Assembly: GCA_963742415.1 (NCBI GenBank)
Contig: CAVULX010000004.1
Span: 1 to 64,000, forward strand
DNA length: 64,000 bases
Direction of reading: 5' to 3'
From: an uncultured Parachlamydiaceae bacterium
GTDB lineage: Bacteria; Chlamydiota; Chlamydiia; Chlamydiales; Parachlamydiaceae
In this document: one piece after another, positions 1-64,000 of the stretch
Layout: each line of letters starts with the position of its first letter
How positions within the stretch are numbered: position 1 is the first letter of the stretch
Made by a program: the position numbers and the translations under genes
Notes under the pieces: model-generated
Databases searched by the model: none
What the model was told of the DNA's origin: nothing
The model's input: only the letters and a program-made list of their open reading frames with translations

Positions 1-2
1 TG

Positions 3-209
3 GCCGCGAGCAATGGCGCGGGCCCGGCGATCGCGCATTTCAGCGTCGCGCACCACATCACTGGTCCGGCGGCATGGGTGGCGGCGCTCGTGATGATGGC
101 GCTGGCCGATGTGCTCACCCGGCTGATCGTTATCTACCTGCGCGGACACCGCCTGGCGGCCGGTCCGGCGGCCGCCGCGGCCCGTGTCCCGGCAGGCGTC
201 CGTGCCTGA
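3..209 (+). CDS. 3' end of a membrane protein (partial, runs off the window start)
   Basis: Open frame AASNGAGPAIAHFSVAHHITGPAAWVAALVMMALADVLTRLIVIYLRG...VRA* ending at TGA 207-209; hydrophobic; lies directly upstream of the sensor kinase. Confidence 0.6.
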   Translation, partial: AASNGAGPAIAHFSVAHHITGPAAWVAALVMMALADVLTRLIVIYLRGHRLAAGPAAAAARVPAGVRA

Positions 210-246
210 CCTGGTATCCCCGCCCGCCGCGAGTCACACTGTGTCC

Positions 247-1500
247 ATGAAGGCGCGGCTGACCGCGGCGGGCCTTATTCATGGCGCCGCGCGGCCTGGC
301 CAGGACGAACCCGCTTCGGCCCGGGTGGCCGAAGCGCGGTCGCGCGCCCGCGAGCGCGGTGACGCCCAGCGGCAGGCGCTGCGGCCGCTCGGTGTGCTGT
401 TCATCGCGGTGGTGCTGACGGTCAGCGCGCAGGCTCATCCGGCGCCGGGCCTGCACGGCGCCGGCCTGGCCGTGACCGTCGCGCTAGCGGTATACGCCGC
501 GGCGGTCCTGACCGCGATCAGCGTGGGCTGGGCTCGCCGCGGCGTGGCGGCACAGGCCGCGGTGAGCGGGCTGATCGGCGGCTGCGGGGTGGCTCTGGCC
601 GTCTTGCAGCCGAACGGGCCGGTCGAGATAGCCGCGAGCATGGGGGTCTGGATCGCGGCGGTCAGGCTGCCGCCCGTCCCGGCCGCGGCCGTCGCCGCGG
701 CGATCACCGCCGCGCTCGCCGTGGCCGTCGGCCTGACCGCGCATCCGGCCGTCCAGCAGGCCATCACCGCAACGCTGCTGTGCCTGCTGCTCGCGGTGAC
801 CGGCCAGTTCATCCGGCGCGGACGGGAGAGCCAGGACCGCACCGAGCTGCTGCTGGCCCAGCTCCAGGACGCGCGTGAGGGCGAAGCCGCGGCGGCCGCG
901 CTGGCCGAGCGGAGCCGTATCGCGGGGGAGTTGCACGACGTGCTCGCGCACTCGCTGTCCGGCTTGGCCATCCAGCTTCAGGGCGCCCGCAAGCTCGCCG
1001 ACCGGGAAGCCGTCAGCCAGCGATTGCGCGCCGCGATCGAGCGCTCGGCCGAGCTGACCAAGGCCGGCCTGGCTGATGCGCGGCAGGCCGTCAGCGCCTT
1101 GCGCGGCGACCGGCTGCCCTCCATGGACCAGTTGGCGGCACTGGTCGAGGATTTCCGCCGTGACACCGGGACCGACGCCACCCTGCGGATCGACGGGACG
1201 AGCCGGCCCCTGCCCGCCGAAGCCGGCCTGGCGCTGTTCCGCGGCGCCCAGGAGGCGCTGACCAACATCGCTCGCTACGCGCCCGGCGCCACCACCGCCA
1301 TCACCGTGACCTACCAGGAGGACCGCATCCTGGTCACCGTCGAAGATCACGTCCGCGCGCCGCAGGCCACGATCCTCGCCGGCGCGGGCGGCGGGCACGG
1401 GCTGACGGCGATGCGCGAGCGGGCCGCCCGGGCCGGCGGCACCGCCCGGGCCGGGCCGACCGCCGACGGATGGCGGGTCGACCTGGAGGTGCCGGCGTGA
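247..1500 (+). CDS. Membrane sensor histidine kinase (HisKA_3/NarL-partner type)
   Basis: Several TM helices, H-box ERSRIAGELHDVLAHSLS, N-box QEALTNIARYA, G-box GGGHGLTAMRERA; start uncertain (184 or 247). Confidence 0.93.
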   Translation: MKARLTAAGLIHGAARPGQDEPASARVAEARSRARERGDAQRQALRPLGVLFIAVVLTVSAQAHPAPGLHGAGLAVTVALAVYAAAVLTAISVGWARRGVAAQAAVSGLIGGCGVALAVLQPNGPVEIAASMGVWIAAVRLPPVPAAAVAAAITAALAVAVGLTAHPAVQQAITATLLCLLLAVTGQFIRRGRESQDRTELLLAQLQDAREGEAAAAALAERSRIAGELHDVLAHSLSGLAIQLQGARKLADREAVSQRLRAAIERSAELTKAGLADARQAVSALRGDRLPSMDQLAALVEDFRRDTGTDATLRIDGTSRPLPAEAGLALFRGAQEALTNIARYAPGATTAITVTYQEDRILVTVEDHVRAPQATILAGAGGGHGLTAMRERAARAGGTARAGPTADGWRVDLEVPA

Positions 1501-2174
1501 CGGCGGCATCCCGGCCGATCCGGGTCCTGATCGCCGACGACCAGCGAGTGGTCCGCGAAGGCCTGAGCATGCTGGTGGCGCTCATCGACGATGTTGAGGT
1601 CGTGGACACGGCTTGCGACGGGGCCGAGGCGGTGCGACTCGCCGAGACTCACCACCCCGACGTGATCATGATGGATCTGCGCATGCCGGGCACCGACGGT
1701 ATCGCCGCCACGGCGGACCTGCGCGAGCGGCTGCCGACCGCCCGGGTGCTGGTGCTGACCACTTACGCCGACGAGGACGCGATCGTGCCCGCGCTGCAGG
1801 CTGGAGCGCGGGGCTACCTCACCAAGGACGCCAGCGCCGAGCAGATCGAAGCGGCGATCCGCGCGGTCTATGCCGGGCAGACCCACCTGGATCCTGCGGT
1901 CCAGGAACGGCTCGTGGCCACGGTGCTCAGCCGGCCCGTGGCCGTTCCCGGACCCGAGCGCAAACCACCCGACGGGCTCACCGCCCGCGAGACCGAGGTG
2001 CTCACGCTGCTCGCGTCGGGCCTGAGCAACGCCGAGATCGCCGAGCGCCTCTACCTCAGCAACGCCACGGTTAAGACACACATCAACCGGATCTTCGCCA
2101 AATCCGGTGCCCGCGACCGCGCCCAGGCCGTCAGGTACGCCTACCAGCATGGCCTGGCGACGCCCCCGCAGTGA
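1497..2174 (+). CDS. NarL/LuxR-family response regulator
   Basis: VLIADDQ, MDLRMPGTDG, GYLTKD, HTH LTARETEVL...SNAEIA...TVKTHINRI; GTGA overlap with kinase stop. Confidence 0.95.
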   Translation: MTAASRPIRVLIADDQRVVREGLSMLVALIDDVEVVDTACDGAEAVRLAETHHPDVIMMDLRMPGTDGIAATADLRERLPTARVLVLTTYADEDAIVPALQAGARGYLTKDASAEQIEAAIRAVYAGQTHLDPAVQERLVATVLSRPVAVPGPERKPPDGLTARETEVLTLLASGLSNAEIAERLYLSNATVKTHINRIFAKSGARDRAQAVRYAYQHGLATPPQ

Positions 2175-2259
2175 CACGAGGCTGTGGGAACGAATCCCCG
2201 CAGGTTGATCGTCGATCAGGGCAGGACCCTTCGCGCTGGGGCGGCGGCGAGTTGGCCAC

Positions 2260-2350
2260 GGGGTCACAGCGATGGCCTCGATCTCGACGAGTTGATCGGC
2301 GCGTACCCGGAGCATGGTCACGCCGAGCATGGTGCTGGCGGGCGTCGTGC
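2260..2350 (-). pseudogene. C-terminal remnant of a RidA/YjgF-family protein
   Basis: Minus-strand translation PASTMLGVTML...DQLVEIEAIAV matches the family C-terminal motif; no N-terminus; ends approximate. Confidence 0.5.
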
Positions 2351-2389
2351 GCTCCGCAAGGCGGCACTGACGACATCCCACGCCGCGAC

Positions 2390-3250
2390 CAGGCCCATTG
2401 CTTGCCGTCACGGAAGTCCGCGGCGAAGGTGCTGGCGATCGCGGACATGACGGGATGGCTGGAGATGATCAGCCCGAGCTCGCGGTTGTCGTTGAGGGAG
2501 GTGTTGGAGAAGTTCTCCGATCCTATGAAGACCTTCGCCCGGGCCGTTCCGTAGTCGGCCTCGATGACCTTGCCGTGGATGTAGAAGCCGGTGGAGGAAT
2601 GTAGTAGCTGATGCGGATACCGGCTCGGGCCAGCCTGGCGTACGCGCTGTCGTATTCACCGCTCTCGTTCTCCCCGCAGACCCGCACGTCGACGCCACGC
2701 CCGGCCGCCTTGATGAGCGCGCTCTCCACGGTGGTGTCGCCCATCTCCTCGCTGTAGATGCGCAGGCTGCTGGTCGCGCCGTCGATCAGGCCGAGCAGGT
2801 GGTCTTCCGAGTCGGTCGGCGACCATACCAGGTCGCTCCCGTCGCCGGGACGGACGGCGGCCTGGGTGAAGTCGGCCTCGAACACCGCGGTGATGGCGGC
2901 GACGTCGGCCCGGCTGGTGTCCACGACGAGGAAGTCGCGGGAGGTCGCGTAGTACCGGCTGGTCAGGTTGGCGGTCATGATGACCGCCTTCGCCGCGTCG
3001 ATGATCACGGTCTTCTGGTGGGTGTACCGGTACTTCGGCGAGGACCAGGTGACCTTGACGGAATGGGAGCTGAGGTAGGAGTACGCGGCCGAGTTCACGC
3101 CCTGCTCCCGCTGGTCCAGGATCACGTGGACCCGCACGCCGCGCCCGGCGGCGGCCGCCAGGTCATGTTCGGCTCTGGTGTCGGAGAACTCGTACATGGT
3201 CACGTCGATGCTGTGCCTGGCCCGGCCGATGAGGTCGTAGACGGGGGAGA
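2390..3250 (-). pseudogene. Phospholipase D-family protein (two HKD motifs), frameshifted near 2600 and 5'-truncated
   Basis: HQKTVIID...TANL in ORF 2523..3203; after a 1-nt shift, IHGKVIEAD...IGSENFSNTSLNDNRELG; ends approximate; may be a sequencing error. Confidence 0.8.
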
Positions 3251-3370
3251 AGGGGGAACATGGACGGCATCCTCCTGGCGGTGCTGCGCTAACCAGCCTG
3301 CTGGCCTGCTCGCCTCCCTCAACTGCCCTCGCCGGGCAAAGTAAGCCAGTCCCGGGCCGAACCGTCGCGG

Positions 3371-3807
3371 CTAACGCACCTTGGAGCGGCGCAGCCGTGA
3401 CCAGCGCCGGACCGTGTGGACCAGGAGCAGGATGGCCAGCACGACACCGGTGATCGCGTGCCAGCGGATCTTCGTCGGATGCCCGGCGAACCAGTCCCAG
3501 AAGCCTGAGACCAGCATGCCCGCGGTGATCACCGCCAGCAGCACGTCGGCCAGGGCCAGCCGGCCCGCGGGCCCGGCCAGGGCCTGCAGGCGGGCCAGCC
3601 GGCGCAGCAGGCTGGCGGACACCCGCGCCGCTGGAGGAGGTGCATGCCCGCCAGCACCGCGAAGGCCAGGCGCACCGCGATGTGGATCGCCAGCACCAGC
3701 GGCTCGAACACCAGGGACACGATGACGGTGCCGATGAGCGCGAGGTGGACGAGCCACCGGAACAGGGCGCGCCGCACGCCGTCGCGCGCGGGGGCGTGGC
3801 TGGTCAT
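3371..3807 (-). pseudogene. Small His-containing multi-TM membrane protein split over two frames
   Basis: MTSHAP...WLVHLALIGTVIV...IHIAV...GMHLLQRR continues in another frame as LALADVLLAV...SGFWDW...RWHAITGVVLAILLLVHTVRR. Confidence 0.55.
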
Positions 3808-3965
3808 GCCTTCGAGCGTGGCCCCGCGCGGAGCCGGTGTCGTCAGGACCAGGACCGATATGCGGTTATGACCAAGGCTGAGCTTCGTCGGCCGGGACGC
3901 CGGGCCGCGTCGTCTTAAGGGTGACGCAGCATCCTCCGGCAGGCTGATTCTGCGTCGCGGCGGCG

Positions 3966-5168
3966 TTGTCTAGGCTGGTCAGGTATGGAGGCATCGCGGA
4001 GCGCGGCGGCCGGTGGCGCCTCGCTCGTGGACCCGGGCCGGGACCGGCGCGCCCGACGATCGACCGGCTGGTGGCGGCGGGCCTCCTGGTCTGGGCCCTC
4101 CCGGATGTGCCCTGGTGGTGGCGACCGCCCGGCCACGGCCGGGCCACGGTCGTGCTCGGGGCCGTCGCCCTCGCCCTGGCCCAGTCGGCGCCGTTCCTGT
4201 GGCGGCGGCGGTGGCCCGTGCGGCCGTCCTCCTGGCCGCCTCGCCTGCTGGCCGCCCGGCCAGGCTCGGGCAGAATCCGTCTACTCGGCCGAGGCGGCCA
4301 CCGTCGTGGCCGCCTACGGGCTCGGCGCCTACGGCGGCCGTCGACCGGCGGGCGGCGCGGATGATGGCCGCAGCCGCCGTGGTGGTGGCCGTCGTCGTGC
4401 TGCTCGGACCTCCCACGGCGAGCGGGTCCACGCCCTGCCGTTCGCCCTGCTGGCGACCGCCCTCGGCATGGGCGAGGTCGGCCAGCGGCCCACCGGGACG
4501 TGCCGCGGTCACCGCGGGTGCACATCGCACGATCTGGAGCGGGCCCGCCTGGCCCGTGAGCTGCACGACGTGATCGCCCACCAGCTGAGCGCCATCGCCG
4601 TGCAGGCGGGCGCCGCCCGCATGGCCGGCCAGCGGACCCCGCGGTCGCGGTCCGGGCGGTCGCCACCATCGAGGCGACGGCCCGCCAGGGCCTGGTGGAG
4701 CTCAACCGGCTGGTGGGTCGTTGCGCCACGACGGCGGCCGACCGGCTCGACCGGGCCCGCTGCAGCCGCAGCTCTGGACGACCTGCCGGCCCTCGTCGTC
4801 GGCGCCCGCCACGGCCGGCTTCCCGGTGCGGCTGCTCATCGACGGGGAGCCCCGGCCCGCTCCCGGCCACGGTCGAGCTGGCCGGCTACCGCGTCGTGCA
4901 GGAGTCGGTCACCAACGCCCTGCGCTACGCGATGGGCCGCCCCCACTCGGGTCACGATCACCTACGCCCCGATGCCGGGTTGGAGGTGGAGGTGACCGAA
5001 CGACGGGTCGCCGGCGGCGCCCGGTGGGGCGGCCCGCCAGGTGTCCGGGGGGCGGGGCCTGGCCGGGTTGGCCGAGCGGGCGGCCACTCCTGGGCGGCGC
5101 CTGCGAGGCGGGACCCCGGCCCGGCCGTGGGATTCGCGGTTCATGCCTGGCTGCCGGCCGAGCGGTGA
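3966..5168 (+). pseudogene. Sensor histidine kinase with multiple frameshifts
   Basis: ERARLARELHDVIAHQLSAIAVQAGA, VELAGYRVVQESVTNALRYA and GFAVHAWLP occur in different frames. Confidence 0.8.
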
Positions 5169-5837
5169 GCGATCAGCGTCGTCGTCGCCGACGACCAGGC
5201 GATGGTCCGGGCGGGCATCCGGATGCTCGTCGCCACCCAGCGCGACATGACCGTCGTGGGTGAGGCAGGGGACGGGGCGCAGGCGGTCGACGCGGTCACC
5301 GCGATGCGGCCCGGAGTGGTGCTGATGGACATCCGGATGCCCGAGCTCGACGGCATCGAGGCCACCCGGCGGATCATGGCGGGCGGCGCCGGATCCGTCC
5401 CGGGTGGTCATGCTCACGACCTTCGACCTCGACGAGTACGTCTTCGACGCCCTCGCCGCCGGCGCCTGCGGGTTCCTCCTCAAGCACGCCCCGCCCGAGG
5501 AGCTCCTCTTCGGGGTGCGGGCGGCGGCCGCCGGCGACGCACTCGTGTCGCCGGCGCTCACCCGCAGGCTGGTCGACCGCTTCGCCAGCAGCCGCCCACC
5601 GGTACGGCGAGCTGGACCGGCTCACCGCAACGCGAACGCGAGGTCCTGCTCCTGCTCGTCCGCGGTCGGTCCAACGCCGAGATCGGCGGCCGAGCTCATG
5701 TCGGTGAGAGCACGGTGAAGACCCACGTGGCCCGGGTGCTGGCCAAGCTCGACCTGCGGGACCGGGTCCAGGCGGTCATCTACGGCTACGAGACCGGGAT
5801 GGTCACGCCGGGCGGTAATGTCAGCGGCCTGGCCTAG
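5165..5837 (+). pseudogene. NarL-family response regulator with frameshifts
   Basis: VVADDQAMVRAG, MDIRMPELDG, VMLTTFDLDEYV...GFLLK (other frame), REREVL...STVKTHVARVLAKLDLRDRVQAV. Confidence 0.85.
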
Positions 5838-5846
5838 CCTCGGGAC

Positions 5847-6026
5847 ATGGACATCTTCAACGACGAGATGCTCAGGGAGTGGATGGCGCAGGATCATCCG
5901 GCTGTGCGGGAGCTCGCCAAGATCCGCGACGTCGAGTGCATCGACCTGCCGACGGGCCACTGGCCGCAGTTCACCCGGCCCGGTGAACTCGGCCGGGCGA
6001 TCCTGGCGAGCGTGGGGCCCGCCTGA
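5847..6026 (+). pseudogene. C-terminal remnant of an alpha/beta hydrolase
   Basis: 59-codon frame ending ...IDLPTGHWPQFTRPGELGRAILASVGPA* (catalytic-His region); N-terminal part absent. Confidence 0.55.
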
Positions 6027-6153
6027 CAGGGACGACACGCCTGTAATTTAGGGCGGGGAACCCGGTCCGTTCGGAACCCGTTCTGCTCCGGCCGGGGACT
6101 TGGAGAGGTGGAAACCGTCGATTGATCTGGCCATCGGATGACCCGGAACGATA

Positions 6154-6753
6154 ATGGGCGGCGTGGATAACAGCCACTACGGCCTGGTCATCGCGGCTGC
6201 CCAGGCCGCGGGACCGTGTCCTCCCGGTGCGGAGGCGGCATGGGGCCGCCGGGTGCATGGACTGACCGTGGACCTGCACCTGATCGCTCAGCAGGCGAGG
6301 CAGGATATCGAGCGGCTGGAGTCGGCGCGGACCTTCATCGCGTTCCTGGAGAAGGTCGAGATCGAGGAATCGAGTCGTCGCGGGCTGCTCACGTTGCGCT
6401 TGCCGTCAGGCGAGAGCGAGCCGATCCGCACCGAGCAGAAGGACACCGACCGCGGGCAGGCGCTGATCGAGCGAGCCCGCTCCCTGGAAGGACGCTGGGT
6501 GCTCGTCTACCGGTACAACGAGCGGAAGACAGGGCAGCGGAACCAGTCGGTCCGGATGCTGGCGCACCTGATGGATCTCGGCGTTGACGGGGCCGTGCCG
6601 AACAACACGGCGAAGAAGATGGTGCTGCAAGAGGCGGGTGGCGACGTGGCGCGCGCACAGCAGGCGTGGACGGCCGCAGGGCTGCCGGAGACCGGCCCGG
6701 TCAGCGTCGGTCAACTGGAGCAGGCGCGCGAGGCAATGCGGGAAGCCAGGTAG
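6154..6753 (+). CDS. Hypothetical protein (199 aa), beta-rich central region
   Basis: Intact ORF with high-GC codon usage; GATAAT at 6150-6155 may be a -10 box for a start at GTG 6163. Confidence 0.75.
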   Translation: MGGVDNSHYGLVIAAAQAAGPCPPGAEAAWGRRVHGLTVDLHLIAQQARQDIERLESARTFIAFLEKVEIEESSRRGLLTLRLPSGESEPIRTEQKDTDRGQALIERARSLEGRWVLVYRYNERKTGQRNQSVRMLAHLMDLGVDGAVPNNTAKKMVLQEAGGDVARAQQAWTAAGLPETGPVSVGQLEQAREAMREAR

Positions 6754-6798
6754 CAGCAAAAGGTGCCCTGCCTTCCTCCGTTCCGGTCGGCAGAAGGC

Positions 6799-6976
6799 TG
6801 ATAACAGCAAGAAGCGCAGGAAGTGACATCAGCTCGGCCGCGACCGTGACCGCGATCTTCTGGTCCGGGCCGAACCAACAAGGTCCGAATCGAGCCGACT
6901 CGGTTCGACCCGGACCACATATCGCCGGGAGGCGAGGCACGGGCTTGGGATGCAGGAGCGCTTCTTGCTGTTATCA
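6799..6976. repeat. Long nested inverted repeat (hairpin) between the hypothetical gene and the recombinase-like gene
   Basis: Perfect 19-bp IR TGATAACAGCAAGAAGCGC (6799-6817 / 6958-6976); inner 16-bp IR with 1 mismatch (6861-6876 / 6902-6917); partial complementarity in between. Confidence 0.9.
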
Positions 6977-6978
6977 CT

Positions 6979-7869
6979 ATGGATGAGTATTCTCCGGGTA
7001 TGGCAGATCTGGGGGAGCGCAGGTCAGCGCGCGGCGCTATCGATGATTTCATCCGTCATCTGGCCGACGGCCAGTTCGCTATCATCACCCGGCGGATCCG
7101 CAGGCACTTCCTCAGCGAGTACCTGCATCATGCGCAGCAGGCCGTCGGCAACGTCGATATCACGGTCGGCGAGCTGATGAACCCCGCGCGCGCCGACGCC
7201 TGGCTCTCCGATGCGGCCGACGGGAAGACCCGTACCCGCAATACGCTCCGCGGTCCTGATGCCGCCGCCTACACCAACTCCATGCGCGTGCGCATCGACT
7301 CCTACAACGCCTTCGCCGAATTCCTCTGCCTGCCCAACCGCCTTGACAGCCAGCCGCCCGCCTCCGGCTACTACCTAACCCCCGCGGATACCGAGCATCT
7401 CCTCCACGACCTGACGGTCCGCAGGCCTGTTCACGCCAACGCCTCAACTTCACTGCGCACCGCCGCCCTTGCCGCGCTCGTGGCCGACACCGGTCGGTCA
7501 GTCCCCGAACTCGCCCGCCTCGACATCAGCGCCCTGCAGCTGGACGGCGAGGCACGCGTCGAACTCGCCGACGGATCTTGTCCGCTCGGCGGCCCAACCG
7601 TGCAGATCCTCACCCGGTGGCTCAGGGCCCGAGCGGTGATCATCGCCGAACTCGAGGGCAGCGACCCCGGCTACCTGTGGATCCCGACTAAGCCCGGGCG
7701 GCCCCGAGGCGGTCGCGAGCCCGTTAAGCCCGGCCTCAGCCGCGCGGCCGTCCGCACCCTGCATGCCGCCCACCGCACCCTCGTCACCCAGTTGCTCGGC
7801 ACTCCGCTTCGCCCCGGCGCCCTCCGCGCGGCAGGCCCGTCACGTTCTCGGGCCGGCCAGGAGTCGTGA
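6979..7869 (+). CDS. Tyrosine recombinase (XerC/XerD-like) homolog with degenerate catalytic motifs
   Basis: Core-binding-like N-terminus (IDDFIRHL...SMRVRIDSYNAFAEFL...YLTPADTEHLL), box I-like RTAALAALVADTGRSVPELARLD, box II-like LRPGALR; no His/Trp-Tyr tail before the stop. Confidence 0.7.
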   Translation: MDEYSPGMADLGERRSARGAIDDFIRHLADGQFAIITRRIRRHFLSEYLHHAQQAVGNVDITVGELMNPARADAWLSDAADGKTRTRNTLRGPDAAAYTNSMRVRIDSYNAFAEFLCLPNRLDSQPPASGYYLTPADTEHLLHDLTVRRPVHANASTSLRTAALAALVADTGRSVPELARLDISALQLDGEARVELADGSCPLGGPTVQILTRWLRARAVIIAELEGSDPGYLWIPTKPGRPRGGREPVKPGLSRAAVRTLHAAHRTLVTQLLGTPLRPGALRAAGPSRSRAGQES

Positions 7870-8157
7870 GAGCCCCACTCGTCCTGGGCGATCCGCCGGG
7901 TGCTGACCAACGACGGAACGCGCTGACGTATCCGCTCGATCGCTCGTTGCCGCGTGGCCCGTCGGAGGCGCGGAACTACAGCGGGACGTGTTCCGGTGTG
8001 TTGGATCCAAACGGCACGCAGACTCAATCGGCACGCTGAGCTGGCCGGACGGTTGGGGGATTTAGCCGAGACGCCGCTGGCGGGCCGCCAGGCACACCGA
8101 TCTCACCATCGCGACGCGCGTTGCGCGAATCGTTGTTGGCGGGCGCTGGGCACGATA

Positions 8158-8750
8158 GCACCGCGCGCTGCGCGGCCACTGCTCGAGATCGGCTGTCGGA
8201 CGCGCGTGGGAAGGCCCGCATCGCCGCCGAGCTGATACCGCCGGACATCGCCGAGCAGGTACCGCTGGACCTGCTCGGCCTCATTACCGGCCTGCCCGCC
8301 GAGACGGCGCAGATTCCTTGGGATGGCCCTCAAGTCCGGATTATCGAGCATCAAGCGCATGCCCCGGGCCATGCGGCGCTGTTGATTGAGGAACGGGGGG
8401 TTCTCGTCGCCGGCGACATGCTTTCTGATGTCTTGATTCCGATGCTCGACTTGAACGACACCGCTGACCCGATCGAGGACTACCTCGCCGCGCTTCGGCT
8501 GCTCGAGGGCGTGGCGGGCGACGTCGATGTCCTCGTCCCGGGCCACGGGTCCATCGGCGGAGCTGATCAGGTACACGCACGGATCCACCAGGATCGGGCG
8601 TACGTGCACGCCCTGCGTGACGCCCATGTTCCCAGCGACCCGCGGGTCGGCCCATCGGCCAAGGACGGCTGGGACTGGGTGGCCGACGTGCACGCACGGC
8701 AACTCCAGCGCCTCGCCCGAAGAAGCGAGCGCGACGGGACGCCCGGCTAG
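8158..8750 (+). pseudogene. MBL-fold metallo-hydrolase, C-terminal part only
   Basis: HAPGHAALL...LVAGDMLSD...VLVPGHG present; HxHxDH motif missing; 5' end approximate. Confidence 0.7.
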
Positions 8751-8762
8751 CGGTCCGCTGGT

Positions 8763-8879
8763 GAGCGTAACCAGCTCGAGACGTTCCTCCTCTCCCGGGC
8801 TTTGGAGCACGACGCGCCGGGGGTGCTGCTGCAGCTGGCCTGTGACTGGCTCCGTAACGAACGGATCATCCGCGCATGA
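8763..8879 (+). mobile_element. Tn3-family transposase N-terminal (DUF4158-like) fragment
   Basis: ERNQLETFLLSRALEHDAPGVLLQLACDWLRNERIIR* resembles actinobacterial Tn3 TnpA. Confidence 0.6.
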
Positions 8880-8914
8880 CTCGACTGGCGTGGTTGCGTC
8901 GCATCTCATTCAAT

Positions 8915-9040
8915 CTTGTGGTTCCGGTCAGCCCGCGGTCGAGGTAGATCCGCTCGGCGGCGACGCCGAGCTCGGCCAGGCGCTGGCGTTGGGCGGTGAG
9001 GTCCTGCTCGTCGGCGGGCGGGCGTAGCCAATGATCGTCT
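8915..9040 (-). mobile_element. Serine resolvase N-terminal fragment
   Basis: IIGYAR/ADEQDLTAQRQRLAELGVAAERIYLDRGLTGTTR, frameshifted at the catalytic-Ser position and truncated. Confidence 0.7.
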
Positions 9041-9109
9041 GCGGTCCGGGCAGCTAACAGGGTGAGCAGACCGTCCCTATCGGGTCGGTGAATGCCTGCC
9101 GTCCGCCGC

Positions 9110-10260
9110 TCAACTGCGCAGTTCCGCGTTGAGCCGTGCGGCCTGTCGCGTGAGGTGGTCGCGTTCGGGGAGGTTGGGCGCTGATCGGGCGGCTTCGGCG
9201 TAGAGCCGTGCCGCGGTGACCGGGTCACCGTCACGCTCGTGCAGGTACGCCGCGACGGCGGCGTGGCGGGGCAGGGCGGGGTCGAGCTCCGCCAGGGCGG
9301 CCAGGCCGGCCCGCGGGCCGTCGGCCTCGCCGACCGCGACGGCCCGGTTGAGGCGGGCCACCGGGCTGTCGGTGAGGCGCACCAGTTCGTCGTACCACTC
9401 GACGATCTGCACCCAGTCGGTCTCCTCGACCGTCCGGGCGTCGGCGTGGAGCGCGGCGATGGCGGCCTGGGCCTGGAACTCGCCCAGGCGGTCGCGGGCG
9501 AGGGCTGTCTGGAGCACGTCGACGCCCTCGGCGATCAGGCGGGTGTTCCACAGGCTGCGGTCCTGCTCGGCAAGGGGCACGAGCCTGCCGTCGGGGCCGG
9601 TCCGTGCCGGGCGCCGGGCGTGGTGGAGCAGCATGAGCGCGAGCAGGCCCGCGACCTCCTCATGGTTGGTCTTGGCCGCCAGCTGGCGAGTGAGCCGGAT
9701 CGCCTCGCCGGCGAGGTCGACGTCGCCGGAGTAGCCCTCGTTGAAGACCAGGTAGAGCACGCGCAGCACCGTGGCGACGTCACCGGGCTGGTTGAACCGG
9801 ACGCCCGAGACGGTCCGCTTGGCCCGGCTGATCCGCTGGGCCATGGTCGCCTCCGGCACGAGGTAGGCCTGCGCGATCTGACGCGTGGTCAGGCCGCCGA
9901 CCGCGCGCAGCGTGAGCGCGACGGCCGAGGCCGGTGTCAGGGACGGGTGCGCGCACAGGAAGTACAGCTGGAGCGTGTCGTCCACCACCTCGCCCGGGCC
10001 GTGCCGGGCATGGGCTCGCCCTCGACGCGTACCTCGCGGTGCCGTCGGGAGGTATCGGCGCGGGCGGCGTCGAGGAACTTGCGCCAGGCCACGGTGACCA
10101 GCCAGCCCTTGGGGTCCCGCGGCGGGTCGTCCGGCCACACGCGCACGGCCTCGACCAGGGCGTCCTGCACGGCATCCTCGGCCGCCGCGAAGTCGGCTCC
10201 GCGACGGACGAGGATGCCGATCACGGTGGGGGTGAGGGTCCGCAGCAGGGCCTCGTCCAC
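9110..10260 (-). CDS. ECF RNA polymerase sigma factor with C-terminal extension (YciI-associated type), frameshift near 10000
   Basis: DFAAAEDAVQDAL...WPDDPPRDPKGWLVTVAWRK, then DDTLQLYFLCAHPSL...LRAVGGLTTRQIA...TMAQRISRAK...YLVFNEGY...EQDRSLW. Confidence 0.85.
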
Positions 10261-10266
10261 CGTGCG

Positions 10267-10677
10267 TCACTCCGTGATGGTCGGGGGCGCGGCCAGGAAC
10301 GGGCGCACCTCGAGCCACTCGTGGATCGGCTTCCCACCCGCACCCGGAGCCGCGGACAGCTCGCCGGCCAGCTCGAGCGCCCGCTCGTAGGTCTCGACGT
10401 CGATCACCATCCAGCCGGCGATCAGGTCCTTGGTCTCCGCGAACGGGCCGTCGGTGACCGGCGGCCGCCCCTCGCCGTCGTAGCGGACGAACGTGCCCTC
10501 CGGGGAGAGCGCCTGACCGTCGACGAACTCGCCGGTGCCCTCGAGCCGAGCGGCGAAGTCGTGCATGTACTGGATGTGGGCCGAAACCTCCTCCGGCGTC
10601 CACTGGTCCATCGGCACGTCGTTGACCGGTGCCGGCGCGCCCCGGTAGTGCTTGAGCAGCAGGTACTTGGCCATCAT
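10267..10677 (-). CDS. YciI/DGPF-family protein
   Basis: VTDGPFAETKDLIAGW...EVRP motif; immediately upstream of the ECF sigma gene. Confidence 0.9.
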   Translation of the reverse strand: MMAKYLLLKHYRGAPAPVNDVPMDQWTPEEVSAHIQYMHDFAARLEGTGEFVDGQALSPEGTFVRYDGEGRPPVTDGPFAETKDLIAGWMVIDVETYERALELAGELSAAPGAGGKPIHEWLEVRPFLAAPPTITE

Positions 10678-11007
10678 GTTCTCCTTGGTGCGGTACGGCC
10701 CATTGTGGCCGTGTTCACTCCGGGGACGGAGCCGCGCGCGGGTTCTCGACATCCCACCGCGACATTTCCTGGCGGACTCCGCTCAGCCTCGCCCACGTCG
10801 GGGTCACGGACGACCATGCCGTCGTAGAGCGAACGCACCTCCGCCTCCCAGTCGACCCGTAGCTCAGGCATCATCTCGTAGGTGCCGCTCGCCTCGAGAT
10901 ACTCGTCCGGGATGCCATCGACGACGTCCAGCTCGGCCCGACCGCAGATGAGCAAGATCTTGCGCAGGGCCAGCAACGGCAGGCCGGGCCAGGATCGCTT
11001 ATCCTCT

Positions 11008-11035
11008 ACTTTACATAATGTACATTATCGGCGCA
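11008..11035 (-). other. dif: dif-like XerC/XerD recombination site
   Basis: Minus strand TGCGCCGATAA-TGTACA-TTATGTAAAGT: 11-6-11 architecture matching the actinobacterial dif pattern (CGCCGATAA...TTATGTxAAGT). Confidence 0.8.
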
Positions 11036-11137
11036 TAAGCCAGACGAGTTGCTGTCCCGTCTCACAGAAGATTCCGCCCGTGACAGCGCGTCCGCGCAGC
11101 TCTGAACGCTTCTTGCGCTGGCCGGCCGGGACTGTCA

Positions 11138-11171
11138 CCCTCATTCCACTAAACTATTAGTGGAATGAGGG
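11138..11171. promoter_or_regulatory. Probable GntR/YtrA autoregulatory operator
   Basis: Perfect 15-bp IR CCCTCATTCCACTAA-acta-TTAGTGGAATGAGGG, AT-rich, just upstream of the gntR start. Confidence 0.75.
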
Positions 11172-11176
11172 ATTCG

Positions 11177-11566
11177 ATGATCGAGTTCCAGCTCGAGACG
11201 TCGGGCGTCGCCACCTACCTGCAGCTCGTGCAGCAAGTTCATCAGGCCCTGCGGATGGGCATGCTGGAGCCGGGTGACCGGCTACCGACCGCGCAGCAGG
11301 TAGTCGCCCAGCTGGCCATCAACCCGAACACCGTGCACAAGGCCTACCGGGAGCTGGAGCGCGAGGGACTGGTCCGCGCCCGCCCCGGTCTCGGTACGTT
11401 CGTTACCCGCCTGCCTTCCGGGACCGACCCGGCCGCGCAGGCCCGGTTCCTCGCTGAGCTGGCCGGCGGCCTCCGTTCGGCACGCGCGGCGGGCCTGGGT
11501 CCCGATGACATCGAGGCGATCTACCGCACCGCCTTCCGCGACTGCTTCGCCGAGGGAGTCGCATGA
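11177..11566 (+). CDS. GntR-family (YtrA subfamily) transcriptional regulator
   Basis: YLQLVQQV...LEPGDRLPT...INPNTVHKAYRELEREGLV...GLGTFV; short C-terminus; ATGA overlap with ABC gene. Confidence 0.92.
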   Translation: MIEFQLETSGVATYLQLVQQVHQALRMGMLEPGDRLPTAQQVVAQLAINPNTVHKAYRELEREGLVRARPGLGTFVTRLPSGTDPAAQARFLAELAGGLRSARAAGLGPDDIEAIYRTAFRDCFAEGVA

Positions 11567-12138
11567 ACGCCTTCATCGCGGCCAGCGGACTGGGCAAGCA
11601 GTACCGGCGGACCTGGGCGCTGCGCGACTGCACGCTGGCCATCCCCGAAGGTCACGTGGTCGGGCTCGTCGGCCCCAACGGCGCGGGCAAGACCACCCTG
11701 CTGCGCCTGGCCACCGGGATGCTCACGCCGACCCGCGGCACGATTACCGTCCTCGGCCAGCGCCCCGCGGCCGGCCCGGGCGGCGACACCTTCACGCTCT
11801 ACGGCAACAGCATCCCCGGCCAGCCCGGCGCCTGGCTCCTGTCCAGCGGCCCCGTCAACGCCGCCGGGCAGGCAACCAGCACCACCCCGGCCGCCTGCGC
11901 ATCGGTAGGAAGCACCGGCCCGGGCACGGGCGCGAATCAGGGCGCCAGCCCACAGGGGTCGACGACGGGCCCCGTCGCCTTCCTTGGCTGCCTGGCCAGC
12001 CACGGCATCCGGGAGGCCATCACCTACCAGCCCGCCAGCCGCTACTGGCGCTTCCAGGCCACCGAGACCGCGATCTACCTCGCCCTGGCGCTGGCCCTGG
12101 CCGGGTACTGCTTCCGGCGGCTCAGCCGCCTTTCCTGA
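11563..12138 (+). pseudogene. In-frame fusion of an ABC ATPase N-terminus to an ABC permease C-terminus
   Basis: Walker A GPNGAGKTT but no signature/Walker B; ends with permease-type YQPASRYWRFQATETAIYLALALAL. Confidence 0.75.
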
Positions 12139-12584
12139 ATGAAAAGGCCCGCCAACGAGAAACGGCCTCGCAGCCCATCTTCATGAGACAAGTAGCCCAG
12201 TCCGGCGCCAACCTCCCAGGTTCCTTGAGACTTCGAGTCAGCTCGTCTCAAAGAACCTGTCGTTTCCCAGCTCCTTCACCCGATCATTCGCCACGTCAAC
12301 TGAGAACGAACATCCTCGCCTTGCTGGCGGCACCGGCGCATGGGCGCAGCCCATACTTGCTTAAATCGGGATAGTTCCGATCGGCGCACCGGGAGACCTC
12401 GATGGTGGAGACCTCTCTGGTCTTCTCCCCGGTCACCCCTCCCCCGTTATCACATTGGCGGCAGCCATCGGGCTCGTACTGATCCAGGTTGGCGGGATTT
12501 CTCTTCACCTCAGCCGGGGCGAGGCAAAGATGATCGGGCTGAACGTCGTCCTACTCCTCCTGGCCGGCGCCGGAGCCTGCTGAT

Positions 12585-12905
12585 ATGAGAACGACAACGC
12601 TGTTGCTAGGTATCCGCATTACTGCGCTTGCAAGCAGGTCTAGGTTGTCGTATCCGCTTATCGACAGCTGGGATGCCGGGACTCCGTGAGCTTCAAGGAA
12701 TGTGGGGACGGCCTGGGCGCGGGCGAGGGAGAGCTGAAAGTCTCCGCTGGATCCGGCGGAGGCAACGGTGTAGCCAACACAGTGGTAATGGGGCCTGCAG
12801 GCAGGCTCCTGATTGCGCTCGCTGCGGCACTAGCCCACGATTTGAGGTCAGCTTCGACCGACTTACTGAGCCGGGACTGATCAGGCTGGAACGGCACTAT
12901 TGGGC
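12585..12905 (-). pseudogene. Degraded OmpA-like (peptidoglycan-binding) domain
   Basis: PFQPDQSRLS... then, in another frame, VGYT...QLSLARAQAVPTFLEAHGVPASQLSISGY; ends approximate. Confidence 0.55.
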
Positions 12906-13104
12906 CATCGTCACAGCCGGGACCGTCCTTGCCGCGGACGGGTACGCTGACGGCCCCGCTCGCCTCGCCGCCCTAGGCTCCTGAGAACACGACGCTGCCC
13001 GCGGAGTACGCCGGCCACCTCGCCTGGTGTAGGGGAAACGTCCGTTACCCCGACACCGAGCTCGACGGCCTCAGCCACCGTCGGAAGGAGACAACTCGCG
13101 GGGC

Positions 13105-13125
13105 CTCGCAACTAAAGCCTGGTTC
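13105..13125. other. Junction between actinobacterial-type and chlamydial sequence
   Basis: Abrupt switch from very GC-rich to AT-rich DNA and in gene content. Confidence 0.9.
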
Positions 13126-13233
13126 TGGTCTAGATCATTTTTTGTCACTGAGCAGGAACGGACGATATTTCCGGTATTCTGAGGAATTTGCGGCTGATAA
13201 AGTATAATTTTCATTAGATGCGTAAGTTGATAA

Positions 13234-13357
13234 TTTGGAGTGCGGCGGCTTGCTGCATATGAATCAAGCTAAGGTAAATCATTTGTACCAGGCTTTCAGC
13301 CTTGGTAAAATGGTTTACCTTAGCTTGATGCGTATGCGTCAAGCGCCGCACTCCAAA
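13234..13357. repeat. ~124-bp imperfect palindrome (REP/MITE-like); may also terminate mip transcription
   Basis: TTTGGAGTGCGGCG...TCAAGCTAAGGTAAA...AGGCT-ttc-AGCCT...TTTACCTTAGCTTGA...CGCCGCACTCCAAA; half copy at 27484-27535. Confidence 0.85.
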
Positions 13358-13375
13358 ATTGGTAGCATGTGCGGT

Positions 13376-14224
13376 TTATTTTTTATTGGGTGCTGGAGTT
13401 TTGTCTGTATTTCCTTTTTCCTTTTCGTCTGTTTCCCCGCTTTCATCTTCGTTTTCGTCCTCGTCATCGCCTAAAGCGAGGGTGAGAGCTTCGTCTTCAT
13501 CATCCTCGTCCTCTTTTGGGGAAGATGCTTTGATGACTTCGACTTCGAAGATGAGCAAGCTATTGGGAGGGAAATGGCCCATGGTGCCATAACCGAGATC
13601 GGGATGGACAAACAGCCGCCGTTTTTCCCCCTCTTTCATCCCTTGAATTCCTTTGCTGAAACCTGGAATAGTTTGATCTAGGGGTAAAGTGATAGGGCTG
13701 CCGATCTCTTCCGAGCTTCCAAAGACAGTGCCGTCTAAAAGGGTTCCTTTGTAGTGAATCAGGGGGCTTCCACCTTCTTCAACAATAGGCCCATGACCTT
13801 CTTTTAAAATTATATATTGCAGCTTTTTAGGTTCTATGACCACTATATTAGCTTCAGAGGCATTTTTTTCTAAAAATTCGTTGGCGTTCTTCAAATTTTG
13901 TTCGGCCGTTTTATTAAATGCGATTTTTTGTAAAAGCATCATTTTTTCTTCATACTCTTTATCGCTCATCGGGGCCGGTTTTCCGGCTGCACCGTCGCGA
14001 ACACCTTTGATCAAGCTTTCCACGTCGAATTTAAATCCAGGTGAATTGATATTGCGGCCAATGAAATGCCCGAAAGCTTCAGATATTTTTATTCTATCTG
14101 CTTCGGTTACCTCTTGGCTACTTTCTTGCACGGCATTATTCGATGCTGTTTCAGCATAAAGTTGTACGCTTGTGGCAGCGCAAACAATCCCTAGCAATGT
14201 CAGTATGCGGTTTAATTTTTTCAT
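13376..14224 (-). CDS. mip: FKBP-type peptidyl-prolyl isomerase (Mip)
   Basis: Signal peptide, FKBP_N (ISEAFGHFIG), HYKGTLLDGTVFGSS...IPGFSKGIQGMKEGEKRRLFVHPDLGYG; chlamydial synteny with aspS. Confidence 0.93.
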   Translation of the reverse strand: MKKLNRILTLLGIVCAATSVQLYAETASNNAVQESSQEVTEADRIKISEAFGHFIGRNINSPGFKFDVESLIKGVRDGAAGKPAPMSDKEYEEKMMLLQKIAFNKTAEQNLKNANEFLEKNASEANIVVIEPKKLQYIILKEGHGPIVEEGGSPLIHYKGTLLDGTVFGSSEEIGSPITLPLDQTIPGFSKGIQGMKEGEKRRLFVHPDLGYGTMGHFPPNSLLIFEVEVIKASSPKEDEDDEDEALTLALGDDEDENEDESGETDEKEKGNTDKTPAPNKK

Positions 14225-14293
14225 ACGTTATTTAGCCTCCTTATTAAATCAAAGCTACTCATACATAGTGTAACAGTTTATAAAATAGGCGAA

Positions 14294-16081
14294 TTAACTC
14301 CAAGGCAATTCACATTCAGAAGTTTCAATTTTCAATTCCTTCAGCTGTTCCCTGGCTACCGAAGAGGGGCTCTCCAACATCAGGTCGCTGGCTCTTTGAG
14401 TTTTTGGAAACGCGATCACGTCCCGGATGTTTTCCGTATCTGTCAAGATCATCATAATCCGATCAAGGCCGAGGGCGATCCCCAGGTGGGGAGGAGTGCC
14501 GTAAGAAAGTGCATCGATGAAAAAGCCAAATTTGGCATGTAACTCTTCAGGCTTTAACTTAAGGCATTCAAATATTGTTTGTTGCAATTCAGGATTATGA
14601 ATCCGTTGGGACCCCCCTCCGATTTCGTAGCCATTAAGGACGATATCGTAACCTGAGGAGCGCATTTTTAGGGGATCGGAATCTAGCAAATGGAGGTCAT
14701 CAAGATGGGGGGAGGTAAAGGGGTGGTGTTCGCTTTCCATCCTTTTTTCCTCATCATTCCAACTAAACAGGGGAAAGTCGGTGACCCAGAGAAACTCATA
14801 GTGCCCTTTCTTGATTAAGTTTCTTTCCCGTGCGATGTGGCGGCGTAGGTGGTCGAGACCCTGGTTGACTTTGGCTGGGAGGTCGGCGACCATGAAAATG
14901 AGGTCTCCATTGTCGATGTTCATCTGTTGGATCAATTCATTTTGCACCTCTTCGGGAAAAAACTTTACGATGCTTGAAGAGAGCTTATTGTCTTGCATCT
15001 TCATCCATGCCAAACCTTTGATCCCGAGCCGTCCGACAAAAGCTGTGTAATCGTCGATCATTTTCCTTGAGATGTCTGCTCCCCCTTTGACGGTGAATCC
15101 TTTGACAGTTCCCCCGCCTTGAAGCTGTTCGGTAAATACGCTAAAGGAGGACTTTTTGGCTATTTCATCGAGGCGATAGAGTTCCATCCCAAAGCGGAGG
15201 TCGGGTCTATCACAGCCATACTTTTCGATGCAAGTGGCGTAAGACATTCTTCGGAAAGGGGTGGAGATCTCAATTTCATTGATTTCTTTAAATAGCTGTT
15301 TGAGGAGCCCCTCAATAATTGCCATTAAATCGTTGGGGATGCCAAAGCTCATTTCGATATCTATTTGGGTAAATTCAGGTTGTCTATCGGCCCGAAGGTC
15401 TTCATCCCGGAAACAGGTGGCAATTTGAAAATATCGATCCATCCCAGAAACCATCAACAACTGTTTAAAAATCTGGGGTGATTGTGGCAAAGCAAAGAAA
15501 GCCCCTGGATAGATGCGGGAAGGTACTAAATAGTCCCGAGCCCCTTCAGGGGTGGATTTTCCTAGGATTGGAGTCGAAATTTCGAGAAAACCTTGCTGAT
15601 CAAGATATTGCCGTGTCGCTAACATAGCCTTATGGCGGCGGATGAGCTTTTGGCTGATATCGCCTCTCCGGATATCTAGGTACCGATATTTGAGGCGGAG
15701 CTCCTCATTCACTTCGATAAATTCATCGCAGATGGAAAATGGGGGTGTTTTGGCTTTGGAAAGCACTTCCATTTCGTCGACAATCACTTCGATTTCCCCG
15801 GTGGGTAGCTTTGGATTAGCCATCCCTTCTCTACGAGGGAAAACGGTCCCATGGATGGTGATCACCCATTCGTGGCGCAATTTTTCTGCAGCAGTGTGGA
15901 GGGTGGGATTTTTTTCAGGGTCAAAAACAAGCTGAGAGAGCCCGAACCGGTCGCGCAAGTCGATAAAAATTAATCCCCCGTGGTCCCGTCGACGATTAAC
16001 CCAGCCGGATAAAACAACTTTTTTGTTGAGGTCTGTTTTCCTTAGTTCGCCGCAAGTATGGGTTCTATGATAGTCTAGCAT
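14294..16081 (-). CDS. aspS: Aspartate-tRNA ligase
   Basis: RTHTCGELR, RRDHGGLIFIDLRD, ALPQSPQIFKQ, CFRDEDLRADRQPEFTQ, GTPPHLGIALGLDR. Confidence 0.98.
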   Translation of the reverse strand: MLDYHRTHTCGELRKTDLNKKVVLSGWVNRRRDHGGLIFIDLRDRFGLSQLVFDPEKNPTLHTAAEKLRHEWVITIHGTVFPRREGMANPKLPTGEIEVIVDEMEVLSKAKTPPFSICDEFIEVNEELRLKYRYLDIRRGDISQKLIRRHKAMLATRQYLDQQGFLEISTPILGKSTPEGARDYLVPSRIYPGAFFALPQSPQIFKQLLMVSGMDRYFQIATCFRDEDLRADRQPEFTQIDIEMSFGIPNDLMAIIEGLLKQLFKEINEIEISTPFRRMSYATCIEKYGCDRPDLRFGMELYRLDEIAKKSSFSVFTEQLQGGGTVKGFTVKGGADISRKMIDDYTAFVGRLGIKGLAWMKMQDNKLSSSIVKFFPEEVQNELIQQMNIDNGDLIFMVADLPAKVNQGLDHLRRHIARERNLIKKGHYEFLWVTDFPLFSWNDEEKRMESEHHPFTSPHLDDLHLLDSDPLKMRSSGYDIVLNGYEIGGGSQRIHNPELQQTIFECLKLKPEELHAKFGFFIDALSYGTPPHLGIALGLDRIMMILTDTENIRDVIAFPKTQRASDLMLESPSSVAREQLKELKIETSECELPWS

Positions 16082-17367
16082 GGTGTTTTGAATCCTTCTA
16101 TAACTTCATCCGCTATTTTTGAAAGTAGAATATTTTTGGCATTGCCAGAAGACATCTCCTTGAGATCGATCATCCCCGTCGCTAGTTCATCGTCACCGAC
16201 GACTGCCACATATTTAGCTTGAATGGAGTTAGCGTAATGCATCACTTTATTTAATTTCCTGCCGCTGAAATCCATGAGGGCAGGGATCCCAAGGCTTCTG
16301 ACTTCGTGGAGCAGTTTGAAGCAAGCTTGCGTCGCGTTGGCTCCTAAAGCGATAAGAAAGAGAGTCGGCTTTTGTAAAGAGGGGAGGGGGCACTCTTGCT
16401 TGATTATCGCTTGGATGACACGTTCAATTCCACAGCCGAACCCCATAGCGGGAAGATCGGGGCCGCCCAAAGTTTTAATGAGTCCATCATAACGGCCGCC
16501 GCCCACGAGGCTATTTTGAGCTCCCAGTTCCCCTGAAATGATCTCAAACACTGTTTTATTGTAGTAATCTAACCCCCGGACGAGTTTGGAATCGACCCGG
16601 TAAGGGATATTCAGGGTTTTTAAAAAATTGAGGACATGCTGGAAGTGGTCCTTGCTGGGTTCGTTCAAAAAGTCGAGAATTGAAGGGGCGTGTTCGACGA
16701 TTTTTTTATCCTCTTCATTTTTGGAGTCTAGAATTCTGAGGGGGTTGGTTTCATACCGGACTTTGCTATCGGGGGAGAGTTTTTCGTAATGTTGGGCTAA
16801 ATAGTCAAGTAAGGCTTGCCGGTAGGCGAGTCGGCTGGGGAGGTCGCCGACGGAGTTGATCCCCACCTCAAGGTTTTTGAGGCCTAGTTTTTGGAAAATG
16901 GTGTAAATGAGGTCGATCACTTCCACATCTTGTTCGGGAGCTGATTGACCGATCGCTTCGACCCCGAATTGGTGATGCTGCCGATATCTTCCTGCTTGGG
17001 CTCTTTCGTAGCGGAACATCGGTTCAACATAAAATAATTTTTGCGTCGGAGATTCATTGTAGAGTTGATTTTCGATGAAAGAGCGGATCGCCGGGGCGGT
17101 TCCTTCAGGGCGGAGCGATAATGAGCGACCACCCCGGTCCTCGAAGGTGTACATCTCCTTCGATATGATATCGGTAGTTTCCCCTACGCCTCTTTGAAAC
17201 AGTTCTGTACGTTCGAAAAGAGGAGTGCGTATTTCATGAAAACCGTAAGCGTGCGCTGTTTCACGCATGACAGATTCGACATATTGCCAAAGGTAAGAAC
17301 TGCGCCATAATTCCTTTACGTTGTGTGGAATGATGTCAAAAACTCCTGGAGGAATAGAAACAGTCAT
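16075..17367 (-). CDS. hisS: Histidine-tRNA ligase
   Basis: KEMYTFED, LRPEGTA, FRYERAQAGRYRQHHQ, LVRGLDYY, GGGRYDGL. Confidence 0.98.
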   Translation of the reverse strand: MTVSIPPGVFDIIPHNVKELWRSSYLWQYVESVMRETAHAYGFHEIRTPLFERTELFQRGVGETTDIISKEMYTFEDRGGRSLSLRPEGTAPAIRSFIENQLYNESPTQKLFYVEPMFRYERAQAGRYRQHHQFGVEAIGQSAPEQDVEVIDLIYTIFQKLGLKNLEVGINSVGDLPSRLAYRQALLDYLAQHYEKLSPDSKVRYETNPLRILDSKNEEDKKIVEHAPSILDFLNEPSKDHFQHVLNFLKTLNIPYRVDSKLVRGLDYYNKTVFEIISGELGAQNSLVGGGRYDGLIKTLGGPDLPAMGFGCGIERVIQAIIKQECPLPSLQKPTLFLIALGANATQACFKLLHEVRSLGIPALMDFSGRKLNKVMHYANSIQAKYVAVVGDDELATGMIDLKEMSSGNAKNILLSKIADEVIEGFKTPC

Positions 17368-17482
17368 AAATTTTCTCTCTTAACTCAGGTTCTTAGGCTT
17401 GTGTGAAAAAAATGATACCCAAAAGAAGAATTTGAAGGAAGGGGAACTTAATTTTACCGGCTTTAGAGAACAGAACACTTTT

Positions 17483-18370
17483 TTATCCTTTTTTGGATGT
17501 CATTTTCTTTTTGAATTTGGGGATAAAGCGATCCATGATCGGGTCAAACTTGGCGTTGAGCTCATCGCAGGAGCGGATGAAATCCTCAAGGGTGCTTTGA
17601 GGATAAATCCGTTTAATTCTTGGATATTTGCACTCCCGCAAGTGCGTTTCATCGCCAGTGTAGTAATGGTTTAAGCGGATGGTATTGACAGACACATAAG
17701 GTGTTGAATCGAGTTCGTAGCGGACAGCATCGGCATTGACTTGAAAACCTTGTTTAAAAAACACCCAATGGGGGTTGATGCAATGACTTGTAAACTCAGG
17801 TCTAATGATCGATTTTGCAGTTAAATTCCGCTTATGATGCGTGGCAGCCTTATATTGAAGCGCTTCGATCATGAGTTTGTCTGGGGGAATTTGTTGGACA
17901 TGGGAAGTCCCGTAGCATTGCCAGTTGATCCCCAATCCTGAATAATTTTCATACTTTTCGAGCAATTGGGGGAGATGAGGAGGCTGAAGGGGGACAATAA
18001 ATTCATCTAGGTCGATCAAGGCCAGCCATTTGACTTTGCCCCTTGTTTTTTCGATGGCATCTTGATAAGCGGAACATTGGATCGAATTCCATTCGGTGAT
18101 ATTGCTAAAATTGCGATTCCAATCAAAGAGTTCAACTACCCCCTTTTTGATGTAGGGGGAGAGGACTTGCTTATAGTGATCTTGACTTCCATTATTATAT
18201 AAATAGAAATGATCGACGCCGATGAGCCGATGGAATTCGATCCATTCTTTCAAAAAGCAGGCTTCATCTTTGAAAATGGCGCAAATGGCCACGTTGTGTT
18301 CATAGGCGGACGATAAATTTGCAAGGAGCAAGAAAAATAGCAGAGTAAATTTTTGCATGGTCAATCTCAT
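17483..18370 (-). CDS. Glycosyltransferase family 92-like protein
   Basis: Signal/anchor, ICAIFKDEACFLKEWIEFHRLIGVDHFYLYNNGS, WLALIDLDEF, KSIIRP, RLNHY. Confidence 0.85.
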   Translation of the reverse strand: MRLTMQKFTLLFFLLLANLSSAYEHNVAICAIFKDEACFLKEWIEFHRLIGVDHFYLYNNGSQDHYKQVLSPYIKKGVVELFDWNRNFSNITEWNSIQCSAYQDAIEKTRGKVKWLALIDLDEFIVPLQPPHLPQLLEKYENYSGLGINWQCYGTSHVQQIPPDKLMIEALQYKAATHHKRNLTAKSIIRPEFTSHCINPHWVFFKQGFQVNADAVRYELDSTPYVSVNTIRLNHYYTGDETHLRECKYPRIKRIYPQSTLEDFIRSCDELNAKFDPIMDRFIPKFKKKMTSKKG

Positions 18371-18395
18371 TTGGTTTTCGATTTCAATTGATATT

Positions 18396-21131
18396 TTATT
18401 CTTCTGTTTGCTTGGAGCGGACTTCGAATTCACTGAGGTAGAAGTCAAATTCATCAGGATCAGATACCCAAGCGGTTTTTAGAATATGGGCCAGGATGGA
18501 CCTATTGCTATCGGTAAAATCTTCTTTAGGCAGAACATTCTCATTAGAGAGCAAGAAGGCATTCAATTTTTCTATGACTTGCAATTTGACTTCCCCTTGG
18601 AAGGCAATGACTTGTTTTGGATCGGGCAATTTTTCTAACTGAAGCATGTGTGCGATAAGGTCGACCTGCTTCTGTAGTTCTTGTAAATTCTTAGCGGATC
18701 TGATTTTTTTGATTTGTTCTTCTATTTGACGTTTTTGGAGAGCTTTTTGGGAGAGCTGTTCTTCGTTCAAAGAGAGAATTTCTTGGACAAAGGGTTCCAG
18801 GTTAGCAGCTTTGACATATCCCATAAAGTGCTCTAAAGGAACGTTGGAATTTTCGCTATATAGTTGCAAAAGAGAGCGGGCCATGGTTTGCTTTTCTTGG
18901 TTAAGCTGCTCCTTTTGTGCCTGCATAAGTTGGCGCAACTTTTCGACAAATTCTAATGAAGACACCGTTTTCTCGTAATTTTTCGAATCTTTAGGATATG
19001 TTTTCGCTCCTTTTTGGAGAAGAACCTCTAAACGTCCCAGAAATTCGATGATATCATTTTGGTTTGTCACCTTGAATAATTCAACAAGTTCTTTCTGGTG
19101 AGGTTGTAAAGCTTTTTGATAAGCCGTTTCGATGGCGCAGAGTTGGGCGAAAAGAGGGTCGGAATGCCCTAAATCTGATTTCCCTTTATCGGCTTGGGCA
19201 GGAGTTCCTGAATCTTGAAGATTTTGTTGAATCGAGCTGTGTTGAGAATAAGGAAAGGATGCTGCCGGGGAAGTGGCTGGGGTTTCATTTTTTCCCGAGA
19301 GGGCCGGGGCGGCAGCTTCAGCGATCTCATTGACCTCGGGGCTATCGATCAGAAGCTGGCTGTTAGAAATCAATCCTTTTGAATTGAATTTCAAATAAGC
19401 GATCAAAAACTTGTTTTGTGGGAAGTATACATTGAAAGCTTTTTGCGCTTGGGAGGCCCATTGAATGCCCAGGGATGAATATAAAACAATATTGGGAAAT
19501 TTCGACAAGGCTTTCGTTTCGTGTTGAAATACTTCGAGATCATGGCTGCTGGTTTGATTGTCGGTAAGGGCAAGAGCATTTTTGAGAAATTTTTCCCCGA
19601 ATTGATAATATCGAGGGGCGTTATAAATCAAGTTTTCAGCTCCCGGGCGAATCATGGCCAGGTATTTAGGGGGCAAAAATCCCTGCTTTTCCATTTCTGC
19701 AGCAACAGTTGAAAGGGAAATGAGCTCGCCATGATTAACGAGTTGGTTGATTTCAGCTACATGAAAACCATCTAAGCTTCCTGGGCTCAGCAAAAGACGG
19801 TTAAGGGCTTTTAGATCGTTTATTCTTCTCATTTCCATGTTTGTTGAGTTGAGGATGATGGAAGCTTTGGGAATAAGCCAATGCATCAAGCTTGGGGTGG
19901 GCTGAGCAATGACGACATATTGGGATAGATCGGCGCTTGTGTAGATACGGATCATATAAGAGTTAGAAGTGAATTGCCCATGGGTGTCGAGGCTTTCTAC
20001 TGGAAGGTATGGAGAAGCTAAGACTGAGAGCAAGTGATTTTTTATGAACTCCGGGTCGGACCAATTTTGGTTAGGCGGGGCGCTATGGCTCATTTGAGCA
20101 TGGGTTAAAGCCATGGCGACATCGGCGACGCCCGCTGCGGCTTTCAGTTCTTCTTCCGTATTTTTTCCGCTCATCCCATGATAAAGAAGGGCAAAAGCGA
20201 GGGCTAGAATAGCGACGATGCCCAAGCTGATGATGCCAATGAGTTTCCAGTTCCAGGAATTTTTTTCTTTTGAATCTTCCCTCTTTTGTTTGATCCCCTT
20301 ACCTTCGTTGTCGTCATCGAGTTCGCTCAAATAATAATCTTTTAAGGAATTTTTTTCCCTTCTGAAATTCGCTGTGGATGGGCTTGAATCTTTTTCAATA
20401 GTGGACTCTGGGGAAGCCATCAAAGGCAATGGGGACGAGAAAGAATTTGCGCTCTCGTGGCTATAATGTCCGGGGTCTTTATAAGAAGGGGTTGTTTTAA
20501 GAGATGGCAGTGGTTCTGCAAATGGCAAAAGGGGGTCCCCTATTTTTTCTGTATCCAGCCCCTCGACTTGTTGCAGGAGCTCTTCGAGATCGAATTCCGA
20601 GAGGTCCTCTTTTTCTCCTATTTCTTCCAATTTTTCTAGTTCGGCTTCAAAGTCAAAATCTTCGAAATTCTCAGCCGCCTCTTTTTTAAGGATTTTTTCA
20701 GCGATAGCACCTCTTTGCGGGTGTCGTAACTCGGCTGCTTTAGCTATTAGAGCCTTATCAAGAATGGCGTTTAACTGCTCACCTGAAGAAGGTAATAGAG
20801 AGGGTTCAGCTTCAGTTGATTGTGCCGCCTTTTTGTTTTCTAAAGGGGCAGCTGGGGCCATTTCAAAAAGAACTTTTGTCTTTCCCACCACGATAAGGTC
20901 TTTGTTGTGCAGGGTCTTTTTTCCAAAAGGCTGTCCATTTAAAGTCACGAATGGATCGTTAGCGTGGTTGATGACGACAAACCTGTTATTTTGTTCTAAA
21001 AGTTTTAGATGAACTTCTTGGAGGTTTTCTTCAGGTAAATCGAGATCCCCGCCGGCCCCGATTGTAATTGGAAATGCATCAAAATTGTAAATTAAAGGCT
21101 GTGTGTCGGGATGGACTGTAAGTTTAATCAT
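18396..21131 (-). CDS. Large single-TM protein with N-terminal FHA-like domain
   Basis: PITIG...VHLKL...VINHANDPFVTLNGQP...DLIVVGKTKVLF, acidic linker, TM (LIGIISLGIVAILALAFALL), helical C-terminus. Confidence 0.75.
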   Translation of the reverse strand: MIKLTVHPDTQPLIYNFDAFPITIGAGGDLDLPEENLQEVHLKLLEQNNRFVVINHANDPFVTLNGQPFGKKTLHNKDLIVVGKTKVLFEMAPAAPLENKKAAQSTEAEPSLLPSSGEQLNAILDKALIAKAAELRHPQRGAIAEKILKKEAAENFEDFDFEAELEKLEEIGEKEDLSEFDLEELLQQVEGLDTEKIGDPLLPFAEPLPSLKTTPSYKDPGHYSHESANSFSSPLPLMASPESTIEKDSSPSTANFRREKNSLKDYYLSELDDDNEGKGIKQKREDSKEKNSWNWKLIGIISLGIVAILALAFALLYHGMSGKNTEEELKAAAGVADVAMALTHAQMSHSAPPNQNWSDPEFIKNHLLSVLASPYLPVESLDTHGQFTSNSYMIRIYTSADLSQYVVIAQPTPSLMHWLIPKASIILNSTNMEMRRINDLKALNRLLLSPGSLDGFHVAEINQLVNHGELISLSTVAAEMEKQGFLPPKYLAMIRPGAENLIYNAPRYYQFGEKFLKNALALTDNQTSSHDLEVFQHETKALSKFPNIVLYSSLGIQWASQAQKAFNVYFPQNKFLIAYLKFNSKGLISNSQLLIDSPEVNEIAEAAAPALSGKNETPATSPAASFPYSQHSSIQQNLQDSGTPAQADKGKSDLGHSDPLFAQLCAIETAYQKALQPHQKELVELFKVTNQNDIIEFLGRLEVLLQKGAKTYPKDSKNYEKTVSSLEFVEKLRQLMQAQKEQLNQEKQTMARSLLQLYSENSNVPLEHFMGYVKAANLEPFVQEILSLNEEQLSQKALQKRQIEEQIKKIRSAKNLQELQKQVDLIAHMLQLEKLPDPKQVIAFQGEVKLQVIEKLNAFLLSNENVLPKEDFTDSNRSILAHILKTAWVSDPDEFDFYLSEFEVRSKQTEE

Positions 21132-21314
21132 GGTAATACGACCAAAGATTTTTGCTTTTTGATTTTCTAGCATATTAGTTATCAGGCGTCAATATCAAAA
21201 AACGGGAACGTCTATTTTCTTTTTCCTAAAGATTTTCCTCTTCTTCTTTTTCCTAATTTCAGGCATACTTATATCTTTGAGTTCGCAAATTGTCTTTGTA
21301 AAAGGGGACTTAAT

Positions 21315-22685
21315 GTGAGTTTTTTTCTTGATGTTTTTAAACCAGCTCCTCACCAACCGGAAATTGAAGATCAGGAGGAGGTTAAACAAAAATACCGCTA
21401 TTGGCGCATCCGCATTCTTTATTCCACGTTTATTGGTTATGCTTTTTTCTACTTCACAAGAAAGAGTTTTAATTTTGCTTTGCCGGGATTAATGGCAGAT
21501 CTCCATTTCGATAAAAGCTACTTGGGTCTCCTCGGAAGTATCCTATCACTGAGTTATGCTTTGAGTAAATTCACGAGCGGCCTGTTGTCCGATAAGTCGA
21601 ATCCCCGTTATTTCATGGCCTTTGGTTTGATGATGACTGGAGTGTTCAATATTTGCTTTGGTTTGTCATCCTCTTTCTTCTTTTTTGCTTTATTTTGGGG
21701 ATTGAACGGCTGGTTCCAAGGATTTGGTTGGCCCCCTAGTGCAAAATTTTTGACCCATTGGTACTCCCAATCGGAAAGGGGCTCTTGGTGGTCCAGCTGG
21801 AATGTTTCCCACAATGTCGGCGCTGCCACGATTCCTTGGATTTCATGGTTTTGTTTGTCCTATTTTAATTGGCGCTATGCCATGTATGTTCCTGGGGTTT
21901 TGTGCATCGGCTGCAGCTTTTTTCTGCTCAATCGGCTGCGCGATACCCCTCAATCGATTGGACTTCCCCCCATCGAAAAATTTCGGAATGACTATACAGG
22001 CGTTTCTAAGAGAAGTCAAGAGGGTGCAAAACCGCTTTCGACTAAAACGATCTTTATCGATTATGTCTTGTTTAACAAATTTATATGGATATTGGCAGCC
22101 GCCTATTTTTTTGTGTATGTTGTCAGGACCGGGATTGATTGGATGATGCCGCTGTTTTTCTTAGAGGTCAAAGGATATACCACCTTAGAGTATAGTTGGC
22201 TCATGTTTATATTTGAGATAGGAGGGCTGTGCGGCAGCTTGACTGCAGGCTGGTCGTCCGATCATTTGTTCAACGCCAGAAGGGGCCCTGTAAATGTCCT
22301 ATTTTCTTTGGGGATGCTTTTTTCCATCTGTTCGTTTTGGTTTATTCCTGATCCCCACTGGTATCTTGATACTATCACGATGTTCTGTATCGGTTTTTCA
22401 ATTTTTGGGCCGCAGATGTTGATCGGCATGACGGCAGCGGAATTATCCCACAAGAAAGCTGCGGCCACATCCACAGGTTTTGTGGGATGTTTTGCCTATA
22501 TTGGTTCGGCTATCGCCGGCTATCCTTTGGGTAAAATTACGCAAGAAATTGGATGGAGTGGTTATTTTATTACCTTGACGACTTGTGCGGGGTTTGCTGC
22601 CCTGAGTCTGCTTCCCCTTTGGAATGTAAAAGAAAACACTCAAAATATCGAACCTGAACTGAAACCGGAGTTGGCAAAAGGTTAG
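21315..22685 (+). CDS. uhpC: Hexose-phosphate transporter (MFS, OPA family)
   Basis: YFTRKSF, SKFTSGLLSDKSNPRYFM, NGWFQGFGWPP, ERGSWWSSWNVSHNVG; chlamydial position upstream of dnaE. Confidence 0.93.
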   Translation: MSFFLDVFKPAPHQPEIEDQEEVKQKYRYWRIRILYSTFIGYAFFYFTRKSFNFALPGLMADLHFDKSYLGLLGSILSLSYALSKFTSGLLSDKSNPRYFMAFGLMMTGVFNICFGLSSSFFFFALFWGLNGWFQGFGWPPSAKFLTHWYSQSERGSWWSSWNVSHNVGAATIPWISWFCLSYFNWRYAMYVPGVLCIGCSFFLLNRLRDTPQSIGLPPIEKFRNDYTGVSKRSQEGAKPLSTKTIFIDYVLFNKFIWILAAAYFFVYVVRTGIDWMMPLFFLEVKGYTTLEYSWLMFIFEIGGLCGSLTAGWSSDHLFNARRGPVNVLFSLGMLFSICSFWFIPDPHWYLDTITMFCIGFSIFGPQMLIGMTAAELSHKKAAATSTGFVGCFAYIGSAIAGYPLGKITQEIGWSGYFITLTTCAGFAALSLLPLWNVKENTQNIEPELKPELAKG

Positions 22686-22756
22686 TCATTAGAGCCCCTC
22701 TAAAGCGCGTCAAAGTCCCGGGATTAAGTGATGATCTAATGGTAAGGATTTAATTT

Positions 22757-25700
22757 ATGTCTTGGGTTCCTTTACATTGCCACTCACAATATTCTATTTT
22801 AGATGCGGCGGCTTCCATTCATGCTATCGCAGAAAAAGCGGCGGAGCATGGAATGCCTGCATGCGCCTTGACCGATCACGGCAATCTTTTTGGAGCGATC
22901 GAATTTTATAAAGCCTGCAAAGATATTAAAATAAAGCCCATCATTGGTTGCGAAGTTTATGTTGCGCCTGGTTCTAGGCATGAAAAGAAAAAAGAGGCGG
23001 GAAACCGCACAAGTTTTCATTTAACCCTTTTGGCTAAAAATATCCAGGGTTACCACAACCTATGCAAACTGTCATCCATCGGATACCTCGAAGGGTTTTA
23101 TTATAACCCGCGCATTGATAATGAAACGCTGGAAAAATATGCGGAAGGACTTATATGTCTTTCGGGATGCCTCAGCAGCAGAGTTGCTTTCTTGGCTCTC
23201 AAAGGTCCTCATGAACAGTTGCTTGAGACGATTCAATGGCATCGTCATTTATTTGGAGAAGATTTTTACATCGAATTAATGCGTCATCAAATGTCTGAGC
23301 CCCATTTACAAGCGGATGGGATGTATGAGGAATCTTGGCTGATTCAGCAGTATAATGACTTTGTCGCCAAACAAGAAAAAGTTAACCAGACGATGATCGG
23401 CATCGCTCAATCCATGGGAATTCAGGTTGTGGCTACAAATGACAGCCATTACATCGAAAGGGAGGATTGGCGGGCCCATGAAATTTTATTAAATGTTCAG
23501 TCGGGGGAACCTTGTGAAATTGTGGAGAAGGACTCTTTGGGGAATGTGAAGAGCCGCCGCCCTAACCCCAAGCGGCTGACCTATGCCTCCCACGAGTGCT
23601 ATTTTAAGTCCCCTTCCCAAATGCAGGAGCTTTTTAAAGATATTCCAGAGGCAATTAGCAACACATTGCTCGTCGCTGAAAAATGCCATCTTGCTTTGGA
23701 TTTCAACACGAAACATTATCCCGTGTATATTCCCCCTTCGTTGCAAAATAAAGATTATGCCAAAGAAGAGCGGGTCAAAGCTGTAGAGCAATATTTATGG
23801 ACCCTTTGCGAAGAGGGGATTCCTCAACGGTATACTTCTGAGAAGTTGGCTAAAATTAAAGAAATTTTTCCGGACAAGGATCCTTTACAAGTGGTTCGTG
23901 AAAGGCTCAACTATGAGATGGATGTGATTGTCCCCAAAGGGATGAGCGACTATTTGCTCATCGTATGGGATTTCATCAACTGGGCCAAAAAAAATGGGAT
24001 TCCTATGGGCCCTGGACGAGGTTCTGGGGCGGGTTCCATCGTCCTCTACCTTATCGGTGTGACCGATATCGAACCGCTCCGTTTCCATCTTTTCTTCGAG
24101 CGGTTCATCAATCCTGAACGGATTTCCTATCCCGATATCGACGTCGATATCTGCATGGACCGGCGCGGCGACGTGATCCGTTACACCTTGGACAAATATG
24201 GCAAGGAGAACATTGCCCAGATTATTACATTTGGCACGATGAAAGCCAATATGGCGATTAAAGATGTGGGGCGGGTGTTAAGTGTTCCTCTGTCCAAAGT
24301 GAATGAAATCGCCAAATTAGTTCCGGAAGATCTCAATATTACCTTAGAAAAGGCTCTCGAAAAAGATCCCGACTTGCGCGCCTGTTATATGCTTGATGAA
24401 GATGCGCGCCGCATCATCGATCTGGGCAAAAAGTTGGAAGGCTCGATCCGCAACACAGGAATTCATGCCGCAGGGATTATCATTAGCGGAGAGCCTTTGA
24501 TCGAATTGATCCCGGTCTGCAATTCGAAAGATTCAGATATGCCTGTCACCCAATATTCGATGAAGCCTGTCGAAGTGGTCGGGATGCTGAAGGTCGACTT
24601 TTTGGGATTAAAAACCTTGACTGCCATCCAAAAATGTGTCGAGGCTGTGGAAGCTTCTACAGGAAAACGGATCGATTGGGTCAATCTCCCTTTTGATGAT
24701 AACCCGACGTTTGATTTACTGAATCAAGGGAAGACGATGGGGGTCTTCCAGCTAGAATCTCCGGGCATGCAAGATTTAGCCAAGCATCTCCATTTGGACA
24801 AATTTGAGGAGATCATTGCTGTGGGCGCTCTCTATCGTCCAGGTCCGATGGATATGATCCCTTCCTTCATCAACCGGAAGCATGGACGGGAACCTATCGA
24901 GTATGATCACCCCTGGATGAAAGAGATCCTTGCAGAAACCTATGGGATCATGGTCTATCAGGAGCAGGTGATGCAGATTGCCAGCAAACTCGCAAGATAC
25001 TCTTTGGGGGAAGGGGATGTACTGCGACGGGCGATGGGGAAAAAAGATGCCGACCAAATGGCCAAGCAGCGGGAGAAATTCCGGTTGGGGGCTTTGCAAA
25101 ATGGGATCGATGAAAAAACATCCATGCTAATTTTTGATAAAATGGAAAAGTTTGCGGCTTATGGGTTCAATAAATCGCATGCGGCAGCCTATGGCTATCT
25201 TTCTTATGTGACCGCTTTCTTCAAAGCCAATTATCCTAAAGAGTGGATGGCGGCATTGATGACCTGTGATAGGGATGATCTCACCAAGGTCGCCAAATTT
25301 ATACGGGAAAGCCATGCGATGGAAATTGCTATCCTTTCTCCCGATGTCAATGAAGCAAGCGACGTTTTTGTGGCTACGCCTCAAGGGATTCGCTTTGCCA
25401 TGTCAGGGATTAAGGGGGTAGGTTCCGGAGTTGTCGAAGCGGTTTTGCACGAGCGAAAAAAAGGGGGGGCGTTTAAGAGTTTATACGATTTTCTTAAGAG
25501 GGTAGACACGAAAAAAGTTGGGAAAAAAATTGTTGAAAGCTTAGTTGATGCCGGAAGCTTCGATTTTACCGGCTGGTCTCGAGATGCATTGCGGGAGAGT
25601 GTCGAACCGATTTATGAGACGGCCTCCAGAGAGCAGGCGGAACATGCCAAAGGGTTCATGTCCCTTTTTGCAAAGATAGAAAATACGTCTGAAGGGCGCT

Positions 25701-26491
25701 TTTCTAAGCCGCCTCAAGTAAAAAATGGGCGGCCGAAGCTGGAAATTCTTTTGAAAGAAAAAGAGCTCTTAGGATTTTTTTTAACAGGCCATCCTTTGGA
25801 TTCTTATGGCAAAATTTTAAAGCGCCTTTCTTGTGTGTCTTTAAGTTATGTGGAACAGGCAGATCACGACGCCCTTTTCCGTTCCGCTTTTATCGTGGAA
25901 TCGATACAAGTCAAGATATCGAATAAAACGCAGAAAAAATTTGCCGTTTTAATGATCAATGATGGGATGGAAAGTTATGAGCTTCCTGTATGGGCTGAGC
26001 TGTATGAAGAAAAGCATGCCCTTCTCAAAGAAAATCAACTCCTCTATGCTGTATTGCAAGTCGATAAACGGGATGAAAACCCTAAGCTTTCTTGCCGGTG
26101 GGTGGATGATCTTTCTCGTGTTGACGATGCCATGGCAGAAGATTGTGATCGCGCTTTCGATAAAGCTAAAATGCAAATAGCAAGATTTAATAAGGCAGCC
26201 AAGATGAAAAAGGAACCTGCAAAAGTAGAGCCTATCAAGGAAGATAAGAAAACTCCCAAAAATATTCATCTCAAATTTAATTTAGAAGTGGGAAAGTTAA
26301 GCCACATCCTTGAATTGAAAAAGCTTTTTGAAGAGCACCGAGGGGATGTTCCTCTTCAAATTGAATTTTTAGCCGGAGAACAGTTTCTCGCTGCATTGCA
26401 GATTGAAAGCAGATGGGGTGTGAAGCCTTCACCTCAACTCCAGCAAGCTTTGCAAGGGATTGCTTGCATTAGCAGCATCGGTGATAGTTAA
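22757..26491 (+). CDS. dnaE: DNA polymerase III alpha subunit
   Basis: PHP domain (LHCHSQYSILD, TDHGN), GPGRGSGAGS, PDIDVD, KVDFLGL, YGFNKSHAAAY. Confidence 0.98.
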   Translation: MSWVPLHCHSQYSILDAAASIHAIAEKAAEHGMPACALTDHGNLFGAIEFYKACKDIKIKPIIGCEVYVAPGSRHEKKKEAGNRTSFHLTLLAKNIQGYHNLCKLSSIGYLEGFYYNPRIDNETLEKYAEGLICLSGCLSSRVAFLALKGPHEQLLETIQWHRHLFGEDFYIELMRHQMSEPHLQADGMYEESWLIQQYNDFVAKQEKVNQTMIGIAQSMGIQVVATNDSHYIEREDWRAHEILLNVQSGEPCEIVEKDSLGNVKSRRPNPKRLTYASHECYFKSPSQMQELFKDIPEAISNTLLVAEKCHLALDFNTKHYPVYIPPSLQNKDYAKEERVKAVEQYLWTLCEEGIPQRYTSEKLAKIKEIFPDKDPLQVVRERLNYEMDVIVPKGMSDYLLIVWDFINWAKKNGIPMGPGRGSGAGSIVLYLIGVTDIEPLRFHLFFERFINPERISYPDIDVDICMDRRGDVIRYTLDKYGKENIAQIITFGTMKANMAIKDVGRVLSVPLSKVNEIAKLVPEDLNITLEKALEKDPDLRACYMLDEDARRIIDLGKKLEGSIRNTGIHAAGIIISGEPLIELIPVCNSKDSDMPVTQYSMKPVEVVGMLKVDFLGLKTLTAIQKCVEAVEASTGKRIDWVNLPFDDNPTFDLLNQGKTMGVFQLESPGMQDLAKHLHLDKFEEIIAVGALYRPGPMDMIPSFINRKHGREPIEYDHPWMKEILAETYGIMVYQEQVMQIASKLARYSLGEGDVLRRAMGKKDADQMAKQREKFRLGALQNGIDEKTSMLIFDKMEKFAAYGFNKSHAAAYGYLSYVTAFFKANYPKEWMAALMTCDRDDLTKVAKFIRESHAMEIAILSPDVNEASDVFVATPQGIRFAMSGIKGVGSGVVEAVLHERKKGGAFKSLYDFLKRVDTKKVGKKIVESLVDAGSFDFTGWSRDALRESVEPIYETASREQAEHAKGFMSLFAKIENTSEGRFSKPPQVKNGRPKLEILLKEKELLGFFLTGHPLDSYGKILKRLSCVSLSYVEQADHDALFRSAFIVESIQVKISNKTQKKFAVLMINDGMESYELPVWAELYEEKHALLKENQLLYAVLQVDKRDENPKLSCRWVDDLSRVDDAMAEDCDRAFDKAKMQIARFNKAAKMKKEPAKVEPIKEDKKTPKNIHLKFNLEVGKLSHILELKKLFEEHRGDVPLQIEFLAGEQFLAALQIESRWGVKPSPQLQQALQGIACISSIGDS

Positions 26492-27190
26492 ATGTGGAAG
26501 AAACGAAGCCTTGAACCAGAGATTCTGGATCTGGATTCCTCTCATTATACCATAGAGGAATACAATGATTGTCTGCATAAATTAGGATACATTGGCAAGT
26601 GGTTAGGGGATCAAGCGACGCTAGATGCTTTATTGCGGCTGCCGCAAAAGCCGAACTCCATTTTGGATGTGGGGTGCGGAGGGGGATTTCTGGCTATGAA
26701 ATTAGCGGAGTTATTTCCTGAGGCTCAAATTGTAGGGATCGATATCAATCCTTTGGCGATCGACTTCGCCGAAAAAAGAAAGAGGTCTTTAGAAGACCCT
26801 CCGGCCAATCTCTCCTTTAAGCTTATTAACGAGCCTGAGTTGAATCAGCCAGACAATAGCTACGATGTTGTGACTGCCAATTTGGTTTGCCATCACATGG
26901 ATGATAAGGGTCTTGTAGAGTTTTTGATGGCGGCCAAAAAAATTGCACGCCAAAAGGTGTTCATTAACGATTTGCAGAGAAATCCTGCAGCCTATGCTAT
27001 TTTTAAAATGATCTCCCCCCTATTTTTTCGCAACAGGCTGATCCATCATGATGGCCTTTTATCGATCCGGAAATCTTTTAGGAAGAAAGACTGGATCCAG
27101 TATATGCAGCAAGCGGGAGTGCCTAATCAAAAGTGGCGCATTAGTAAAAAATGGGCTTTTCGTTGGCTTGTGGAGATCGATTGTTTGTAG
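26492..27190 (+). CDS. SAM-dependent methyltransferase
   Basis: RSLEPEILD, ILDVGCGGG, GIDINP, NLVCHH, NDLQR, HDGLLSIRKSF. Confidence 0.88.
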   Translation: MWKKRSLEPEILDLDSSHYTIEEYNDCLHKLGYIGKWLGDQATLDALLRLPQKPNSILDVGCGGGFLAMKLAELFPEAQIVGIDINPLAIDFAEKRKRSLEDPPANLSFKLINEPELNQPDNSYDVVTANLVCHHMDDKGLVEFLMAAKKIARQKVFINDLQRNPAAYAIFKMISPLFFRNRLIHHDGLLSIRKSFRKKDWIQYMQQAGVPNQKWRISKKWAFRWLVEIDCL

Positions 27191-27260
27191 GCTTCAGAAG
27201 TCGGACTCGGTACTGAGGATTTATACTTTTCTCTTGAAAGAATAAGACTAACTAGATGAT

Positions 27261-27297
27261 TTGTGAAAATCAGGAGTTGAAGTCCTGATTTTCACAA
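27261..27297. terminator. Perfect 15-bp hairpin between convergent genes
   Basis: TTGTGAAAATCAGGA-gttgaag-TCCTGATTTTCACAA. Confidence 0.6.
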
Positions 27298-27483
27298 TTA
27301 CCGCCATTCTTCAAAAATTACAGCGTAGTTAGTCAATGCTGAATTGACTCCTCGTCCTCTAAAAATAGAATTTATGTCCTCCTTACAGAGACACTTGCAA
27401 GATTAGGAAAAACGAACTAAATATTTATATTTTTTTATCTCAAAATATTTGAAAAATTTCTCACGCAGATCTTTCGCCGCTTC

Positions 27484-27535
27484 CGCATAGGCATCAAGCT
27501 AAGGTAAACCATTTGTACAAGGCTGAAAGCCTGGT
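27484..27535. repeat. Half copy of the 13234-13357 palindrome
   Basis: CGCATAGGCATCAAGCTAAGGTAAACCATTTGTACAAGGCTGAAAGCCTGGT nearly matches the reverse complement of ~13286-13338. Confidence 0.85.
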
Positions 27536-27614
27536 TTTGAAGTTTGAACGTTTCTCAATCAACATTTCCTTCGGGAATTTACTAAAGTAGTATTGAGATG
27601 AAAATCAATTAGAT

Positions 27615-29042
27615 TTATTTGTAATAGAGCGACTGCCCATCAAAAACAGCAAACTGAGCAAATACCCTTCTAAGAGAAAAAACAGATTGGATACGTGGAA
27701 CATCGTCCGTTTTCAGAAGCGCGAGAACGTATTTGGCTTGAAGTCTTAAAGTGATGGAGTGGCGATACCCTTTCGAAAAAGACTCCATGGAAAATTTTTG
27801 AATATCTTCATTGGATATTGTATAATAATCGCGGAGAAATTTATGTTTGAAAGGATCATATAATTCTGGAGGATCAGGCTGAGGCCTCGTTGTTCGCTCT
27901 TTAATCTCTTCAAGATCTTCTTCAGTTCTTTCCCTATTGTATTCTTCGAGCAAACAGTCGAGGATTCCACTTTCTGTTAATGGTTTTTTAAAACCATGTG
28001 CAATAAAGACTTGTTGCTTATGTTCATTCCGACCAGCATAGATCATATTCCAGGACCCTCCAAAACCTGCCGGAAGTTTGTTTGTATAGTAAAAGATCCC
28101 CTCAATACCGCATAGATCCCCAACTTCCACCAGTCTCTCATTTTCTCTACCTTCGGGTTGATGCTTGGCCTCGTCTGTAAAACGGCAAAAATCTTCAATT
28201 AAACAATTGCCCTGTTCAAGGCACTGTTGTATTCTCATGGGTTTGAATGGATTTGAGGTAAAATAAGCATCAAATTTGTCATCACCAATGATTTCTAATA
28301 GGGCCTTATAATAACAAATCACTACAGCGTTCCCACAGTCCACAATGGAAGGCCCTTTAAAAATACTCCTTATGGCTTCTGAAGCTTTTTTGCCTGGAAT
28401 TAGTTCAAAGGCAAAAGGACTCGTTTTTTTAAAGAAAGAATCATTCAAGTGTCCCTTGTTAAACTCAAAATTAACTTGAATATGGTTTGATTCAACATAG
28501 TTCTTAAAATCGGGTGGATACCAAAAACAGCCTATTCCATCTTTTTTGGTCATCACTTCTTGCATGGCTTGTACGATATGCAAAGAGATTTGGCTTTTCA
28601 TTTCTGTAATTTCATGTTCATCAAAATTTAATGAGATTGGAAATAACCGCTTGATTTCCTTGATATTATCAGGCAACTCACCCTTTACATAAGTTTCGAA
28701 GGAACGAAAATATTGCTTGATATAGCCTGGAGGGGGAACATATGGGTGAATTCTCGGCTTTGTTGTTTCAAAGCTTATCTGCCAATTTCCACCCGCTCCA
28801 CGCTCATGAATTTTGGGATAGATGCTTTTATACTTCAAAGCAAATGGGGTGGAAAATAAAGTTTTTTGAATAAATTCTTCAGAAAGTTGAGATGAATTTA
28901 GGATAACAATTTTATTTGCACTGGGTTTATAAAAACTTATCAAACCATTGGATCTTAGAGATTTGTAAATTTCATTACCTGTCTCAATACCCGATATTTT
29001 GAATGTTTTGACCGGTAACTGATAATAATTTGATAAATACAT
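27615..29042 (-). CDS. Putative Tgl-like transglutaminase/deamidase domain protein
   Basis: ASEAIRSIFKGPSIVDCGNAVVICYYKALLEIIGDDKFD...GD...WNMI...FIAHG parallels Bacillus Tgl (SKAIRDI...ECATAIVIIYY.AL...IGEDKFN...GD...ENVI...YFAHG, recalled from memory). Confidence 0.65.
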   Translation of the reverse strand: MYLSNYYQLPVKTFKISGIETGNEIYKSLRSNGLISFYKPSANKIVILNSSQLSEEFIQKTLFSTPFALKYKSIYPKIHERGAGGNWQISFETTKPRIHPYVPPPGYIKQYFRSFETYVKGELPDNIKEIKRLFPISLNFDEHEITEMKSQISLHIVQAMQEVMTKKDGIGCFWYPPDFKNYVESNHIQVNFEFNKGHLNDSFFKKTSPFAFELIPGKKASEAIRSIFKGPSIVDCGNAVVICYYKALLEIIGDDKFDAYFTSNPFKPMRIQQCLEQGNCLIEDFCRFTDEAKHQPEGRENERLVEVGDLCGIEGIFYYTNKLPAGFGGSWNMIYAGRNEHKQQVFIAHGFKKPLTESGILDCLLEEYNRERTEEDLEEIKERTTRPQPDPPELYDPFKHKFLRDYYTISNEDIQKFSMESFSKGYRHSITLRLQAKYVLALLKTDDVPRIQSVFSLRRVFAQFAVFDGQSLYYK

Positions 29043-29076
29043 ATTTTGTGTGTGTTTGTTCCAAGTGTCAAAGGAG

Positions 29077-29994
29077 TTACCAGGCTATCTTGTCGGGGAA
29101 AAATTCGGCGACAAGCTCTTTATAATAAGGTTTAAGGTCTTCCATATTGATCGGATCGGGAGCTTTTGAGTAGAGGTCGTAGTGGCTGAAAAGCTGCACC
29201 CATTTCATCATTTCCCGATCTTTCTGATTAAGGAGTTCGCCATAGGCCTCTTCTCTGTGGGCACCATAAAAAGAATGGTACCGAATGACATAGGCCGCTT
29301 CTTCGGGCAAATAGTTTTTTACGACTTGGTACATGTATTCATCATGTCCCCAAGACATATGGACGTTGTCTAGACCACACCCTTCATGATAGAGTCCTAG
29401 TTTGTGTTGATAGACAGGATTATAGTAATCGGGATTTTCGGAGAAATATTGGGGGAATACCAGTTTTTCCGAATAAGGGGATCCGACTGGAAATGTGTCA
29501 CCCACAACCGCCCATTGAGGCTCTCCATAGGTTGTCAAAATTTTTCCTAAGTCATGAATAAAGCCTGTTAAAATAAACCAGCGAGGGTGGCCATCTCGCC
29601 GAATCGCTTCCGCAGTTTGGTAGCAATGGTAGCTTTGAGGGAGGTCTAGGTCAGGATCGCTTTCATCGACGATAGTGTCTAAAAGATCCATCGCTTCCCA
29701 AATTCCCATTTGGAGCCGTCGCAAAGGAAGATATTCCTCTTTTTTCTTTAGCACAAAATCTAGCGTTTGGTAGGTATGATTGAGTCGATAAAATGCTTTA
29801 ACGTGTTCGGGGCTTGTTTCGTCGTATGTTCTAAATTCTTCTTTGTTTTTTGCATAACGGTCTTTGACAAAATCTTCCCATTGATCAAAAGAACAGCTGG
29901 AAGCGTCCCCAGCATTTTTTTCTTGTGTCGATTCAGCACATAAAACGATCAAAGGAGCAACGGCGAGACCCCAGCTCAATATTGATGTTAACAT
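29077..29994 (-). CDS. Myo-inositol oxygenase (MIOX)
   Basis: VDESDPD, HCYQTAEAIRRD, IHDLGK, QWAVVGDTFPVG, MSWGHDEY, IRYHSFY, YDLYSK; GGAGG upstream of ATG 29994. Confidence 0.93.
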   Translation of the reverse strand: MLTSILSWGLAVAPLIVLCAESTQEKNAGDASSCSFDQWEDFVKDRYAKNKEEFRTYDETSPEHVKAFYRLNHTYQTLDFVLKKKEEYLPLRRLQMGIWEAMDLLDTIVDESDPDLDLPQSYHCYQTAEAIRRDGHPRWFILTGFIHDLGKILTTYGEPQWAVVGDTFPVGSPYSEKLVFPQYFSENPDYYNPVYQHKLGLYHEGCGLDNVHMSWGHDEYMYQVVKNYLPEEAAYVIRYHSFYGAHREEAYGELLNQKDREMMKWVQLFSHYDLYSKAPDPINMEDLKPYYKELVAEFFPDKIAW

Positions 29995-30080
29995 CCTAAT
30001 CCTCCAGATATTGTTGTCCGAAATTAGCAAAATTTGGCGCAAAAGAAAAGTAAAATATTGAGGGGACTGAAAAGAAATTT

Positions 30081-30632
30081 TCAAAAATGCCTTCGAGATG
30101 CTAATCGGAATCGATAAAGCTGTTCTGAATAACCTCTTGAATGTTGAAAAACTTTTGCCTGTTCAGAGATTTGACGATCCAAAAGGGCGCAAGCGACTTC
30201 GATTAAAACGAGGGCTCCATTAGCAGCTATTGTGGCAATATCTTCGTTTTGCTTCTTTACCCACAAGGCAAACTGATCGGCAGTGCGAAATCTTTGGTCG
30301 ACAATGAGTTGTCTACGAGGATCTTTGTAAGCCCATAAATTTAAGCCCCTTTGACGCAAATAATCTTCATAATCCAATTTTAGTTCTTCTAAGCTACCTC
30401 GGGCGACGTTAGTCAATTTAAGCTCCGACTCTTTGGAGGTTCTTGAAGCTAGATTTCCTTCGGCAATATTTTGAACACCCGAACGGGCGGCTTGAACCAT
30501 TTGATCGTGAGTTCTACTACGTGAGTTTACAAAGCGGTTGCAAAACCGGAATGTGATATCGTAAATCAACCGGGCAAGCTGAAATGTTTTCATTTCCCGG
30601 TAGCTGGGCTTTCTTGGAATCAGAGTGTTCAT
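30081..30632 (-). CDS. Four-helix-bundle (23S rRNA IVP-like) protein with suffix domain
   Basis: IYDITFRFCNRF...RSRTHDQMVQAARSGVQNIAEG...ELKLTNVARGSLEELKLDYEDYLRQRGL. Confidence 0.88.
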   Translation of the reverse strand: MNTLIPRKPSYREMKTFQLARLIYDITFRFCNRFVNSRSRTHDQMVQAARSGVQNIAEGNLASRTSKESELKLTNVARGSLEELKLDYEDYLRQRGLNLWAYKDPRRQLIVDQRFRTADQFALWVKKQNEDIATIAANGALVLIEVACALLDRQISEQAKVFQHSRGYSEQLYRFRLASRRHF

Positions 30633-30830
30633 GAGATGCTTGTGGTATCCATCACGGGCCATATTTATATGGGAAATCGATTTCAGTGTCAATGACAATT
30701 TGAAGGAATCATGCAAAAAAAAGGATGCAAATTTCTGAAATAATATGCCGTTGACATTATATAAAAAAAAAGTGACTCTAATTTAATTTGCTTGTAGGTT
30801 TGCAGCACTTATACTTCTCAGGAGAAATGG

Positions 30831-31508
30831 ATGAGTTCAAATATTCGAGTAGTTTGGTCTCCTTGTCAAGTGCCTCAATCATGGGAGGGTGTTGCCCGTG
30901 GACATGCCCCATTTCAGAAAGGAAACTTCCAAACAGAGCAAATACAAAAAATTCATGATCTTTATGCAAGATGCGATAGAACTTGCTCACCGCTATTTGC
31001 ACTTTTTGTCACAGTCAGGATCAATGGAGTTAAAAATTTTCTAAAAGATTTTTTTATCCCTCTTACAGCTAATTATGCGGCTAAAGTAAAAAATATTGCC
31101 TTGCGCTATCTTGCTTATTTGGGGTGCATATTTGTTGACGCGGTCACTTTGCTATTCCGAGCGATTACTCTTTTGCCTCGGATAGCTTTAGAAGATACGG
31201 GATGTCATATACCCCAACCAGATGAGGAGGAATCTTATAAATGGGTTACATTTCACAGGCAGGCTGGGGACACTAATTGCCTGATCGAGAGAAACGGCAC
31301 AATATTAATAAGTGATGAATTAGATGATGATGGAAAATATGAGAGCAATGATAAAGGCAACAAGCTTTTTATTTCGCAAGGAACTTGGTATGCTCTTTCC
31401 TACACACACTCTTGCGACATCCCCAAAGATCCCTTTTTTTTGCTTAACACTCCCGCTCTCCCTCCGCGGGACACCGATTTGACAGACCTCACCAAAAAAA
31501 ACCACTGA
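30831..31508 (+). CDS. Hypothetical protein with hydrophobic central segment
   Basis: 225-aa ORF; LAYLGCIFVDAVTLLFRAITLLPR segment. Confidence 0.6.
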   Translation: MSSNIRVVWSPCQVPQSWEGVARGHAPFQKGNFQTEQIQKIHDLYARCDRTCSPLFALFVTVRINGVKNFLKDFFIPLTANYAAKVKNIALRYLAYLGCIFVDAVTLLFRAITLLPRIALEDTGCHIPQPDEEESYKWVTFHRQAGDTNCLIERNGTILISDELDDDGKYESNDKGNKLFISQGTWYALSYTHSCDIPKDPFFLLNTPALPPRDTDLTDLTKKNH

Positions 31509-31545
31509 GCCAGTGAGATCTCTGAGAAAGTTTGAGATCAATTTT

Positions 31546-31611
31546 AACCTGATTTTTTGGTTTTTAACCCGCAAGCAACACTAAGTTGCTGCGGATGTGC
31601 TAAATCAGGTT
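31546..31611. terminator. Hairpin between convergent genes
   Basis: AACCTGATTT...CCGCAAGCAAC-actaa-GTTGCTGCGG...AAATCAGGTT. Confidence 0.45.
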
Positions 31612-31615
31612 TATT

Positions 31616-33259
31616 TTAGAATAATATCATTTTTTTAGCATCTTGAGAAAGGAGCCTGTTTAATAGGGGGGTATCAACGACTAATCCTCTTTTAATTAAT
31701 GTGAAAACGGCGTAAGGGTTTTTACTATAAATGGCAAAAAACATAGCTGTTTCTGCGTATGTGAAAGTGGGGAAAATGTCCTCAATCTCCTCTTCACTTT
31801 CTTCATCAATTTCATTAAACGGTTCGTTTGGATGGGGCATCGTTATGTTCCATATTTTGTCTAATAAAGAAGCTTTATTACAACTCAAAGCAGCTTGAAT
31901 TGTTAATGGGACAGGGGTTCCGTCAAAGAATTTTCCTGCAGTTTTCGGCAAAGGAACTTGAGCCTCCATAAAAGCGTCAAAAGCCATTTCTGTATCTTTG
32001 ATGGTTAAAGCGGCAGGAGTATAACCATGGACATTAATGAGATCAGTTTTTGGCTGCTTAGCTAAAATAGCTTTGATTATTTCGGGATTGTTAGATAGAG
32101 CTCCGGCATGCAATAAAGTGTTTCCCATGCAATCTTGAGTATTAATATTATCTGAAGAAATATTTCTAACAAGTTTTTTAAATTTATCCTGCAAAAATTG
32201 AAGACTCATTTTATTCGAAATTTTTTCAAAGCAACTACTGAAGAAATTAATTTCGCACTGAAGTTGATCTGGCAGAGGGGCGGAGTAAAAGTTTTTATAC
32301 CGAGTTAGGAGATCGTAAAAAGAAATGTCATCTTCTCCTTTTTTAATTTTCGGCTGACTTCGAGAAAAAAAGGTTAATCGGTTCAGGAGATCATCGATAT
32401 TCCTTGAACACACCCCTGCAAGAGGTTGGGCTCCGGCTTCTATTAAGGCTTCAACGGCTCCCATTTTGAACATGACAAAGGCATAATCAAGAGCTGTAAA
32501 TCCCAAATTGTCATTTTCGTTAAGATCAATTCTATCTTTTTCAATAGTGTTTAAAAGGATTTGTAGATTGTTAGTAAACTCAGAGGTCCTAGAAAGGGGG
32601 ATCAGTGCAGTTAGATGCAGTACTGTGCGTCCCTTTTCATCTTTTTGGGTAAAATCAAATCCCCTTTTTTCAGCTTCTTTAACTAGAGAAGGGAATAAAT
32701 CTTTGTTAATATTCTCATTGAGCCCATTAGCGGCAGCTAAATGAAGAGGGGTCATTCCATCCTTATTTTTAATTTGGAAACTTCCCTTGCATGCTAAGAT
32801 AGACTGAATGTGCCAATGAACCTTATGGCTAGGCATGGAATCCACATTTCTCAAAATATAGTGAAAAAAGGTATCCCCATTTAGGTCTTGCCGTATTAAA
32901 AACTTGGGATCGACAGCTAATTTAGTCCGAAGTTTTGTTATATATGCTTCTACACTTTTTCCTATGCAGGATTTGCAATGGTTTTCAAAATTTTTTCCCG
33001 TGACGAATAGTCGGACAATCAAACCTTGAGGATCATTTGATAATGTTATAAGGGGATTTTCAACACCTTTAAGATCTTTGACTTTTCCATAGTTTTTCTG
33101 ATAAAAACTTTTTAAATGTACTTTTAGTAAACTTTCATTATTAATGTAATTGATAAATTGTAGACGAATCTGTTCGATGGATTCGGTTGGGGTAACCCCT
33201 AAAAATTTTAAAATTTGTACTTGTTCATGGGAATTGAGTTGTATACGTGGAATTGTCAT
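31616..33259 (-). CDS. Ankyrin-repeat protein (candidate host effector)
   Basis: QDLNGDTFFH, KNKDGMTPLHLAA, KDEKGRTVLHLTA, GFTALDYA, QDCMGNTLLHAGA. Confidence 0.9.
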   Translation of the reverse strand: MTIPRIQLNSHEQVQILKFLGVTPTESIEQIRLQFINYINNESLLKVHLKSFYQKNYGKVKDLKGVENPLITLSNDPQGLIVRLFVTGKNFENHCKSCIGKSVEAYITKLRTKLAVDPKFLIRQDLNGDTFFHYILRNVDSMPSHKVHWHIQSILACKGSFQIKNKDGMTPLHLAAANGLNENINKDLFPSLVKEAEKRGFDFTQKDEKGRTVLHLTALIPLSRTSEFTNNLQILLNTIEKDRIDLNENDNLGFTALDYAFVMFKMGAVEALIEAGAQPLAGVCSRNIDDLLNRLTFFSRSQPKIKKGEDDISFYDLLTRYKNFYSAPLPDQLQCEINFFSSCFEKISNKMSLQFLQDKFKKLVRNISSDNINTQDCMGNTLLHAGALSNNPEIIKAILAKQPKTDLINVHGYTPAALTIKDTEMAFDAFMEAQVPLPKTAGKFFDGTPVPLTIQAALSCNKASLLDKIWNITMPHPNEPFNEIDEESEEEIEDIFPTFTYAETAMFFAIYSKNPYAVFTLIKRGLVVDTPLLNRLLSQDAKKMILF

Positions 33260-33286
33260 TGCAATATCCTTGTTTAAAATTACTTG

Positions 33287-36200
33287 TTAAATGGTTCGAT
33301 CCTGCTGCTCGAGAATTCGATAATAAGACACTTTTTCCATGTCGCCTATAATTTCATAATAAAGTATTGATTGTCGATAAAGTTGTTGCCGCTCATAGAA
33401 AAAGAGCTTTTCAAGCAAAACCTGTTTGCCTTCTGCCGATTGATGAAAATAATGGCTGAAGATAGACCAGGAGCGTGGAAAAGGGGTTTCTAGGATCCCT
33501 GCGAAATGGATATTGGCGAGTTCCTTCCCTTCTGTAGCTTGGAGCCAACAGCCATAAAGGAAATGGAGGCCCGTTGTCTCTTGGTTTAGGGTCTCTAAGG
33601 GATAGGCGTAAAGAAGGTCTCCGGCTTTTGTCCAATCTTTTTCAAGCAGGGCGGCCCATATCCTGCAGCTATCGATTTCAATTTGCCCCTCTTCGGAAGG
33701 TTGAAATCCTTGTTCGATCAATTTAGAGTTCAGATCTTGGACTTTGTGGGGCTGCTGATGGTCTAAGGCATAGCGCATAAGATGTAAGACTGTCCGCTCA
33801 AATTCTAAAGCGGGAAGATCTTTTAATGGAGAGGCTGATGAAATTTGAAGCAAAGCTTTTGAAGCCTCTTCCAAAGATTTTTCATATAGCAATAACAAAG
33901 CTTCAATGAGTTTAAACGAATAAAGACTCTGCTGTTTTATTTCGGCGTGGTTTTCGGAAATTTGGTTAAAAATATTACGGGCCATGGAATGGGCTCCCAA
34001 TTGAATCAGAGCAAATAAAGCGTTGCAAATGAGAATGGGGGAGGTGTCTTGGATTTTTACAAGTTCCTGGATAATTTCTTCTAAAACATAATGTTTGCCT
34101 AGCCAGAAAGCGAGAGAGATTCCGAAGGAATATCTTTTAAAAGTGTGAAAATTTTCACTTTTGGGATCTTCTATCAAGAAGGGCAAAGGCTCCCAGTGCC
34201 TTTTAAGGCTTATAAATAGTTTTTTTGTATTGGATTCTGAAAGGGCTCGAGACAAATGCCTGTTGATCAATAACATAAACATGTATGTCTCTTTACGATA
34301 TAAGCGGGAAGCTTCATGCATCCGATATAGAATTTGTTCTTGCAGGATGTGCAAGAGGGGATGCCGCGGATAGCGACGGTAAGCCAGTTCGTAGCATTTA
34401 ATTTCCTCATCAAAGTCATCGAGCGTCTGATAGACGAGGGCTTTGCCTAGATATTCTAGGGGGGCTCCTGGAGTGCCGTGAAGTTTTTCAAACTCAGCTA
34501 ATGCTTGATCGAATAAATTGCCTTTTAATGGGGCTTCGGTAGGTTCTTTGGCTTGTTCCAACAAGGTGATCCCTGCGCGGAAAACCGCTTCACGCCCTTC
34601 AGTACGGCCAGGAAAGGAGTATCCAATGCGGCGGTATTCATTCAAGGCTGTTGCATAATCTTTATGGGCTAAAAAGGCGTCGGGAACTGCCAAGCAGTTG
34701 ACGAGGACGCTTTGGCTGCCTGCAAAAATATTAAAGTCTTTTAGAATAAAGTCGGCATCCCGTGAAAGGATCCCCACGTGGGTTCCAACAAGCGGCATGT
34801 GGCTAATGTATGAAAACTGCAAAACGTTGTTCAAGTAAAAGTAAATATTGTTTTCATATTTTTCGATTTTTATGGAATACCATTCCCCCCGCTGCAAAAA
34901 AATTTCAGGGGAGTTTAAAACTTCTAGAGTTGACCGAAGAAGCTTCGTCGATCGATTTTGATCGCTTCCCAGCCATAAGCAATAGCCGTCATTGAGATGG
35001 GTCCGTTCGGCTGCTTCGGGAACGCACAATAAGAATCCCACTCCATGGGATTTTTCCCCTAAGCGCACTTTGGTTTCCAATTTAATATTTGAGCTATATG
35101 AGCTTTTGGAGATCATTAAGCTTACCCAGTCGGAGATCTCCATGCTGCGGGTGATGGCCACATGCTCGGCAATCAGGACATTCTCTTGAAATTCCCAATC
35201 ATTTTTGTTGTTGATATCTAAGGTTGCCATAGGGAACCATTCCGCACGCCCTTCGATGTAATTTTCGATTTCACGGATGAGTTCATGGACAGTGTGATAA
35301 CGTTGTTCAGGCTGTTTGGTAAGGCATTTCAAGGCGATCTGGGATAAAATCCGCGGAACTTCCCGGTAGGGGGCTACTTCAAGGGGATCTTTCAGGACTT
35401 CCAAGTGCAACTTTTCCCGAAATTCTTTCAAAGTTCCCCGTTTGAAAGGATTGCGCAAGGTTAGAATTTGATAGAGAATTACACCAAGGGAGTAAATGTC
35501 CGTTGCTATGGTAGCCGGATTGCCCAACGCTCGTTCTGGTGCCATATAATTGACTGTTCCGACGACTTTTCCGATGTGGGTGAGCTGATGCAGTGGATCG
35601 ATCTCTTCATTTTGAAATTCCTCATCTTCCCCTTCGGCATCTGGAGCTTTGACAATTTTGGCCAAGCCCCAGTCGAGGATGAGCACCTCTCCAAATTGTC
35701 CAACGATAATATTTTCGGGCTTAATATCACGGTGGAGGACATCTTTTGAATGGGCGTATGCAATGGCTTGACAAATGCTGAGGAAGATCCTCATGAGAGC
35801 AGGAATGGACCCACCGACATGATCAAGGGGTTCCCCTTTTTTTTCTTGGCGGCGTGTTTTCCTCAGGATCTCTTTTAGGGTTTGCCCCTCGACAAATGGC
35901 ATTGTGTAATAGGTGACATTGTCTTGCCCTTGGATGGCATAGATGGGAATGATCGAAGGGTGGGTCAATTGGCTGGTTATGCGGGCTTCTTTGAGAAAGC
36001 GGTTATGCATTTGGATATGTTCGGCGAGGTCGCTTCGAATCCGTTTGAGTGCGATTCTTCGTCCGCAAGTGGTGTCATATGCTAGGAAGACCTCCCCCAT
36101 TCCCCCTTTGCCTATGCTGCGTAGGATTTGATAAGAACCGAGAGAGAATTGGATCGTTTCTTTTTCAGGATGGTGGCCATGGACAAGAGTGGCTGACCCT

Positions 36201-36388
36201 TGGGTCGAGGATGATGAGGCCATGCTTGGGAAGGAAGGCTCAAATGACGATGGTTTCGATTTTGTTATTTCTAAAGGGGATCCGCAATAGACACAGTAAG
36301 CGGGAGCCTGCCCTTCGAGACCTAAGGCGACGGTATAAGAAGAGTGGCAGGAGGGGCAGAAGATTTGTAAATCACGATTTTTTTTCAT
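33287..36388 (-). CDS. pknD: Ser/Thr protein kinase, chlamydial PknD type
   Basis: IGKGGMGEV, IALKRI, HRDIKPEN, ILDWGLAK, GTVNYMAPE; C-terminal CLAVPDAFL...YRRIGYSFPGRTEGREA; start uncertain. Confidence 0.88.
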   Translation of the reverse strand: MKKNRDLQIFCPSCHSSYTVALGLEGQAPAYCVYCGSPLEITKSKPSSFEPSFPSMASSSSTQGSATLVHGHHPEKETIQFSLGSYQILRSIGKGGMGEVFLAYDTTCGRRIALKRIRSDLAEHIQMHNRFLKEARITSQLTHPSIIPIYAIQGQDNVTYYTMPFVEGQTLKEILRKTRRQEKKGEPLDHVGGSIPALMRIFLSICQAIAYAHSKDVLHRDIKPENIIVGQFGEVLILDWGLAKIVKAPDAEGEDEEFQNEEIDPLHQLTHIGKVVGTVNYMAPERALGNPATIATDIYSLGVILYQILTLRNPFKRGTLKEFREKLHLEVLKDPLEVAPYREVPRILSQIALKCLTKQPEQRYHTVHELIREIENYIEGRAEWFPMATLDINNKNDWEFQENVLIAEHVAITRSMEISDWVSLMISKSSYSSNIKLETKVRLGEKSHGVGFLLCVPEAAERTHLNDGYCLWLGSDQNRSTKLLRSTLEVLNSPEIFLQRGEWYSIKIEKYENNIYFYLNNVLQFSYISHMPLVGTHVGILSRDADFILKDFNIFAGSQSVLVNCLAVPDAFLAHKDYATALNEYRRIGYSFPGRTEGREAVFRAGITLLEQAKEPTEAPLKGNLFDQALAEFEKLHGTPGAPLEYLGKALVYQTLDDFDEEIKCYELAYRRYPRHPLLHILQEQILYRMHEASRLYRKETYMFMLLINRHLSRALSESNTKKLFISLKRHWEPLPFLIEDPKSENFHTFKRYSFGISLAFWLGKHYVLEEIIQELVKIQDTSPILICNALFALIQLGAHSMARNIFNQISENHAEIKQQSLYSFKLIEALLLLYEKSLEEASKALLQISSASPLKDLPALEFERTVLHLMRYALDHQQPHKVQDLNSKLIEQGFQPSEEGQIEIDSCRIWAALLEKDWTKAGDLLYAYPLETLNQETTGLHFLYGCWLQATEGKELANIHFAGILETPFPRSWSIFSHYFHQSAEGKQVLLEKLFFYERQQLYRQSILYYEIIGDMEKVSYYRILEQQDRTI

Positions 36389-36788
36389 TGGCCAGCAAAA
36401 GTTTCCATATTTTGCGAGCTTCGTCTGAAGCGCTTTGTACAAAGCAGTTGCATCCTAGCTCTTCGTCGAAGTAAATTCCATTAGAGCTTTTGTAAGAAGC
36501 GGCCATCTGGCAAAAGAGGGCATTTATGCCATGCTCGTCCCTTTCTGGCAAAGTGTACCGAAATCCACAGATTACAGTTCGGAAATAGGATTGTTTCCAA
36601 GTCTCTACGGCAAGCCTTATAGCATCTTCGATTGTTTGCGCGGTAAAAGGGGTTTCCGTTTCACTCTTTTCATCCACTTGTTCAAACCAAGTAAAAGTAT
36701 GGGGGGTCATTTGTCGAAGAAACAGATACCTGTTGCTCCCTTTGGTGAAAACACTCGCTACGTGGATTAATGTGTTAATAGGATGCAT
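36372..36788 (-). CDS. Hypothetical protein
   Basis: 138-aa ORF overlapping the kinase start; CGFRYTLPERDEHG motif. Confidence 0.75.
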   Translation of the reverse strand: MHPINTLIHVASVFTKGSNRYLFLRQMTPHTFTWFEQVDEKSETETPFTAQTIEDAIRLAVETWKQSYFRTVICGFRYTLPERDEHGINALFCQMAASYKSSNGIYFDEELGCNCFVQSASDEARKIWKLLLANEKKS

Positions 36789-36871
36789 AGTTGGATGATA
36801 ATTATTTCTGCTTTATATACAAGTAAACTTAAAAGTTGTCATTCTGGACACACGCAGTATATAACATCTAA

Positions 36872-37351
36872 TCATTTTTTAATGATAGAGCCGAAAGGGG
36901 AGTCGATACTCCAAACTGCTTGGTCCCCGATTTTAATGCCATTGGCTTCAAACCACCCTTTGTTCATCTCTAAGACATAGGAGGCATCGAACGATGAGGT
37001 GATCCGACGGTTTTGGAAGAACAGCTTATCGTGGATTTCAGGATATGCTTTCATCTCAACAATTTCTCTAATCACTTTATTTCCATCGAGAAACGCCACG
37101 GCTAAATCGATCTTAGCATTATACATCCAAATGGTAATTCGCTGGGGAGTTGTGTAATTGAATGTCATGCCGTGATTCCATGCTAGAGAAGGGCGGTTCA
37201 TCAAACCTAGGTTGCGCTGCTCTTTTGTTATGGCATGTTCTAAAGTAATAGGAATTTGTTCCTCGCCGGTCAGGATGGCGGGGATAAGGCAGGAAAGCAA
37301 AAGAACAAAAATGATGTTAAATTTTAAATTTTTTGGCATTTCTGTTACCAT
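36872..37351 (-). CDS. DUF192-family exported protein
   Basis: Signal peptide; QRNLGLMNR...GMTF...IWMYN..IDLAVAFLD...YVLEMNKGWF...IKIGD. Confidence 0.88.
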   Translation of the reverse strand: MVTEMPKNLKFNIIFVLLLSCLIPAILTGEEQIPITLEHAITKEQRNLGLMNRPSLAWNHGMTFNYTTPQRITIWMYNAKIDLAVAFLDGNKVIREIVEMKAYPEIHDKLFFQNRRITSSFDASYVLEMNKGWFEANGIKIGDQAVWSIDSPFGSIIKK

Positions 37352-37453
37352 ATTAAAACTTGGGTTGAGGTCTGCTGATTTTTTATTTTAACAAAATATG
37401 TAAAAATATAATAGACTTCTTGTCAGAAAAATAATAATACACATGATGTGCAA

Positions 37454-37641
37454 ATTTTTATGTCGTCCTTACAGGACTCGATAGTTGTGCATTCTAGACC
37501 CAGGCCTTGCGGCCTGGACTATGATATTTTGGCCTTTCAGGCTTTATTCTAATGCTGAAGGCACGGAATGTTGTAGCCTAGGCCGTTAGGCCTAGGAAAG
37601 GAAATATACAATATGGAGTCCTGTAAGGACGATATAAAAAT
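37454..37641. repeat. 188-bp MITE/REP-like element with 26-bp terminal IRs and internal hairpins
   Basis: ATTTTTATGTCGTCCTTACAGGACTC (37454-37479) / GAGTCCTGTAAGGACGATATAAAAAT (37616-37641), 1 mismatch; inner CCAGGCC-ttgc-GGCCTGG and CCTAGGCC-gtta-GGCCTAGG. Confidence 0.85.
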
Positions 37642-37676
37642 GCTTTAAATCACATTAAATTAGTTTCATCCAAAAA

Positions 37677-38435
37677 ATGAAAGAAATAGAGAAACTTCGA
37701 GTCGTCCTTATTGTGCAAGCGCGCATGGGATCTGAGCGCCTCCCAGGAAAACCACTTAAAAAGGTTTTAGGGAAGACTTTGTTTGAATATCTCATTGAAC
37801 GTTTGCGGAGGGTCAAATATGCCGATGAGGTCGTCTTAGCAACGACGACTCTGCCTAAAGATGACCCCTTAGCAGCCTTAAGTCAGTCGCTTAAGATTTC
37901 CTATTTTCGTGGCAGTGAAGAAGATGTCTTGGATAGATTCTTACAAGCGGGGAAATTCTTCCGAGCCGATGTGGTTGTCCGAATTTCTGGAGATTGCCCT
38001 TTAATCGATCCTGCTTTGATTGATGAAGCCATCCGTTTCTTTTTAGATCATTATCCCCAATACGATCACGTTTCAAATTGTTTAAATAGAACCTATCCAC
38101 GAGGTATGGATGTCGAGGTTTTTTCGATGAGTTCCCTGGAAAAAGTAGCCAAGGAGTCTTCGCTGCCTGAAGAGCGGGAGCATGTGACCGTCTATTACTA
38201 TCGTCATCCTGAAACATTTGTTTTGGGAAGCTTAGAGGGAAAAAGGGATCTTTCCCATTACCGTTGGACCGTAGATACTCAAGAGGATTTTATGTTGATT
38301 TCCAAAATGCTGGAAAACATCTACCCCTCAACTCCCGAATTTACATTGGCAGATCTCCTTAGGGCTTCTGAGGCACATCCAGAGTGGAGGCTTATCAATG
38401 CGCACGTCCAGCAAAAACCTTTAACAAAGTCCTGA
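37677..38435 (+). CDS. SpsF-like cytidylyltransferase (CMP-nonulosonate synthetase family)
   Basis: IVQARMGSERLPGK, FRGSEEDVLDRF, RISGDCPLIDP, YPRGMDVE, REHVT, RWTVDTQED. Confidence 0.88.
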   Translation: MKEIEKLRVVLIVQARMGSERLPGKPLKKVLGKTLFEYLIERLRRVKYADEVVLATTTLPKDDPLAALSQSLKISYFRGSEEDVLDRFLQAGKFFRADVVVRISGDCPLIDPALIDEAIRFFLDHYPQYDHVSNCLNRTYPRGMDVEVFSMSSLEKVAKESSLPEEREHVTVYYYRHPETFVLGSLEGKRDLSHYRWTVDTQEDFMLISKMLENIYPSTPEFTLADLLRASEAHPEWRLINAHVQQKPLTKS

Positions 38436-38437
38436 GA

Positions 38438-40009
38438 ATGAAAATTAACACAGATGAAATCTCTTTCGAATGTGTAAGGCCGCTGGAAAGCCATGCTCGG
38501 CAAGTGATGGAGTGGCGCAATGATCCTGAAACATTGAGGCAATCTTTTCATTCCAAACCTAAAGTTTGGGAATCGTTTAAGCAGGAATTTTTTGATCAAT
38601 ATTTTTTATTTCCCGAGCTGCCCCCCTTATTTGCCGTTTATAATGGGGTTTGGATAGCCTTTCTCCGTTTTCGTCCGATTCCCCATCCCACAGGCTTGAA
38701 TCGCCGCTGTTGCGATATTTCCATTAATGTGGCTCCTGAATTTCGTGGAAAGGGGTTTGGGCAGGCCATTCTAACTTTGGTACAACCTTGGTTGGCTCAG
38801 CAAGGTTATGATGACCTTTATGCCGAGATAAAAAAAGAAAACATCCATTCGCAAAAGGCATTTGAACAGGCCCGCTTTATCAAACTGCATGACGACATTA
38901 AAGAGGTTGAAGACACAGGGGAAAAAGTTTTAATTGGCCGTTATTTTGTCGAATTAAAGCCCCAATTAACCCTCGAAAAACCGGTGTTCATTATTGCGGA
39001 GGGGGGGTCCAATTGGGTTGACCAAACTGCTCCAAAAGATCTCAAAATGGCTTTTGAGCTGATCGCCGCTGCTGCAGAAGCAGGCGCCGATGCGATCAAA
39101 TTTCAAATCTTTCGACCTGAAACAACCTATGTTAAAAATGCAGGGCCGAGCGATTATTTATCGGATGCTGGGATCTGCGAAGAGATGCAAGAACTTTATG
39201 CCCCTTTAGCTATGCCTTATGAGTTTATTCCAAAGTTAGCAGAAGCTTGTAAAAATAACGGAATTGAATTCATGGCTTCGGCATTTTCTCCAGATGACTT
39301 CAAAGCTGTCGATCCGTATGTTAAGAGGCATAAAATTGCTTCTTATGAAATAGGGCATCTGCATCTTCTTGAGTTGGCAGGACAATCGGGAAAACCTTTG
39401 TTACTTTCTACAGGCGCTGCAACAGAACATGAGATTGCATGGGCCGTCCAAACTTTTCATGCCCATGGAGGCGTGGAGTTAACCCTGCTTCAATGCACCG
39501 CATGTTATCCTGCTGAAGCTTCGACCTTACATTTGCGAACGATCCCCTGGTTGAAGCAAAGGTTTAAAGTCGAGGCGGGATTGTCCGACCACAGCCTCCA
39601 TCCGATCTTAGCGCCTGTCGCGGCAGTTGCCTTAGGAGCAAAAGTGATTGAGAAACATTTCACACTCAACCGCAACTTGCCCGGTCCTGACCATGCCTAT
39701 GCCGTGACTCCGGATGATCTTAAAGAGCTCGTTACTGCTATCAGGCAAACAGAAACCATGTTAGGATCCTTTGTGAAGATCGTCGATCCCTCGGAAGAGG
39801 AGCTGCGAGCTTTTGCTAGGAGGGGGATTCAAGCTCTCAAGGACATTACGAAAGGGGAAATCTTGAGGGAAGGGAAGAATATCGGGATTTTGCGGCCAGG
39901 AAAGCAACCGCTCGGAATTCACCCCGGCCATATTTATGAAATTGAAGGAAAAAAATCTGTGTGTGCCATTTCGGCGGGGCATGGAATCCAAAAAGGGGAT
40001 TGGATCTGA
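38438..40009 (+). CDS. GNAT acetyltransferase fused to NeuB/PseI-family nonulosonic acid synthase
   Basis: EWRNDPE...INVAPEFRGKGFG (GNAT); FIIAE..SN, ADAIKFQ, KIASYE, LLQCTACYP, GLSDHS, IEKHFT; SAF domain at C-terminus. Confidence 0.9.
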   Translation: MKINTDEISFECVRPLESHARQVMEWRNDPETLRQSFHSKPKVWESFKQEFFDQYFLFPELPPLFAVYNGVWIAFLRFRPIPHPTGLNRRCCDISINVAPEFRGKGFGQAILTLVQPWLAQQGYDDLYAEIKKENIHSQKAFEQARFIKLHDDIKEVEDTGEKVLIGRYFVELKPQLTLEKPVFIIAEGGSNWVDQTAPKDLKMAFELIAAAAEAGADAIKFQIFRPETTYVKNAGPSDYLSDAGICEEMQELYAPLAMPYEFIPKLAEACKNNGIEFMASAFSPDDFKAVDPYVKRHKIASYEIGHLHLLELAGQSGKPLLLSTGAATEHEIAWAVQTFHAHGGVELTLLQCTACYPAEASTLHLRTIPWLKQRFKVEAGLSDHSLHPILAPVAAVALGAKVIEKHFTLNRNLPGPDHAYAVTPDDLKELVTAIRQTETMLGSFVKIVDPSEEELRAFARRGIQALKDITKGEILREGKNIGILRPGKQPLGIHPGHIYEIEGKKSVCAISAGHGIQKGDWI

Positions 40010-40683
40010 AACACGGCAATCAGAGCAAATTGAAAGTTGTTTTAATCGATTTTGATGGAACCCTTGTTGATTCCATGGAGGATCTTTATGGAATTTACTT
40101 CGCTTTTTTAAGGGAGTACGGACATGAGGGAACGCCGGAGGAATTTGCGGAACTCAATGGGCCAACCATCAATGAAATTCTTGCAATGCTGATGAAAAAG
40201 TACCATTTGCCCGAGCCTTTAGAGAAACTGTTAGAAATTTACAAGGCCAGGCTGGAAGAATATTATGGAAAAACAGCAGTACCCTATCCAGGAGTCGTAG
40301 AGTTTTTGATGAGAATTCGGAAGGAGGGGATAAAATCGGCATTAGTGACTTCTGCGAAGCGCTCTTTTGTGGATCCCTTTTTGAAGCGGCATCATCTCGA
40401 GCAGTATTTCAGCCATATTGTGACAGCAGATGGAGTTTCCCATGGAAAACCCAACCCTGAAATCTATCTAAAAGCATTGCAAGTTCTGGGGATTCAACCA
40501 TCCGAGGCTTTGGCTATTGAAGATTCTCTAAATGGGGTATTATCTGCAACTTCGGCTGGCATCTATACGTGGAGGATCAATTCAAAATTATCAAATGAAC
40601 CAGATATAAAAAGTCATGACAGTCGGTTAGAATTGCCCAATTGGAAATCTATTGAGGAGCTATTTACTGAAACATATGGATGA
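39961..40683 (+). CDS. HAD-family phosphatase
   Basis: IDFDGTLVDS, LVTS, GKPNPEIY, IEDSLNG; true start probably later (~40000-40030). Confidence 0.9.
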   Translation: MCHFGGAWNPKRGLDLKHGNQSKLKVVLIDFDGTLVDSMEDLYGIYFAFLREYGHEGTPEEFAELNGPTINEILAMLMKKYHLPEPLEKLLEIYKARLEEYYGKTAVPYPGVVEFLMRIRKEGIKSALVTSAKRSFVDPFLKRHHLEQYFSHIVTADGVSHGKPNPEIYLKALQVLGIQPSEALAIEDSLNGVLSATSAGIYTWRINSKLSNEPDIKSHDSRLELPNWKSIEELFTETYG

Positions 40684-41398
40684 TTACCAACAGTTTAAAT
40701 TATCACCCCAGTTTTCCATCATTGTAAATCCGTTTTCTCGAGGTTTTGAATTGTCGGATCATGACAAGATTTTAATGGAAAATATCTGGCGGAGCGAAGA
40801 GATCCAGAATCCTAAACTGTTCAACGGCCAGATTTTAAACTTAATTCAAGTGCGTGACAATGAGGTTGAAGCCGAGTTTGTCGATTACAAGTACTATATC
40901 GCACAATTGAGAAATCCCCAATTTCAAGATATTTTAAATCTTTCTCCTATAAGTATTAGCGGAATTACTTTGGCCGGGAGCAAAATTCTTATCGGTTTAA
41001 GAGGTAAGGAGTTGACAACATATCCTGAGGCCTATGAGCTGGTTCCTTCAGGAGGGATCGATCCGCGCGCTTTAGTGGAGGGGAAGATTGACCTTTTGAA
41101 ACAATTTGAGTTGGAGTTATGGGAAGAGACCGGAATCTCTGTCTCTGAAATTAAAGATTATCGACTCCTCAATTTAATCTATGACCGAAAAAGTAAGATC
41201 TATGAGATTTGTGCCGAGCTGCAAGTCAACTATGGGGTTATTAAAGAAGAGCTGATCACTGAAGGAAAGGAGTATCAACAGTTGATGTGGGTACCACGAT
41301 CGGAAATTTCTTCTTTTATAAGGAAGAAAGGCGATAAATTTGTCCCTTTTTCCCTCTTCCTCTTAAAGTCATTAATCAGGGGCAGGGGGGATTTTTAA
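40676..41398 (+). CDS. NUDIX-like hydrolase
   Basis: LVPSGGID...ELELWEETGI (Nudix box variant). Confidence 0.7.
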   Translation: MDDYQQFKLSPQFSIIVNPFSRGFELSDHDKILMENIWRSEEIQNPKLFNGQILNLIQVRDNEVEAEFVDYKYYIAQLRNPQFQDILNLSPISISGITLAGSKILIGLRGKELTTYPEAYELVPSGGIDPRALVEGKIDLLKQFELELWEETGISVSEIKDYRLLNLIYDRKSKIYEICAELQVNYGVIKEELITEGKEYQQLMWVPRSEISSFIRKKGDKFVPFSLFLLKSLIRGRGDF

Positions 41399-41926
41399 CA
41401 GGATAGGCAGGATCGCAAGCGGCAGGATAAGCAGGATGTTAAAGATAAGAGCTCGTAGGAAAAAAACGATAGTTTTATACACGAAAATAAAAAAATATTA
41501 TCATCTTTTTAAAATCTTTAAACTTTTAAGTTATAATTTTAATTATAAAAAAGTAATTATAAAATGGTTTTTATATGAGAGAAATAACAGATAGTTTAAA
41601 AAGTGCTTTTAATAGTTTCAAAAGTACTTATAACAGTATATCAAAATTAGATATTTTAATCGCGGCCGTAGACAGTGCTGTTGTTGGCTCATGACTGGCG
41701 GAATATTTGGTGCGATGGGTTTTGTAGTAGAATTTTTGGATAGAGAAGCAAGAATGCCAATACGAAAGAAATTGACTATGGTTGCGACAATAGCCATCGT
41801 AACTGGTGGGCTCAAGTTGATTGCTAATATTGCAACTATCGCAATTGCTAAGGCAAATAATAGAGGTTAATTTTAAATCCTGCTTATCCTGCCGCTTGCG
41901 ATCCTGCCCATCCTGTTAAAAAATCC
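41389..41926. repeat. Long-IR element, copy 1 (about 50-bp arms around ~440 bp)
   Basis: GGATTTTTAACAGGATAGGCAGGATCGCAAGCGGCAGGATAAGCAGGAT (41389-41437), near-perfect reverse complement at 41877-41926. Confidence 0.9.
41575..41870 (+). CDS. Two overlapping small ORFs (41575-41694, 41691-41870) or one frameshifted ~98-aa hydrophobic protein inside the IR element
   Basis: MREITDSLKSAFNSFKSTYNSISKLDILIAAVDSAVVGS* and MTGGIFGAMGFVVEFLDREARMPIRKKLTMVATIAIVTGGLKLIANIATIAIAKANNRG*; AT-rich promoter-like stretch upstream. Confidence 0.5.
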
Positions 41927-41950
41927 TCCTTATCCCTGATAAAAATCCTG

Positions 41951-44900
41951 CTATCCCTGATCTTTTTTAAGACGCAACATCAGAATATCCAAAAAATTAT
42001 CGACGGCCTGCAGAGTAGATGGAAGAGATCGGATGATTTTCCCTTCGATAAATTCTTCTATAGTTGCGTCAAGGTTGGCTAAATCTATCGAAAACCCTTT
42101 TGTGATACTTTCCAGCTCCTCTTTTTGTTCTGGCCTCAGCATCCCTTTTGATAAAGAAAAGTTCAACTGGTCCAAGAACCGCAATTGGTTTAAGAGCTGT
42201 TGAGATTCAGATAGAGCATCTGAATTGTACCGATAAAGCTTTTTTAAAATCGGTTCCAAAATTTTTATACGATCTTCCAACTGGTCTATTATTGTTGCAG
42301 GTAGTTCTTTAGTGTATGGCTTGATTCTATCTAAAAATTTTTGAAGTTGATGGGAATGACAAAAAGGTTTACCTCGAAAATCAGTAAACAATAAATGAGA
42401 AGAGCCTTCCCCTTCATCAAACAGCGGGAGATATCCCATCAAGGCTTGCAAAATACTTTCTATGAGGACGGCTTCTTTTAATAAAGCGGACAACCCCCAA
42501 GAATAAGCGTTTGATCCTTTTATACCCAAACGACTTGAAAAATTGGCTAAGTCTAAATTCCGATTTTTCAAGTCATTTGGGTATAGATATAAAAAAAGAT
42601 TTTTGAGACCTTCTAAAGCCCCCCCACACTCCTTCAATACGCTGCTGATCTCGGTTTTTAATTTAAAATCCTTGTTTGAATTGAAATGAGATAAGTGAAG
42701 CCTGTGTAATTTTTGCCCTTCATACAATTTGCTTTCGGTTTTGTTTAATTGAGGGATGATTGAGTGGCTCATCGCTAATTGAGTAGATTTGGATTGAATT
42801 TGCAAATCCTTGCAGATTCCAGGCAAAAGGGAAAGTTCTATTTTAACAGTAAGTTCCTCTGGAGAAACAGAGCTCATCTGCTCTACATCGACAGAGAGCA
42901 AGAGATTTTTTAGGACTTCCATTCCGTTTTCAAAAAAGCGGCGGCGATTTTCTTGCACATATTTCCACCCCTTTTGAATTAGAGAGGGGAGCGATTCTTG
43001 CTCACTGAAGGAGATCTCTAATCCATGGCATAGCTCAAGTCGAGCTTGGTTTTGCTCTTTTTTAGAAAGGGAATTTGGTTCCAAGTTTGACAAATAAAGA
43101 ATTTGAGAAACTCCTTGCATCATAAAATCAAAAGATTTGCTGCTATATCGCCCAGAGATATCAATGATGGCATCTAAAGAATTTAGCCAGTTGATTTGAT
43201 CGGCGGATAAAGGGAGTGGAAACTGAATTTGCTCATGATTTTTCTCTAACTCTTGATAAAGCAAGCCGAGTTGATGTTTGTGAACATGATCTAAAGGGTT
43301 CGAACGAGTAAACAGAAGTTTTATAGCTTGTTCTATAGCTATACTCATTCTTAAGACGATAAAGGAAAACTGATGAGCTGTTATTTTTTCCGCGTTGATA
43401 TATTGTGCATGGGTTAATAGATCTTCAACCGATGATTGTAAGTTGGATTTCGCTTCATTTTTTATTGATTCAAATTGAATTTCGCCCTCATTAACAACGC
43501 CGTAATGGACCTTTTGAAATTCATAAATCGGCACCCTTTTGCATAAGCTACGGATCAAATTAAGTTTTTCGACGGAGTGGAGGTCTTTCCATTTTTGCTG
43601 AAATTCGAGATAAGATTTTTTTACTTCTCGTTCATGCGTTTCTTTTGAAATAGCCATTTCAGGAGAAGATGAGGCATTCAAATTCAAAAGTTTTGAAGGG
43701 ATAAAAACCTGTCGCAAAATAGGGTGAGGAGAGGGCGCCTTGGCTTGAGGCTTTTTGATATTAGAGCTTCGACCTTTTCTTTTTTTTCTTTTGCTCGAAG
43801 GGGCCTTTTTCTCTGTCTCAGAGAGAAGTTCTCGCTTTAACGCGAAACGGAGAAGGGGTTTAGCGCCTTTAACAAAAGTGGTTTTCAGAGAATCGGTGAT
43901 TATTTCTATTACCGGAGACAAACCGGGAATGCAGTTAGAGATATTTTCAAAGAATTCAATCACTTCTTCAACGCAGGAGATGTAAAGTTGAATTTTATGC
44001 TCTAAAAGCAGATCCTCTTGGGCAAGCAGCTTTAGGCTTCTTTCTCTCCAATCGGCCAAAGATTGGGATGAGAAGTTATAGGAAGTGGAAACGTGTTTCT
44101 CTAAAAGTAAAAAAAGTTGGACAAAATTATAATTTAATAACTCAGAAAGGATCTTCAACTGTTTCTCAAGCAAGTGCCATTCTGTCGGGGATGGCTCTGG
44201 ATTTGTCTCCTTAATAGGGGTATTTAAAAGATCCAAAAGGTCGATCGAGCGAAATTCATTAAAAATCGTGATGATTATATCTAAACTATTGATGAAAGGG
44301 GTGGCGACACGGTTAAAGTTTTTATGGATTTTTGCCATATTTTTTAAGCTTTCCCTATTAAGTCGTAGCTGGGAAATAAGACCTACCAAGCTTTCAAACA
44401 ATGTTAACTTTTGTTCAGGGCTTAGATGACTAAAGTTTTTATCAATAAATTCATTAAAATGAAAAATACGAGACAACGTTTGCTCAACAAGTTGTAATAT
44501 GTTTTTCTTTTCTGCTCCTTCATATTTATAAATTGGCGTTGCTTGCTCGTTCAACTTTATCAAAATAAAATCTATTATAGAAAAAGTTCCGGAATGAAAA
44601 TTTTTAATTTCAAAGCCTAGTTGCTCAACAAGTTTTTTTACTTGCAATACCACTGCTCTTGAATTATTGATATTCTCTGTGACAATTTTATATTGATCAT
44701 ATAAATAGATACGGTATTTGTGTACAATTACGTGCAATTCTTCTAACCCCTTTTTGTTAGAACGCTTTTCAAATTCATTTAGCCAAAAGAAGTGTCGAGC
44801 CGAGTTTTCAATTAATTCTTTTTCTAAAAACGTCTCCTGTTGATTGATCAAACAAAAAAAAGATTTTGTTTGGATAATCTGCCCCAATTTTTCGCGTTCT

Positions 44901-45799
44901 ATATTAATTTGAGTTGAAATTTTGCCAAAATCTCTTAAAATTTCTAAAAAGCTATTCGCTAGTTCACCAGATACTTCTCTGATTTTAGTCGAAATCTTTT
45001 CCCCTAAATAGGTATTAAGAAAGGTTAAATCTTCCAACAATGAAGATTGATAGTCTGGAAACATCTCATTGTTGCTGTGCGCCTCTAAAAGTAGTGGGAA
45101 GAGCGCTTCCGGAAAAGTTAAACAATCTTTAAGAATTTTTATAAGTGAACTTATTTCTGAGTGTGCTTCCGATGTTAATATACTCCGCGTGATTTCCCCA
45201 AATTTATTTGTAAAAATGTTGTTGTTTAGTTGATCTTTAAAAACTCCTACATCTTTATTGATTAGAAAGCCCTGAAAAGCTGCAAAAAAAATGTGTAAAC
45301 TCTTAAGAATTAGATCGATTAATTTTTCCTTGGGGACTTGCCGCTCTTTAAAGTCTTTTGTGAGCATTGGCACTGCCTGATTTTGATTTGCCTTTTTATG
45401 TTTGAGCAAGAGAGAGGGAAGGCGTATTTCTATCCATCGCATGATGTTTATCATAGCGCCGTTAAGCACAGGAATTTTTTTATTTATTTCTTCACAAGCT
45501 GCCTCAACTTTCTCAAGGGAAGCGCGATCAAGGTTTATCTCTTGAATAAAAGGTTCCCAACCCATCATAGAAATAAATAAGGCGTGGACTTCAAAAGTTG
45601 TAAGTTGGCCAAATAAGTTGTTCAAGGTTTTAGGATCGACCTCTGTGACTCTGTGTGCAACCTGTATTGGAATACTCCCTACGGGCTTTAAAATAAGCTG
45701 CTTATATAAAAAAAATAAACCCGATGGATGTTTTTTTATACATTCATAAACAAGGGATGATGCAGCGATGGGAGGAAGGGGAGACGATGTTGGTTCCAT
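41951..45799 (-). CDS. Large paralog 1 (1282 aa), two HEPN-like domains, basic NLS-like patch
   Basis: Intact ORF; AIEQAIK...KHQL..L...GRY and LIES..QA...SHQL..FL...YRY; KRKKRK patch. Confidence 0.8.
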   Translation of the reverse strand: MEPTSSPLPPIAASSLVYECIKKHPSGLFFLYKQLILKPVGSIPIQVAHRVTEVDPKTLNNLFGQLTTFEVHALFISMMGWEPFIQEINLDRASLEKVEAACEEINKKIPVLNGAMINIMRWIEIRLPSLLLKHKKANQNQAVPMLTKDFKERQVPKEKLIDLILKSLHIFFAAFQGFLINKDVGVFKDQLNNNIFTNKFGEITRSILTSEAHSEISSLIKILKDCLTFPEALFPLLLEAHSNNEMFPDYQSSLLEDLTFLNTYLGEKISTKIREVSGELANSFLEILRDFGKISTQINIEREKLGQIIQTKSFFCLINQQETFLEKELIENSARHFFWLNEFEKRSNKKGLEELHVIVHKYRIYLYDQYKIVTENINNSRAVVLQVKKLVEQLGFEIKNFHSGTFSIIDFILIKLNEQATPIYKYEGAEKKNILQLVEQTLSRIFHFNEFIDKNFSHLSPEQKLTLFESLVGLISQLRLNRESLKNMAKIHKNFNRVATPFINSLDIIITIFNEFRSIDLLDLLNTPIKETNPEPSPTEWHLLEKQLKILSELLNYNFVQLFLLLEKHVSTSYNFSSQSLADWRERSLKLLAQEDLLLEHKIQLYISCVEEVIEFFENISNCIPGLSPVIEIITDSLKTTFVKGAKPLLRFALKRELLSETEKKAPSSKRKKRKGRSSNIKKPQAKAPSPHPILRQVFIPSKLLNLNASSSPEMAISKETHEREVKKSYLEFQQKWKDLHSVEKLNLIRSLCKRVPIYEFQKVHYGVVNEGEIQFESIKNEAKSNLQSSVEDLLTHAQYINAEKITAHQFSFIVLRMSIAIEQAIKLLFTRSNPLDHVHKHQLGLLYQELEKNHEQIQFPLPLSADQINWLNSLDAIIDISGRYSSKSFDFMMQGVSQILYLSNLEPNSLSKKEQNQARLELCHGLEISFSEQESLPSLIQKGWKYVQENRRRFFENGMEVLKNLLLSVDVEQMSSVSPEELTVKIELSLLPGICKDLQIQSKSTQLAMSHSIIPQLNKTESKLYEGQKLHRLHLSHFNSNKDFKLKTEISSVLKECGGALEGLKNLFLYLYPNDLKNRNLDLANFSSRLGIKGSNAYSWGLSALLKEAVLIESILQALMGYLPLFDEGEGSSHLLFTDFRGKPFCHSHQLQKFLDRIKPYTKELPATIIDQLEDRIKILEPILKKLYRYNSDALSESQQLLNQLRFLDQLNFSLSKGMLRPEQKEELESITKGFSIDLANLDATIEEFIEGKIIRSLPSTLQAVDNFLDILMLRLKKDQG

Positions 45800-45893
45800 A
45801 CGAGTCCATATTAAAAAACGGTCTTAGAAGTTTGTGAACACCTTCTTAGCCTATTTATTCATCATTTAACCTGCAATACCATTTTAATAAAAC

Positions 45894-46092
45894 CAGGGAT
45901 AGCCGGATAGAGGAGGATTTTTTAACAGGATAGGCAGGATCGCAAGCGGCAGGATAAGCAGGATGTTAAAATAAGAGCTCAAAGGAAAAAAACAAAGGCA
46001 AATAATAGAGGTTAATTTTAAATCCTGCTTATCCTGCCGCTTGCGATCCTGCCCATCCTGTTAAAAAATCCTCCTCTATCCTGCTATCCCTG
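45894..46092. repeat. Long-IR element, copy 2 (about 70-bp arms, interior mostly absent)
   Basis: Arms 45894-45964 and 46022-46092 with 2 mismatches; same arm sequence as copy 1. Confidence 0.9.
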
Positions 46093-49000
46093 ATCTTTTT
46101 TAAGATGCAAAATCAGAATATCTAATAATTTATCAACGGCCTGCAGAGTCGATGGAAGAGATCGGATGATTTTCCCTTCGATAAATTCCTCCGTGGTTGA
46201 GTCAAGGTTGGCTAAATCCTTTGAAAACTCTTTTGTGATACTTTCCAGTTCCTCTTTTTGATCTGGCCTCAGCGCCCCTTTAGATAAAGAAAAGTTCAAC
46301 TGGTCCAAGAACCGCAATTGGTTTAAAAGCTGTTGAGATTCAGATAGAGCATCTGAATTATACCGATAAAGCTTTTTTAAAATCGGTTCCAAAATTTTTA
46401 TACGATCTTCCAAGTGGTCTATCATTGTTGCAGGCAGTTCTTTAATATGGGGCTTGATTTTATCTAAAAATCTTTGAAGTTGATGGGAACGACAGAAAGG
46501 TTTTCCACGAAAATCTGTAAACAATAAATGGGAAGAACTTTCCCCTTCATCGAAGAGAGGGAGATACCCCATCAAAACTTGCATCACGCTCTCGATAAGG
46601 ACCGCTTCTTTTAATAAAGCGGCCATTCCCCAAGCATAAGCGCTGGATCCTTTTAAATATGGAAAAAGATTTTTGAGACTCTGTAAAGCCCCCTCACTTT
46701 CCCTCAATGCAATGCTGATCCAAGTTTTTAATTTAAAATTCTCAGTTGATTTGAAATGAGGTGAGTGGAGCTTGTGCAAATTTTGCCCTTTATACAATTT
46801 GTTCCAGATCGTGTCCATTTGGGTAATCAAATTATTTATAGATATTTGAGGAGATTTGGTTTGAACTTTCAAATCCTTGAAGATTCCCGACAAAAGGGAA
46901 AGGTCTGCTTTAAAAGAGAGTTTTTCAGAGGGAACAACGCTCATGTTTTCTACGTCTACAGAGAGCAAGAGATTTTTCAAGACTTCCAATCCGGTTTCAA
47001 AAAACTGGCGCCGATTTTCTTGCACATATTTCCACCCCTTTTGAATTAGAGAGGGGAGCGATTCTTGTTCACTGAAAGGGATCCCTAATCCTTGGCAAAG
47101 CTCAAATCGGGCTTGGTTTTGTTCCTCTTTAGAAAGGGAATCCAACTTCAAAGTTGATAAATAAAGAATTTGAGAATTTCCAATGACCATAAAATCAAAA
47201 GATTTGCTGGTGTACCGTCCAGATATCTCAATGATGGCATCCAAAGAATTTAACCAATTGGTTTGATCGGCGGATAAAGGGAGTGGAAACTGAATTTGCT
47301 CTTGATTCTTCACTAACTCTTGGTAAAGCAAGCCAGGTTGATGCTTATGAACATGGGTTATAGAGTTCTTACGGTTAAACAACATTTTTATCGCTTGCTC
47401 TATGGCAATGCTCATTCTTAAGACGAGAAATGAAAACTGATGGGGTGTTATTTTTTCCGATTCGATCTGTTCTGCATGGGTTAATAAATCTTCAACCGAT
47501 GATTGTAAGTTGGATTTTGCTTCATTTTTTATTGATTCGAATTGATTTTCCCCTTCTTTAAGAGAACCGTAATGGACCATTTGAAATTCATAAGTCTGCA
47601 ATCTTTTGCATAAGCTATGGAGCAACTGAAGTCTTTCCCAAAAAGGGAGATCTTTCCAATTCTGTTGAAATTCAAGGTACGATTTTTTTACTTCTTGCTC
47701 ATGAGCTTCTTTTTGAATTGCAATTTCAGGAGAAGATGAGGGATTCAAATTTAAAAAGTTCAAAGGAATAAATGGGTGCCCCAAGCCAAGGGAGGGCTGC
47801 GATCTCTTGACTTGCGGCTTTTTGGCAACAGGCTTTCGTTTCCCCTTTTTTCTACTGTTTAAGCGCTTTGTTTTCGGTGTCGAAGCGAGAAGTTCTTGCC
47901 TTATTGTGTAACGGAGGAGAGGTTTAGAGTTTTCAATAAAACTACCATTTAGATTTTCAATTAAAAATTCTACGATTGAAGAAATTTTGGCGTCATCGAT
48001 AGCTAGATTGGAAAAGAAAGTAATAATTTGTTCAACTAAGGAGAAATAATTTTTAATTTTATTCTCCAAAAGCATACCCTCTTGATTCAACAGGGCTTGG
48101 CATCTTTCTTTCCACTTAACAATGAAAATGGAAAAAGGTTTGTGGAAATGGGCGAGATTTTTTTCTAAATGAGATATCATCGTCTCATCAAAATAACCAA
48201 GAAGTACATCAGAAAGGTTCTTCAGATGATTCTTGAGCAAGTCCAATTCTGTCAAAGATGGATTTGGATTTGACTCTTTAATAGGACTAATCAAAAATCC
48301 TATAAGATCTAAACAGGAATAAAATTTCCGATAAATTTGGATGCTACTCTCCAAACTTTTTATAAAAGGAGCTGCAACAATCTTTAAATCACTATTCTTT
48401 TCTGCAAAGTTTTTTAACACATTTTTTTGCTTTTCTAAACGCTGAATTAATAGTGAGAAATTTCTGAAAGCATTTGATTTCTTCTTATAACTTAGTTTGC
48501 TAAGATCAGTACCAATAATTTTAATTCCTAAAATGCTGTCGATAACCTCCCAAAGGGGGTGCGTTTCATTTCCTAAACATTTATAAATTTGCTTTGATTG
48601 ATCGTATAATTTTATTGAAATTATATCAAATAAAGATAAAATTCCGGATTGATAATTTTTAAATTCAATCCCTAAATCTTTAGCATACTTTATTACTTGG
48701 CAAACTAGATCACTAGAAGTTGCGAGGCCTGCTGCACCGCTTTTATAGTGATTATCTAAATATATATGATATTTATGAAAAATGTCATTTATTTCTTCAG
48801 CCTTTGAGATTTTTGTTTTTATGCATTGACGATATTTGCCTAACCAGAGGTTGTATGTTTCTTCAGTTTTCTTTAATTTTTTTAAGATACTATCATAACT
48901 TTCGGCTTTACCATTTATGCTTAAAAAAGATTTTTCTTTAATGAGCTGAAAAAATTTTTCTCTTTCTTCATCAATTTGATTTAAAATTTTTATAAATTCG

Positions 49001-49896
49001 TTTACGTACAACAAAAAATCATGATGTAAATTTTTAGATTCTTTCTCAATTTTAGATAAAATTTTTTCTGTGTTATAGTTATTAATAAAAAATAGATCTT
49101 CTAACAGCGTCGATTGATAACTTGGGAATAGCTCAATTCGATCCCTGGTCATTAAAAGAAGTGGAAAAAGCTCCTTAGGATAAGTTAAACAAGTTTTAAT
49201 AATTTTTATAATGTTAATCAATTCATTATGAGCATCTGGTGTTAATATATTTCTAGTGAATTCCCAATATGAATCATTAGTAAAAATATTGTTTTCTAAT
49301 TGTCCGGTAAGGATTATTTCCTCTTTATATAGTAAATATCCTTCAAATGCTTTAAATAAAGTATTTAAATCAATAAGGATCATATCAAGAATTTCTACCT
49401 TTGAAGATTTTTTTTCTTTAAATTCTTTTGCGATGATTTTCACACGTAAATTTTTGGTTGTTTTTTTATTTTTGAGTAGGAGATTAGGAAGACGTATTTC
49501 TAACCATCGCATGATGTTTATCATGTCCCCATTAAACTCAGGAAACATTTCCTTTATTGATTTATAAGCCGTCTTAATGTCCTCAATAGAAGATTTATCT
49601 GCTTCTATTTTATCCACAAAGGGTTTCCATCCTTTAATAGAAATAAATAAAGCATGGATTTCTAAAACGGTAAGGTTGTTAAATAAATCTTCAGAGACAA
49701 TGGCTTTGCGTATACCCGATTGATTTGCTAAAGCATCTGAAGGTATGGTTCCTACAGGCTTTAAACAAAGTTGCCTGCAAAGATCATCTACGCGGTTTAC
49801 ATTACTTTTTATGCTATCATACATTGTTTTTGGGAGGGTGGCATAAAAAGAAGAAGATGTTGCTGAAGGTTGTGTTGTTTGCATTATTGGATCCAT
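46084..49896 (-). CDS. Large paralog 2 (1270 aa), two HEPN-like domains, basic NLS-like patch
   Basis: Alignable to paralogs 1 and 3 along its length; RKKGKRK patch. Confidence 0.8.
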   Translation of the reverse strand: MDPIMQTTQPSATSSSFYATLPKTMYDSIKSNVNRVDDLCRQLCLKPVGTIPSDALANQSGIRKAIVSEDLFNNLTVLEIHALFISIKGWKPFVDKIEADKSSIEDIKTAYKSIKEMFPEFNGDMINIMRWLEIRLPNLLLKNKKTTKNLRVKIIAKEFKEKKSSKVEILDMILIDLNTLFKAFEGYLLYKEEIILTGQLENNIFTNDSYWEFTRNILTPDAHNELINIIKIIKTCLTYPKELFPLLLMTRDRIELFPSYQSTLLEDLFFINNYNTEKILSKIEKESKNLHHDFLLYVNEFIKILNQIDEEREKFFQLIKEKSFLSINGKAESYDSILKKLKKTEETYNLWLGKYRQCIKTKISKAEEINDIFHKYHIYLDNHYKSGAAGLATSSDLVCQVIKYAKDLGIEFKNYQSGILSLFDIISIKLYDQSKQIYKCLGNETHPLWEVIDSILGIKIIGTDLSKLSYKKKSNAFRNFSLLIQRLEKQKNVLKNFAEKNSDLKIVAAPFIKSLESSIQIYRKFYSCLDLIGFLISPIKESNPNPSLTELDLLKNHLKNLSDVLLGYFDETMISHLEKNLAHFHKPFSIFIVKWKERCQALLNQEGMLLENKIKNYFSLVEQIITFFSNLAIDDAKISSIVEFLIENLNGSFIENSKPLLRYTIRQELLASTPKTKRLNSRKKGKRKPVAKKPQVKRSQPSLGLGHPFIPLNFLNLNPSSSPEIAIQKEAHEQEVKKSYLEFQQNWKDLPFWERLQLLHSLCKRLQTYEFQMVHYGSLKEGENQFESIKNEAKSNLQSSVEDLLTHAEQIESEKITPHQFSFLVLRMSIAIEQAIKMLFNRKNSITHVHKHQPGLLYQELVKNQEQIQFPLPLSADQTNWLNSLDAIIEISGRYTSKSFDFMVIGNSQILYLSTLKLDSLSKEEQNQARFELCQGLGIPFSEQESLPSLIQKGWKYVQENRRQFFETGLEVLKNLLLSVDVENMSVVPSEKLSFKADLSLLSGIFKDLKVQTKSPQISINNLITQMDTIWNKLYKGQNLHKLHSPHFKSTENFKLKTWISIALRESEGALQSLKNLFPYLKGSSAYAWGMAALLKEAVLIESVMQVLMGYLPLFDEGESSSHLLFTDFRGKPFCRSHQLQRFLDKIKPHIKELPATMIDHLEDRIKILEPILKKLYRYNSDALSESQQLLNQLRFLDQLNFSLSKGALRPDQKEELESITKEFSKDLANLDSTTEEFIEGKIIRSLPSTLQAVDKLLDILILHLKKDQG

Positions 49897-50029
49897 AAAA
49901 GCCTTGAATTTAAAAATTAAAAAAATATAGTTTAGTTATTAATTAATTAACTTGCAATACGATTTTAATAAATATAGAACTTGTTGCATTATCATTAATA
50001 AGGCAACAATTTTAAGCAATATCAGGGGT

Positions 50030-53000
50030 TCAATTTTGCTTAATTTTTATGAGGAGAATATCTAATAATTTATCGACGGCCTTCAGAGTCGATGGAAGAG
50101 ATCGGATGATTTTCCCTTCGATAAATTCTTCTATAGTTACGTCAAGGTTGGCTAAATCTATTGAAAACCCTTTTGTGATACTTTCCAGCTCCTCTTTTTG
50201 ATCTGGCCTCAACGTCCCTTTTGATAAAGAAAAGTTCAACTGGTCCAAGAACCGCAATTGGTTTAAAAGCTGCTGAGATTCAGATAGAGCATCTGAATTA
50301 TACCGATAAAGCTTTTTTAAAATCGGTTCCAAAATTTTTATACGATCTTCCAAGTGGTCTATCACTGTTGCAGGCAGTTCTTTAATATGGGGCTTGATTT
50401 TATCTAAAAATTTTTGAAGTTGATGGGAATGGCAGAAAGGTTTTCCATGAAAATCTGTAAACAATAAATGGGAAGAACTTTCCCCTTCATCGAAGAGAGG
50501 GAGATACCCCATCAAGGCTTGCATCATGCTCTCGATAAGGACCGCTTCTTTTAATAAAGCGGCCATTCCCCAAGCATAAGCGCTGGATCCCTTTAAATAG
50601 GGAAAAAGATTTTTGAGACTCTGTAAAGCCCCCTCGCTTTCCTTTAATGCACTGCTGATCCCAGTTTTTATCTCAGTTGATTTGAAATGAGGTGAGTGGA
50701 GTCTGTGCAAATTTTGTCCATTATACAATTTGTTCCAGATCATGTCCATTTGGGTAATCAAATTAGACATTTGAGAAGATTTGGTTTGAATTTGCAAATC
50801 CTTGAAGATTCCCGACAAAAGGGAAAGATCTGCTTTAAAAGAGAGTTTTTCAGAGGGAACAACGCTCATGTTTTCTACGTCTACAGAGAGCAAGAGATTT
50901 TTCAGGACTTCCAATCCGGTTTCAAAAAACTGGCGCCGATTTTCTTGCACATATTTCCACCCCTTTTGAATTAGAGAGGGGAGCGATTCTTGTTCACTGA
51001 AAGGGATCCCTAATCCTTGGCAAAGCTCAAATCGGGCTTGGTTTTGTTCCTCTTTAGAAAGGGAATCCAATTCCAAGGTTGATAAATAAAGAATTTGAGA
51101 ATTTCCAATGACCATAAAATCAAAAGATTTGCTGGTGTACCGTCCAGATATGTCAATGATACTATCTAGAGAATTTAACCAATCGGTTTGATCGGTGGAT
51201 AAAGGGAGAGGAAACTGAATTTGCTCTTGATTCTTCACTAACTCTTGGTAAAGCAAGCCAGGTTGATGCTTATGAACATGGGTTATAGAGTTCTTACGGT
51301 TAAACAACAGTTTTATCGCTTGCTCTATAGCAATACTCATTCTTAAGACGAGAAATGAAAACTGATGGGGTGTTATTTTTTCCGATTCGATCTGTTCTGC
51401 AAGGGTTAATAAATCTTCAACCGATGATTGTAAGTTGGATTTTGCTTCATTTTTTATTGATTCGAATTGATTTTCCCCTTCTTTAAGAGAACCGTAATGG
51501 ACCATTTGAAATTCATAAGTCTGCAATCTTTTGCATAAGCTATGGAGCGACTGAAGTCTTTCCCAAAAAGGGAGATCTTTCCAATTCTGTTGAAATTCAA
51601 GGTACGATTTTTTTACTTCTTGCTCATGAGCTTCTTTTTGAATTGCAATTTCAGGAGAAGATGAGGGATTCAAATTTAGCATTTTCCAGGGGATGAATAA
51701 CTGACGCATGGGTTTAGGTAGAGGGGGTGTCTTCACCAGCGGCTTTTGGGCATTGGGCTTTTGACCTCTTTTTTTTCTTTGGTTTGCGCCTCCCTTTTTC
51801 GGAGTCGAAGAGAGAAGTTCCTGTCTCATCGCGAAAGTAAGGAGGGGTTTAGCAGTTTCAATATAAGTGTTTTTTAGAATATTAATTATCGATCCTAGAT
51901 GCTCATTGATAAAAAGTGCACGCTTATCGTTAACTAGATTTGTAAAGAAATCAATCACTTCTTCAACGGAGGAGATGTAATTTTGAATTTTATTTTCTAA
52001 AGGCAAACCCACTTTTTTCAATTGAGCCTGGAACCTTTCTTTCCAGTTAACGATAAATATGTTAAAAGGGGCAAAGCGCTTTCCTAAAAATGATATTGAT
52101 TTTTCATCAAAAAATTCAAATAATTCCTCAGAAAGAATCTTGAGTTTTTTTTGGAGAAAGTCTAGTTCTGCAGAGGATGGGATAGGGCTTGACTCTTTAA
52201 TAGGACTCCACAAAAGACCTAAGAGGTCGATACCAACATAAAAATGTTTAAAAATTTGGATGCTAATATCCAAATATTTTACAAAATCCTCAGTTACAGT
52301 CTTTAAATTAGGATATTTTTGTAAGACTTGTCTTAATAATTTTGTTTTAAATTCTAGATCGGAGACAATTCTGTAATAATTGCTAAGCGATTTTGATTTC
52401 TCATTATAACTTAGTTTACTTAAATCAATATCGATAATATTAATAGATAAAATGCCTTCAATAAGATGACGAATGATTCGATCGTCAGTACCAATACATT
52501 TAAAAATTTTTCTCGCTTGTTCATGTAATTTTATTAAAATTATATCTCCAAGAGAAAAAATTCCAGAATGAAAATTATTTAATTCAATGCCTAAATCCTT
52601 AGCACATTTTATAACGACGCAAACTGTCTCGCTAGAGTTTAAAATCGTGGATGCAACCATGTAATAGTGGTTATATAAATACAAATGATATTTTTTAATA
52701 ATTTCACACATTTCTTCCGTCTCTGATCCGGTTGCGTGGGGGCAATTTTCATATTTATGAACCCAATTGATGTAATTATCATTATTTTTACTTAATTTGG
52801 TTAAAGAATTCAAACTCTTAACCTCAGTCAATTTTAAAAATGTTCTATTTTTTATAATTGAATTCAAATTTTCTATGTCTTTATTAATCTCTATTAAAAT
52901 TTCTTTTATTTCATGTAAGGTTAATAAAAAACTTTTACGTAATTTTTGGGGTATGTTATTCGGAATTTTTTCTCCATAATAGTTATCAATATAATGCAGT

Positions 53001-53764
53001 TCACTTAGGAATGAAGATTGAAAATCTGGAAAAATCTCTATTCGAGGCCGAGTCGTTAAAAGAAGCGGAAAAAGCTCCTTTGGATAAGTCAAACAATTTT
53101 TTATAATTTTTATAAGATTCACCATTTCATTGTGGGCTTCAGAAGTTAATGTAGTTTTGGTGAATTCCCAATAGGAATCGTTAATAAAAATATCGTTTTT
53201 TAATTGATTGGTAAGGATTTTTTCATCATTTAAATTTAAATATTCTTGAAAAGCGTTAAATAATAGATTTAAATCAGTAAGAATAATTTCAGCAAGATCA
53301 GCTTTTAGAACTTCCTTTTCTTTAAATTCTGTTGTGATTACTCTTACTTTTATGTTAACCGCTTTTTTATGTTTCAACAAGAGGTAGGGAAGACGTATTT
53401 CTAACCATCGCATGATGTTTATCATGTCGCCGCTAAGCTCGGGGATTAGTTCATTTATTCCTTTGTAAGTAGTCTCAATGTCCTCAATAGATTTTTTTGC
53501 TTCGATTTTTTCTCTAAAAGGTTTCCAACCTTTAATAGAAATAAATAGGGCATGGACTTCTAAAGTTGTAAGCCGTCCAAATAATTCTTTAGTGTTGATG
53601 ACTTCAACCTTACCAGGCTGAAATTTTAAAGCTTCTTCTGGAATACTCCCTACAGGTTTTAAACAAAGCTGCCTACAAAGGAAGTCTATGCCCCCTCTAT
53701 TTTTTTGTATGTCTTCAAAGAGTATTAATGGCAGGGAGGAGTAAAAAGAAGATGTTGGTTCCAC
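50030..53764 (-). CDS. Large paralog 3 (1244 aa), two HEPN-like domains, basic NLS-like patch
   Basis: GTG start; C-terminal half nearly identical to paralog 2; RKKRGQK patch. Confidence 0.8.
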   Translation of the reverse strand: MEPTSSFYSSLPLILFEDIQKNRGGIDFLCRQLCLKPVGSIPEEALKFQPGKVEVINTKELFGRLTTLEVHALFISIKGWKPFREKIEAKKSIEDIETTYKGINELIPELSGDMINIMRWLEIRLPYLLLKHKKAVNIKVRVITTEFKEKEVLKADLAEIILTDLNLLFNAFQEYLNLNDEKILTNQLKNDIFINDSYWEFTKTTLTSEAHNEMVNLIKIIKNCLTYPKELFPLLLTTRPRIEIFPDFQSSFLSELHYIDNYYGEKIPNNIPQKLRKSFLLTLHEIKEILIEINKDIENLNSIIKNRTFLKLTEVKSLNSLTKLSKNNDNYINWVHKYENCPHATGSETEEMCEIIKKYHLYLYNHYYMVASTILNSSETVCVVIKCAKDLGIELNNFHSGIFSLGDIILIKLHEQARKIFKCIGTDDRIIRHLIEGILSINIIDIDLSKLSYNEKSKSLSNYYRIVSDLEFKTKLLRQVLQKYPNLKTVTEDFVKYLDISIQIFKHFYVGIDLLGLLWSPIKESSPIPSSAELDFLQKKLKILSEELFEFFDEKSISFLGKRFAPFNIFIVNWKERFQAQLKKVGLPLENKIQNYISSVEEVIDFFTNLVNDKRALFINEHLGSIINILKNTYIETAKPLLTFAMRQELLSSTPKKGGANQRKKRGQKPNAQKPLVKTPPLPKPMRQLFIPWKMLNLNPSSSPEIAIQKEAHEQEVKKSYLEFQQNWKDLPFWERLQSLHSLCKRLQTYEFQMVHYGSLKEGENQFESIKNEAKSNLQSSVEDLLTLAEQIESEKITPHQFSFLVLRMSIAIEQAIKLLFNRKNSITHVHKHQPGLLYQELVKNQEQIQFPLPLSTDQTDWLNSLDSIIDISGRYTSKSFDFMVIGNSQILYLSTLELDSLSKEEQNQARFELCQGLGIPFSEQESLPSLIQKGWKYVQENRRQFFETGLEVLKNLLLSVDVENMSVVPSEKLSFKADLSLLSGIFKDLQIQTKSSQMSNLITQMDMIWNKLYNGQNLHRLHSPHFKSTEIKTGISSALKESEGALQSLKNLFPYLKGSSAYAWGMAALLKEAVLIESMMQALMGYLPLFDEGESSSHLLFTDFHGKPFCHSHQLQKFLDKIKPHIKELPATVIDHLEDRIKILEPILKKLYRYNSDALSESQQLLNQLRFLDQLNFSLSKGTLRPDQKEELESITKGFSIDLANLDVTIEEFIEGKIIRSLPSTLKAVDKLLDILLIKIKQN

Positions 53765-53826
53765 AAAAAAGCCAAGTTAGTTTTTCATTATTTAACGTAA
53801 GTTGCAAATAATTAAATTTATCGTCT

Positions 53827-53893
53827 CTCTGTGTTCTCTGTGAACTCTGTGGTTGAATTTTAATAAACCACAGAGATCACAGAGAACACAGAG
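53827..53893. repeat. 28-bp IR built from 9-nt (..CACAGAG) units
   Basis: CTCTGTGTTCTCTGTGAACTCTGTGGTT / AACCACAGAGATCACAGAGAACACAGAG, 1 mismatch, 11-nt loop. Confidence 0.9.
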
Positions 53894-54040
53894 GTTTTTT
53901 TTAACTTGATTACACTCAGTAATTTTCAACTTACATTATTTAACTTGTAACAAAATAATAAAAATTAGGGATATTAATTGATACAGGTCTTTTTAACTAT
54001 ATTTTCACTATAAAAGGAAAACGAGAAAAAAGCAAACAGA

Positions 54041-54081
54041 AGAGGCACGGAGAATAGTTTGATCTTTGTCTCTGTGCCTCT
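54041..54081 (-). terminator. Hairpin downstream of the PEP-CTERM gene
   Basis: AGAGGCACGGAGA / TCTCTGTGCCTCT; T-rich tail on the minus strand. Confidence 0.55.
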
Positions 54082-54091
54082 AAAGAAATCT

Positions 54092-54820
54092 TTACTGAGC
54101 TGTTCGTTGTTTTCGTTTTAAAAAGATGCAGAGGGCTAGTGCGGATCCTAATATTAGGTATGTTGAAGGTTCGGGGGTAACAACACCCATGGTTGTAATG
54201 ACGGCTTCCAGTGTAGCAACATTAGTCTTATTTTCTTGAGTCAAGAACTGGTTGACTAGAACGCCATTCTTTTTGAATCCGAAAAGCTCTAAAGTATATT
54301 GGACCCCACCAATGGTGAATGTGCTCGAAGCAGGAACGTTGTTGGTGAAAGTGACAATATCATCGCAAACAGATATAGATCCTGGTGGACATTGGCCAGC
54401 GATGTTAGGAGTTTCATCATGCTGGAAATTGTAGATAAAATTTAAATTATTTATTTGTGTTCCATTTATATTTAAGCTGACCAGAGTGCTTAATGTTGCT
54501 CCTGTAATTCCGCTACCATGCGGGATAACTTGGTTGAAATGTGTAAACGTTGCAAGGTCAAAGGGTGTGCCGATAGTCACACTATAAAAAAAGGGCGTTA
54601 TAGGGGAGAATAAGTAAGCGCTTCGATCAGGGTTTGTACCACCCCAAGAGATTTCATTAGTTCCCACCCCTTGGACATTGGATCCACCGGATACACTGGT
54701 CCATGCACCAGAAACATCCGTGACAGTAATGCTATCAGCCGAGAAAATTGTGGCAGGAGCTATGGTTATAAAAGCTAGAGAGAGGATAAATAATGCTTTT
54801 AAATTTGATTTAGTGACCAT
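54092..54820 (-). CDS. PEP-CTERM sorting domain protein (THxN-type)
   Basis: Signal peptide; FDLATFTHFNQVI, HDETPN; C-terminal TPEPSTY + TM + KRKQR. Confidence 0.9.
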   Translation of the reverse strand: MVTKSNLKALFILSLAFITIAPATIFSADSITVTDVSGAWTSVSGGSNVQGVGTNEISWGGTNPDRSAYLFSPITPFFYSVTIGTPFDLATFTHFNQVIPHGSGITGATLSTLVSLNINGTQINNLNFIYNFQHDETPNIAGQCPPGSISVCDDIVTFTNNVPASSTFTIGGVQYTLELFGFKKNGVLVNQFLTQENKTNVATLEAVITTMGVVTPEPSTYLILGSALALCIFLKRKQRTAQ

Positions 54821-55108
54821 ATAATCCTCTTATTTATTATCAATTAAGAATACTACTAGAATTATTATATTAATTAAAATAATTATTAATCAATTGATAT
54901 ATTAACTATCCTGGTTCAATTATTTTAATTTATTTATTACTTTGGTAGATGCAAGAAATATGCCAGTTTTTAATCTAGGAAAGGAAGACCCTGGAAAAGG
55001 GGGATTTCACATTTTTTCGTCGTCAGAAATCTTTTCGTATTTTAAAATAAAGCATTCATAACGAATAAGTTCTGTTTTTTAGCATTTAAACAAGGATGAG
55101 GTGAAACG

Positions 55109-56218
55109 ATGCTTATAGGAATACCAAAAGAAATTAAAAATCATGAATACCGTGTAGGTGCGACCCCTGCGATGGTGAGAGCTTTAGTGGAAATGGGACA
55201 TCAGGTCCTTGTCGAAACGTTAGCCGGGTCGACGATCGGTTTCACAGATGAGATGTATGCCGCCGCAGGAGCTAAAATAGCAAAGACGCCATCTGAAGTT
55301 TATAAAGCTGAAATGATCATCAAAGTAAAAGAGCCCCAGGAAAGTGAATTTGCTCTTTTGAGGGAAGGACAGATTCTGTTTTGTTATTTACATTTGGCTC
55401 CCGATCCAATCCAGACCAAGCATCTGCTGGAAAGGAAAGTTGTTGGGATTGCTTATGAGACAGTGACAGATCTCCAAGGAAGATTGCCCCTTTTGATCCC
55501 AATGAGCGAAATTGCCGGGAGAATTTCCATTCAAGTCGGAGCGACATGCATGCAATTAAACCATGGGGGGAAAGGGTTGCTTTTAGGGGGAGTTCCTGGA
55601 GTATTTCCCGCTCGGGTTGTTGTTATTGGGGGGGGAATTGTGGGAACCGAAGCTGCAAGGATGGCGATGGGGTTGGGAGCTAATGTAACGATTATCGATA
55701 AAGACCTCAATCGGCTGCGTCAATTGGATGCGTTGTATGGTCCTAATTTAAAAACTTTGTACTCGACATCTTCCTCGATAGAAGAGGCTGTGATCCGTGC
55801 GGACATTGTCATAGGCGCGGTTTTGATTCCTGGGAAGCTGGCTCCAAAGCTTGTCACAAGGGAGATGGTCAAGAAGATGACACCCGGTTCTGTCATTGTC
55901 GATGTGGCAATTGATCAGGGGGGGTGTGTCGAAACGGCTTATCCCACGACCCATGCTACCCCTACATTTATCACTGAAGGGGTGATCCATTATTGTGTGA
56001 CGAATATGCCTGGGGCTTGTGCGCGCACTTCCACCCAAGCATTGACAAATGCCACGATGGATTACGCGTTGACGATAGCAAATAAGGGTTGGAAACGGGC
56101 GTTGAAAGAATGCCAGGGACTGCGCCAAGGTCTCAATGTTTGCTTGGGGAAGGTGACCAATGCTTCTGTTGCGGCCGACCTTGGTTATGAATATGAAGCG
56201 CCTGAAAGTCTTCTTTAG
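55109..56218 (+). CDS. ald: Alanine dehydrogenase
   Basis: IGIPKEIKNHEYRV, KVKEP, YLHLA, PMSEIAGR, GGGIVG, DVAIDQGGC, YCVTNMPGA. Confidence 0.97.
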   Translation: MLIGIPKEIKNHEYRVGATPAMVRALVEMGHQVLVETLAGSTIGFTDEMYAAAGAKIAKTPSEVYKAEMIIKVKEPQESEFALLREGQILFCYLHLAPDPIQTKHLLERKVVGIAYETVTDLQGRLPLLIPMSEIAGRISIQVGATCMQLNHGGKGLLLGGVPGVFPARVVVIGGGIVGTEAARMAMGLGANVTIIDKDLNRLRQLDALYGPNLKTLYSTSSSIEEAVIRADIVIGAVLIPGKLAPKLVTREMVKKMTPGSVIVDVAIDQGGCVETAYPTTHATPTFITEGVIHYCVTNMPGACARTSTQALTNATMDYALTIANKGWKRALKECQGLRQGLNVCLGKVTNASVAADLGYEYEAPESLL

Positions 56219-56221
56219 AGT

Positions 56222-58978
56222 ATGCGCTATATTATAGGCATTGATTTAGGAACGACAAATTGTTGCGTGGCTTATGTCGATATTCAATCGGCTAGGCCTT
56301 TAATCCAGCAGTTTTACATTCCGCAACTGAAAGAGGCGGGTCGTGTCGAGTCTCTTGCGACTCTTCCCTCCTTTTGCTATTTGGTGTCGTCTGCGCAGGA
56401 AGAATGGCCTTTGGGAATGCTTGATTTACCATGGAAGAAGCAACCCTCCCATTTTGTTGGAGCCTTTGCTTTATCCCATGGCGCTAAGGTGCCGACCCGC
56501 CTTGTTCATTCTGCCAAGAGCTGGCTATGCCATTCTACAGCTTTACGGACCGGAAAAGTCCTCCCTGTTGAAGCTGCTGAACCCCATGAAAGGATTAGTC
56601 CCGTTGAAGCGACCGCCCGCTACTTAGACCATCTGCGGGAGGCATGGAACAGAACAATGGCAGGAGATAATCCCGAGGCTGAGTTGCAACAGCAACAGAT
56701 CGTCTTAACCGTGCCAGCCTCTTTTGATGAGGTTGCACGGACATTAACTGTAGAAGCTGCAAAAAAAGCCGGTTTTGCCCATTTGATACTGCTTGAAGAG
56801 CCCCAGGCAGCATTTTATGCTTGGATTTCCCGCCATGAAAAAGAATGGAAGAAACATCTTTTTATAGGTGCTGCCATCCTTGTTTGCGATGTCGGGGGAG
56901 GAACGACAGATTTCAGCTTAATTGAAGTTCAAGAAAAGGGGGAGGAAGCTTCCTTTCAAAGAATGGCCGTAGGGGATCACCTGCTCCTTGGGGGAGACAA
57001 TATCGATGAGGCTATTGTGCATTATCTGGAGTCCCAACTCTCACCCGACGGTGATATCGAGTATTCGATGAGCCAAAGAGCTCAACTCAGGTATCAAGCT
57101 CGTCGAATTAAAGAACAGTTGCTTGGTGATGGGGAGAGGAAAAGTGGTCATGTACAGCTGCTAGGAACAGGATCAAGTGTTGTACAAGGCAGTCTAAGCA
57201 TAGAAATTACAAAGGAAGAGCTCCAGAACTATCTTGAATCGGGATTTTTTCACACTTGCTGCTGGGACGAAGTTTCTCAAGGGAGAAAAGGCGCTTTACG
57301 GACGATGGGGTTAGCTTATGAAGAGGAGCCTTCTGTTGTAAAACACATGGGGGCCTTTATCAAACGGACCGGAAAATCACCCGATTTTGTTTTATTTAAT
57401 GGGGGGACCATGAAACCTCCTCTCTTTCAAGAAGCGGTTTTGAGGGCCCTGCGCACCTGGTTTCCAGAAAAGTCGATCAAGCCGTTGAATTCAGACAACC
57501 TCGATTTGGCCGTTTCACGCGGAGCAGCCTATTTTGGGAAAGCGTGCCGTGGGGATGGAATTAAAATCAGCGGCGGGATTGCTCGGAGTTATTATTTAGG
57601 GATTGAAGCTCAAGGAGAGGAAAAAGCTCTGACTTTACTCAAACGTGGTGCAGAAGAAGGTGAAACGTTTGAATCGGACCAAACCTTTTTAGTGCAGCCC
57701 AATAGTCCGGTATCTTTTAAGCTTTATAGTTCCCATGTTCGTTTAGAGGACAATAGGGGGGAAATCATCCCCATTGATCCCTTAGAGATGCAGCTTCTCC
57801 CTCCGATCCAGACTGTGCTCCGCCTCGGGAAAGGAACCTCTTCACAAGGGGTGAAAGATAAAATCCCTGTCCATTTAGAAGTATCTCTCACTTCTATCGG
57901 GACCTTGGCATTACGGCTGAAATCGGGATCCAATTCACAAACGTGGGCCTTAGAATTTCAGTTGAAGTCGGCCGCCGGTCAAGAAAATAGTTTGGCTATT
58001 CTAGAGAAAAAGAGGGAGGACGAAACATATGATGCTTCTTTTTTTTCCGAAGCGTGTCAAGTGATTAGGAGGCTTTACAATGGGGAGAAGGGGATCAAGC
58101 CTAATAAAGTGATCGAATTGCTTGAAGAGCAAATTCAGCGGCCTAAGAGGGAGTGGCCCCTTAGTTTGCTGCGCCTTCTTTGGGATGAACTCAATCTCCA
58201 GTGTGCAAAAAGAAAAATTTTCATGGAGCATGAAGCGCGGTGGTGGAACTTAGCGGGATTTTTATTGCGACCCGGAAATGGGTATCCTTTGGATGACTTT
58301 CGACTCAAAGACTTGTGGAAAACGATCCTTGCAGATTTGCAGGGAGTGCAAAATAGCGAAACAAAAATCCAGCAGTGGATTTGTTATCGTAGGATTGCAG
58401 CGGGTTTAAATAAAGGGCAGCAAAGTCAATTAGCTCATGAATTGTGTAAAGAGATAATTCATCCAAAATCAGGAAGAATTGAAATAAAAAGCAAGGGGGA
58501 GCTTTACCCCTATCATGAAAGGATCAGGGCGTTGGCGGCTTTAGAGCTGGTGGATCAAAATATTAAAGTAAAAGTGGGAAATGCCTTGATTAAACGGTTC
58601 GAGGAGGGATTTAGTTCGTCGGCGGAATTGTGGGCATTAGGGAGGCTGGGAGCTCGCCATTTGGCGTATGGGACGGTCATTCATGTTCTTCCCAAGGAGA
58701 TTGTTGAAGAGTGGATTGAAGCCTTGATTGAACAAAAAGGGCTTGATAAAATGAAGCTTGCCTTTGTTTTTGGACAGCTCGCTCGTAAAACGGAATATCG
58801 AGAGCTAAACGTCTCATCTTCAATGACATATAAAATATTAAAACAGTATGAGGGGAATGGGGAGCATGAGCGGTTGAAGGCCCTCTTGACGGAATCGTCC
58901 CTTTTGTCTGAAAAAGAGCAAGAAGAGGTATTCGGTGAGTCCTTGCCACTGGGAATTTCTATTGAAAGAAATGCATAA
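56222..58978 (+). CDS. Hsp70-family protein with C-terminal extension (DUF3731-like)
   Basis: IGIDLGTTN, LTVPASFDE, LEEPQAA, DVGGGTTDFS, LLGGDNID; HEARWWNLAGFLLRPG. Confidence 0.9.
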   Translation: MRYIIGIDLGTTNCCVAYVDIQSARPLIQQFYIPQLKEAGRVESLATLPSFCYLVSSAQEEWPLGMLDLPWKKQPSHFVGAFALSHGAKVPTRLVHSAKSWLCHSTALRTGKVLPVEAAEPHERISPVEATARYLDHLREAWNRTMAGDNPEAELQQQQIVLTVPASFDEVARTLTVEAAKKAGFAHLILLEEPQAAFYAWISRHEKEWKKHLFIGAAILVCDVGGGTTDFSLIEVQEKGEEASFQRMAVGDHLLLGGDNIDEAIVHYLESQLSPDGDIEYSMSQRAQLRYQARRIKEQLLGDGERKSGHVQLLGTGSSVVQGSLSIEITKEELQNYLESGFFHTCCWDEVSQGRKGALRTMGLAYEEEPSVVKHMGAFIKRTGKSPDFVLFNGGTMKPPLFQEAVLRALRTWFPEKSIKPLNSDNLDLAVSRGAAYFGKACRGDGIKISGGIARSYYLGIEAQGEEKALTLLKRGAEEGETFESDQTFLVQPNSPVSFKLYSSHVRLEDNRGEIIPIDPLEMQLLPPIQTVLRLGKGTSSQGVKDKIPVHLEVSLTSIGTLALRLKSGSNSQTWALEFQLKSAAGQENSLAILEKKREDETYDASFFSEACQVIRRLYNGEKGIKPNKVIELLEEQIQRPKREWPLSLLRLLWDELNLQCAKRKIFMEHEARWWNLAGFLLRPGNGYPLDDFRLKDLWKTILADLQGVQNSETKIQQWICYRRIAAGLNKGQQSQLAHELCKEIIHPKSGRIEIKSKGELYPYHERIRALAALELVDQNIKVKVGNALIKRFEEGFSSSAELWALGRLGARHLAYGTVIHVLPKEIVEEWIEALIEQKGLDKMKLAFVFGQLARKTEYRELNVSSSMTYKILKQYEGNGEHERLKALLTESSLLSEKEQEEVFGESLPLGISIERNA

Positions 58979-59090
58979 AGTGTCCTGCCTATCCTGCCGC
59001 CGTAGGCGAACCTGGTCATCATGTTTTTTTCTTTTAGACGATCTTATCTATCTTGTATTATTAAGAAAGCAAGATAGGCTTTAATTATCC

Positions 59091-62000
59091 ATGCAACTTC
59101 CTGAATTTTTAAAAAAATATCATTCTTTAGCAGAAGATTATTTGGCTCATGGAAATGTCAAACATATCGAATTTTCCGGGAGCACTTATCAGGTTCAAAT
59201 GCGCGATCAAAAAAGCAAGGAAGATGTCTGGGCTTTTTTACAATTAGATCCTAAAGGTTCAATAAAAGATTGCTTTTGTTCTTGCGACGAATCGGAAGAT
59301 GGTTCCAACTGCGTTCACATTGCAGTTGGGTTTTTGAAAATCTATGATGGCCACTCTTTTCCCTTGCACCAAAGATTTGAGCGATCTTTGTGGAACAAGC
59401 TTTTTCGCCTTTATGCAGACCGGATGGGATATGACCTAAACATTTTAAAGTCGATCGGAAAGGGGCACCTTGTTTGCCAGTCTGTGGGGAGGAAAAATGT
59501 TTTTTTCATCAAGGGGATCACATCTCAGTCGATTTCTCACATCAAAGAATTGATCCAACACCGAAAGGTTGAAACGGAAGAAACATCCTTAAAATTTTCT
59601 AATCTTCCCCAAGAAGAAATCATTTTATGGCGCGAAGGACGGCCAAGTGCTGAGCTAAGCTACGAATTGTCATTTTGGAGCGATCTTGCAAAATGGGTAT
59701 TGCAAATTGAAGAAAGTGGATCCACCTACAAGATCAATTTTGAATATTCCCCAAACCATATTCCCAATTTTTTGCACGTTGCATTTAAGCAATTGGAATT
59801 GGGATTCTACCTCTCCGAAGCAAACCTCCCTTTGATTATTCCTGCACTAGCCAACGTCAAGTCACCTCTAGTGGTGCATAATGCTCCTAGCGATACAATT
59901 CAAAAGGTTGTTTACGACAAAAAAAAGAGTTGTTTACACATCGAACCCAAAGAAACGGCCCTGCCTGAGAAAGCGGCAGTCAAAAAAGGGATCGCACTCA
60001 ACGGGTGGCTCTATGTTCCTAAAGATGGTTTTTATGTCCTGGATCGCCACCGTTTGCTTTCCAAAACGACTCTCCATGGAAGAGAGATCAGTGAGGCCTT
60101 AAATGAACATTTTGGCGTGATTAAATCTTTTTTGGAAGGGGCGAAACTTCATCAAGATCCGATCGAAGTTTCCTATGCCATCGCCTTTGATCCGCAATGG
60201 AACTTGCATCTGGATGGCTACCTTTTTACACCGGGTGATTTAACTACTCCTTATTCTTGTTCATTCGGGGACTGGGTGTACTTGGACGATGATGGATTTT
60301 ACAAGTTGGAAGGTAAGCGGTTCGACAAGCTTGAGAACGTTATCCCCATGGAAGAGGTGCCCGAATTTATTCAAAGCCATCGAACTTGGTTGAATACGCA
60401 TGAAGGATTTCAAACTCATTTAGTCAGCGTAGAGTCGCAGATGACCTATCAGATTAATGAACAAGGGTATTTATCTTTTGGTCGGCAATTGGCAACTGGG
60501 GAGGGGGAAAAAACCAAAGAATTTGGTTCTTGGGTGTATGTTTCAGGGCAAGGTTTCTTTTCTAAAATAACAAGCCATTTCGGCTTGCCCTTCCGCACCG
60601 GAATGACTTTCAACTCCGAACAAATTCCTCTGTTTATCCGGATGAATCGGGAGGAGCTCAAGCTTGTTCCCGGTTTTTTCAGCGAAAAATGCCCTGTGGC
60701 TAATGCAGGATTGAATATTGAATTGGATCCAGATGAGTTTATTGTTGTTTCCCCTGTTTATGAGCTCCATCCAGATTATCGTGATAAGCCGATCCGCTTT
60801 TTCGACGATTTTGTTTATGTCAAAGGGGAAGGGATACATGAACTTCCTGCGGAGCATCGTCTTCCGGAGCGGTTTAGGCAGACCACGAGGATTGAAAAGG
60901 AAAATATCCCCTTATTTTTAACTTACGAATTGGTCACTCTGCGCCGCTATGCCGCTAAAATCGATCCCCGGCTGACAAAGCCGGAACAGATCCGGCTCAT
61001 GGCTTCCTCCATTAAAAAACATCCTCAAGAAGAGGGAACTTATCTCTTAAAATTAAAATATCAGACAGAGCGGGGAAGCATCCCTGTTACAACATTGTGG
61101 CAGGCGCTCAAAGAGAAAAAACGGTTCGTTTTTGATCTTGCAGGTCTCTTCGACTTAGAAGAAAAGAGATACAACTGGCTGAAGCTCCTGGCTAAAAAAC
61201 AGGTGAACCGGAAAAGTCATACCATCGAAATGAGCACTCTTGAACTCATGCGCCTCAACGCTTTTGAAGAAATTGCCCTTTCGAAAGAAAAAGGGGCCGA
61301 CTACACGGTGTCTAAAAGCTTATTGGAAGAGCTGACCCAATTTCGAATTCTAGAAGAGCCGGATTTGTCAGGTTTAACGAGCCATTTGCGCCCTTATCAA
61401 GTCCTCGGAGTTCGCTGGCTCTGGTTTTTACGCCAACACAATCTTTCAGGCCTTCTTTGTGATGACATGGGATTGGGAAAAACCCATCAAGCGATGGCTT
61501 TGATGGCTGCCATCCTTAACAACTACAAAAAAATGGGGGATCAATCTGCACGCCACTTCTTGGTGGTGTGTCCAACATCGGTCATCTACCACTGGCAGGA
61601 AAAGCTTCAAGCTTTCCTTCCCGGCGTCCGCGTATGTACATTCCATGGGAGCGAAAGAAGTTTAAAGGATTTTCATCAGCAATACGATGTGCTCCTGACT
61701 TCTTATGGGATCTGGCGGATTGAAAATGAGCTTTTAAGTCAGGTTAAATTTGAGCTGGCGATTTTTGATGAGATTCAGATCGCCAAAAATCATGCCAGCC
61801 GTGTCTATATGGCCTCACCAACACCGACGCCAAAATGCGGTTGGGCCTCACTGGAACTCCCATTGAGAATAGACTGCGGGAATTGAAAGCTCTATTTGAT
61901 ATTGTTCTTCCTACCTACATGCCTGCAGAAACCGATTATCGTGAGTTTTTTATCAAACCGATCGAAAAAGAGGGAAGCAGAGAGCGGCGTCACCTCTCAC

Positions 62001-62807
62001 GACTCATCCGTCCCTTTGTCATGCGTCGGAAAAAAGAAGATGTACTGCTGGATCTCCCCGAAAAAATCGAAGAGATTTCTCATTGCGAGCTCGTGGCGGA
62101 TCAAGAAAAACTCTATGTTGAAGTTTTGATGAGGTCGCGGGAGAAAACTGTCTAGAAGAACTAAGCGATCAGAAAAGACTATCCCCTTTCTACATATCTT
62201 TGCGCTCTTGTCTGCCTTAAAACAGATTTGCAATCACCCTGCAGTCTATCTAAAGCAGCCTGAAAAATATAAGGAATATCAGTCAGGCAAGTGGGAGCTC
62301 TTCCTGGAACTTTTAAGCGAGGCCAGGGAAAGCCAGCAAAAGGTGGTGGTGTTTTCCCAATACCTGAACATGCTGGATATCATTGAGGAGTATCTCCGAG
62401 AAACAGGGATCGGCTACGCAACGATCCGAGGGGCGACAAAAGATCGGGCTGAGCAAGTGCATCGGTTTAATCACGATCCCGATTGTGAAGTTTTTGTGGC
62501 CTCCCTCCAAGCGGCAGGTTTGGGTATCGACTTGACGGCCGGATCTGTCGTGATCCACTATGACCGATGGTGGAATGCGGCTCGTGAAAATCAGGCAACT
62601 GACCGGGTCCACAGGATTGGTCAAACGCGCGGAGTGCAGGTTTTTAAGCTGGTTACAAAGGACACATTCGAGGAAAAAATCGATGCCCTCATAGAAAAAA
62701 AAGGAAAGCTGATGGAAGAGGTCGTAGGGGTTGATGACCATGAAATTGTCAAGCAGTTTACCAGAGATGAAATTATTGAGTTGCTTCAGTATGTTCCTAA
62801 TGTGTGA
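59091..62807 (+). CDS. SWIM-domain SNF2-family helicase, split by frameshifts near 61815 and 62150-62175
   Basis: SWIM CSC...CVH; LRPYQ, DDMGLGKT, DEIQ, LTGTPIEN, VFSQY, WWNAARENQATDRVHRIGQ spread over three frames. Confidence 0.9.
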
Positions 62808-63633
62808 ATTGTCTGGCAACAATTTGGATGATTTTTTTGCTGATTACTTCGGCAATTGGATAAGTCAATTTAAAAGTAATAAAAGATCCAACTGCATTCG
62901 CAGAAACCCAACCTATATTCCAAAAAGTTTCATCAATATATATCTTGGTTCGAGAAGATAGGCTTAGCAACACACTGGTGGGAAAAGGATATCTTGCGAA
63001 AAACGAAGCCGCTCCTGAATACAGAATAGCTATTAACAGGGGTTTTGCGACCGCGTTTATATAGTGAGCTCTCCTAGCTTCTGGTTTCATACAGGCACGG
63101 ATTTCACCATCAGCGACAAGTTTTTCATCAAATGAAGTTTCAACCCACCATTCGAAGGGGCTATTATATGATAAATTTCTTGTTCTAAAACCGATTAGAG
63201 AACTACTAATACCAAGTCCTAGTCCTGCTGCTATTCCAATATAACCACCCACAAGTACAGACCACTTTAAATGGGTTCCCATTTTTGCAGCAGCTATAAT
63301 TGCAAACAGGTAGACCGATTGTTGAATCACATATAAAGCAATGTTTCCTGCAATGCAGCGCCACCTCTCCCAAGGTGAAATGAGTGTTTTCGCATCGTTT
63401 AATGCATAATGTATAAGAGGAGATCCCCAATTGGGAAGGCTTTTAAGATATTTAAAATGGGGGTTGTGGTCATTAGCGATATCGTTAACATCTAAATTAG
63501 CTTTAATCGGATTAGACGTGTTAGCTATCTTCAACTCTTGTTCTTGCAAATAAGAACTCTTTGGTATGCCTCTATAGTGTATGAAATTTTCGAATGAATG
63601 ATAAACAAATTGTCCATAATGTCCGAATATCAT
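62797..63633 (-). CDS. Hypothetical multi-TM membrane protein
   Basis: 278-aa ORF with several hydrophobic segments, convergent with the helicase. Confidence 0.7.
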   Translation of the reverse strand: MIFGHYGQFVYHSFENFIHYRGIPKSSYLQEQELKIANTSNPIKANLDVNDIANDHNPHFKYLKSLPNWGSPLIHYALNDAKTLISPWERWRCIAGNIALYVIQQSVYLFAIIAAAKMGTHLKWSVLVGGYIGIAAGLGLGISSSLIGFRTRNLSYNSPFEWWVETSFDEKLVADGEIRACMKPEARRAHYINAVAKPLLIAILYSGAASFFARYPFPTSVLLSLSSRTKIYIDETFWNIGWVSANAVGSFITFKLTYPIAEVISKKIIQIVARQFTH

Positions 63634-64000
63634 AAAACAAACCTATAATTAAATATAACGATCCCCAAAAATTTTCCAAAATAAACCACAAAATATTAGC
63701 AAATTTGCCGTGAAGGGGATGTCGCAAAAAACTTAGAACGACACTAGATGTTTATATTTTTTTATTAATAATACTTTAAACACATTAAAATTTCAATAAT
63801 ATTAATGGATTTGACAGAAGTTGATATGTAGAGAAACTATTATATCTCTAAAATTTGGACGTTTCTCAACTAACTTTTGCAATTTTTGTAAAACAATATC
63901 CGATGAAAATCTCGCGTTTTCCCCCTTCTCAGGCCGAAGGCTTGCTCGAGTTTGGGCATTTTTCTATAAAAAAATTCCCGAAGGGAATTTATGTTGATTG

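Follow-up and report, generated by a model that had tools for sequence, protein, structure and literature searches.

What do two intact genes, separated by a spacer with a perfect inverted repeat, do for the replicons that carry them? The first-pass annotation of the window, which is the whole 64,000-nt stretch of contig analyzed here, answered with a structured noncoding RNA or single-stranded DNA hairpin acting with a degenerate tyrosine recombinase and a possible OB-fold partner. Following both proteins and the spacer through other genomes, we found that the arms of the supposed hairpin are copies of a dispersed, strand-polarized DNA site, and the system most likely represents a bacterial replication fork trap of a kind not known before.

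Setting and protein families of the module

Both reading frames are open as first described (Table 1), and comparison of loci places the conserved starts at GTG 6163 for ORF1 and ATG 7000 for ORF2, with homology of the window to related loci starting at 6148-6150. The surroundings, originally taken for a region of broken genes, belong to the opening ~13.1 kb of a contig of chimeric composition, with a GC content of ~70% vs ~40% beyond, and near-identical soil-metagenome pieces from four metagenome runs cover positions 5867-13130 only. The first 13 kb of the window is a foreign, chimeric contig end, and the genomes examined for comparison are MAGs. A MITE or other repeat of the window's own genome (G000) was rejected, since the 196-nt spacer, ORF1, and ORF2 each occur once there and a 15-mer is found at the two arms only.

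Table 1. Coordinates of the module and its associated features in the window
Feature	Position	Strand	Remarks
ORF1	6163..6753	+	196 aa from GTG 6163 (open frame 6154-6753, 199 aa)
ORF2	7000..7869	+	289 aa from ATG 7000 (open frame 6979-7869, 296 aa)
-10-like GATAAT of ORF1	6150..6155	+	7-nt spacer, then GTG 6163; leaderless layout
Degenerate extra '+' site copy	6742..6766	+	72% identical to left-arm region
Left arm, polar site CTGATAACAGCAAGAAGCG, last of '+' series	6798..6816	+	
Imperfect 55-bp central palindrome	6862..6916	.	GGNCC-type pentamers, exact 10-bp period
Right arm, polar site CTGATAACAGCAAGAAGCG, first of '-' series	6959..6977	-	Contains -35-like TTGCTG (6965-6970)
-10 TATTCT of ORF2	6988..6993	+	17 nt past TTGCTG, 6 nt ahead of ATG 7000
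dif-like site CGCCGATAATGTACATTATGTAAAGT	11008..11033	-	Candidate terminus mark

The suspicion that ORF1 is an OB-fold protein agrees with its AF2 model (pLDDT 89), which predicts N-terminal helices, an OB fold at residues ~55-140, and three C-terminal helices, the five-stranded barrel following a b1-b3-alpha-b4-b5 topology. OB-fold structure matches reach a VIA Z score of 10 over residues 49-147, and OB proteins without a nucleic-acid role match as well. The dN/dS of ORF1 is 0.22; its family is absent from Pfam, NCBIfam, PHROG, and PADLOC, and a search of the protein atlas returned its own family only. The proposed partnership of the two genes is supported by their linkage, with ORF1 on all 30 of the ORF2 plasmids listed and ORF2 in 15 of the 16 ORF1-positive genomes of the family sample. 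No homologues of either protein were found in the phage collection, and neither ORF clustering of 72 loci nor Pfam analysis of 41 flanking ORFs revealed conserved neighbors other than ORF1 and ORF2.

ORF2 carries the motifs DTGRSVPEL and LRPGALR and lacks the catalytic-Tyr region, in line with the first description, and this loss is a family trait rather than a truncation of the window copy. Across 33 close and 14 distant members there is no invariant Tyr, no conservation of Arg I, and no beta-hairpin Lys; family members stop ~30 aa past the AHR helix, with the Tyr helix absent throughout. The protein is modeled with the two-domain core-binding and catalytic fold of tyrosine recombinases but lacks their Tyr and R-K-H-R-H/W pentad. 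Its AF2 model has a pLDDT of 68, with residues 10-225 confident, and matches XerA, Cre, IntI, and lambda Int; the top Foldseek matches are all tyrosine recombinases (E values of 2e-5 to 1e-2). By sequence the relationship is fainter. A profile search against the PDB gave XerA at an E value of 0.05, Pfam returned zero families at E <= 1 with the gathering score of PF00589 not reached, and distant relatives (e.g., P0344, P0373, P0375, and P0383) match only approximately positions 6-136 of the 172 in that profile. Searches of PADLOC, NCBIfam, and PHROGs with ORF1 and ORF2 gave no family or weak integrase matches only, and Pfam and NCBIfam gave no homology to Tus (PF05472) or RTP (PF02334). More than 1,300 ORF2 relatives are annotated as "hypothetical."

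A dispersed site that changes polarity at the module

The reported repeats are present in the spacer: a perfect inverted one of 19 nt (6799-6817/6958-6976) and, inside it, one of 16 nt (6861-6876/6902-6917, 94% complementary). The right arm, said to end 2 nt before the recombinase-like ATG, is in fact 23 nt away, because the conserved ORF2 start is ATG 7000. Folded as a single strand, positions 6790-6985 reach -100.1 kcal/mol (z = -6.7), a stability attained by 0 of 200 shuffles, and the inner part without arms still beats shuffles (median z = -2.6; z < -2 in 23 of 34 sequences), as would be expected if the spacer were a long RNA or single-stranded DNA hairpin, or an invertible or attC-like segment, working with both proteins. 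The single-window fold is stable as one long stem, but the linkers from arm to center pair inconsistently, the inner side of the arms has no complementarity beyond the core, and only about one in three of the 34 sequences is predicted to form an uninterrupted long hairpin. Moreover, RNAalifold retains nothing but the invariant arms plus two short stems in the center, compensatory change is seen in just 2 of 21 pairs, the arms are sequence-invariant without covariation, and an Rfam search of the spacer found nothing relevant. The central palindrome has invariant G/C columns every 10 nt across loci. Since the arm sequence also recurs alone hundreds of times as a genome-wide polar DNA site, an attC-like site or invertible switch fares no better, and we regard the hairpin or noncoding RNA view as largely refuted and very improbable.

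Both arms are copies of one invariant asymmetric 19-bp site, CTGATAACAGCAAGAAGCG, present in 2 to 126 copies per carrier chromosome. The site is strictly strand-polarized, and its polarity flips exactly at the ORF1/ORF2 module in every contig open to checking. On contig G075:C9, exact sites are '+' in 16/16 cases left of the module and '-' in 35/35 cases right of it; on G074:C2, with at most one mismatch allowed, they are '+' in 16/16 on the left and '-' in 33/33 on the right among those listed; reversed-pattern controls for the polarity counts gave 0 matches. G126:C8 has eight '+' sites left of the module and two '-' sites right of it, G196:C194, G182:C333, and G232:C8 are concordant, and the same rule holds for each of the 20 extra sites found at <=1 mismatch in the 72 loci. 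Five loci (L010, L034, L036, L041, and L042) have an intact second '+' copy 17-64 nt upstream of the left arm, and same-orientation doublets 17-60 bp apart are common. All 26 sites examined for context lie outside coding-like stretches in unrelated flanks, several of them directly before or after genes. Identical 19-mers cannot come from point mutation, and some copying process is therefore implied.

Copy number varies widely; every replicon, whether chromosome or plasmid, retains the opposed pair ~140 bp apart. The five examined plasmids each have exactly two opposed sites, and the Streptomyces plasmids and genome G073 have the opposed pair only. In a sample of 201 genomes, ORF2 and the exact site occur together in 19, ORF2 without the site in 2, and sites without ORF2 in 5; the other 175 lack both. 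The site also lies in ORF2's own predicted promoter, which appears leaderless; in 42 of 59 loci, a -35 element within the right arm is followed by a TANNNT after 16-18 nt. ORF2 is probably the protein that binds the site.

Terminus linkage and competing explanations

With a search pattern built on the dif of Frankia alni as quoted in PMC3025954, we found a dif-like site on the ORF2 contig, 0.2-32 kb from the module, in 11 of 15 genomes and a dif-like site in 19 of 72 loci. The one in the window has one mismatch to the pattern, which 0 of 100 shuffles match, and none was found near the plasmid opposed pairs (0/23 loci). Sites are densest around dif, forming two opposed clusters of asymmetric sites that flank the terminus, as in Tus-Ter and RTP-Ter. 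The dnaA gene is on a contig other than that of the module in 5/5 genomes, the four 16S genes on module contigs (three genomes) all point at the module, and contig G075:C1 has a 16S gene and all of its 44 sites on one strand. In G075:C9, coding strands are 53% '+' left of the module and 62% '-' right of it.

By analogy with known fork traps, we give a probability of about 0.5 to the reading that the module is the center of a terminus-directed polar-site system that acts as a replication fork trap in some actinomycete chromosomes. The intergenic sites on each replichore are oriented along fork movement, and the two series converge head to head on the inverted pair just ahead of ORF2, within a few kilobases of dif. 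ORF2, an Xer/Int-type fold that has lost its catalytic C terminus, may grip each site as an oriented clamp, and a bound site would let origin-to-terminus forks pass and halt forks from the opposite direction. In this view, the trap proper would be the opposed pair, ~140 bp in size, with the outer sites as backups, and the bare pair plus ORF2 on Streptomyces plasmids would be a portable two-site trap. Because the promoter-proximal site overlaps the -35 of ORF2, we propose that ORF2 bound there represses its own gene, in parallel to Tus at terB and RTP at IRI, with ORF1 as a frequent yet dispensable OB-fold partner. A bolder version, which we hold only tentatively and at less than even odds, makes the dead Xer-derived recombinase the terminator of a third independent fork trap, whose >100 oriented sites would have arisen by perhaps replication-coupled copying, whose OB partner would hold the unwound strand on the blocking side, and whose gene and opposed pair would form a portable cassette moving between plasmids and termini.

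Several observations count against a fork trap. Ter sites number 9-10 in E. coli or B. subtilis, a count greatly exceeded by the maximum of 126 sites per genome seen here. ORF2 occurs in only 21 of the 201 sampled genomes, and the site-rich genomes G074 and G077 yielded no ORF1. The dif-like site lies outside the innermost site pair in G075 and in the window, and the sampled GC skew in G075:C9 is +0.016 on the left and +0.006 on the right, without a sign change. The model assigns no role to the conserved central 10-bp-phased array or to ORF1, and on the one carrier plasmid recorded as linear, an opposed pair would block one arm. The copying process implied by identical 19-mers, the MAG status of the genomes, and the position of the window copy in a chimeric contig end also weigh against it.

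These difficulties invite other explanations of polarity. ORF2 at oriented sites could act not on the replisome but on a translocase or loop extruder traveling from origin to terminus, halting or releasing SMC-ScpAB or steering or arresting FtsK, and the Xer-like fold of ORF2, the density of sites around dif, and the resemblance of the site start CTGATAA to the CCGATAA arm of the dif-like site would all suit such a role, for which XerD-XDS in B. subtilis, cited secondhand in PMC11840125, offers a precedent, with XerD working noncatalytically at the dif-like XDS. However, the polarity converges on the module and not on dif, and the sites are therefore not KOPS-like; 19 bp is long for a translocase-guiding motif, and plasmid opposed pairs without a nearby dif-like site fit a replication role better, so we consider action on a translocase or loop extruder unlikely. 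A terminus-domain organizer or a plain transcription factor, MatP-like or repressor-like, would explain why sites are intergenic, with several directly before or after genes, and would read the promoter overlap as regulatory use, the orientation being selected against head-on collisions of a tight, asymmetric protein with forks. Such selection already presupposes a polar barrier and leaves the opposed pair 140 bp apart on every replicon unexplained, making this account improbable.

The need for a copying mechanism to produce >100 identical copies in unrelated flanks, together with the common same-orientation doublets and the OB fold of ORF1, could instead point to a replication-coupled mobile process, in which strand-specific insertion of the kind seen with IS200/IS605-type single-stranded DNA elements has left the 19-mers as footprints, ORF2 and a single-stranded-DNA-binding ORF1 are domesticated or helper parts, and polarity is a by-product. 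We give it little chance, since ORF2 has no nucleophile, G073 and the plasmids hold the pair only, and a by-product bias would flip at the origin and terminus wherever the gene sits, whereas the flip is at the module in every checkable contig. Two further candidates, a plasmid origin or iteron (with the pWTY27 RepA-IR2 as precedent) and TraB/clt (clt containing 8-bp repeats), were dropped on the polarity of the chromosomal sites.

Relation to known systems and implications

Passages of PMC6549158 and PMC10331603 describe only two unrelated fork traps, Tus-Ter and RTP-Ter, both in narrow clades, and the architecture found here matches both on an unrelated protein. In RTP-Ter of B. subtilis, an inverted polar pair (IRI/IRII) lies directly upstream of the gene for its own binding protein, with one site in the promoter of that gene (PMC10331603), and the terminus is flanked on either side by additional polar sites. 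RTP differs in being a winged-helix dimer on A+B half-sites, with 9 sites, vs a tyrosine-recombinase fold on a single 19-bp site with up to 126 copies, and in lacking the OB-fold partner and phased central array seen here. Tus-Ter of E. coli likewise has nonpalindromic sites in two opposed clusters pointing toward dif, according to passages of PMC6549158. The same two papers describe autoregulation of both Tus and RTP through a ter site within the promoter of each gene, and tus as plasmid-borne with a patchy distribution, a further likeness to ORF2, and the plasmids R1 and R6K bear two-site traps in the form of ter pairs. The Tus fold is unrelated (Pfam finds no Tus domain in ORF2, whose model matches XerA, Cre, and IntI), its site sequence is different, and the sites here are far more numerous.

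Related uses of such proteins and motifs are also known. XerD-XDS of B. subtilis, linked to SMC unloading at the terminus, places an Xer-type protein at dif-like sequences in the terminus for a role beyond dimer resolution (parts of PMC11840125), although XerD is an active recombinase with its Tyr and XDS sites are few. The TnsF protein of Tn6022-type Tn7-like elements uses an inactivated tyrosine-recombinase domain purely as a sequence-specific DNA binder and bender, as described in passages of PMC10293859, but has added zinc-finger regions, works with TnsABC on the single target comM, and has no dispersed polar sites. KOPS-FtsK-dif shares strand-polar motifs co-oriented with replication and converging in the terminus; KOPS, however, are 8-mers that every genome of a clade contains, with no dependence on an accessory gene, and they converge exactly on dif, whereas the 19-mer tracks ORF2 and converges on its module, 0.2-32 kb from dif. 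A search of the literature outside subscription journals found no report of such a site or system in actinomycetes.

If this reading is correct, Actinomycetota would have a third fork-trap system, built from a dead Xer-type recombinase, which would mean that fork traps evolved repeatedly and from machinery resident at the terminus. Its very many sites would provide a test case for what fork traps are for, and a compact polar DNA barrier would become available for high-GC hosts. Importantly, more than 1,300 "hypothetical" proteins and a conserved plasmid module would gain a role.

Two conserved genes and their origin

The two open frames described in the first-pass annotation, together with the perfect 19-nt inverted repeat and the inner 16-nt repeat in the spacer between them, are all present in the window. 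Nucleotide homology to the window starts abruptly at the module (ORF1, an opposed site pair, and ORF2) and ends with it, and the flanks are otherwise unrelated.

Features of the module and its surroundings in the window
Feature	Position	Remark
Homology start	6148-6150	abrupt
ORF1 open frame	6154-6753	
ORF1 promoter element GATAAT		7-nt spacer to start
ORF1 start GTG	6163	
Decayed site copy	6742-6766	
19-nt inverted repeat	6799-6817/6958-6976	perfect
Central palindrome	6862-6916	55 bp, imperfect
-35-like TTGCTG of ORF2	6965-6970	in right arm
ORF2 open frame	6979-7869	
-10-like TATTCT of ORF2	6988-6993	
ORF2 start ATG	7000	
Homology end	7823-7876	
dif-like site	11008-11033	

Scanning species-representative genomes, we obtained 72 loci from Streptosporangiaceae and Trebonia MAGs, plus Streptomyces. 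ORF1 is present in 38 of them by tblastn, usually 230-320 nt upstream of ORF2, and clustering of flank ORFs, with Pfam run on 41 of them, found no further conserved neighbour genes in the 72 loci. Of 7,999 candidates scored for ORF2, at least 1,328 are homologues; among the 120 listed, length is 276-375 aa and identity 77-95%, and the source names are mostly those of Streptosporangiaceae MAGs. With median dN/dS values of 0.22 (ORF1) and 0.38 (ORF2) at dS about 0.65-0.70, both genes are under purifying selection. In L038, L070, and G272:C14:232700-234190, ORF1 instead lies downstream of ORF2, tail-to-tail, and thus the pairing is kept in two arrangements.

Pfam assigns no family to either protein, and NCBIfam and PHROGs return only weak integrase-type matches, for ORF2. 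The AF2 model of ORF2 (pLDDT 68, confident over residues 10-225) has tyrosine recombinases as all its top Foldseek matches (XerA, Cre, IntI, lambda Int, and XerH). Neither an alignment of 33 sequences nor a second one adding relatives at 20-41% identity shows an invariant Tyr or a conserved Arg I, and all ORF2 alignments end ~30 residues past the ‘AHR’ helix. A profile search of 1.84 billion representatives recovered only 188 clusters, and some distant ones match PF00589 across roughly its first two thirds only. Since the alignments lack both residues and the distant clusters match PF00589 partially, loss of catalysis is, judged from sequence, a trait of the whole family. The earlier description of a catalytically degenerate recombinase thus extends family-wide, and the alternative that the window's ORF2 is simply a truncated copy is refuted. 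The suspected OB-fold partner is likewise borne out by the ORF1 model (pLDDT 89), in which a classical OB barrel sits between N-terminal helices and three helices at the C-terminus; its structural neighbours are generic OB proteins, including SSB, RPA, PriB, and RecO.

The window has a GC content of about 70% as far as ~13,100 and of about 40% thereafter, no copy of ORF2 occurs in 72 further genomes from the family to which the window is assigned, and soil-metagenome contigs match 5867-13130 almost perfectly, one of them diverging from the window after 13,130. For these reasons, the module is part of a Streptosporangiaceae-like chromosome terminus, probably mis-joined to a low-GC genome. The “broken genes” reported around the module do lie within the first ~13.1 kb of this compositionally chimeric contig, and the probable mis-join at ~13,100 would explain them.

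Opposed sites in the spacer

The spacer folds as a single strand at -100.1 kcal/mol (z = -6.7), far more stable than shuffles, and had been proposed to be a structured hairpin whose pairing should covary. The RNAalifold consensus is reduced to the arms and a pair of short stems in the centre, with compensatory change in 2 of 21 pairs. The core GATAACAGCAAGA(AG) is identical in both arms in all 33 loci with ORF1 at most 800 nt upstream of ORF2, and each arm holds an invariant run of 13 consecutive positions in a 34-sequence alignment. Among 73 sequences, 53 have both arms, spaced 152-176 nt, and complementarity outside the arm core is nil on the inner side and only in weak excess on the outer. 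With arms invariant and compensation so rare, these comparisons speak against a covarying hairpin, which we reject. Most of the residual fold stability comes from the central palindrome, which is built from GGNCC-type pentamers and in which invariant G and C columns recur with a strict 10-nt period. All 34 aligned loci, from Streptosporangiaceae through Streptomyces plasmids, have this palindrome in the corresponding position, and the dispersed sites lack it.

TTGCTG in the right arm is followed by TANNNT 16-18 nt on and ATG 6-8 nt further in 42 of 59 loci, the other 17 being 16 Streptomyces loci and L006. Together with the GATAAT and GTG of ORF1, this spacing suggests that both genes are leaderless, and it places the right arm across the ORF2 promoter. 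Contigs of a soil metatranscriptome library (X15) are ~90-94% identical to ORF1 and ORF2 at window positions 6149-6337, 6553-6719, and 7048-7238, one match beginning exactly at 6149, the module boundary; because DNA carry-over is possible, they only hint at expression of relatives.

Polar sites around the replication terminus

In carrier chromosomes, the 15-mer of the arms is not restricted to the module, with counts at ≤1 mismatch of 2, 66, 126, 13, and 16 in genomes G073 to G077, respectively, where a reversed-pattern control gave 0 matches. Exact sites on G075:C9 are all “+” left of the module (16/16) and all “-” right of it (35/35), and sites at ≤1 mismatch on G074:C2 are “+” on the left (16/16) and “-” on the right (33/33 among those listed), so orientation is absolute and switches at the module. 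The same switch occurs at the module in G126:C8, G196:C194, G182:C333, and G232:C8, and the 20 additional sites found among the 72 loci follow the rule without exception. Site density peaks near the module and declines across 1-2.5 Mb. Twenty-six sites from G075 have only CTGATAACAGCAAGAAGCG in common, with unrelated flanks; none of the 26 falls within a coding-like stretch, and they often closely follow the 3' end of a gene in the same orientation. Dispersed sites often form same-orientation doublets or triplets at 17-60 bp spacing (in G075, 162354/162381 on C1, and 1207745/1207802 and 2013022/2013050/2013076 on C9), recalling the decayed copy in the window and a second “+” copy that several loci carry close to the stop of ORF1.

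Among 201 genomes of the family around G073, including the unpublished G202 (positive for all three), ORF2 occurs in 21, the exact 15-mer in 24, and ORF1 in 16, counts that are descriptive only because the genomes are related and mostly incomplete MAGs. ORF2 and sites occur together in 19, ORF2 only in 2, sites only in 5, and neither in 175; ORF1 and ORF2 occur together in 15, ORF2 without ORF1 in 6, and ORF1 alone in 1. Our ORF1 query found no match in site-rich G074 and G077.

The polarity switch sits at the replication terminus. dnaA lies on a contig other than the module's in 5/5 genomes, all four 16S rRNA genes on module contigs (G073, G074, and two in G077) are transcribed toward the module, and the 16S gene on G075:C1 is on the same strand as all 44 sites. 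On G075:C9, coding-strand bias is 53% “+” left of the module and 62% “-” to its right, and sampled GC skew keeps one sign across the module (+0.016 left, +0.006 right). Searching 15 genomes with the dif sequence of Frankia alni (as given in PMC3025954), we found a dif-like site on the ORF2 contig in 11, 0.2-32 kb away (in kb: G074, 3.0; G075, 1.6; G126, 17; G243, 3.6; G232, 0.2; G229, 1.5; G234, 0.25; G104, 7.3; G272, 8.9; G255, 32; G076, 2.8 and 5.3) and single per genome in all but G076. The four exceptions are G073 and G077, without a match to this query, G185, where the site is on another contig, and the heavily fragmented assembly G149. G076 carries two complete modules (C8, ~8.5-13 kb; C71, ~157-165 kb), each with a dif-like site of its own at 2.8-5.3 kb, reflecting either two replicons with termini or a bin mixing two strains. 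Across the 72 loci, 19 have a dif-like site; it is absent from 23 plasmid-type loci (22 Streptomyces, one Trebonia).

Plasmid versions and a candidate fork trap

Each of 34 Streptomyces plasmids carries one ORF2, and ORF1 occurs in 45 plasmids, 44 of them from Streptomyces. All 30 listed ORF2 plasmids also carry ORF1, in 28 upstream of ORF2 on the same strand and separated by 0.3 to about 47 kb, a stretch holding accessory genes and IS elements. In 5/5 plasmids, the 14-mer has exactly two copies, which form the opposed pair ahead of ORF2. In several Streptomyces plasmids (L089, NZ_CP109474.1; L090, NZ_CP108204.1; L086), ORF1 adjoins an N-6 DNA methylase and a primase-polymerase/P4-primase replication block, with ORF2 and the site pair on the strand of ORF1 at a distance of up to 47 kb. 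On Streptomyces chromosomes (L066-L068, L072-L074), ORF2 remains only as C-terminal fragments, that of L074 lying 19-25 kb into a 9.3-Mb chromosome record; the fragments are probably what is left of decayed copies that came from plasmids.

The module resembles Tus-Ter and RTP-Ter in five respects, a list also given in the relevant passages of two reviews (PMC10331603, PMC6549158): asymmetric sites form two opposed series around dif, the innermost opposed pair adjoins the gene of the putative binding protein, one site lies in that gene's own promoter, plasmid versions are pared down to the pair, and distribution is patchy. Unlike in those systems, the protein has an unrelated, inactivated tyrosine-recombinase fold, for whose non-catalytic use TnsF (in a passage of PMC10293859) and XerD at XDS sites (in a secondary passage of PMC11840125) are precedents. 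By analogy, we infer that ORF2 may bind the site and arrest forks.

For fork arrest, the co-directional orientation would have to be the permissive one, because the sites cannot bar normal forks, and it is on this reasoning that we regard the module as a candidate for a third kind of replication fork trap. Rival readings are that the module controls SMC or FtsK, that ORF2 is a terminus organiser, or that the sites were spread by a replication-coupled process.

Follow-up and report, generated by a model that had tools for sequence, protein, structure and literature searches.

The HEPN fold is best known from enzymes that cut RNA, and it is central to Cas13, Csm6, RNase L and abortive-infection toxins. 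Cas13 of type VI CRISPR systems carries two HEPN domains in one polypeptide, similar in overall size to the proteins presented here, and needs canonical Rx4-6H motifs. We know of no established activity for the PF05168-type HEPN subgroup which lacks the canonical catalytic His. Chlamydiae possess type III secreted nuclear effectors, e.g., the DUF582 family and NUE of Chlamydia trachomatis; to our knowledge few effectors are known from environmental chlamydiae.

According to the published account of the superfamily, HEPN domains are all-α, about 100-120 aa long and composed of two helical hairpins with possible inserts; the second conserved acidic residue typically is part of an Ex3[KR] (PMC3710099). 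Deviations from Rx4-6H are described there for AF0298-type HEPN-T domains and for AbiV. In HEPN-T/AF0298 (pdb 2hsb) the Arg is kept and the motif His is lost, while a conserved upstream His and the Ex3[KR] are present; an active site with such an 'alternative His' is a published prediction (PMC3710099). Known HEPN-T members are stand-alone, dimerising proteins of ~120-150 aa or C-terminal appendages, many of their genes adjoin a minimal nucleotidyltransferase, and eukaryotic Swt1 is listed with a dyad of HEPN domains (PMC3710099). An AbiV preprint, considered as experimental evidence for a HEPN active site of the alternative kind, was dropped because the AbiV studied carries Rx5H.

We have analyzed a window of 64,000 nucleotides from an uncultured Parachlamydiaceae bacterium (GCA_963742415.1, CAVULX010000004.1:1-64000). 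Three intact open reading frames are located on its minus strand: paralog 1 (41951..45799, 1282 aa, ATG start), paralog 2 (46084..49896, 1270 aa, ATG start; the reference for residue numbering) and paralog 3 (50030..53764, 1244 aa, GTG start). The translations contain no internal stop. A first-pass annotation had correctly claimed three intact, co-oriented paralogs of a single layout, and all strings which it quoted were recovered in the translations: the N-termini MEPTSS... and MDPIMQTTQPSATSSS, the basic patches KRKKRK, RKKGKRK and RKKRGQK, in repeat 1 EDLL, AIEQAIK, KHQ(L/P)GLLY and GRY, and in repeat 2 VLIES, SHQLQ and YRY. The MEPTSS start of paralog 3 aligns with the N-terminus of paralog 1. 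At the protein level paralogs 2 and 3 are 70% identical; paralog 1, the most divergent of the three, shares 57% and 59% with the other two. The divergence is indeed that of the N-terminal halves, as had been claimed, whereas the C-terminal halves are 77-92% identical among the paralogs. The N-terminal halves have a dN/dS of ~0.46-0.50. Between paralogs 2 and 3 dS is 0.10 in the C-terminal halves versus 0.75 in the N-terminal halves, i.e., the C-terminal halves have been homogenised, and the 3' tracts of the paralog genes are 93-98% identical in DNA. The three genes are probably lineage-specific tandem duplicates of one family member. A scan of positions 41300-55200 returned 61 promoter-like sites, compared to 44.6 expected in AT-rich DNA, and no terminator on the minus strand within the intergenic gaps.

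All three proteins are partitioned alike. In paralog 2 a short, unstructured N-terminus rich in Ser, Thr and Pro (residues 1-16, 49849..49896, minus strand) is a candidate secretion signal. It is followed by a fast-evolving yet conserved all-α N-terminal domain (residues 17-672, 47881..49848, minus), with equivalents at 43817-45754 in paralog 1 and 51806-53746 in paralog 3; this domain of ~650 aa is without recognisable relatives. A disordered basic linker with an NLS-like patch comprises residues 673-722 (47731..47880, minus; 43664-43816 and 51656-51805 in paralogs 1 and 3, respectively). HEPN-like repeat 1 spans residues 781-915 (47152..47556, minus) and contains E833-x3-K837, H852 and R894-Y895; its equivalents are located at 43085-43489 (paralog 1) and 51077-51481 (paralog 3). 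HEPN-like repeat 2 spans residues 1051-1209 (46270..46746, minus) with E1102, H1123, H1138 and R1178-Y1179, and corresponds to 42137-42676 in paralog 1 and 50210-50677 in paralog 3. Both halves of paralog 2 were modelled with AF2. The C-terminal model has a pLDDT of 90.7 and a pTM of 0.91, thus both repeats belong to one confidently packed unit. The overall architecture would be that of a short disordered S/T/P-rich N-terminus, a helical domain of ~650 aa, a disordered basic linker of ~50 aa and a compact C-terminal module of ~550 aa, the latter holding two divergent HEPN copies.

The two C-terminal motif sets had been viewed as repeats of each other. Aligned by hhalign, repeat 1 and repeat 2 match with a probability of 98.8% and an E of 1.4e-16 over 120 columns; with independent small alignments the values are 95.0% and 3.8e-8. 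Further, the HMM of each repeat matches the other repeat in relatives (e.g., i-E 1.6e-14 and 3.6e-9). Judged by these profiles, the motif sets are a true duplication and not a product of chance.

The relationship to HEPN was probed with 13 windows tiled over the family alignment and a profile built from small bona fide PF05168 proteins. Repeat 1 matched with 74.7% and repeat 2 with 90.6%; the 11 control windows stayed at or below 0.6%. The values for repeat 2 range from 83.3 to 90.6%; those for repeat 1 depend on alignment depth (68.5-74.7% with deep alignments, 12.2% with 10 sequences). In the alignments to PF05168 proteins the E, the H and the RY each fall opposite the same residues. A Pfam check, proposed by the first-pass annotation, gave a split answer. 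None of the three window proteins matches a Pfam HEPN model, even at E up to 1, and only one of 77 homologs does so at E 0.01 or better, i.e., 79 of the 80 proteins scanned are below detection; yet repeat 1 of this homolog (P0063) matches PF05168 at 23 bits, above the Pfam gathering threshold of 22 bits, and its source named it a HEPN domain-containing protein. When profiles of the C-terminal half, repeat 1 and repeat 2 were run against PDB sequences (hmmsearch), no HEPN chain appeared at E up to 10; designed repeat proteins, STAT1 and a sulfhydryl oxidase ranked highest (E 0.001-1.5).

The combination of AlphaFold and Foldseek, also suggested at the outset, yielded the confident C-terminal model but no Foldseek match in the PDB at E 0.001 or better for either model; transporters and exportins ranked first, at a TM of ~0.1. 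The ESM Atlas returned no usable match for the whole protein or for residues 1047-1270. Among the 50 VIA-align matches listed, four rows carry HEPN in their title. In these, solved HEPN domains align with repeat 2 of the model over 124-141 residues of targets 126-151 residues long; the rmsd of 3.2-3.9 is below that of nearly all receptor rows among the matches listed. The HEPN domain of sacsin (3o10_A) is among these structural matches. The notion of an intramolecular double HEPN-like module is thus supported by the internal duplication, by a PF05168 match specific to the repeats, by P0063 and by the structural alignment of repeat 2. In our judgement the family adds a new form to the HEPN superfamily, probably one of the HEPN-T (PF05168/AF0298) type.

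Sixty members were aligned over their full length; the alignment has a mean column identity of 16%. E833, H852, R894 and H1138 are invariant in it, and R1178 and E1102 nearly so. In repeat 1 all three paralogs have E833-Q-A-I-K837, the family consensus being EQxxKL, in agreement with the Ex3[KR] of HEPN domains; repeat 2 keeps the Glu, E1102, but lacks the basic residue. H852 and H1138 align by hhalign with the His of the T/S-H-D/N-L motif in bona fide PF05168 proteins, and both are conserved His residues N-terminal to the Arg, such as replace the motif His in HEPN-T. The canonical Rx4-6H motif is absent from both repeats, in the three paralogs as well as in the 60-member alignment. The caveat, raised early on, that no His follows the RY is therefore real: no His is positioned 4-6 residues after the Arg in either repeat. 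Since a loss of Rx4-6H has already been described for the AF0298 type, this makes a canonical RNase site less likely but does not weaken the case for a HEPN fold. The R-x5-H strings RSNPLDH and RKNSITH, noted at the same time, are present, yet they are confined to these paralogs, and only the His of KHQ is invariant in the family. As a displaced catalytic motif they were rejected because their conservation ends at the three paralogs.

How does the family compare with known systems? It shares with HEPN-T (PF05168; 2hsb, 3o10) the order of helices, a Glu in helix 2 (as Ex3K in repeat 1), a conserved His which opens the next helix and an Arg-Tyr(-Pro) ahead of the last helix; both lack the His of the canonical Rx4-6H and have a conserved His upstream. 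It differs from HEPN-T in that two copies reside in each ~1250-aa chain behind a large helical domain. Repeat 2 additionally has a β-hairpin insert, in the model between helices 2 and 3, and an extra conserved His. Unlike in MNT-HEPN toxin-antitoxin systems, no minimal nucleotidyltransferase is adjacent in the window or at nine related loci. In contrast to Cas13 the family is devoid of canonical Rx4-6H motifs; no CRISPR-like array is present in 13200-64000, no CRISPR family was detected by Rfam, and there is no match in PADLOC; CRISPR-Cas models form part of its library, among them Cas11e (one of the weak matches) and perhaps Cas13. Unlike Swt1, the proteins lack a PIN domain according to Pfam. 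Chlamydial nuclear effectors are likewise large, soluble, chlamydia-restricted proteins whose N-terminus is unstructured and which carry a basic NLS-like patch; Pfam and NCBIfam, however, reveal no sequence relationship to them.

Residues 1-16 of paralog 2 have no secondary structure, and the first 10 residues have a mean pLDDT of 48 (AF2). Across the family the first 25 aa contain 24.4% S+T+P versus 16.3% elsewhere, and they are poorer in charged residues than the remaining sequence. The linker has low pLDDT and no secondary structure in the models; the slice 671-725 of paralog 2 (55 residues) has 13 K+R against 1 D+E. The linker is enriched in comparable basic clusters, which occur there in 21 of 60 family members as against 20 of 393 other windows, and about two thirds of the family are without the patch. 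A classical NLS consensus is an exposed K-K/R-x-K/R cluster. Paralogs 1 and 2 show such a pattern (KRKKRK, KKGK); in paralog 3 it is weaker. No membrane segment was detected (maximum KD19 1.48). As far as sequence goes, the absence of a membrane segment, the disordered, charge-poor and S/T/P-rich N-terminus and the basic cluster enriched in the linker are compatible with export.

At E 0.001 or better the family comprises 78 representative clusters; 58 of these measure 1032-1401 aa, the C-terminus being the part that matches. Paralog 3 (P0001) is the sole representative listed from this genome. Of 400 genomes sampled from the phylum, at least 14 contain members. Among the genomes sampled, 69 of family f5 and 29 of family f20 returned no match, and so far every genome found to encode the proteins belongs to the window's own chlamydial order. 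The designation as chlamydial is supported: the closest full-length relative found in named records is encoded on a contig whose title is that of a Parachlamydiaceae MAG, and two members are named 'hypothetical protein [Parachlamydia sp.]'. Multiple copies exist elsewhere, at two places in one genome (G237) and as two proteins in one Parachlamydia MAG; a related-locus search with four close sequences led to one locus. A word-indexed protein search with the C-terminal region and the 60-sequence alignment retrieved the window's own paralogs only, an NCBIfam search produced noise only, and neither Pfam nor NCBIfam has a family match for the three paralogs. The family is real yet rare, unannotated and unnamed, and consists of soluble all-α proteins of ~1100-1400 aa. 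The literature on HEPN in chlamydia, HEPN type III effectors and NLS effectors of Parachlamydiaceae, to judge by titles and abstracts of the papers listed, contains no description of it. Neighbouring genes differ at every locus examined and have metabolic or housekeeping roles; in the window and nine related loci, none of the genes beside family members encodes a nucleotidyltransferase or belongs to restriction or another kind of defence. The same genome harbors a second, shorter family of the same layout.

The family behaves like a gene of biological conflict, the signs being a patchy distribution, extra copies, fast N-terminal halves and homogenised C-terminal halves. We think it on balance probable that, as a whole, the locus represents tandem duplicates of a conflict gene with a double HEPN-T module, possibly exported into the host. 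The two HEPN copies may pack within one chain as separate subunits do in HEPN dimers, and the E/H/R residues of both repeats would then line a shared cleft for binding RNA or a nucleotide ligand, with cleavage as a possible further step. Specificity for a target or partner might be set by the N-terminal domain, which evolves faster. We favour export into the amoeba host over an intrabacterial role; of all steps this is the least supported. One may go further and speculate that these are the first HEPN effectors injected by a bacterium into a eukaryote, delivered by type III secretion into the amoeba, directed by the linker to the nucleus or nucleolus and cleaving specific host RNAs with the predicted 'alternative' E/H/R active site of HEPN-T domains, the N-terminal domain of each paralog selecting a target of its own. 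We regard this extended scenario as unlikely.

A defence family was the alternative offered by the first-pass annotation. The proteins would be Abi-like intrabacterial defence or stress nucleases in which a variable N-terminal sensor controls a HEPN effector that halts the cell's own translation, and a sensor-plus-effector arrangement would equally fit the patchiness, the tandem expansion and the pairing of a fast N-terminal with a conserved C-terminal half. Many defence and toxin systems contain HEPN domains (PMC3710099), and small PF05168 HEPN genes do exist in chlamydial genomes (15 of 301 over cut-off). Yet for 11 family members (the three paralogs and 8 homologs) and 2 flanking ORFs PADLOC, the library of which holds described systems only, returned nothing consistent beyond two isolated, weak matches of family members to unrelated models (E 0.001-0.003). 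The variable neighbours, metabolic or housekeeping in kind, include no nucleotidyltransferase, restriction or other defence gene, and 13200-64000 contains no CRISPR-like array. With no PADLOC match and no conserved neighbours the defence alternative has no positive support, and we consider it rather improbable; of the original interpretation it is the double HEPN-like module that is supported.

Decidedly doubtful, in our view, is a non-catalytic module derived from HEPN, which would bind a ligand, RNA or protein as a scaffold or regulator. A ligand-binding role has been proposed for nucleotidyltransferase-fused HEPN domains and human sacsin; HEPN domains that bind substrates have lost the motif, and in some lineages, human sacsin for one, they may act as binders without catalysis (PMC3710099). 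The missing Rx4-6H in both repeats and the sacsin domain 3o10_A among the structural matches conform to this. On the other hand, E/H/R in repeat 1 and H in repeat 2 are strictly invariant across 60 members at 16% mean column identity, which exceeds the needs of fold maintenance. Finally, the repeats might not be HEPN at all and instead constitute a duplicated helical bundle of independent origin which by convergence resembles PF05168 in E...H...RY. The failure of single-sequence and profile-to-sequence searches and the lack of a usable ESM Atlas match would be in line with such an origin. It is nonetheless very improbable, considering that the profile-profile signal is confined to the two repeats, all 11 control windows being negative, that three conserved motifs align in the same order with similar spacing, that one family member surpasses Pfam's curated threshold and that HEPN structures align with the extent and rmsd given above, below nearly all receptor rows listed.

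As a double HEPN-T module the C-terminal half represents a natural single-chain pair with invariant or nearly invariant E/H/R residues, in which the predicted 'alternative active site' is open to mutagenesis. The genes form a large, expanding, lineage-restricted chlamydial family with hallmarks of a host-interaction or conflict factor and, to go by their sequences, may act on host or bacterial RNA. The second, shorter family gives a hint that large double-HEPN proteins recur among chlamydiae.

The window spans the initial 64 kb of contig 4 in a 2.69 Mb genome assembled in four contigs. It harbors three intact minus-strand open reading frames in tandem: paralog 1 (41951-45799, 1282 aa), paralog 2 (46084-49896, 1270 aa; the reference for all residue numbers) and paralog 3 (50030-53764, 1244 aa, GTG start), separated by gaps of 284 and 133 bp. 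Paralogs 2 and 3 are 57-59% identical to paralog 1 and 70% identical to each other. The sequence strings quoted in the first-pass annotation are all present in the translations, and the common layout with divergent N-terminal halves described there is confirmed; the C-terminal halves are 77-92% identical.

The two halves differ in divergence. Paralogs 2 and 3 show a synonymous divergence of 0.75 over the N-terminal half and 0.10 over the C-terminal half; when both are compared with paralog 1 the values are 0.98-0.99 and 0.44-0.46. The N-terminal halves diverge faster than the C-terminal halves (dN/dS 0.46-0.50 and 0.27-0.37, respectively). Paralogs 2 and 3 share a tract with 98% identity, and over their final 300 nt the three genes show 93-95% identity. 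Because synonymous divergence drops, the C-terminal similarity suggests that these halves underwent gene conversion or share a more recent origin. Purifying selection alone would leave this drop unexplained. The array is a tandem expansion with mosaic divergence.

Pfam and NCBIfam contain no significant match to the three paralogs, and no HEPN match even at E up to 1; a word-indexed protein search retrieved the paralogs themselves only. When a profile of the C-terminal half was run exhaustively against 1.84 billion representatives, a family of 78 clusters emerged with E values of 0.001 or better (1e-10 or better for 63 of them). Fifty-eight of the 78 clusters have a length of 1032-1401 aa with the profile match at the C-terminus. 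Named members are few: the title is 'hypothetical protein [Parachlamydia sp.]', two of these being from one MAG, and one is a 'HEPN domain-containing protein'. The closest relative among named records resides on a contig titled Parachlamydiaceae MAG. A single-protein search found matches in 4 of 41 relatives' genomes, the window's own counted, one being a full-length relative with 33% identity. With a 60-member profile at least 14 of 400 sampled genomes of the phylum are positive at E 1e-5 or better, i.e., the window's own and 13 labelled as same family or same order. By taxonomic family label these are at least 5/45 in f1 and at least 4/90 in f8, with 0/69 in f5 and 0/29 in f20; with only two candidates scored per genome and one genome left out of scoring, all these counts are lower bounds. 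Among the sampled genomes the family is lineage-restricted and patchily distributed, with a fixed architecture.

The first-pass annotation recognized two copies of one motif set in the C-terminal half, repeat 1 (residues 781-915) and repeat 2 (1051-1209). This internal duplication is borne out. Profile-profile comparison of the repeats, cut from a 68-sequence alignment, gives 98.8% probability (E 1.4e-16, 120 columns), and independent small alignments of 10 and 12 sequences, built from genome loci only, give 95.0% (E 3.8e-8). Further, the HMM of each repeat finds the opposite repeat in relatives. In a full-length alignment of 60 members with a mean column identity of 16%, E833, H852, R894 and H1138 are invariant, with at least 90% conservation at P245, L247, Q834, E1102, H1123, L1125, R1178 and Y1179. 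Thus, both repeats share an invariant or nearly invariant triad, in which a Glu is followed after about 20-35 residues by a His and after about 40 more by an Arg-Tyr. The R-x5-H strings noted earlier were discarded as a conserved motif; they lack conservation beyond the three paralogs.

Are these repeats HEPN domains? For comparison, small HEPN proteins were fetched from other chlamydial genomes with PF05168, and a profile of the eight best (64-88 bits, open frames of 124-150 aa) was compared with each of 13 windows tiled over the family alignment. Repeat 1 scored 74.7% (E 2.6e-5) and repeat 2 90.6% (E 1.3e-6); the remaining 11 of 13 windows scored 0.6% or less. In these alignments the family's Glu falls on the Glu of the AEKALK-type helix, its His on that of the T/S-H-D/N-L motif, and its RY on RY(P). 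In P0063, a distant member, residues 802-894 correspond to repeat 1 and score 23 bits against PF05168 (cut-off 22). An AlphaFold2 model of residues 690-1270 from 68 sequences (pLDDT 90.7, pTM 0.91) is all-alpha except for a small beta-hairpin within repeat 2. Four HEPN-titled chains are among the matches listed in a structural search against representatives; these four align to repeat 2 and the C-terminal helices.

The rival view of a convergent, non-HEPN helical bundle can invoke several negative results: for 76 of 77 homologs Pfam finds no HEPN domain at E 0.01 or better, Foldseek gave no match for the C-terminal model, and profile-to-sequence searches of PDB sequences retrieved no HEPN chain. 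Another weak point is repeat 1, which with smaller alignments falls to only 12.2% against the HEPN profile, repeat 2 still scoring 83.3%. Overall, the comparisons show a specific, if remote, relationship to HEPN-T, the AF0298-type HEPN. We consider it very likely that repeat 2 is a HEPN domain and, by transitivity, hold repeat 1 to be one with about equal assurance. The canonical Rx4-6H is absent from both repeats.

According to a superfamily survey (PMC3710099), Rx4-6H is the most conserved HEPN feature and the predicted RNase site, and Ex3[KR] also occurs in many families. In AF0298-type HEPN-T and AbiV the motif lacks its His; another, strongly conserved His is located on its N-terminal side, and the survey's authors propose this residue as an alternative active site. 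The first-pass caveat that the canonical His is missing was correct, yet E833-x3-K837, H852 and R894 in repeat 1 and E1102, H1138 and R1178 in repeat 2 equal the HEPN-T pattern, so that the absence corresponds to a known variant. A non-catalytic binding module is one of the main rival readings and may apply. We found no experimental demonstration of catalysis by the variant site in the literature; the AbiV of one preprint is an enzyme with Rx5H and so does not represent it.

Outside the window, contig 4 encodes a 960-aa open frame (601963-604842, plus; L063:1464-4343) with a shorter form of the same layout: a Ser/Thr-rich N-terminus, a KRRKK patch and two sets of E...THHL...RYP-type motifs. 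In Pfam it matches PF05168 best, below threshold at 16.2-18.7 bits; the repeat-1 HMM matches it (E 4e-4), the full-family HMM does not. A relative is present in genome G006 (E 4.5e-18), and G261 and G256 have frames of about 900-1000 aa with similar sub-threshold HEPN matches. These may constitute a second chlamydial family of large proteins with double HEPN. In G004 a relative is split into overlapping plus-strand ORFs, L009:3087-4481 (464 aa) and L009:4450-6774 (774 aa), the second containing both HEPN-like repeats; this copy may be frameshifted or decaying. Small PF05168 HEPN genes exceed the cut-off in 15 of 301 sampled chlamydial genomes, with five matches in G124 (loci including L032, L056, L060 and L061).

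In a second AlphaFold2 model, of the N-terminal half of paralog 2, residues 1-16 are unstructured. Family-wide the first 25 residues contain 24.4% S+T+P vs 16.3% in the rest, and fewer charged residues. A membrane-spanning segment is absent (maximum 19-residue hydropathy 1.48). Residues 673-722 form a linker, predicted to be disordered in both models, which carries the basic patch; the slice 671-725 (55 residues) of paralog 2 has 13 K+R vs 1 D+E. The NLS-like basic patch noted earlier is present in the three paralogs. In the family, at least 6 K/R in 12 residues occur in the linker window of 21/60 proteins vs 20/393 other 140-aa windows of the same proteins, so basic clusters are enriched at the linker but not universal.

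A further main rival is that the proteins may have an intrabacterial, Abi-like role. Genes surrounding the array specify a Ser/Thr kinase, a DUF192 protein, a NeuB/cytidylyltransferase/HAD cluster, alanine dehydrogenase, an Hsp70-like DUF3731 protein, a SNF2/SWIM protein and two small ORFs (40652-41398, plus, 248 aa; 54092-54820, minus, 242 aa) without Pfam or PADLOC family. At nine related loci the neighbors are all different metabolic or housekeeping genes. Neither a minimal nucleotidyltransferase nor a restriction gene is among the neighbors in the window and these nine loci, window positions 13200-64000 contain no CRISPR array, and PADLOC models show no consistent match to the 11 family proteins compared.

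Other features of the window deserve mention. At the C-terminus of the upstream flanking ORF there is a PEP-CTERM-like match, but only below threshold (18.6 bits, cut-off 20.7, E 0.002). The cluster adjoining the array (37677-40683, plus) encodes a cytidylyltransferase, a GNAT-NeuB-SAF fusion and a HAD phosphatase, a gene content which suggests synthesis of a sialic-acid-like (nonulosonic) sugar. Between the DUF192 and cytidylyltransferase genes Rfam gives a match to the Acido-Lenti-1 small RNA family (37551-37596, minus; 47.1 bits, gathering 37, E 1.6e-7). Positions 1-13100 have a GC content of 55-78% vs about 40% elsewhere, with an abrupt switch between 13000 and 13300, and encode HisKA_3 histidine kinases, a LuxR-type response regulator, a DUF6596 sigma factor and a PLD-like protein; the chlamydia-like part starts with genes for an FKBP-type isomerase and aspartyl-tRNA synthetase. 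The GC-rich segment has the look of foreign DNA inserted recently, or of a chimera that arose in assembly at the end of the contig, and has no bearing on the three paralogs.

In our reading the two HEPN copies would form an intramolecular equivalent of a HEPN dimer, the high pTM supporting a fixed mutual arrangement of the repeats. Their shared site would bind or cut RNA or a nucleotide, the N-terminal domain would set specificity, and the proteins would act in a conflict, most probably once they have been exported into the amoeba host. Judged by title and abstract, none of the papers listed on HEPN in chlamydiae or on secreted effectors describes such a family, and no curated family in Pfam, NCBIfam or PADLOC covers it. 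A host-nucleus-targeted HEPN RNase effector is a bolder, putative reading; the best-rated one is that both the family and its architecture are new, inside the known HEPN superfamily.
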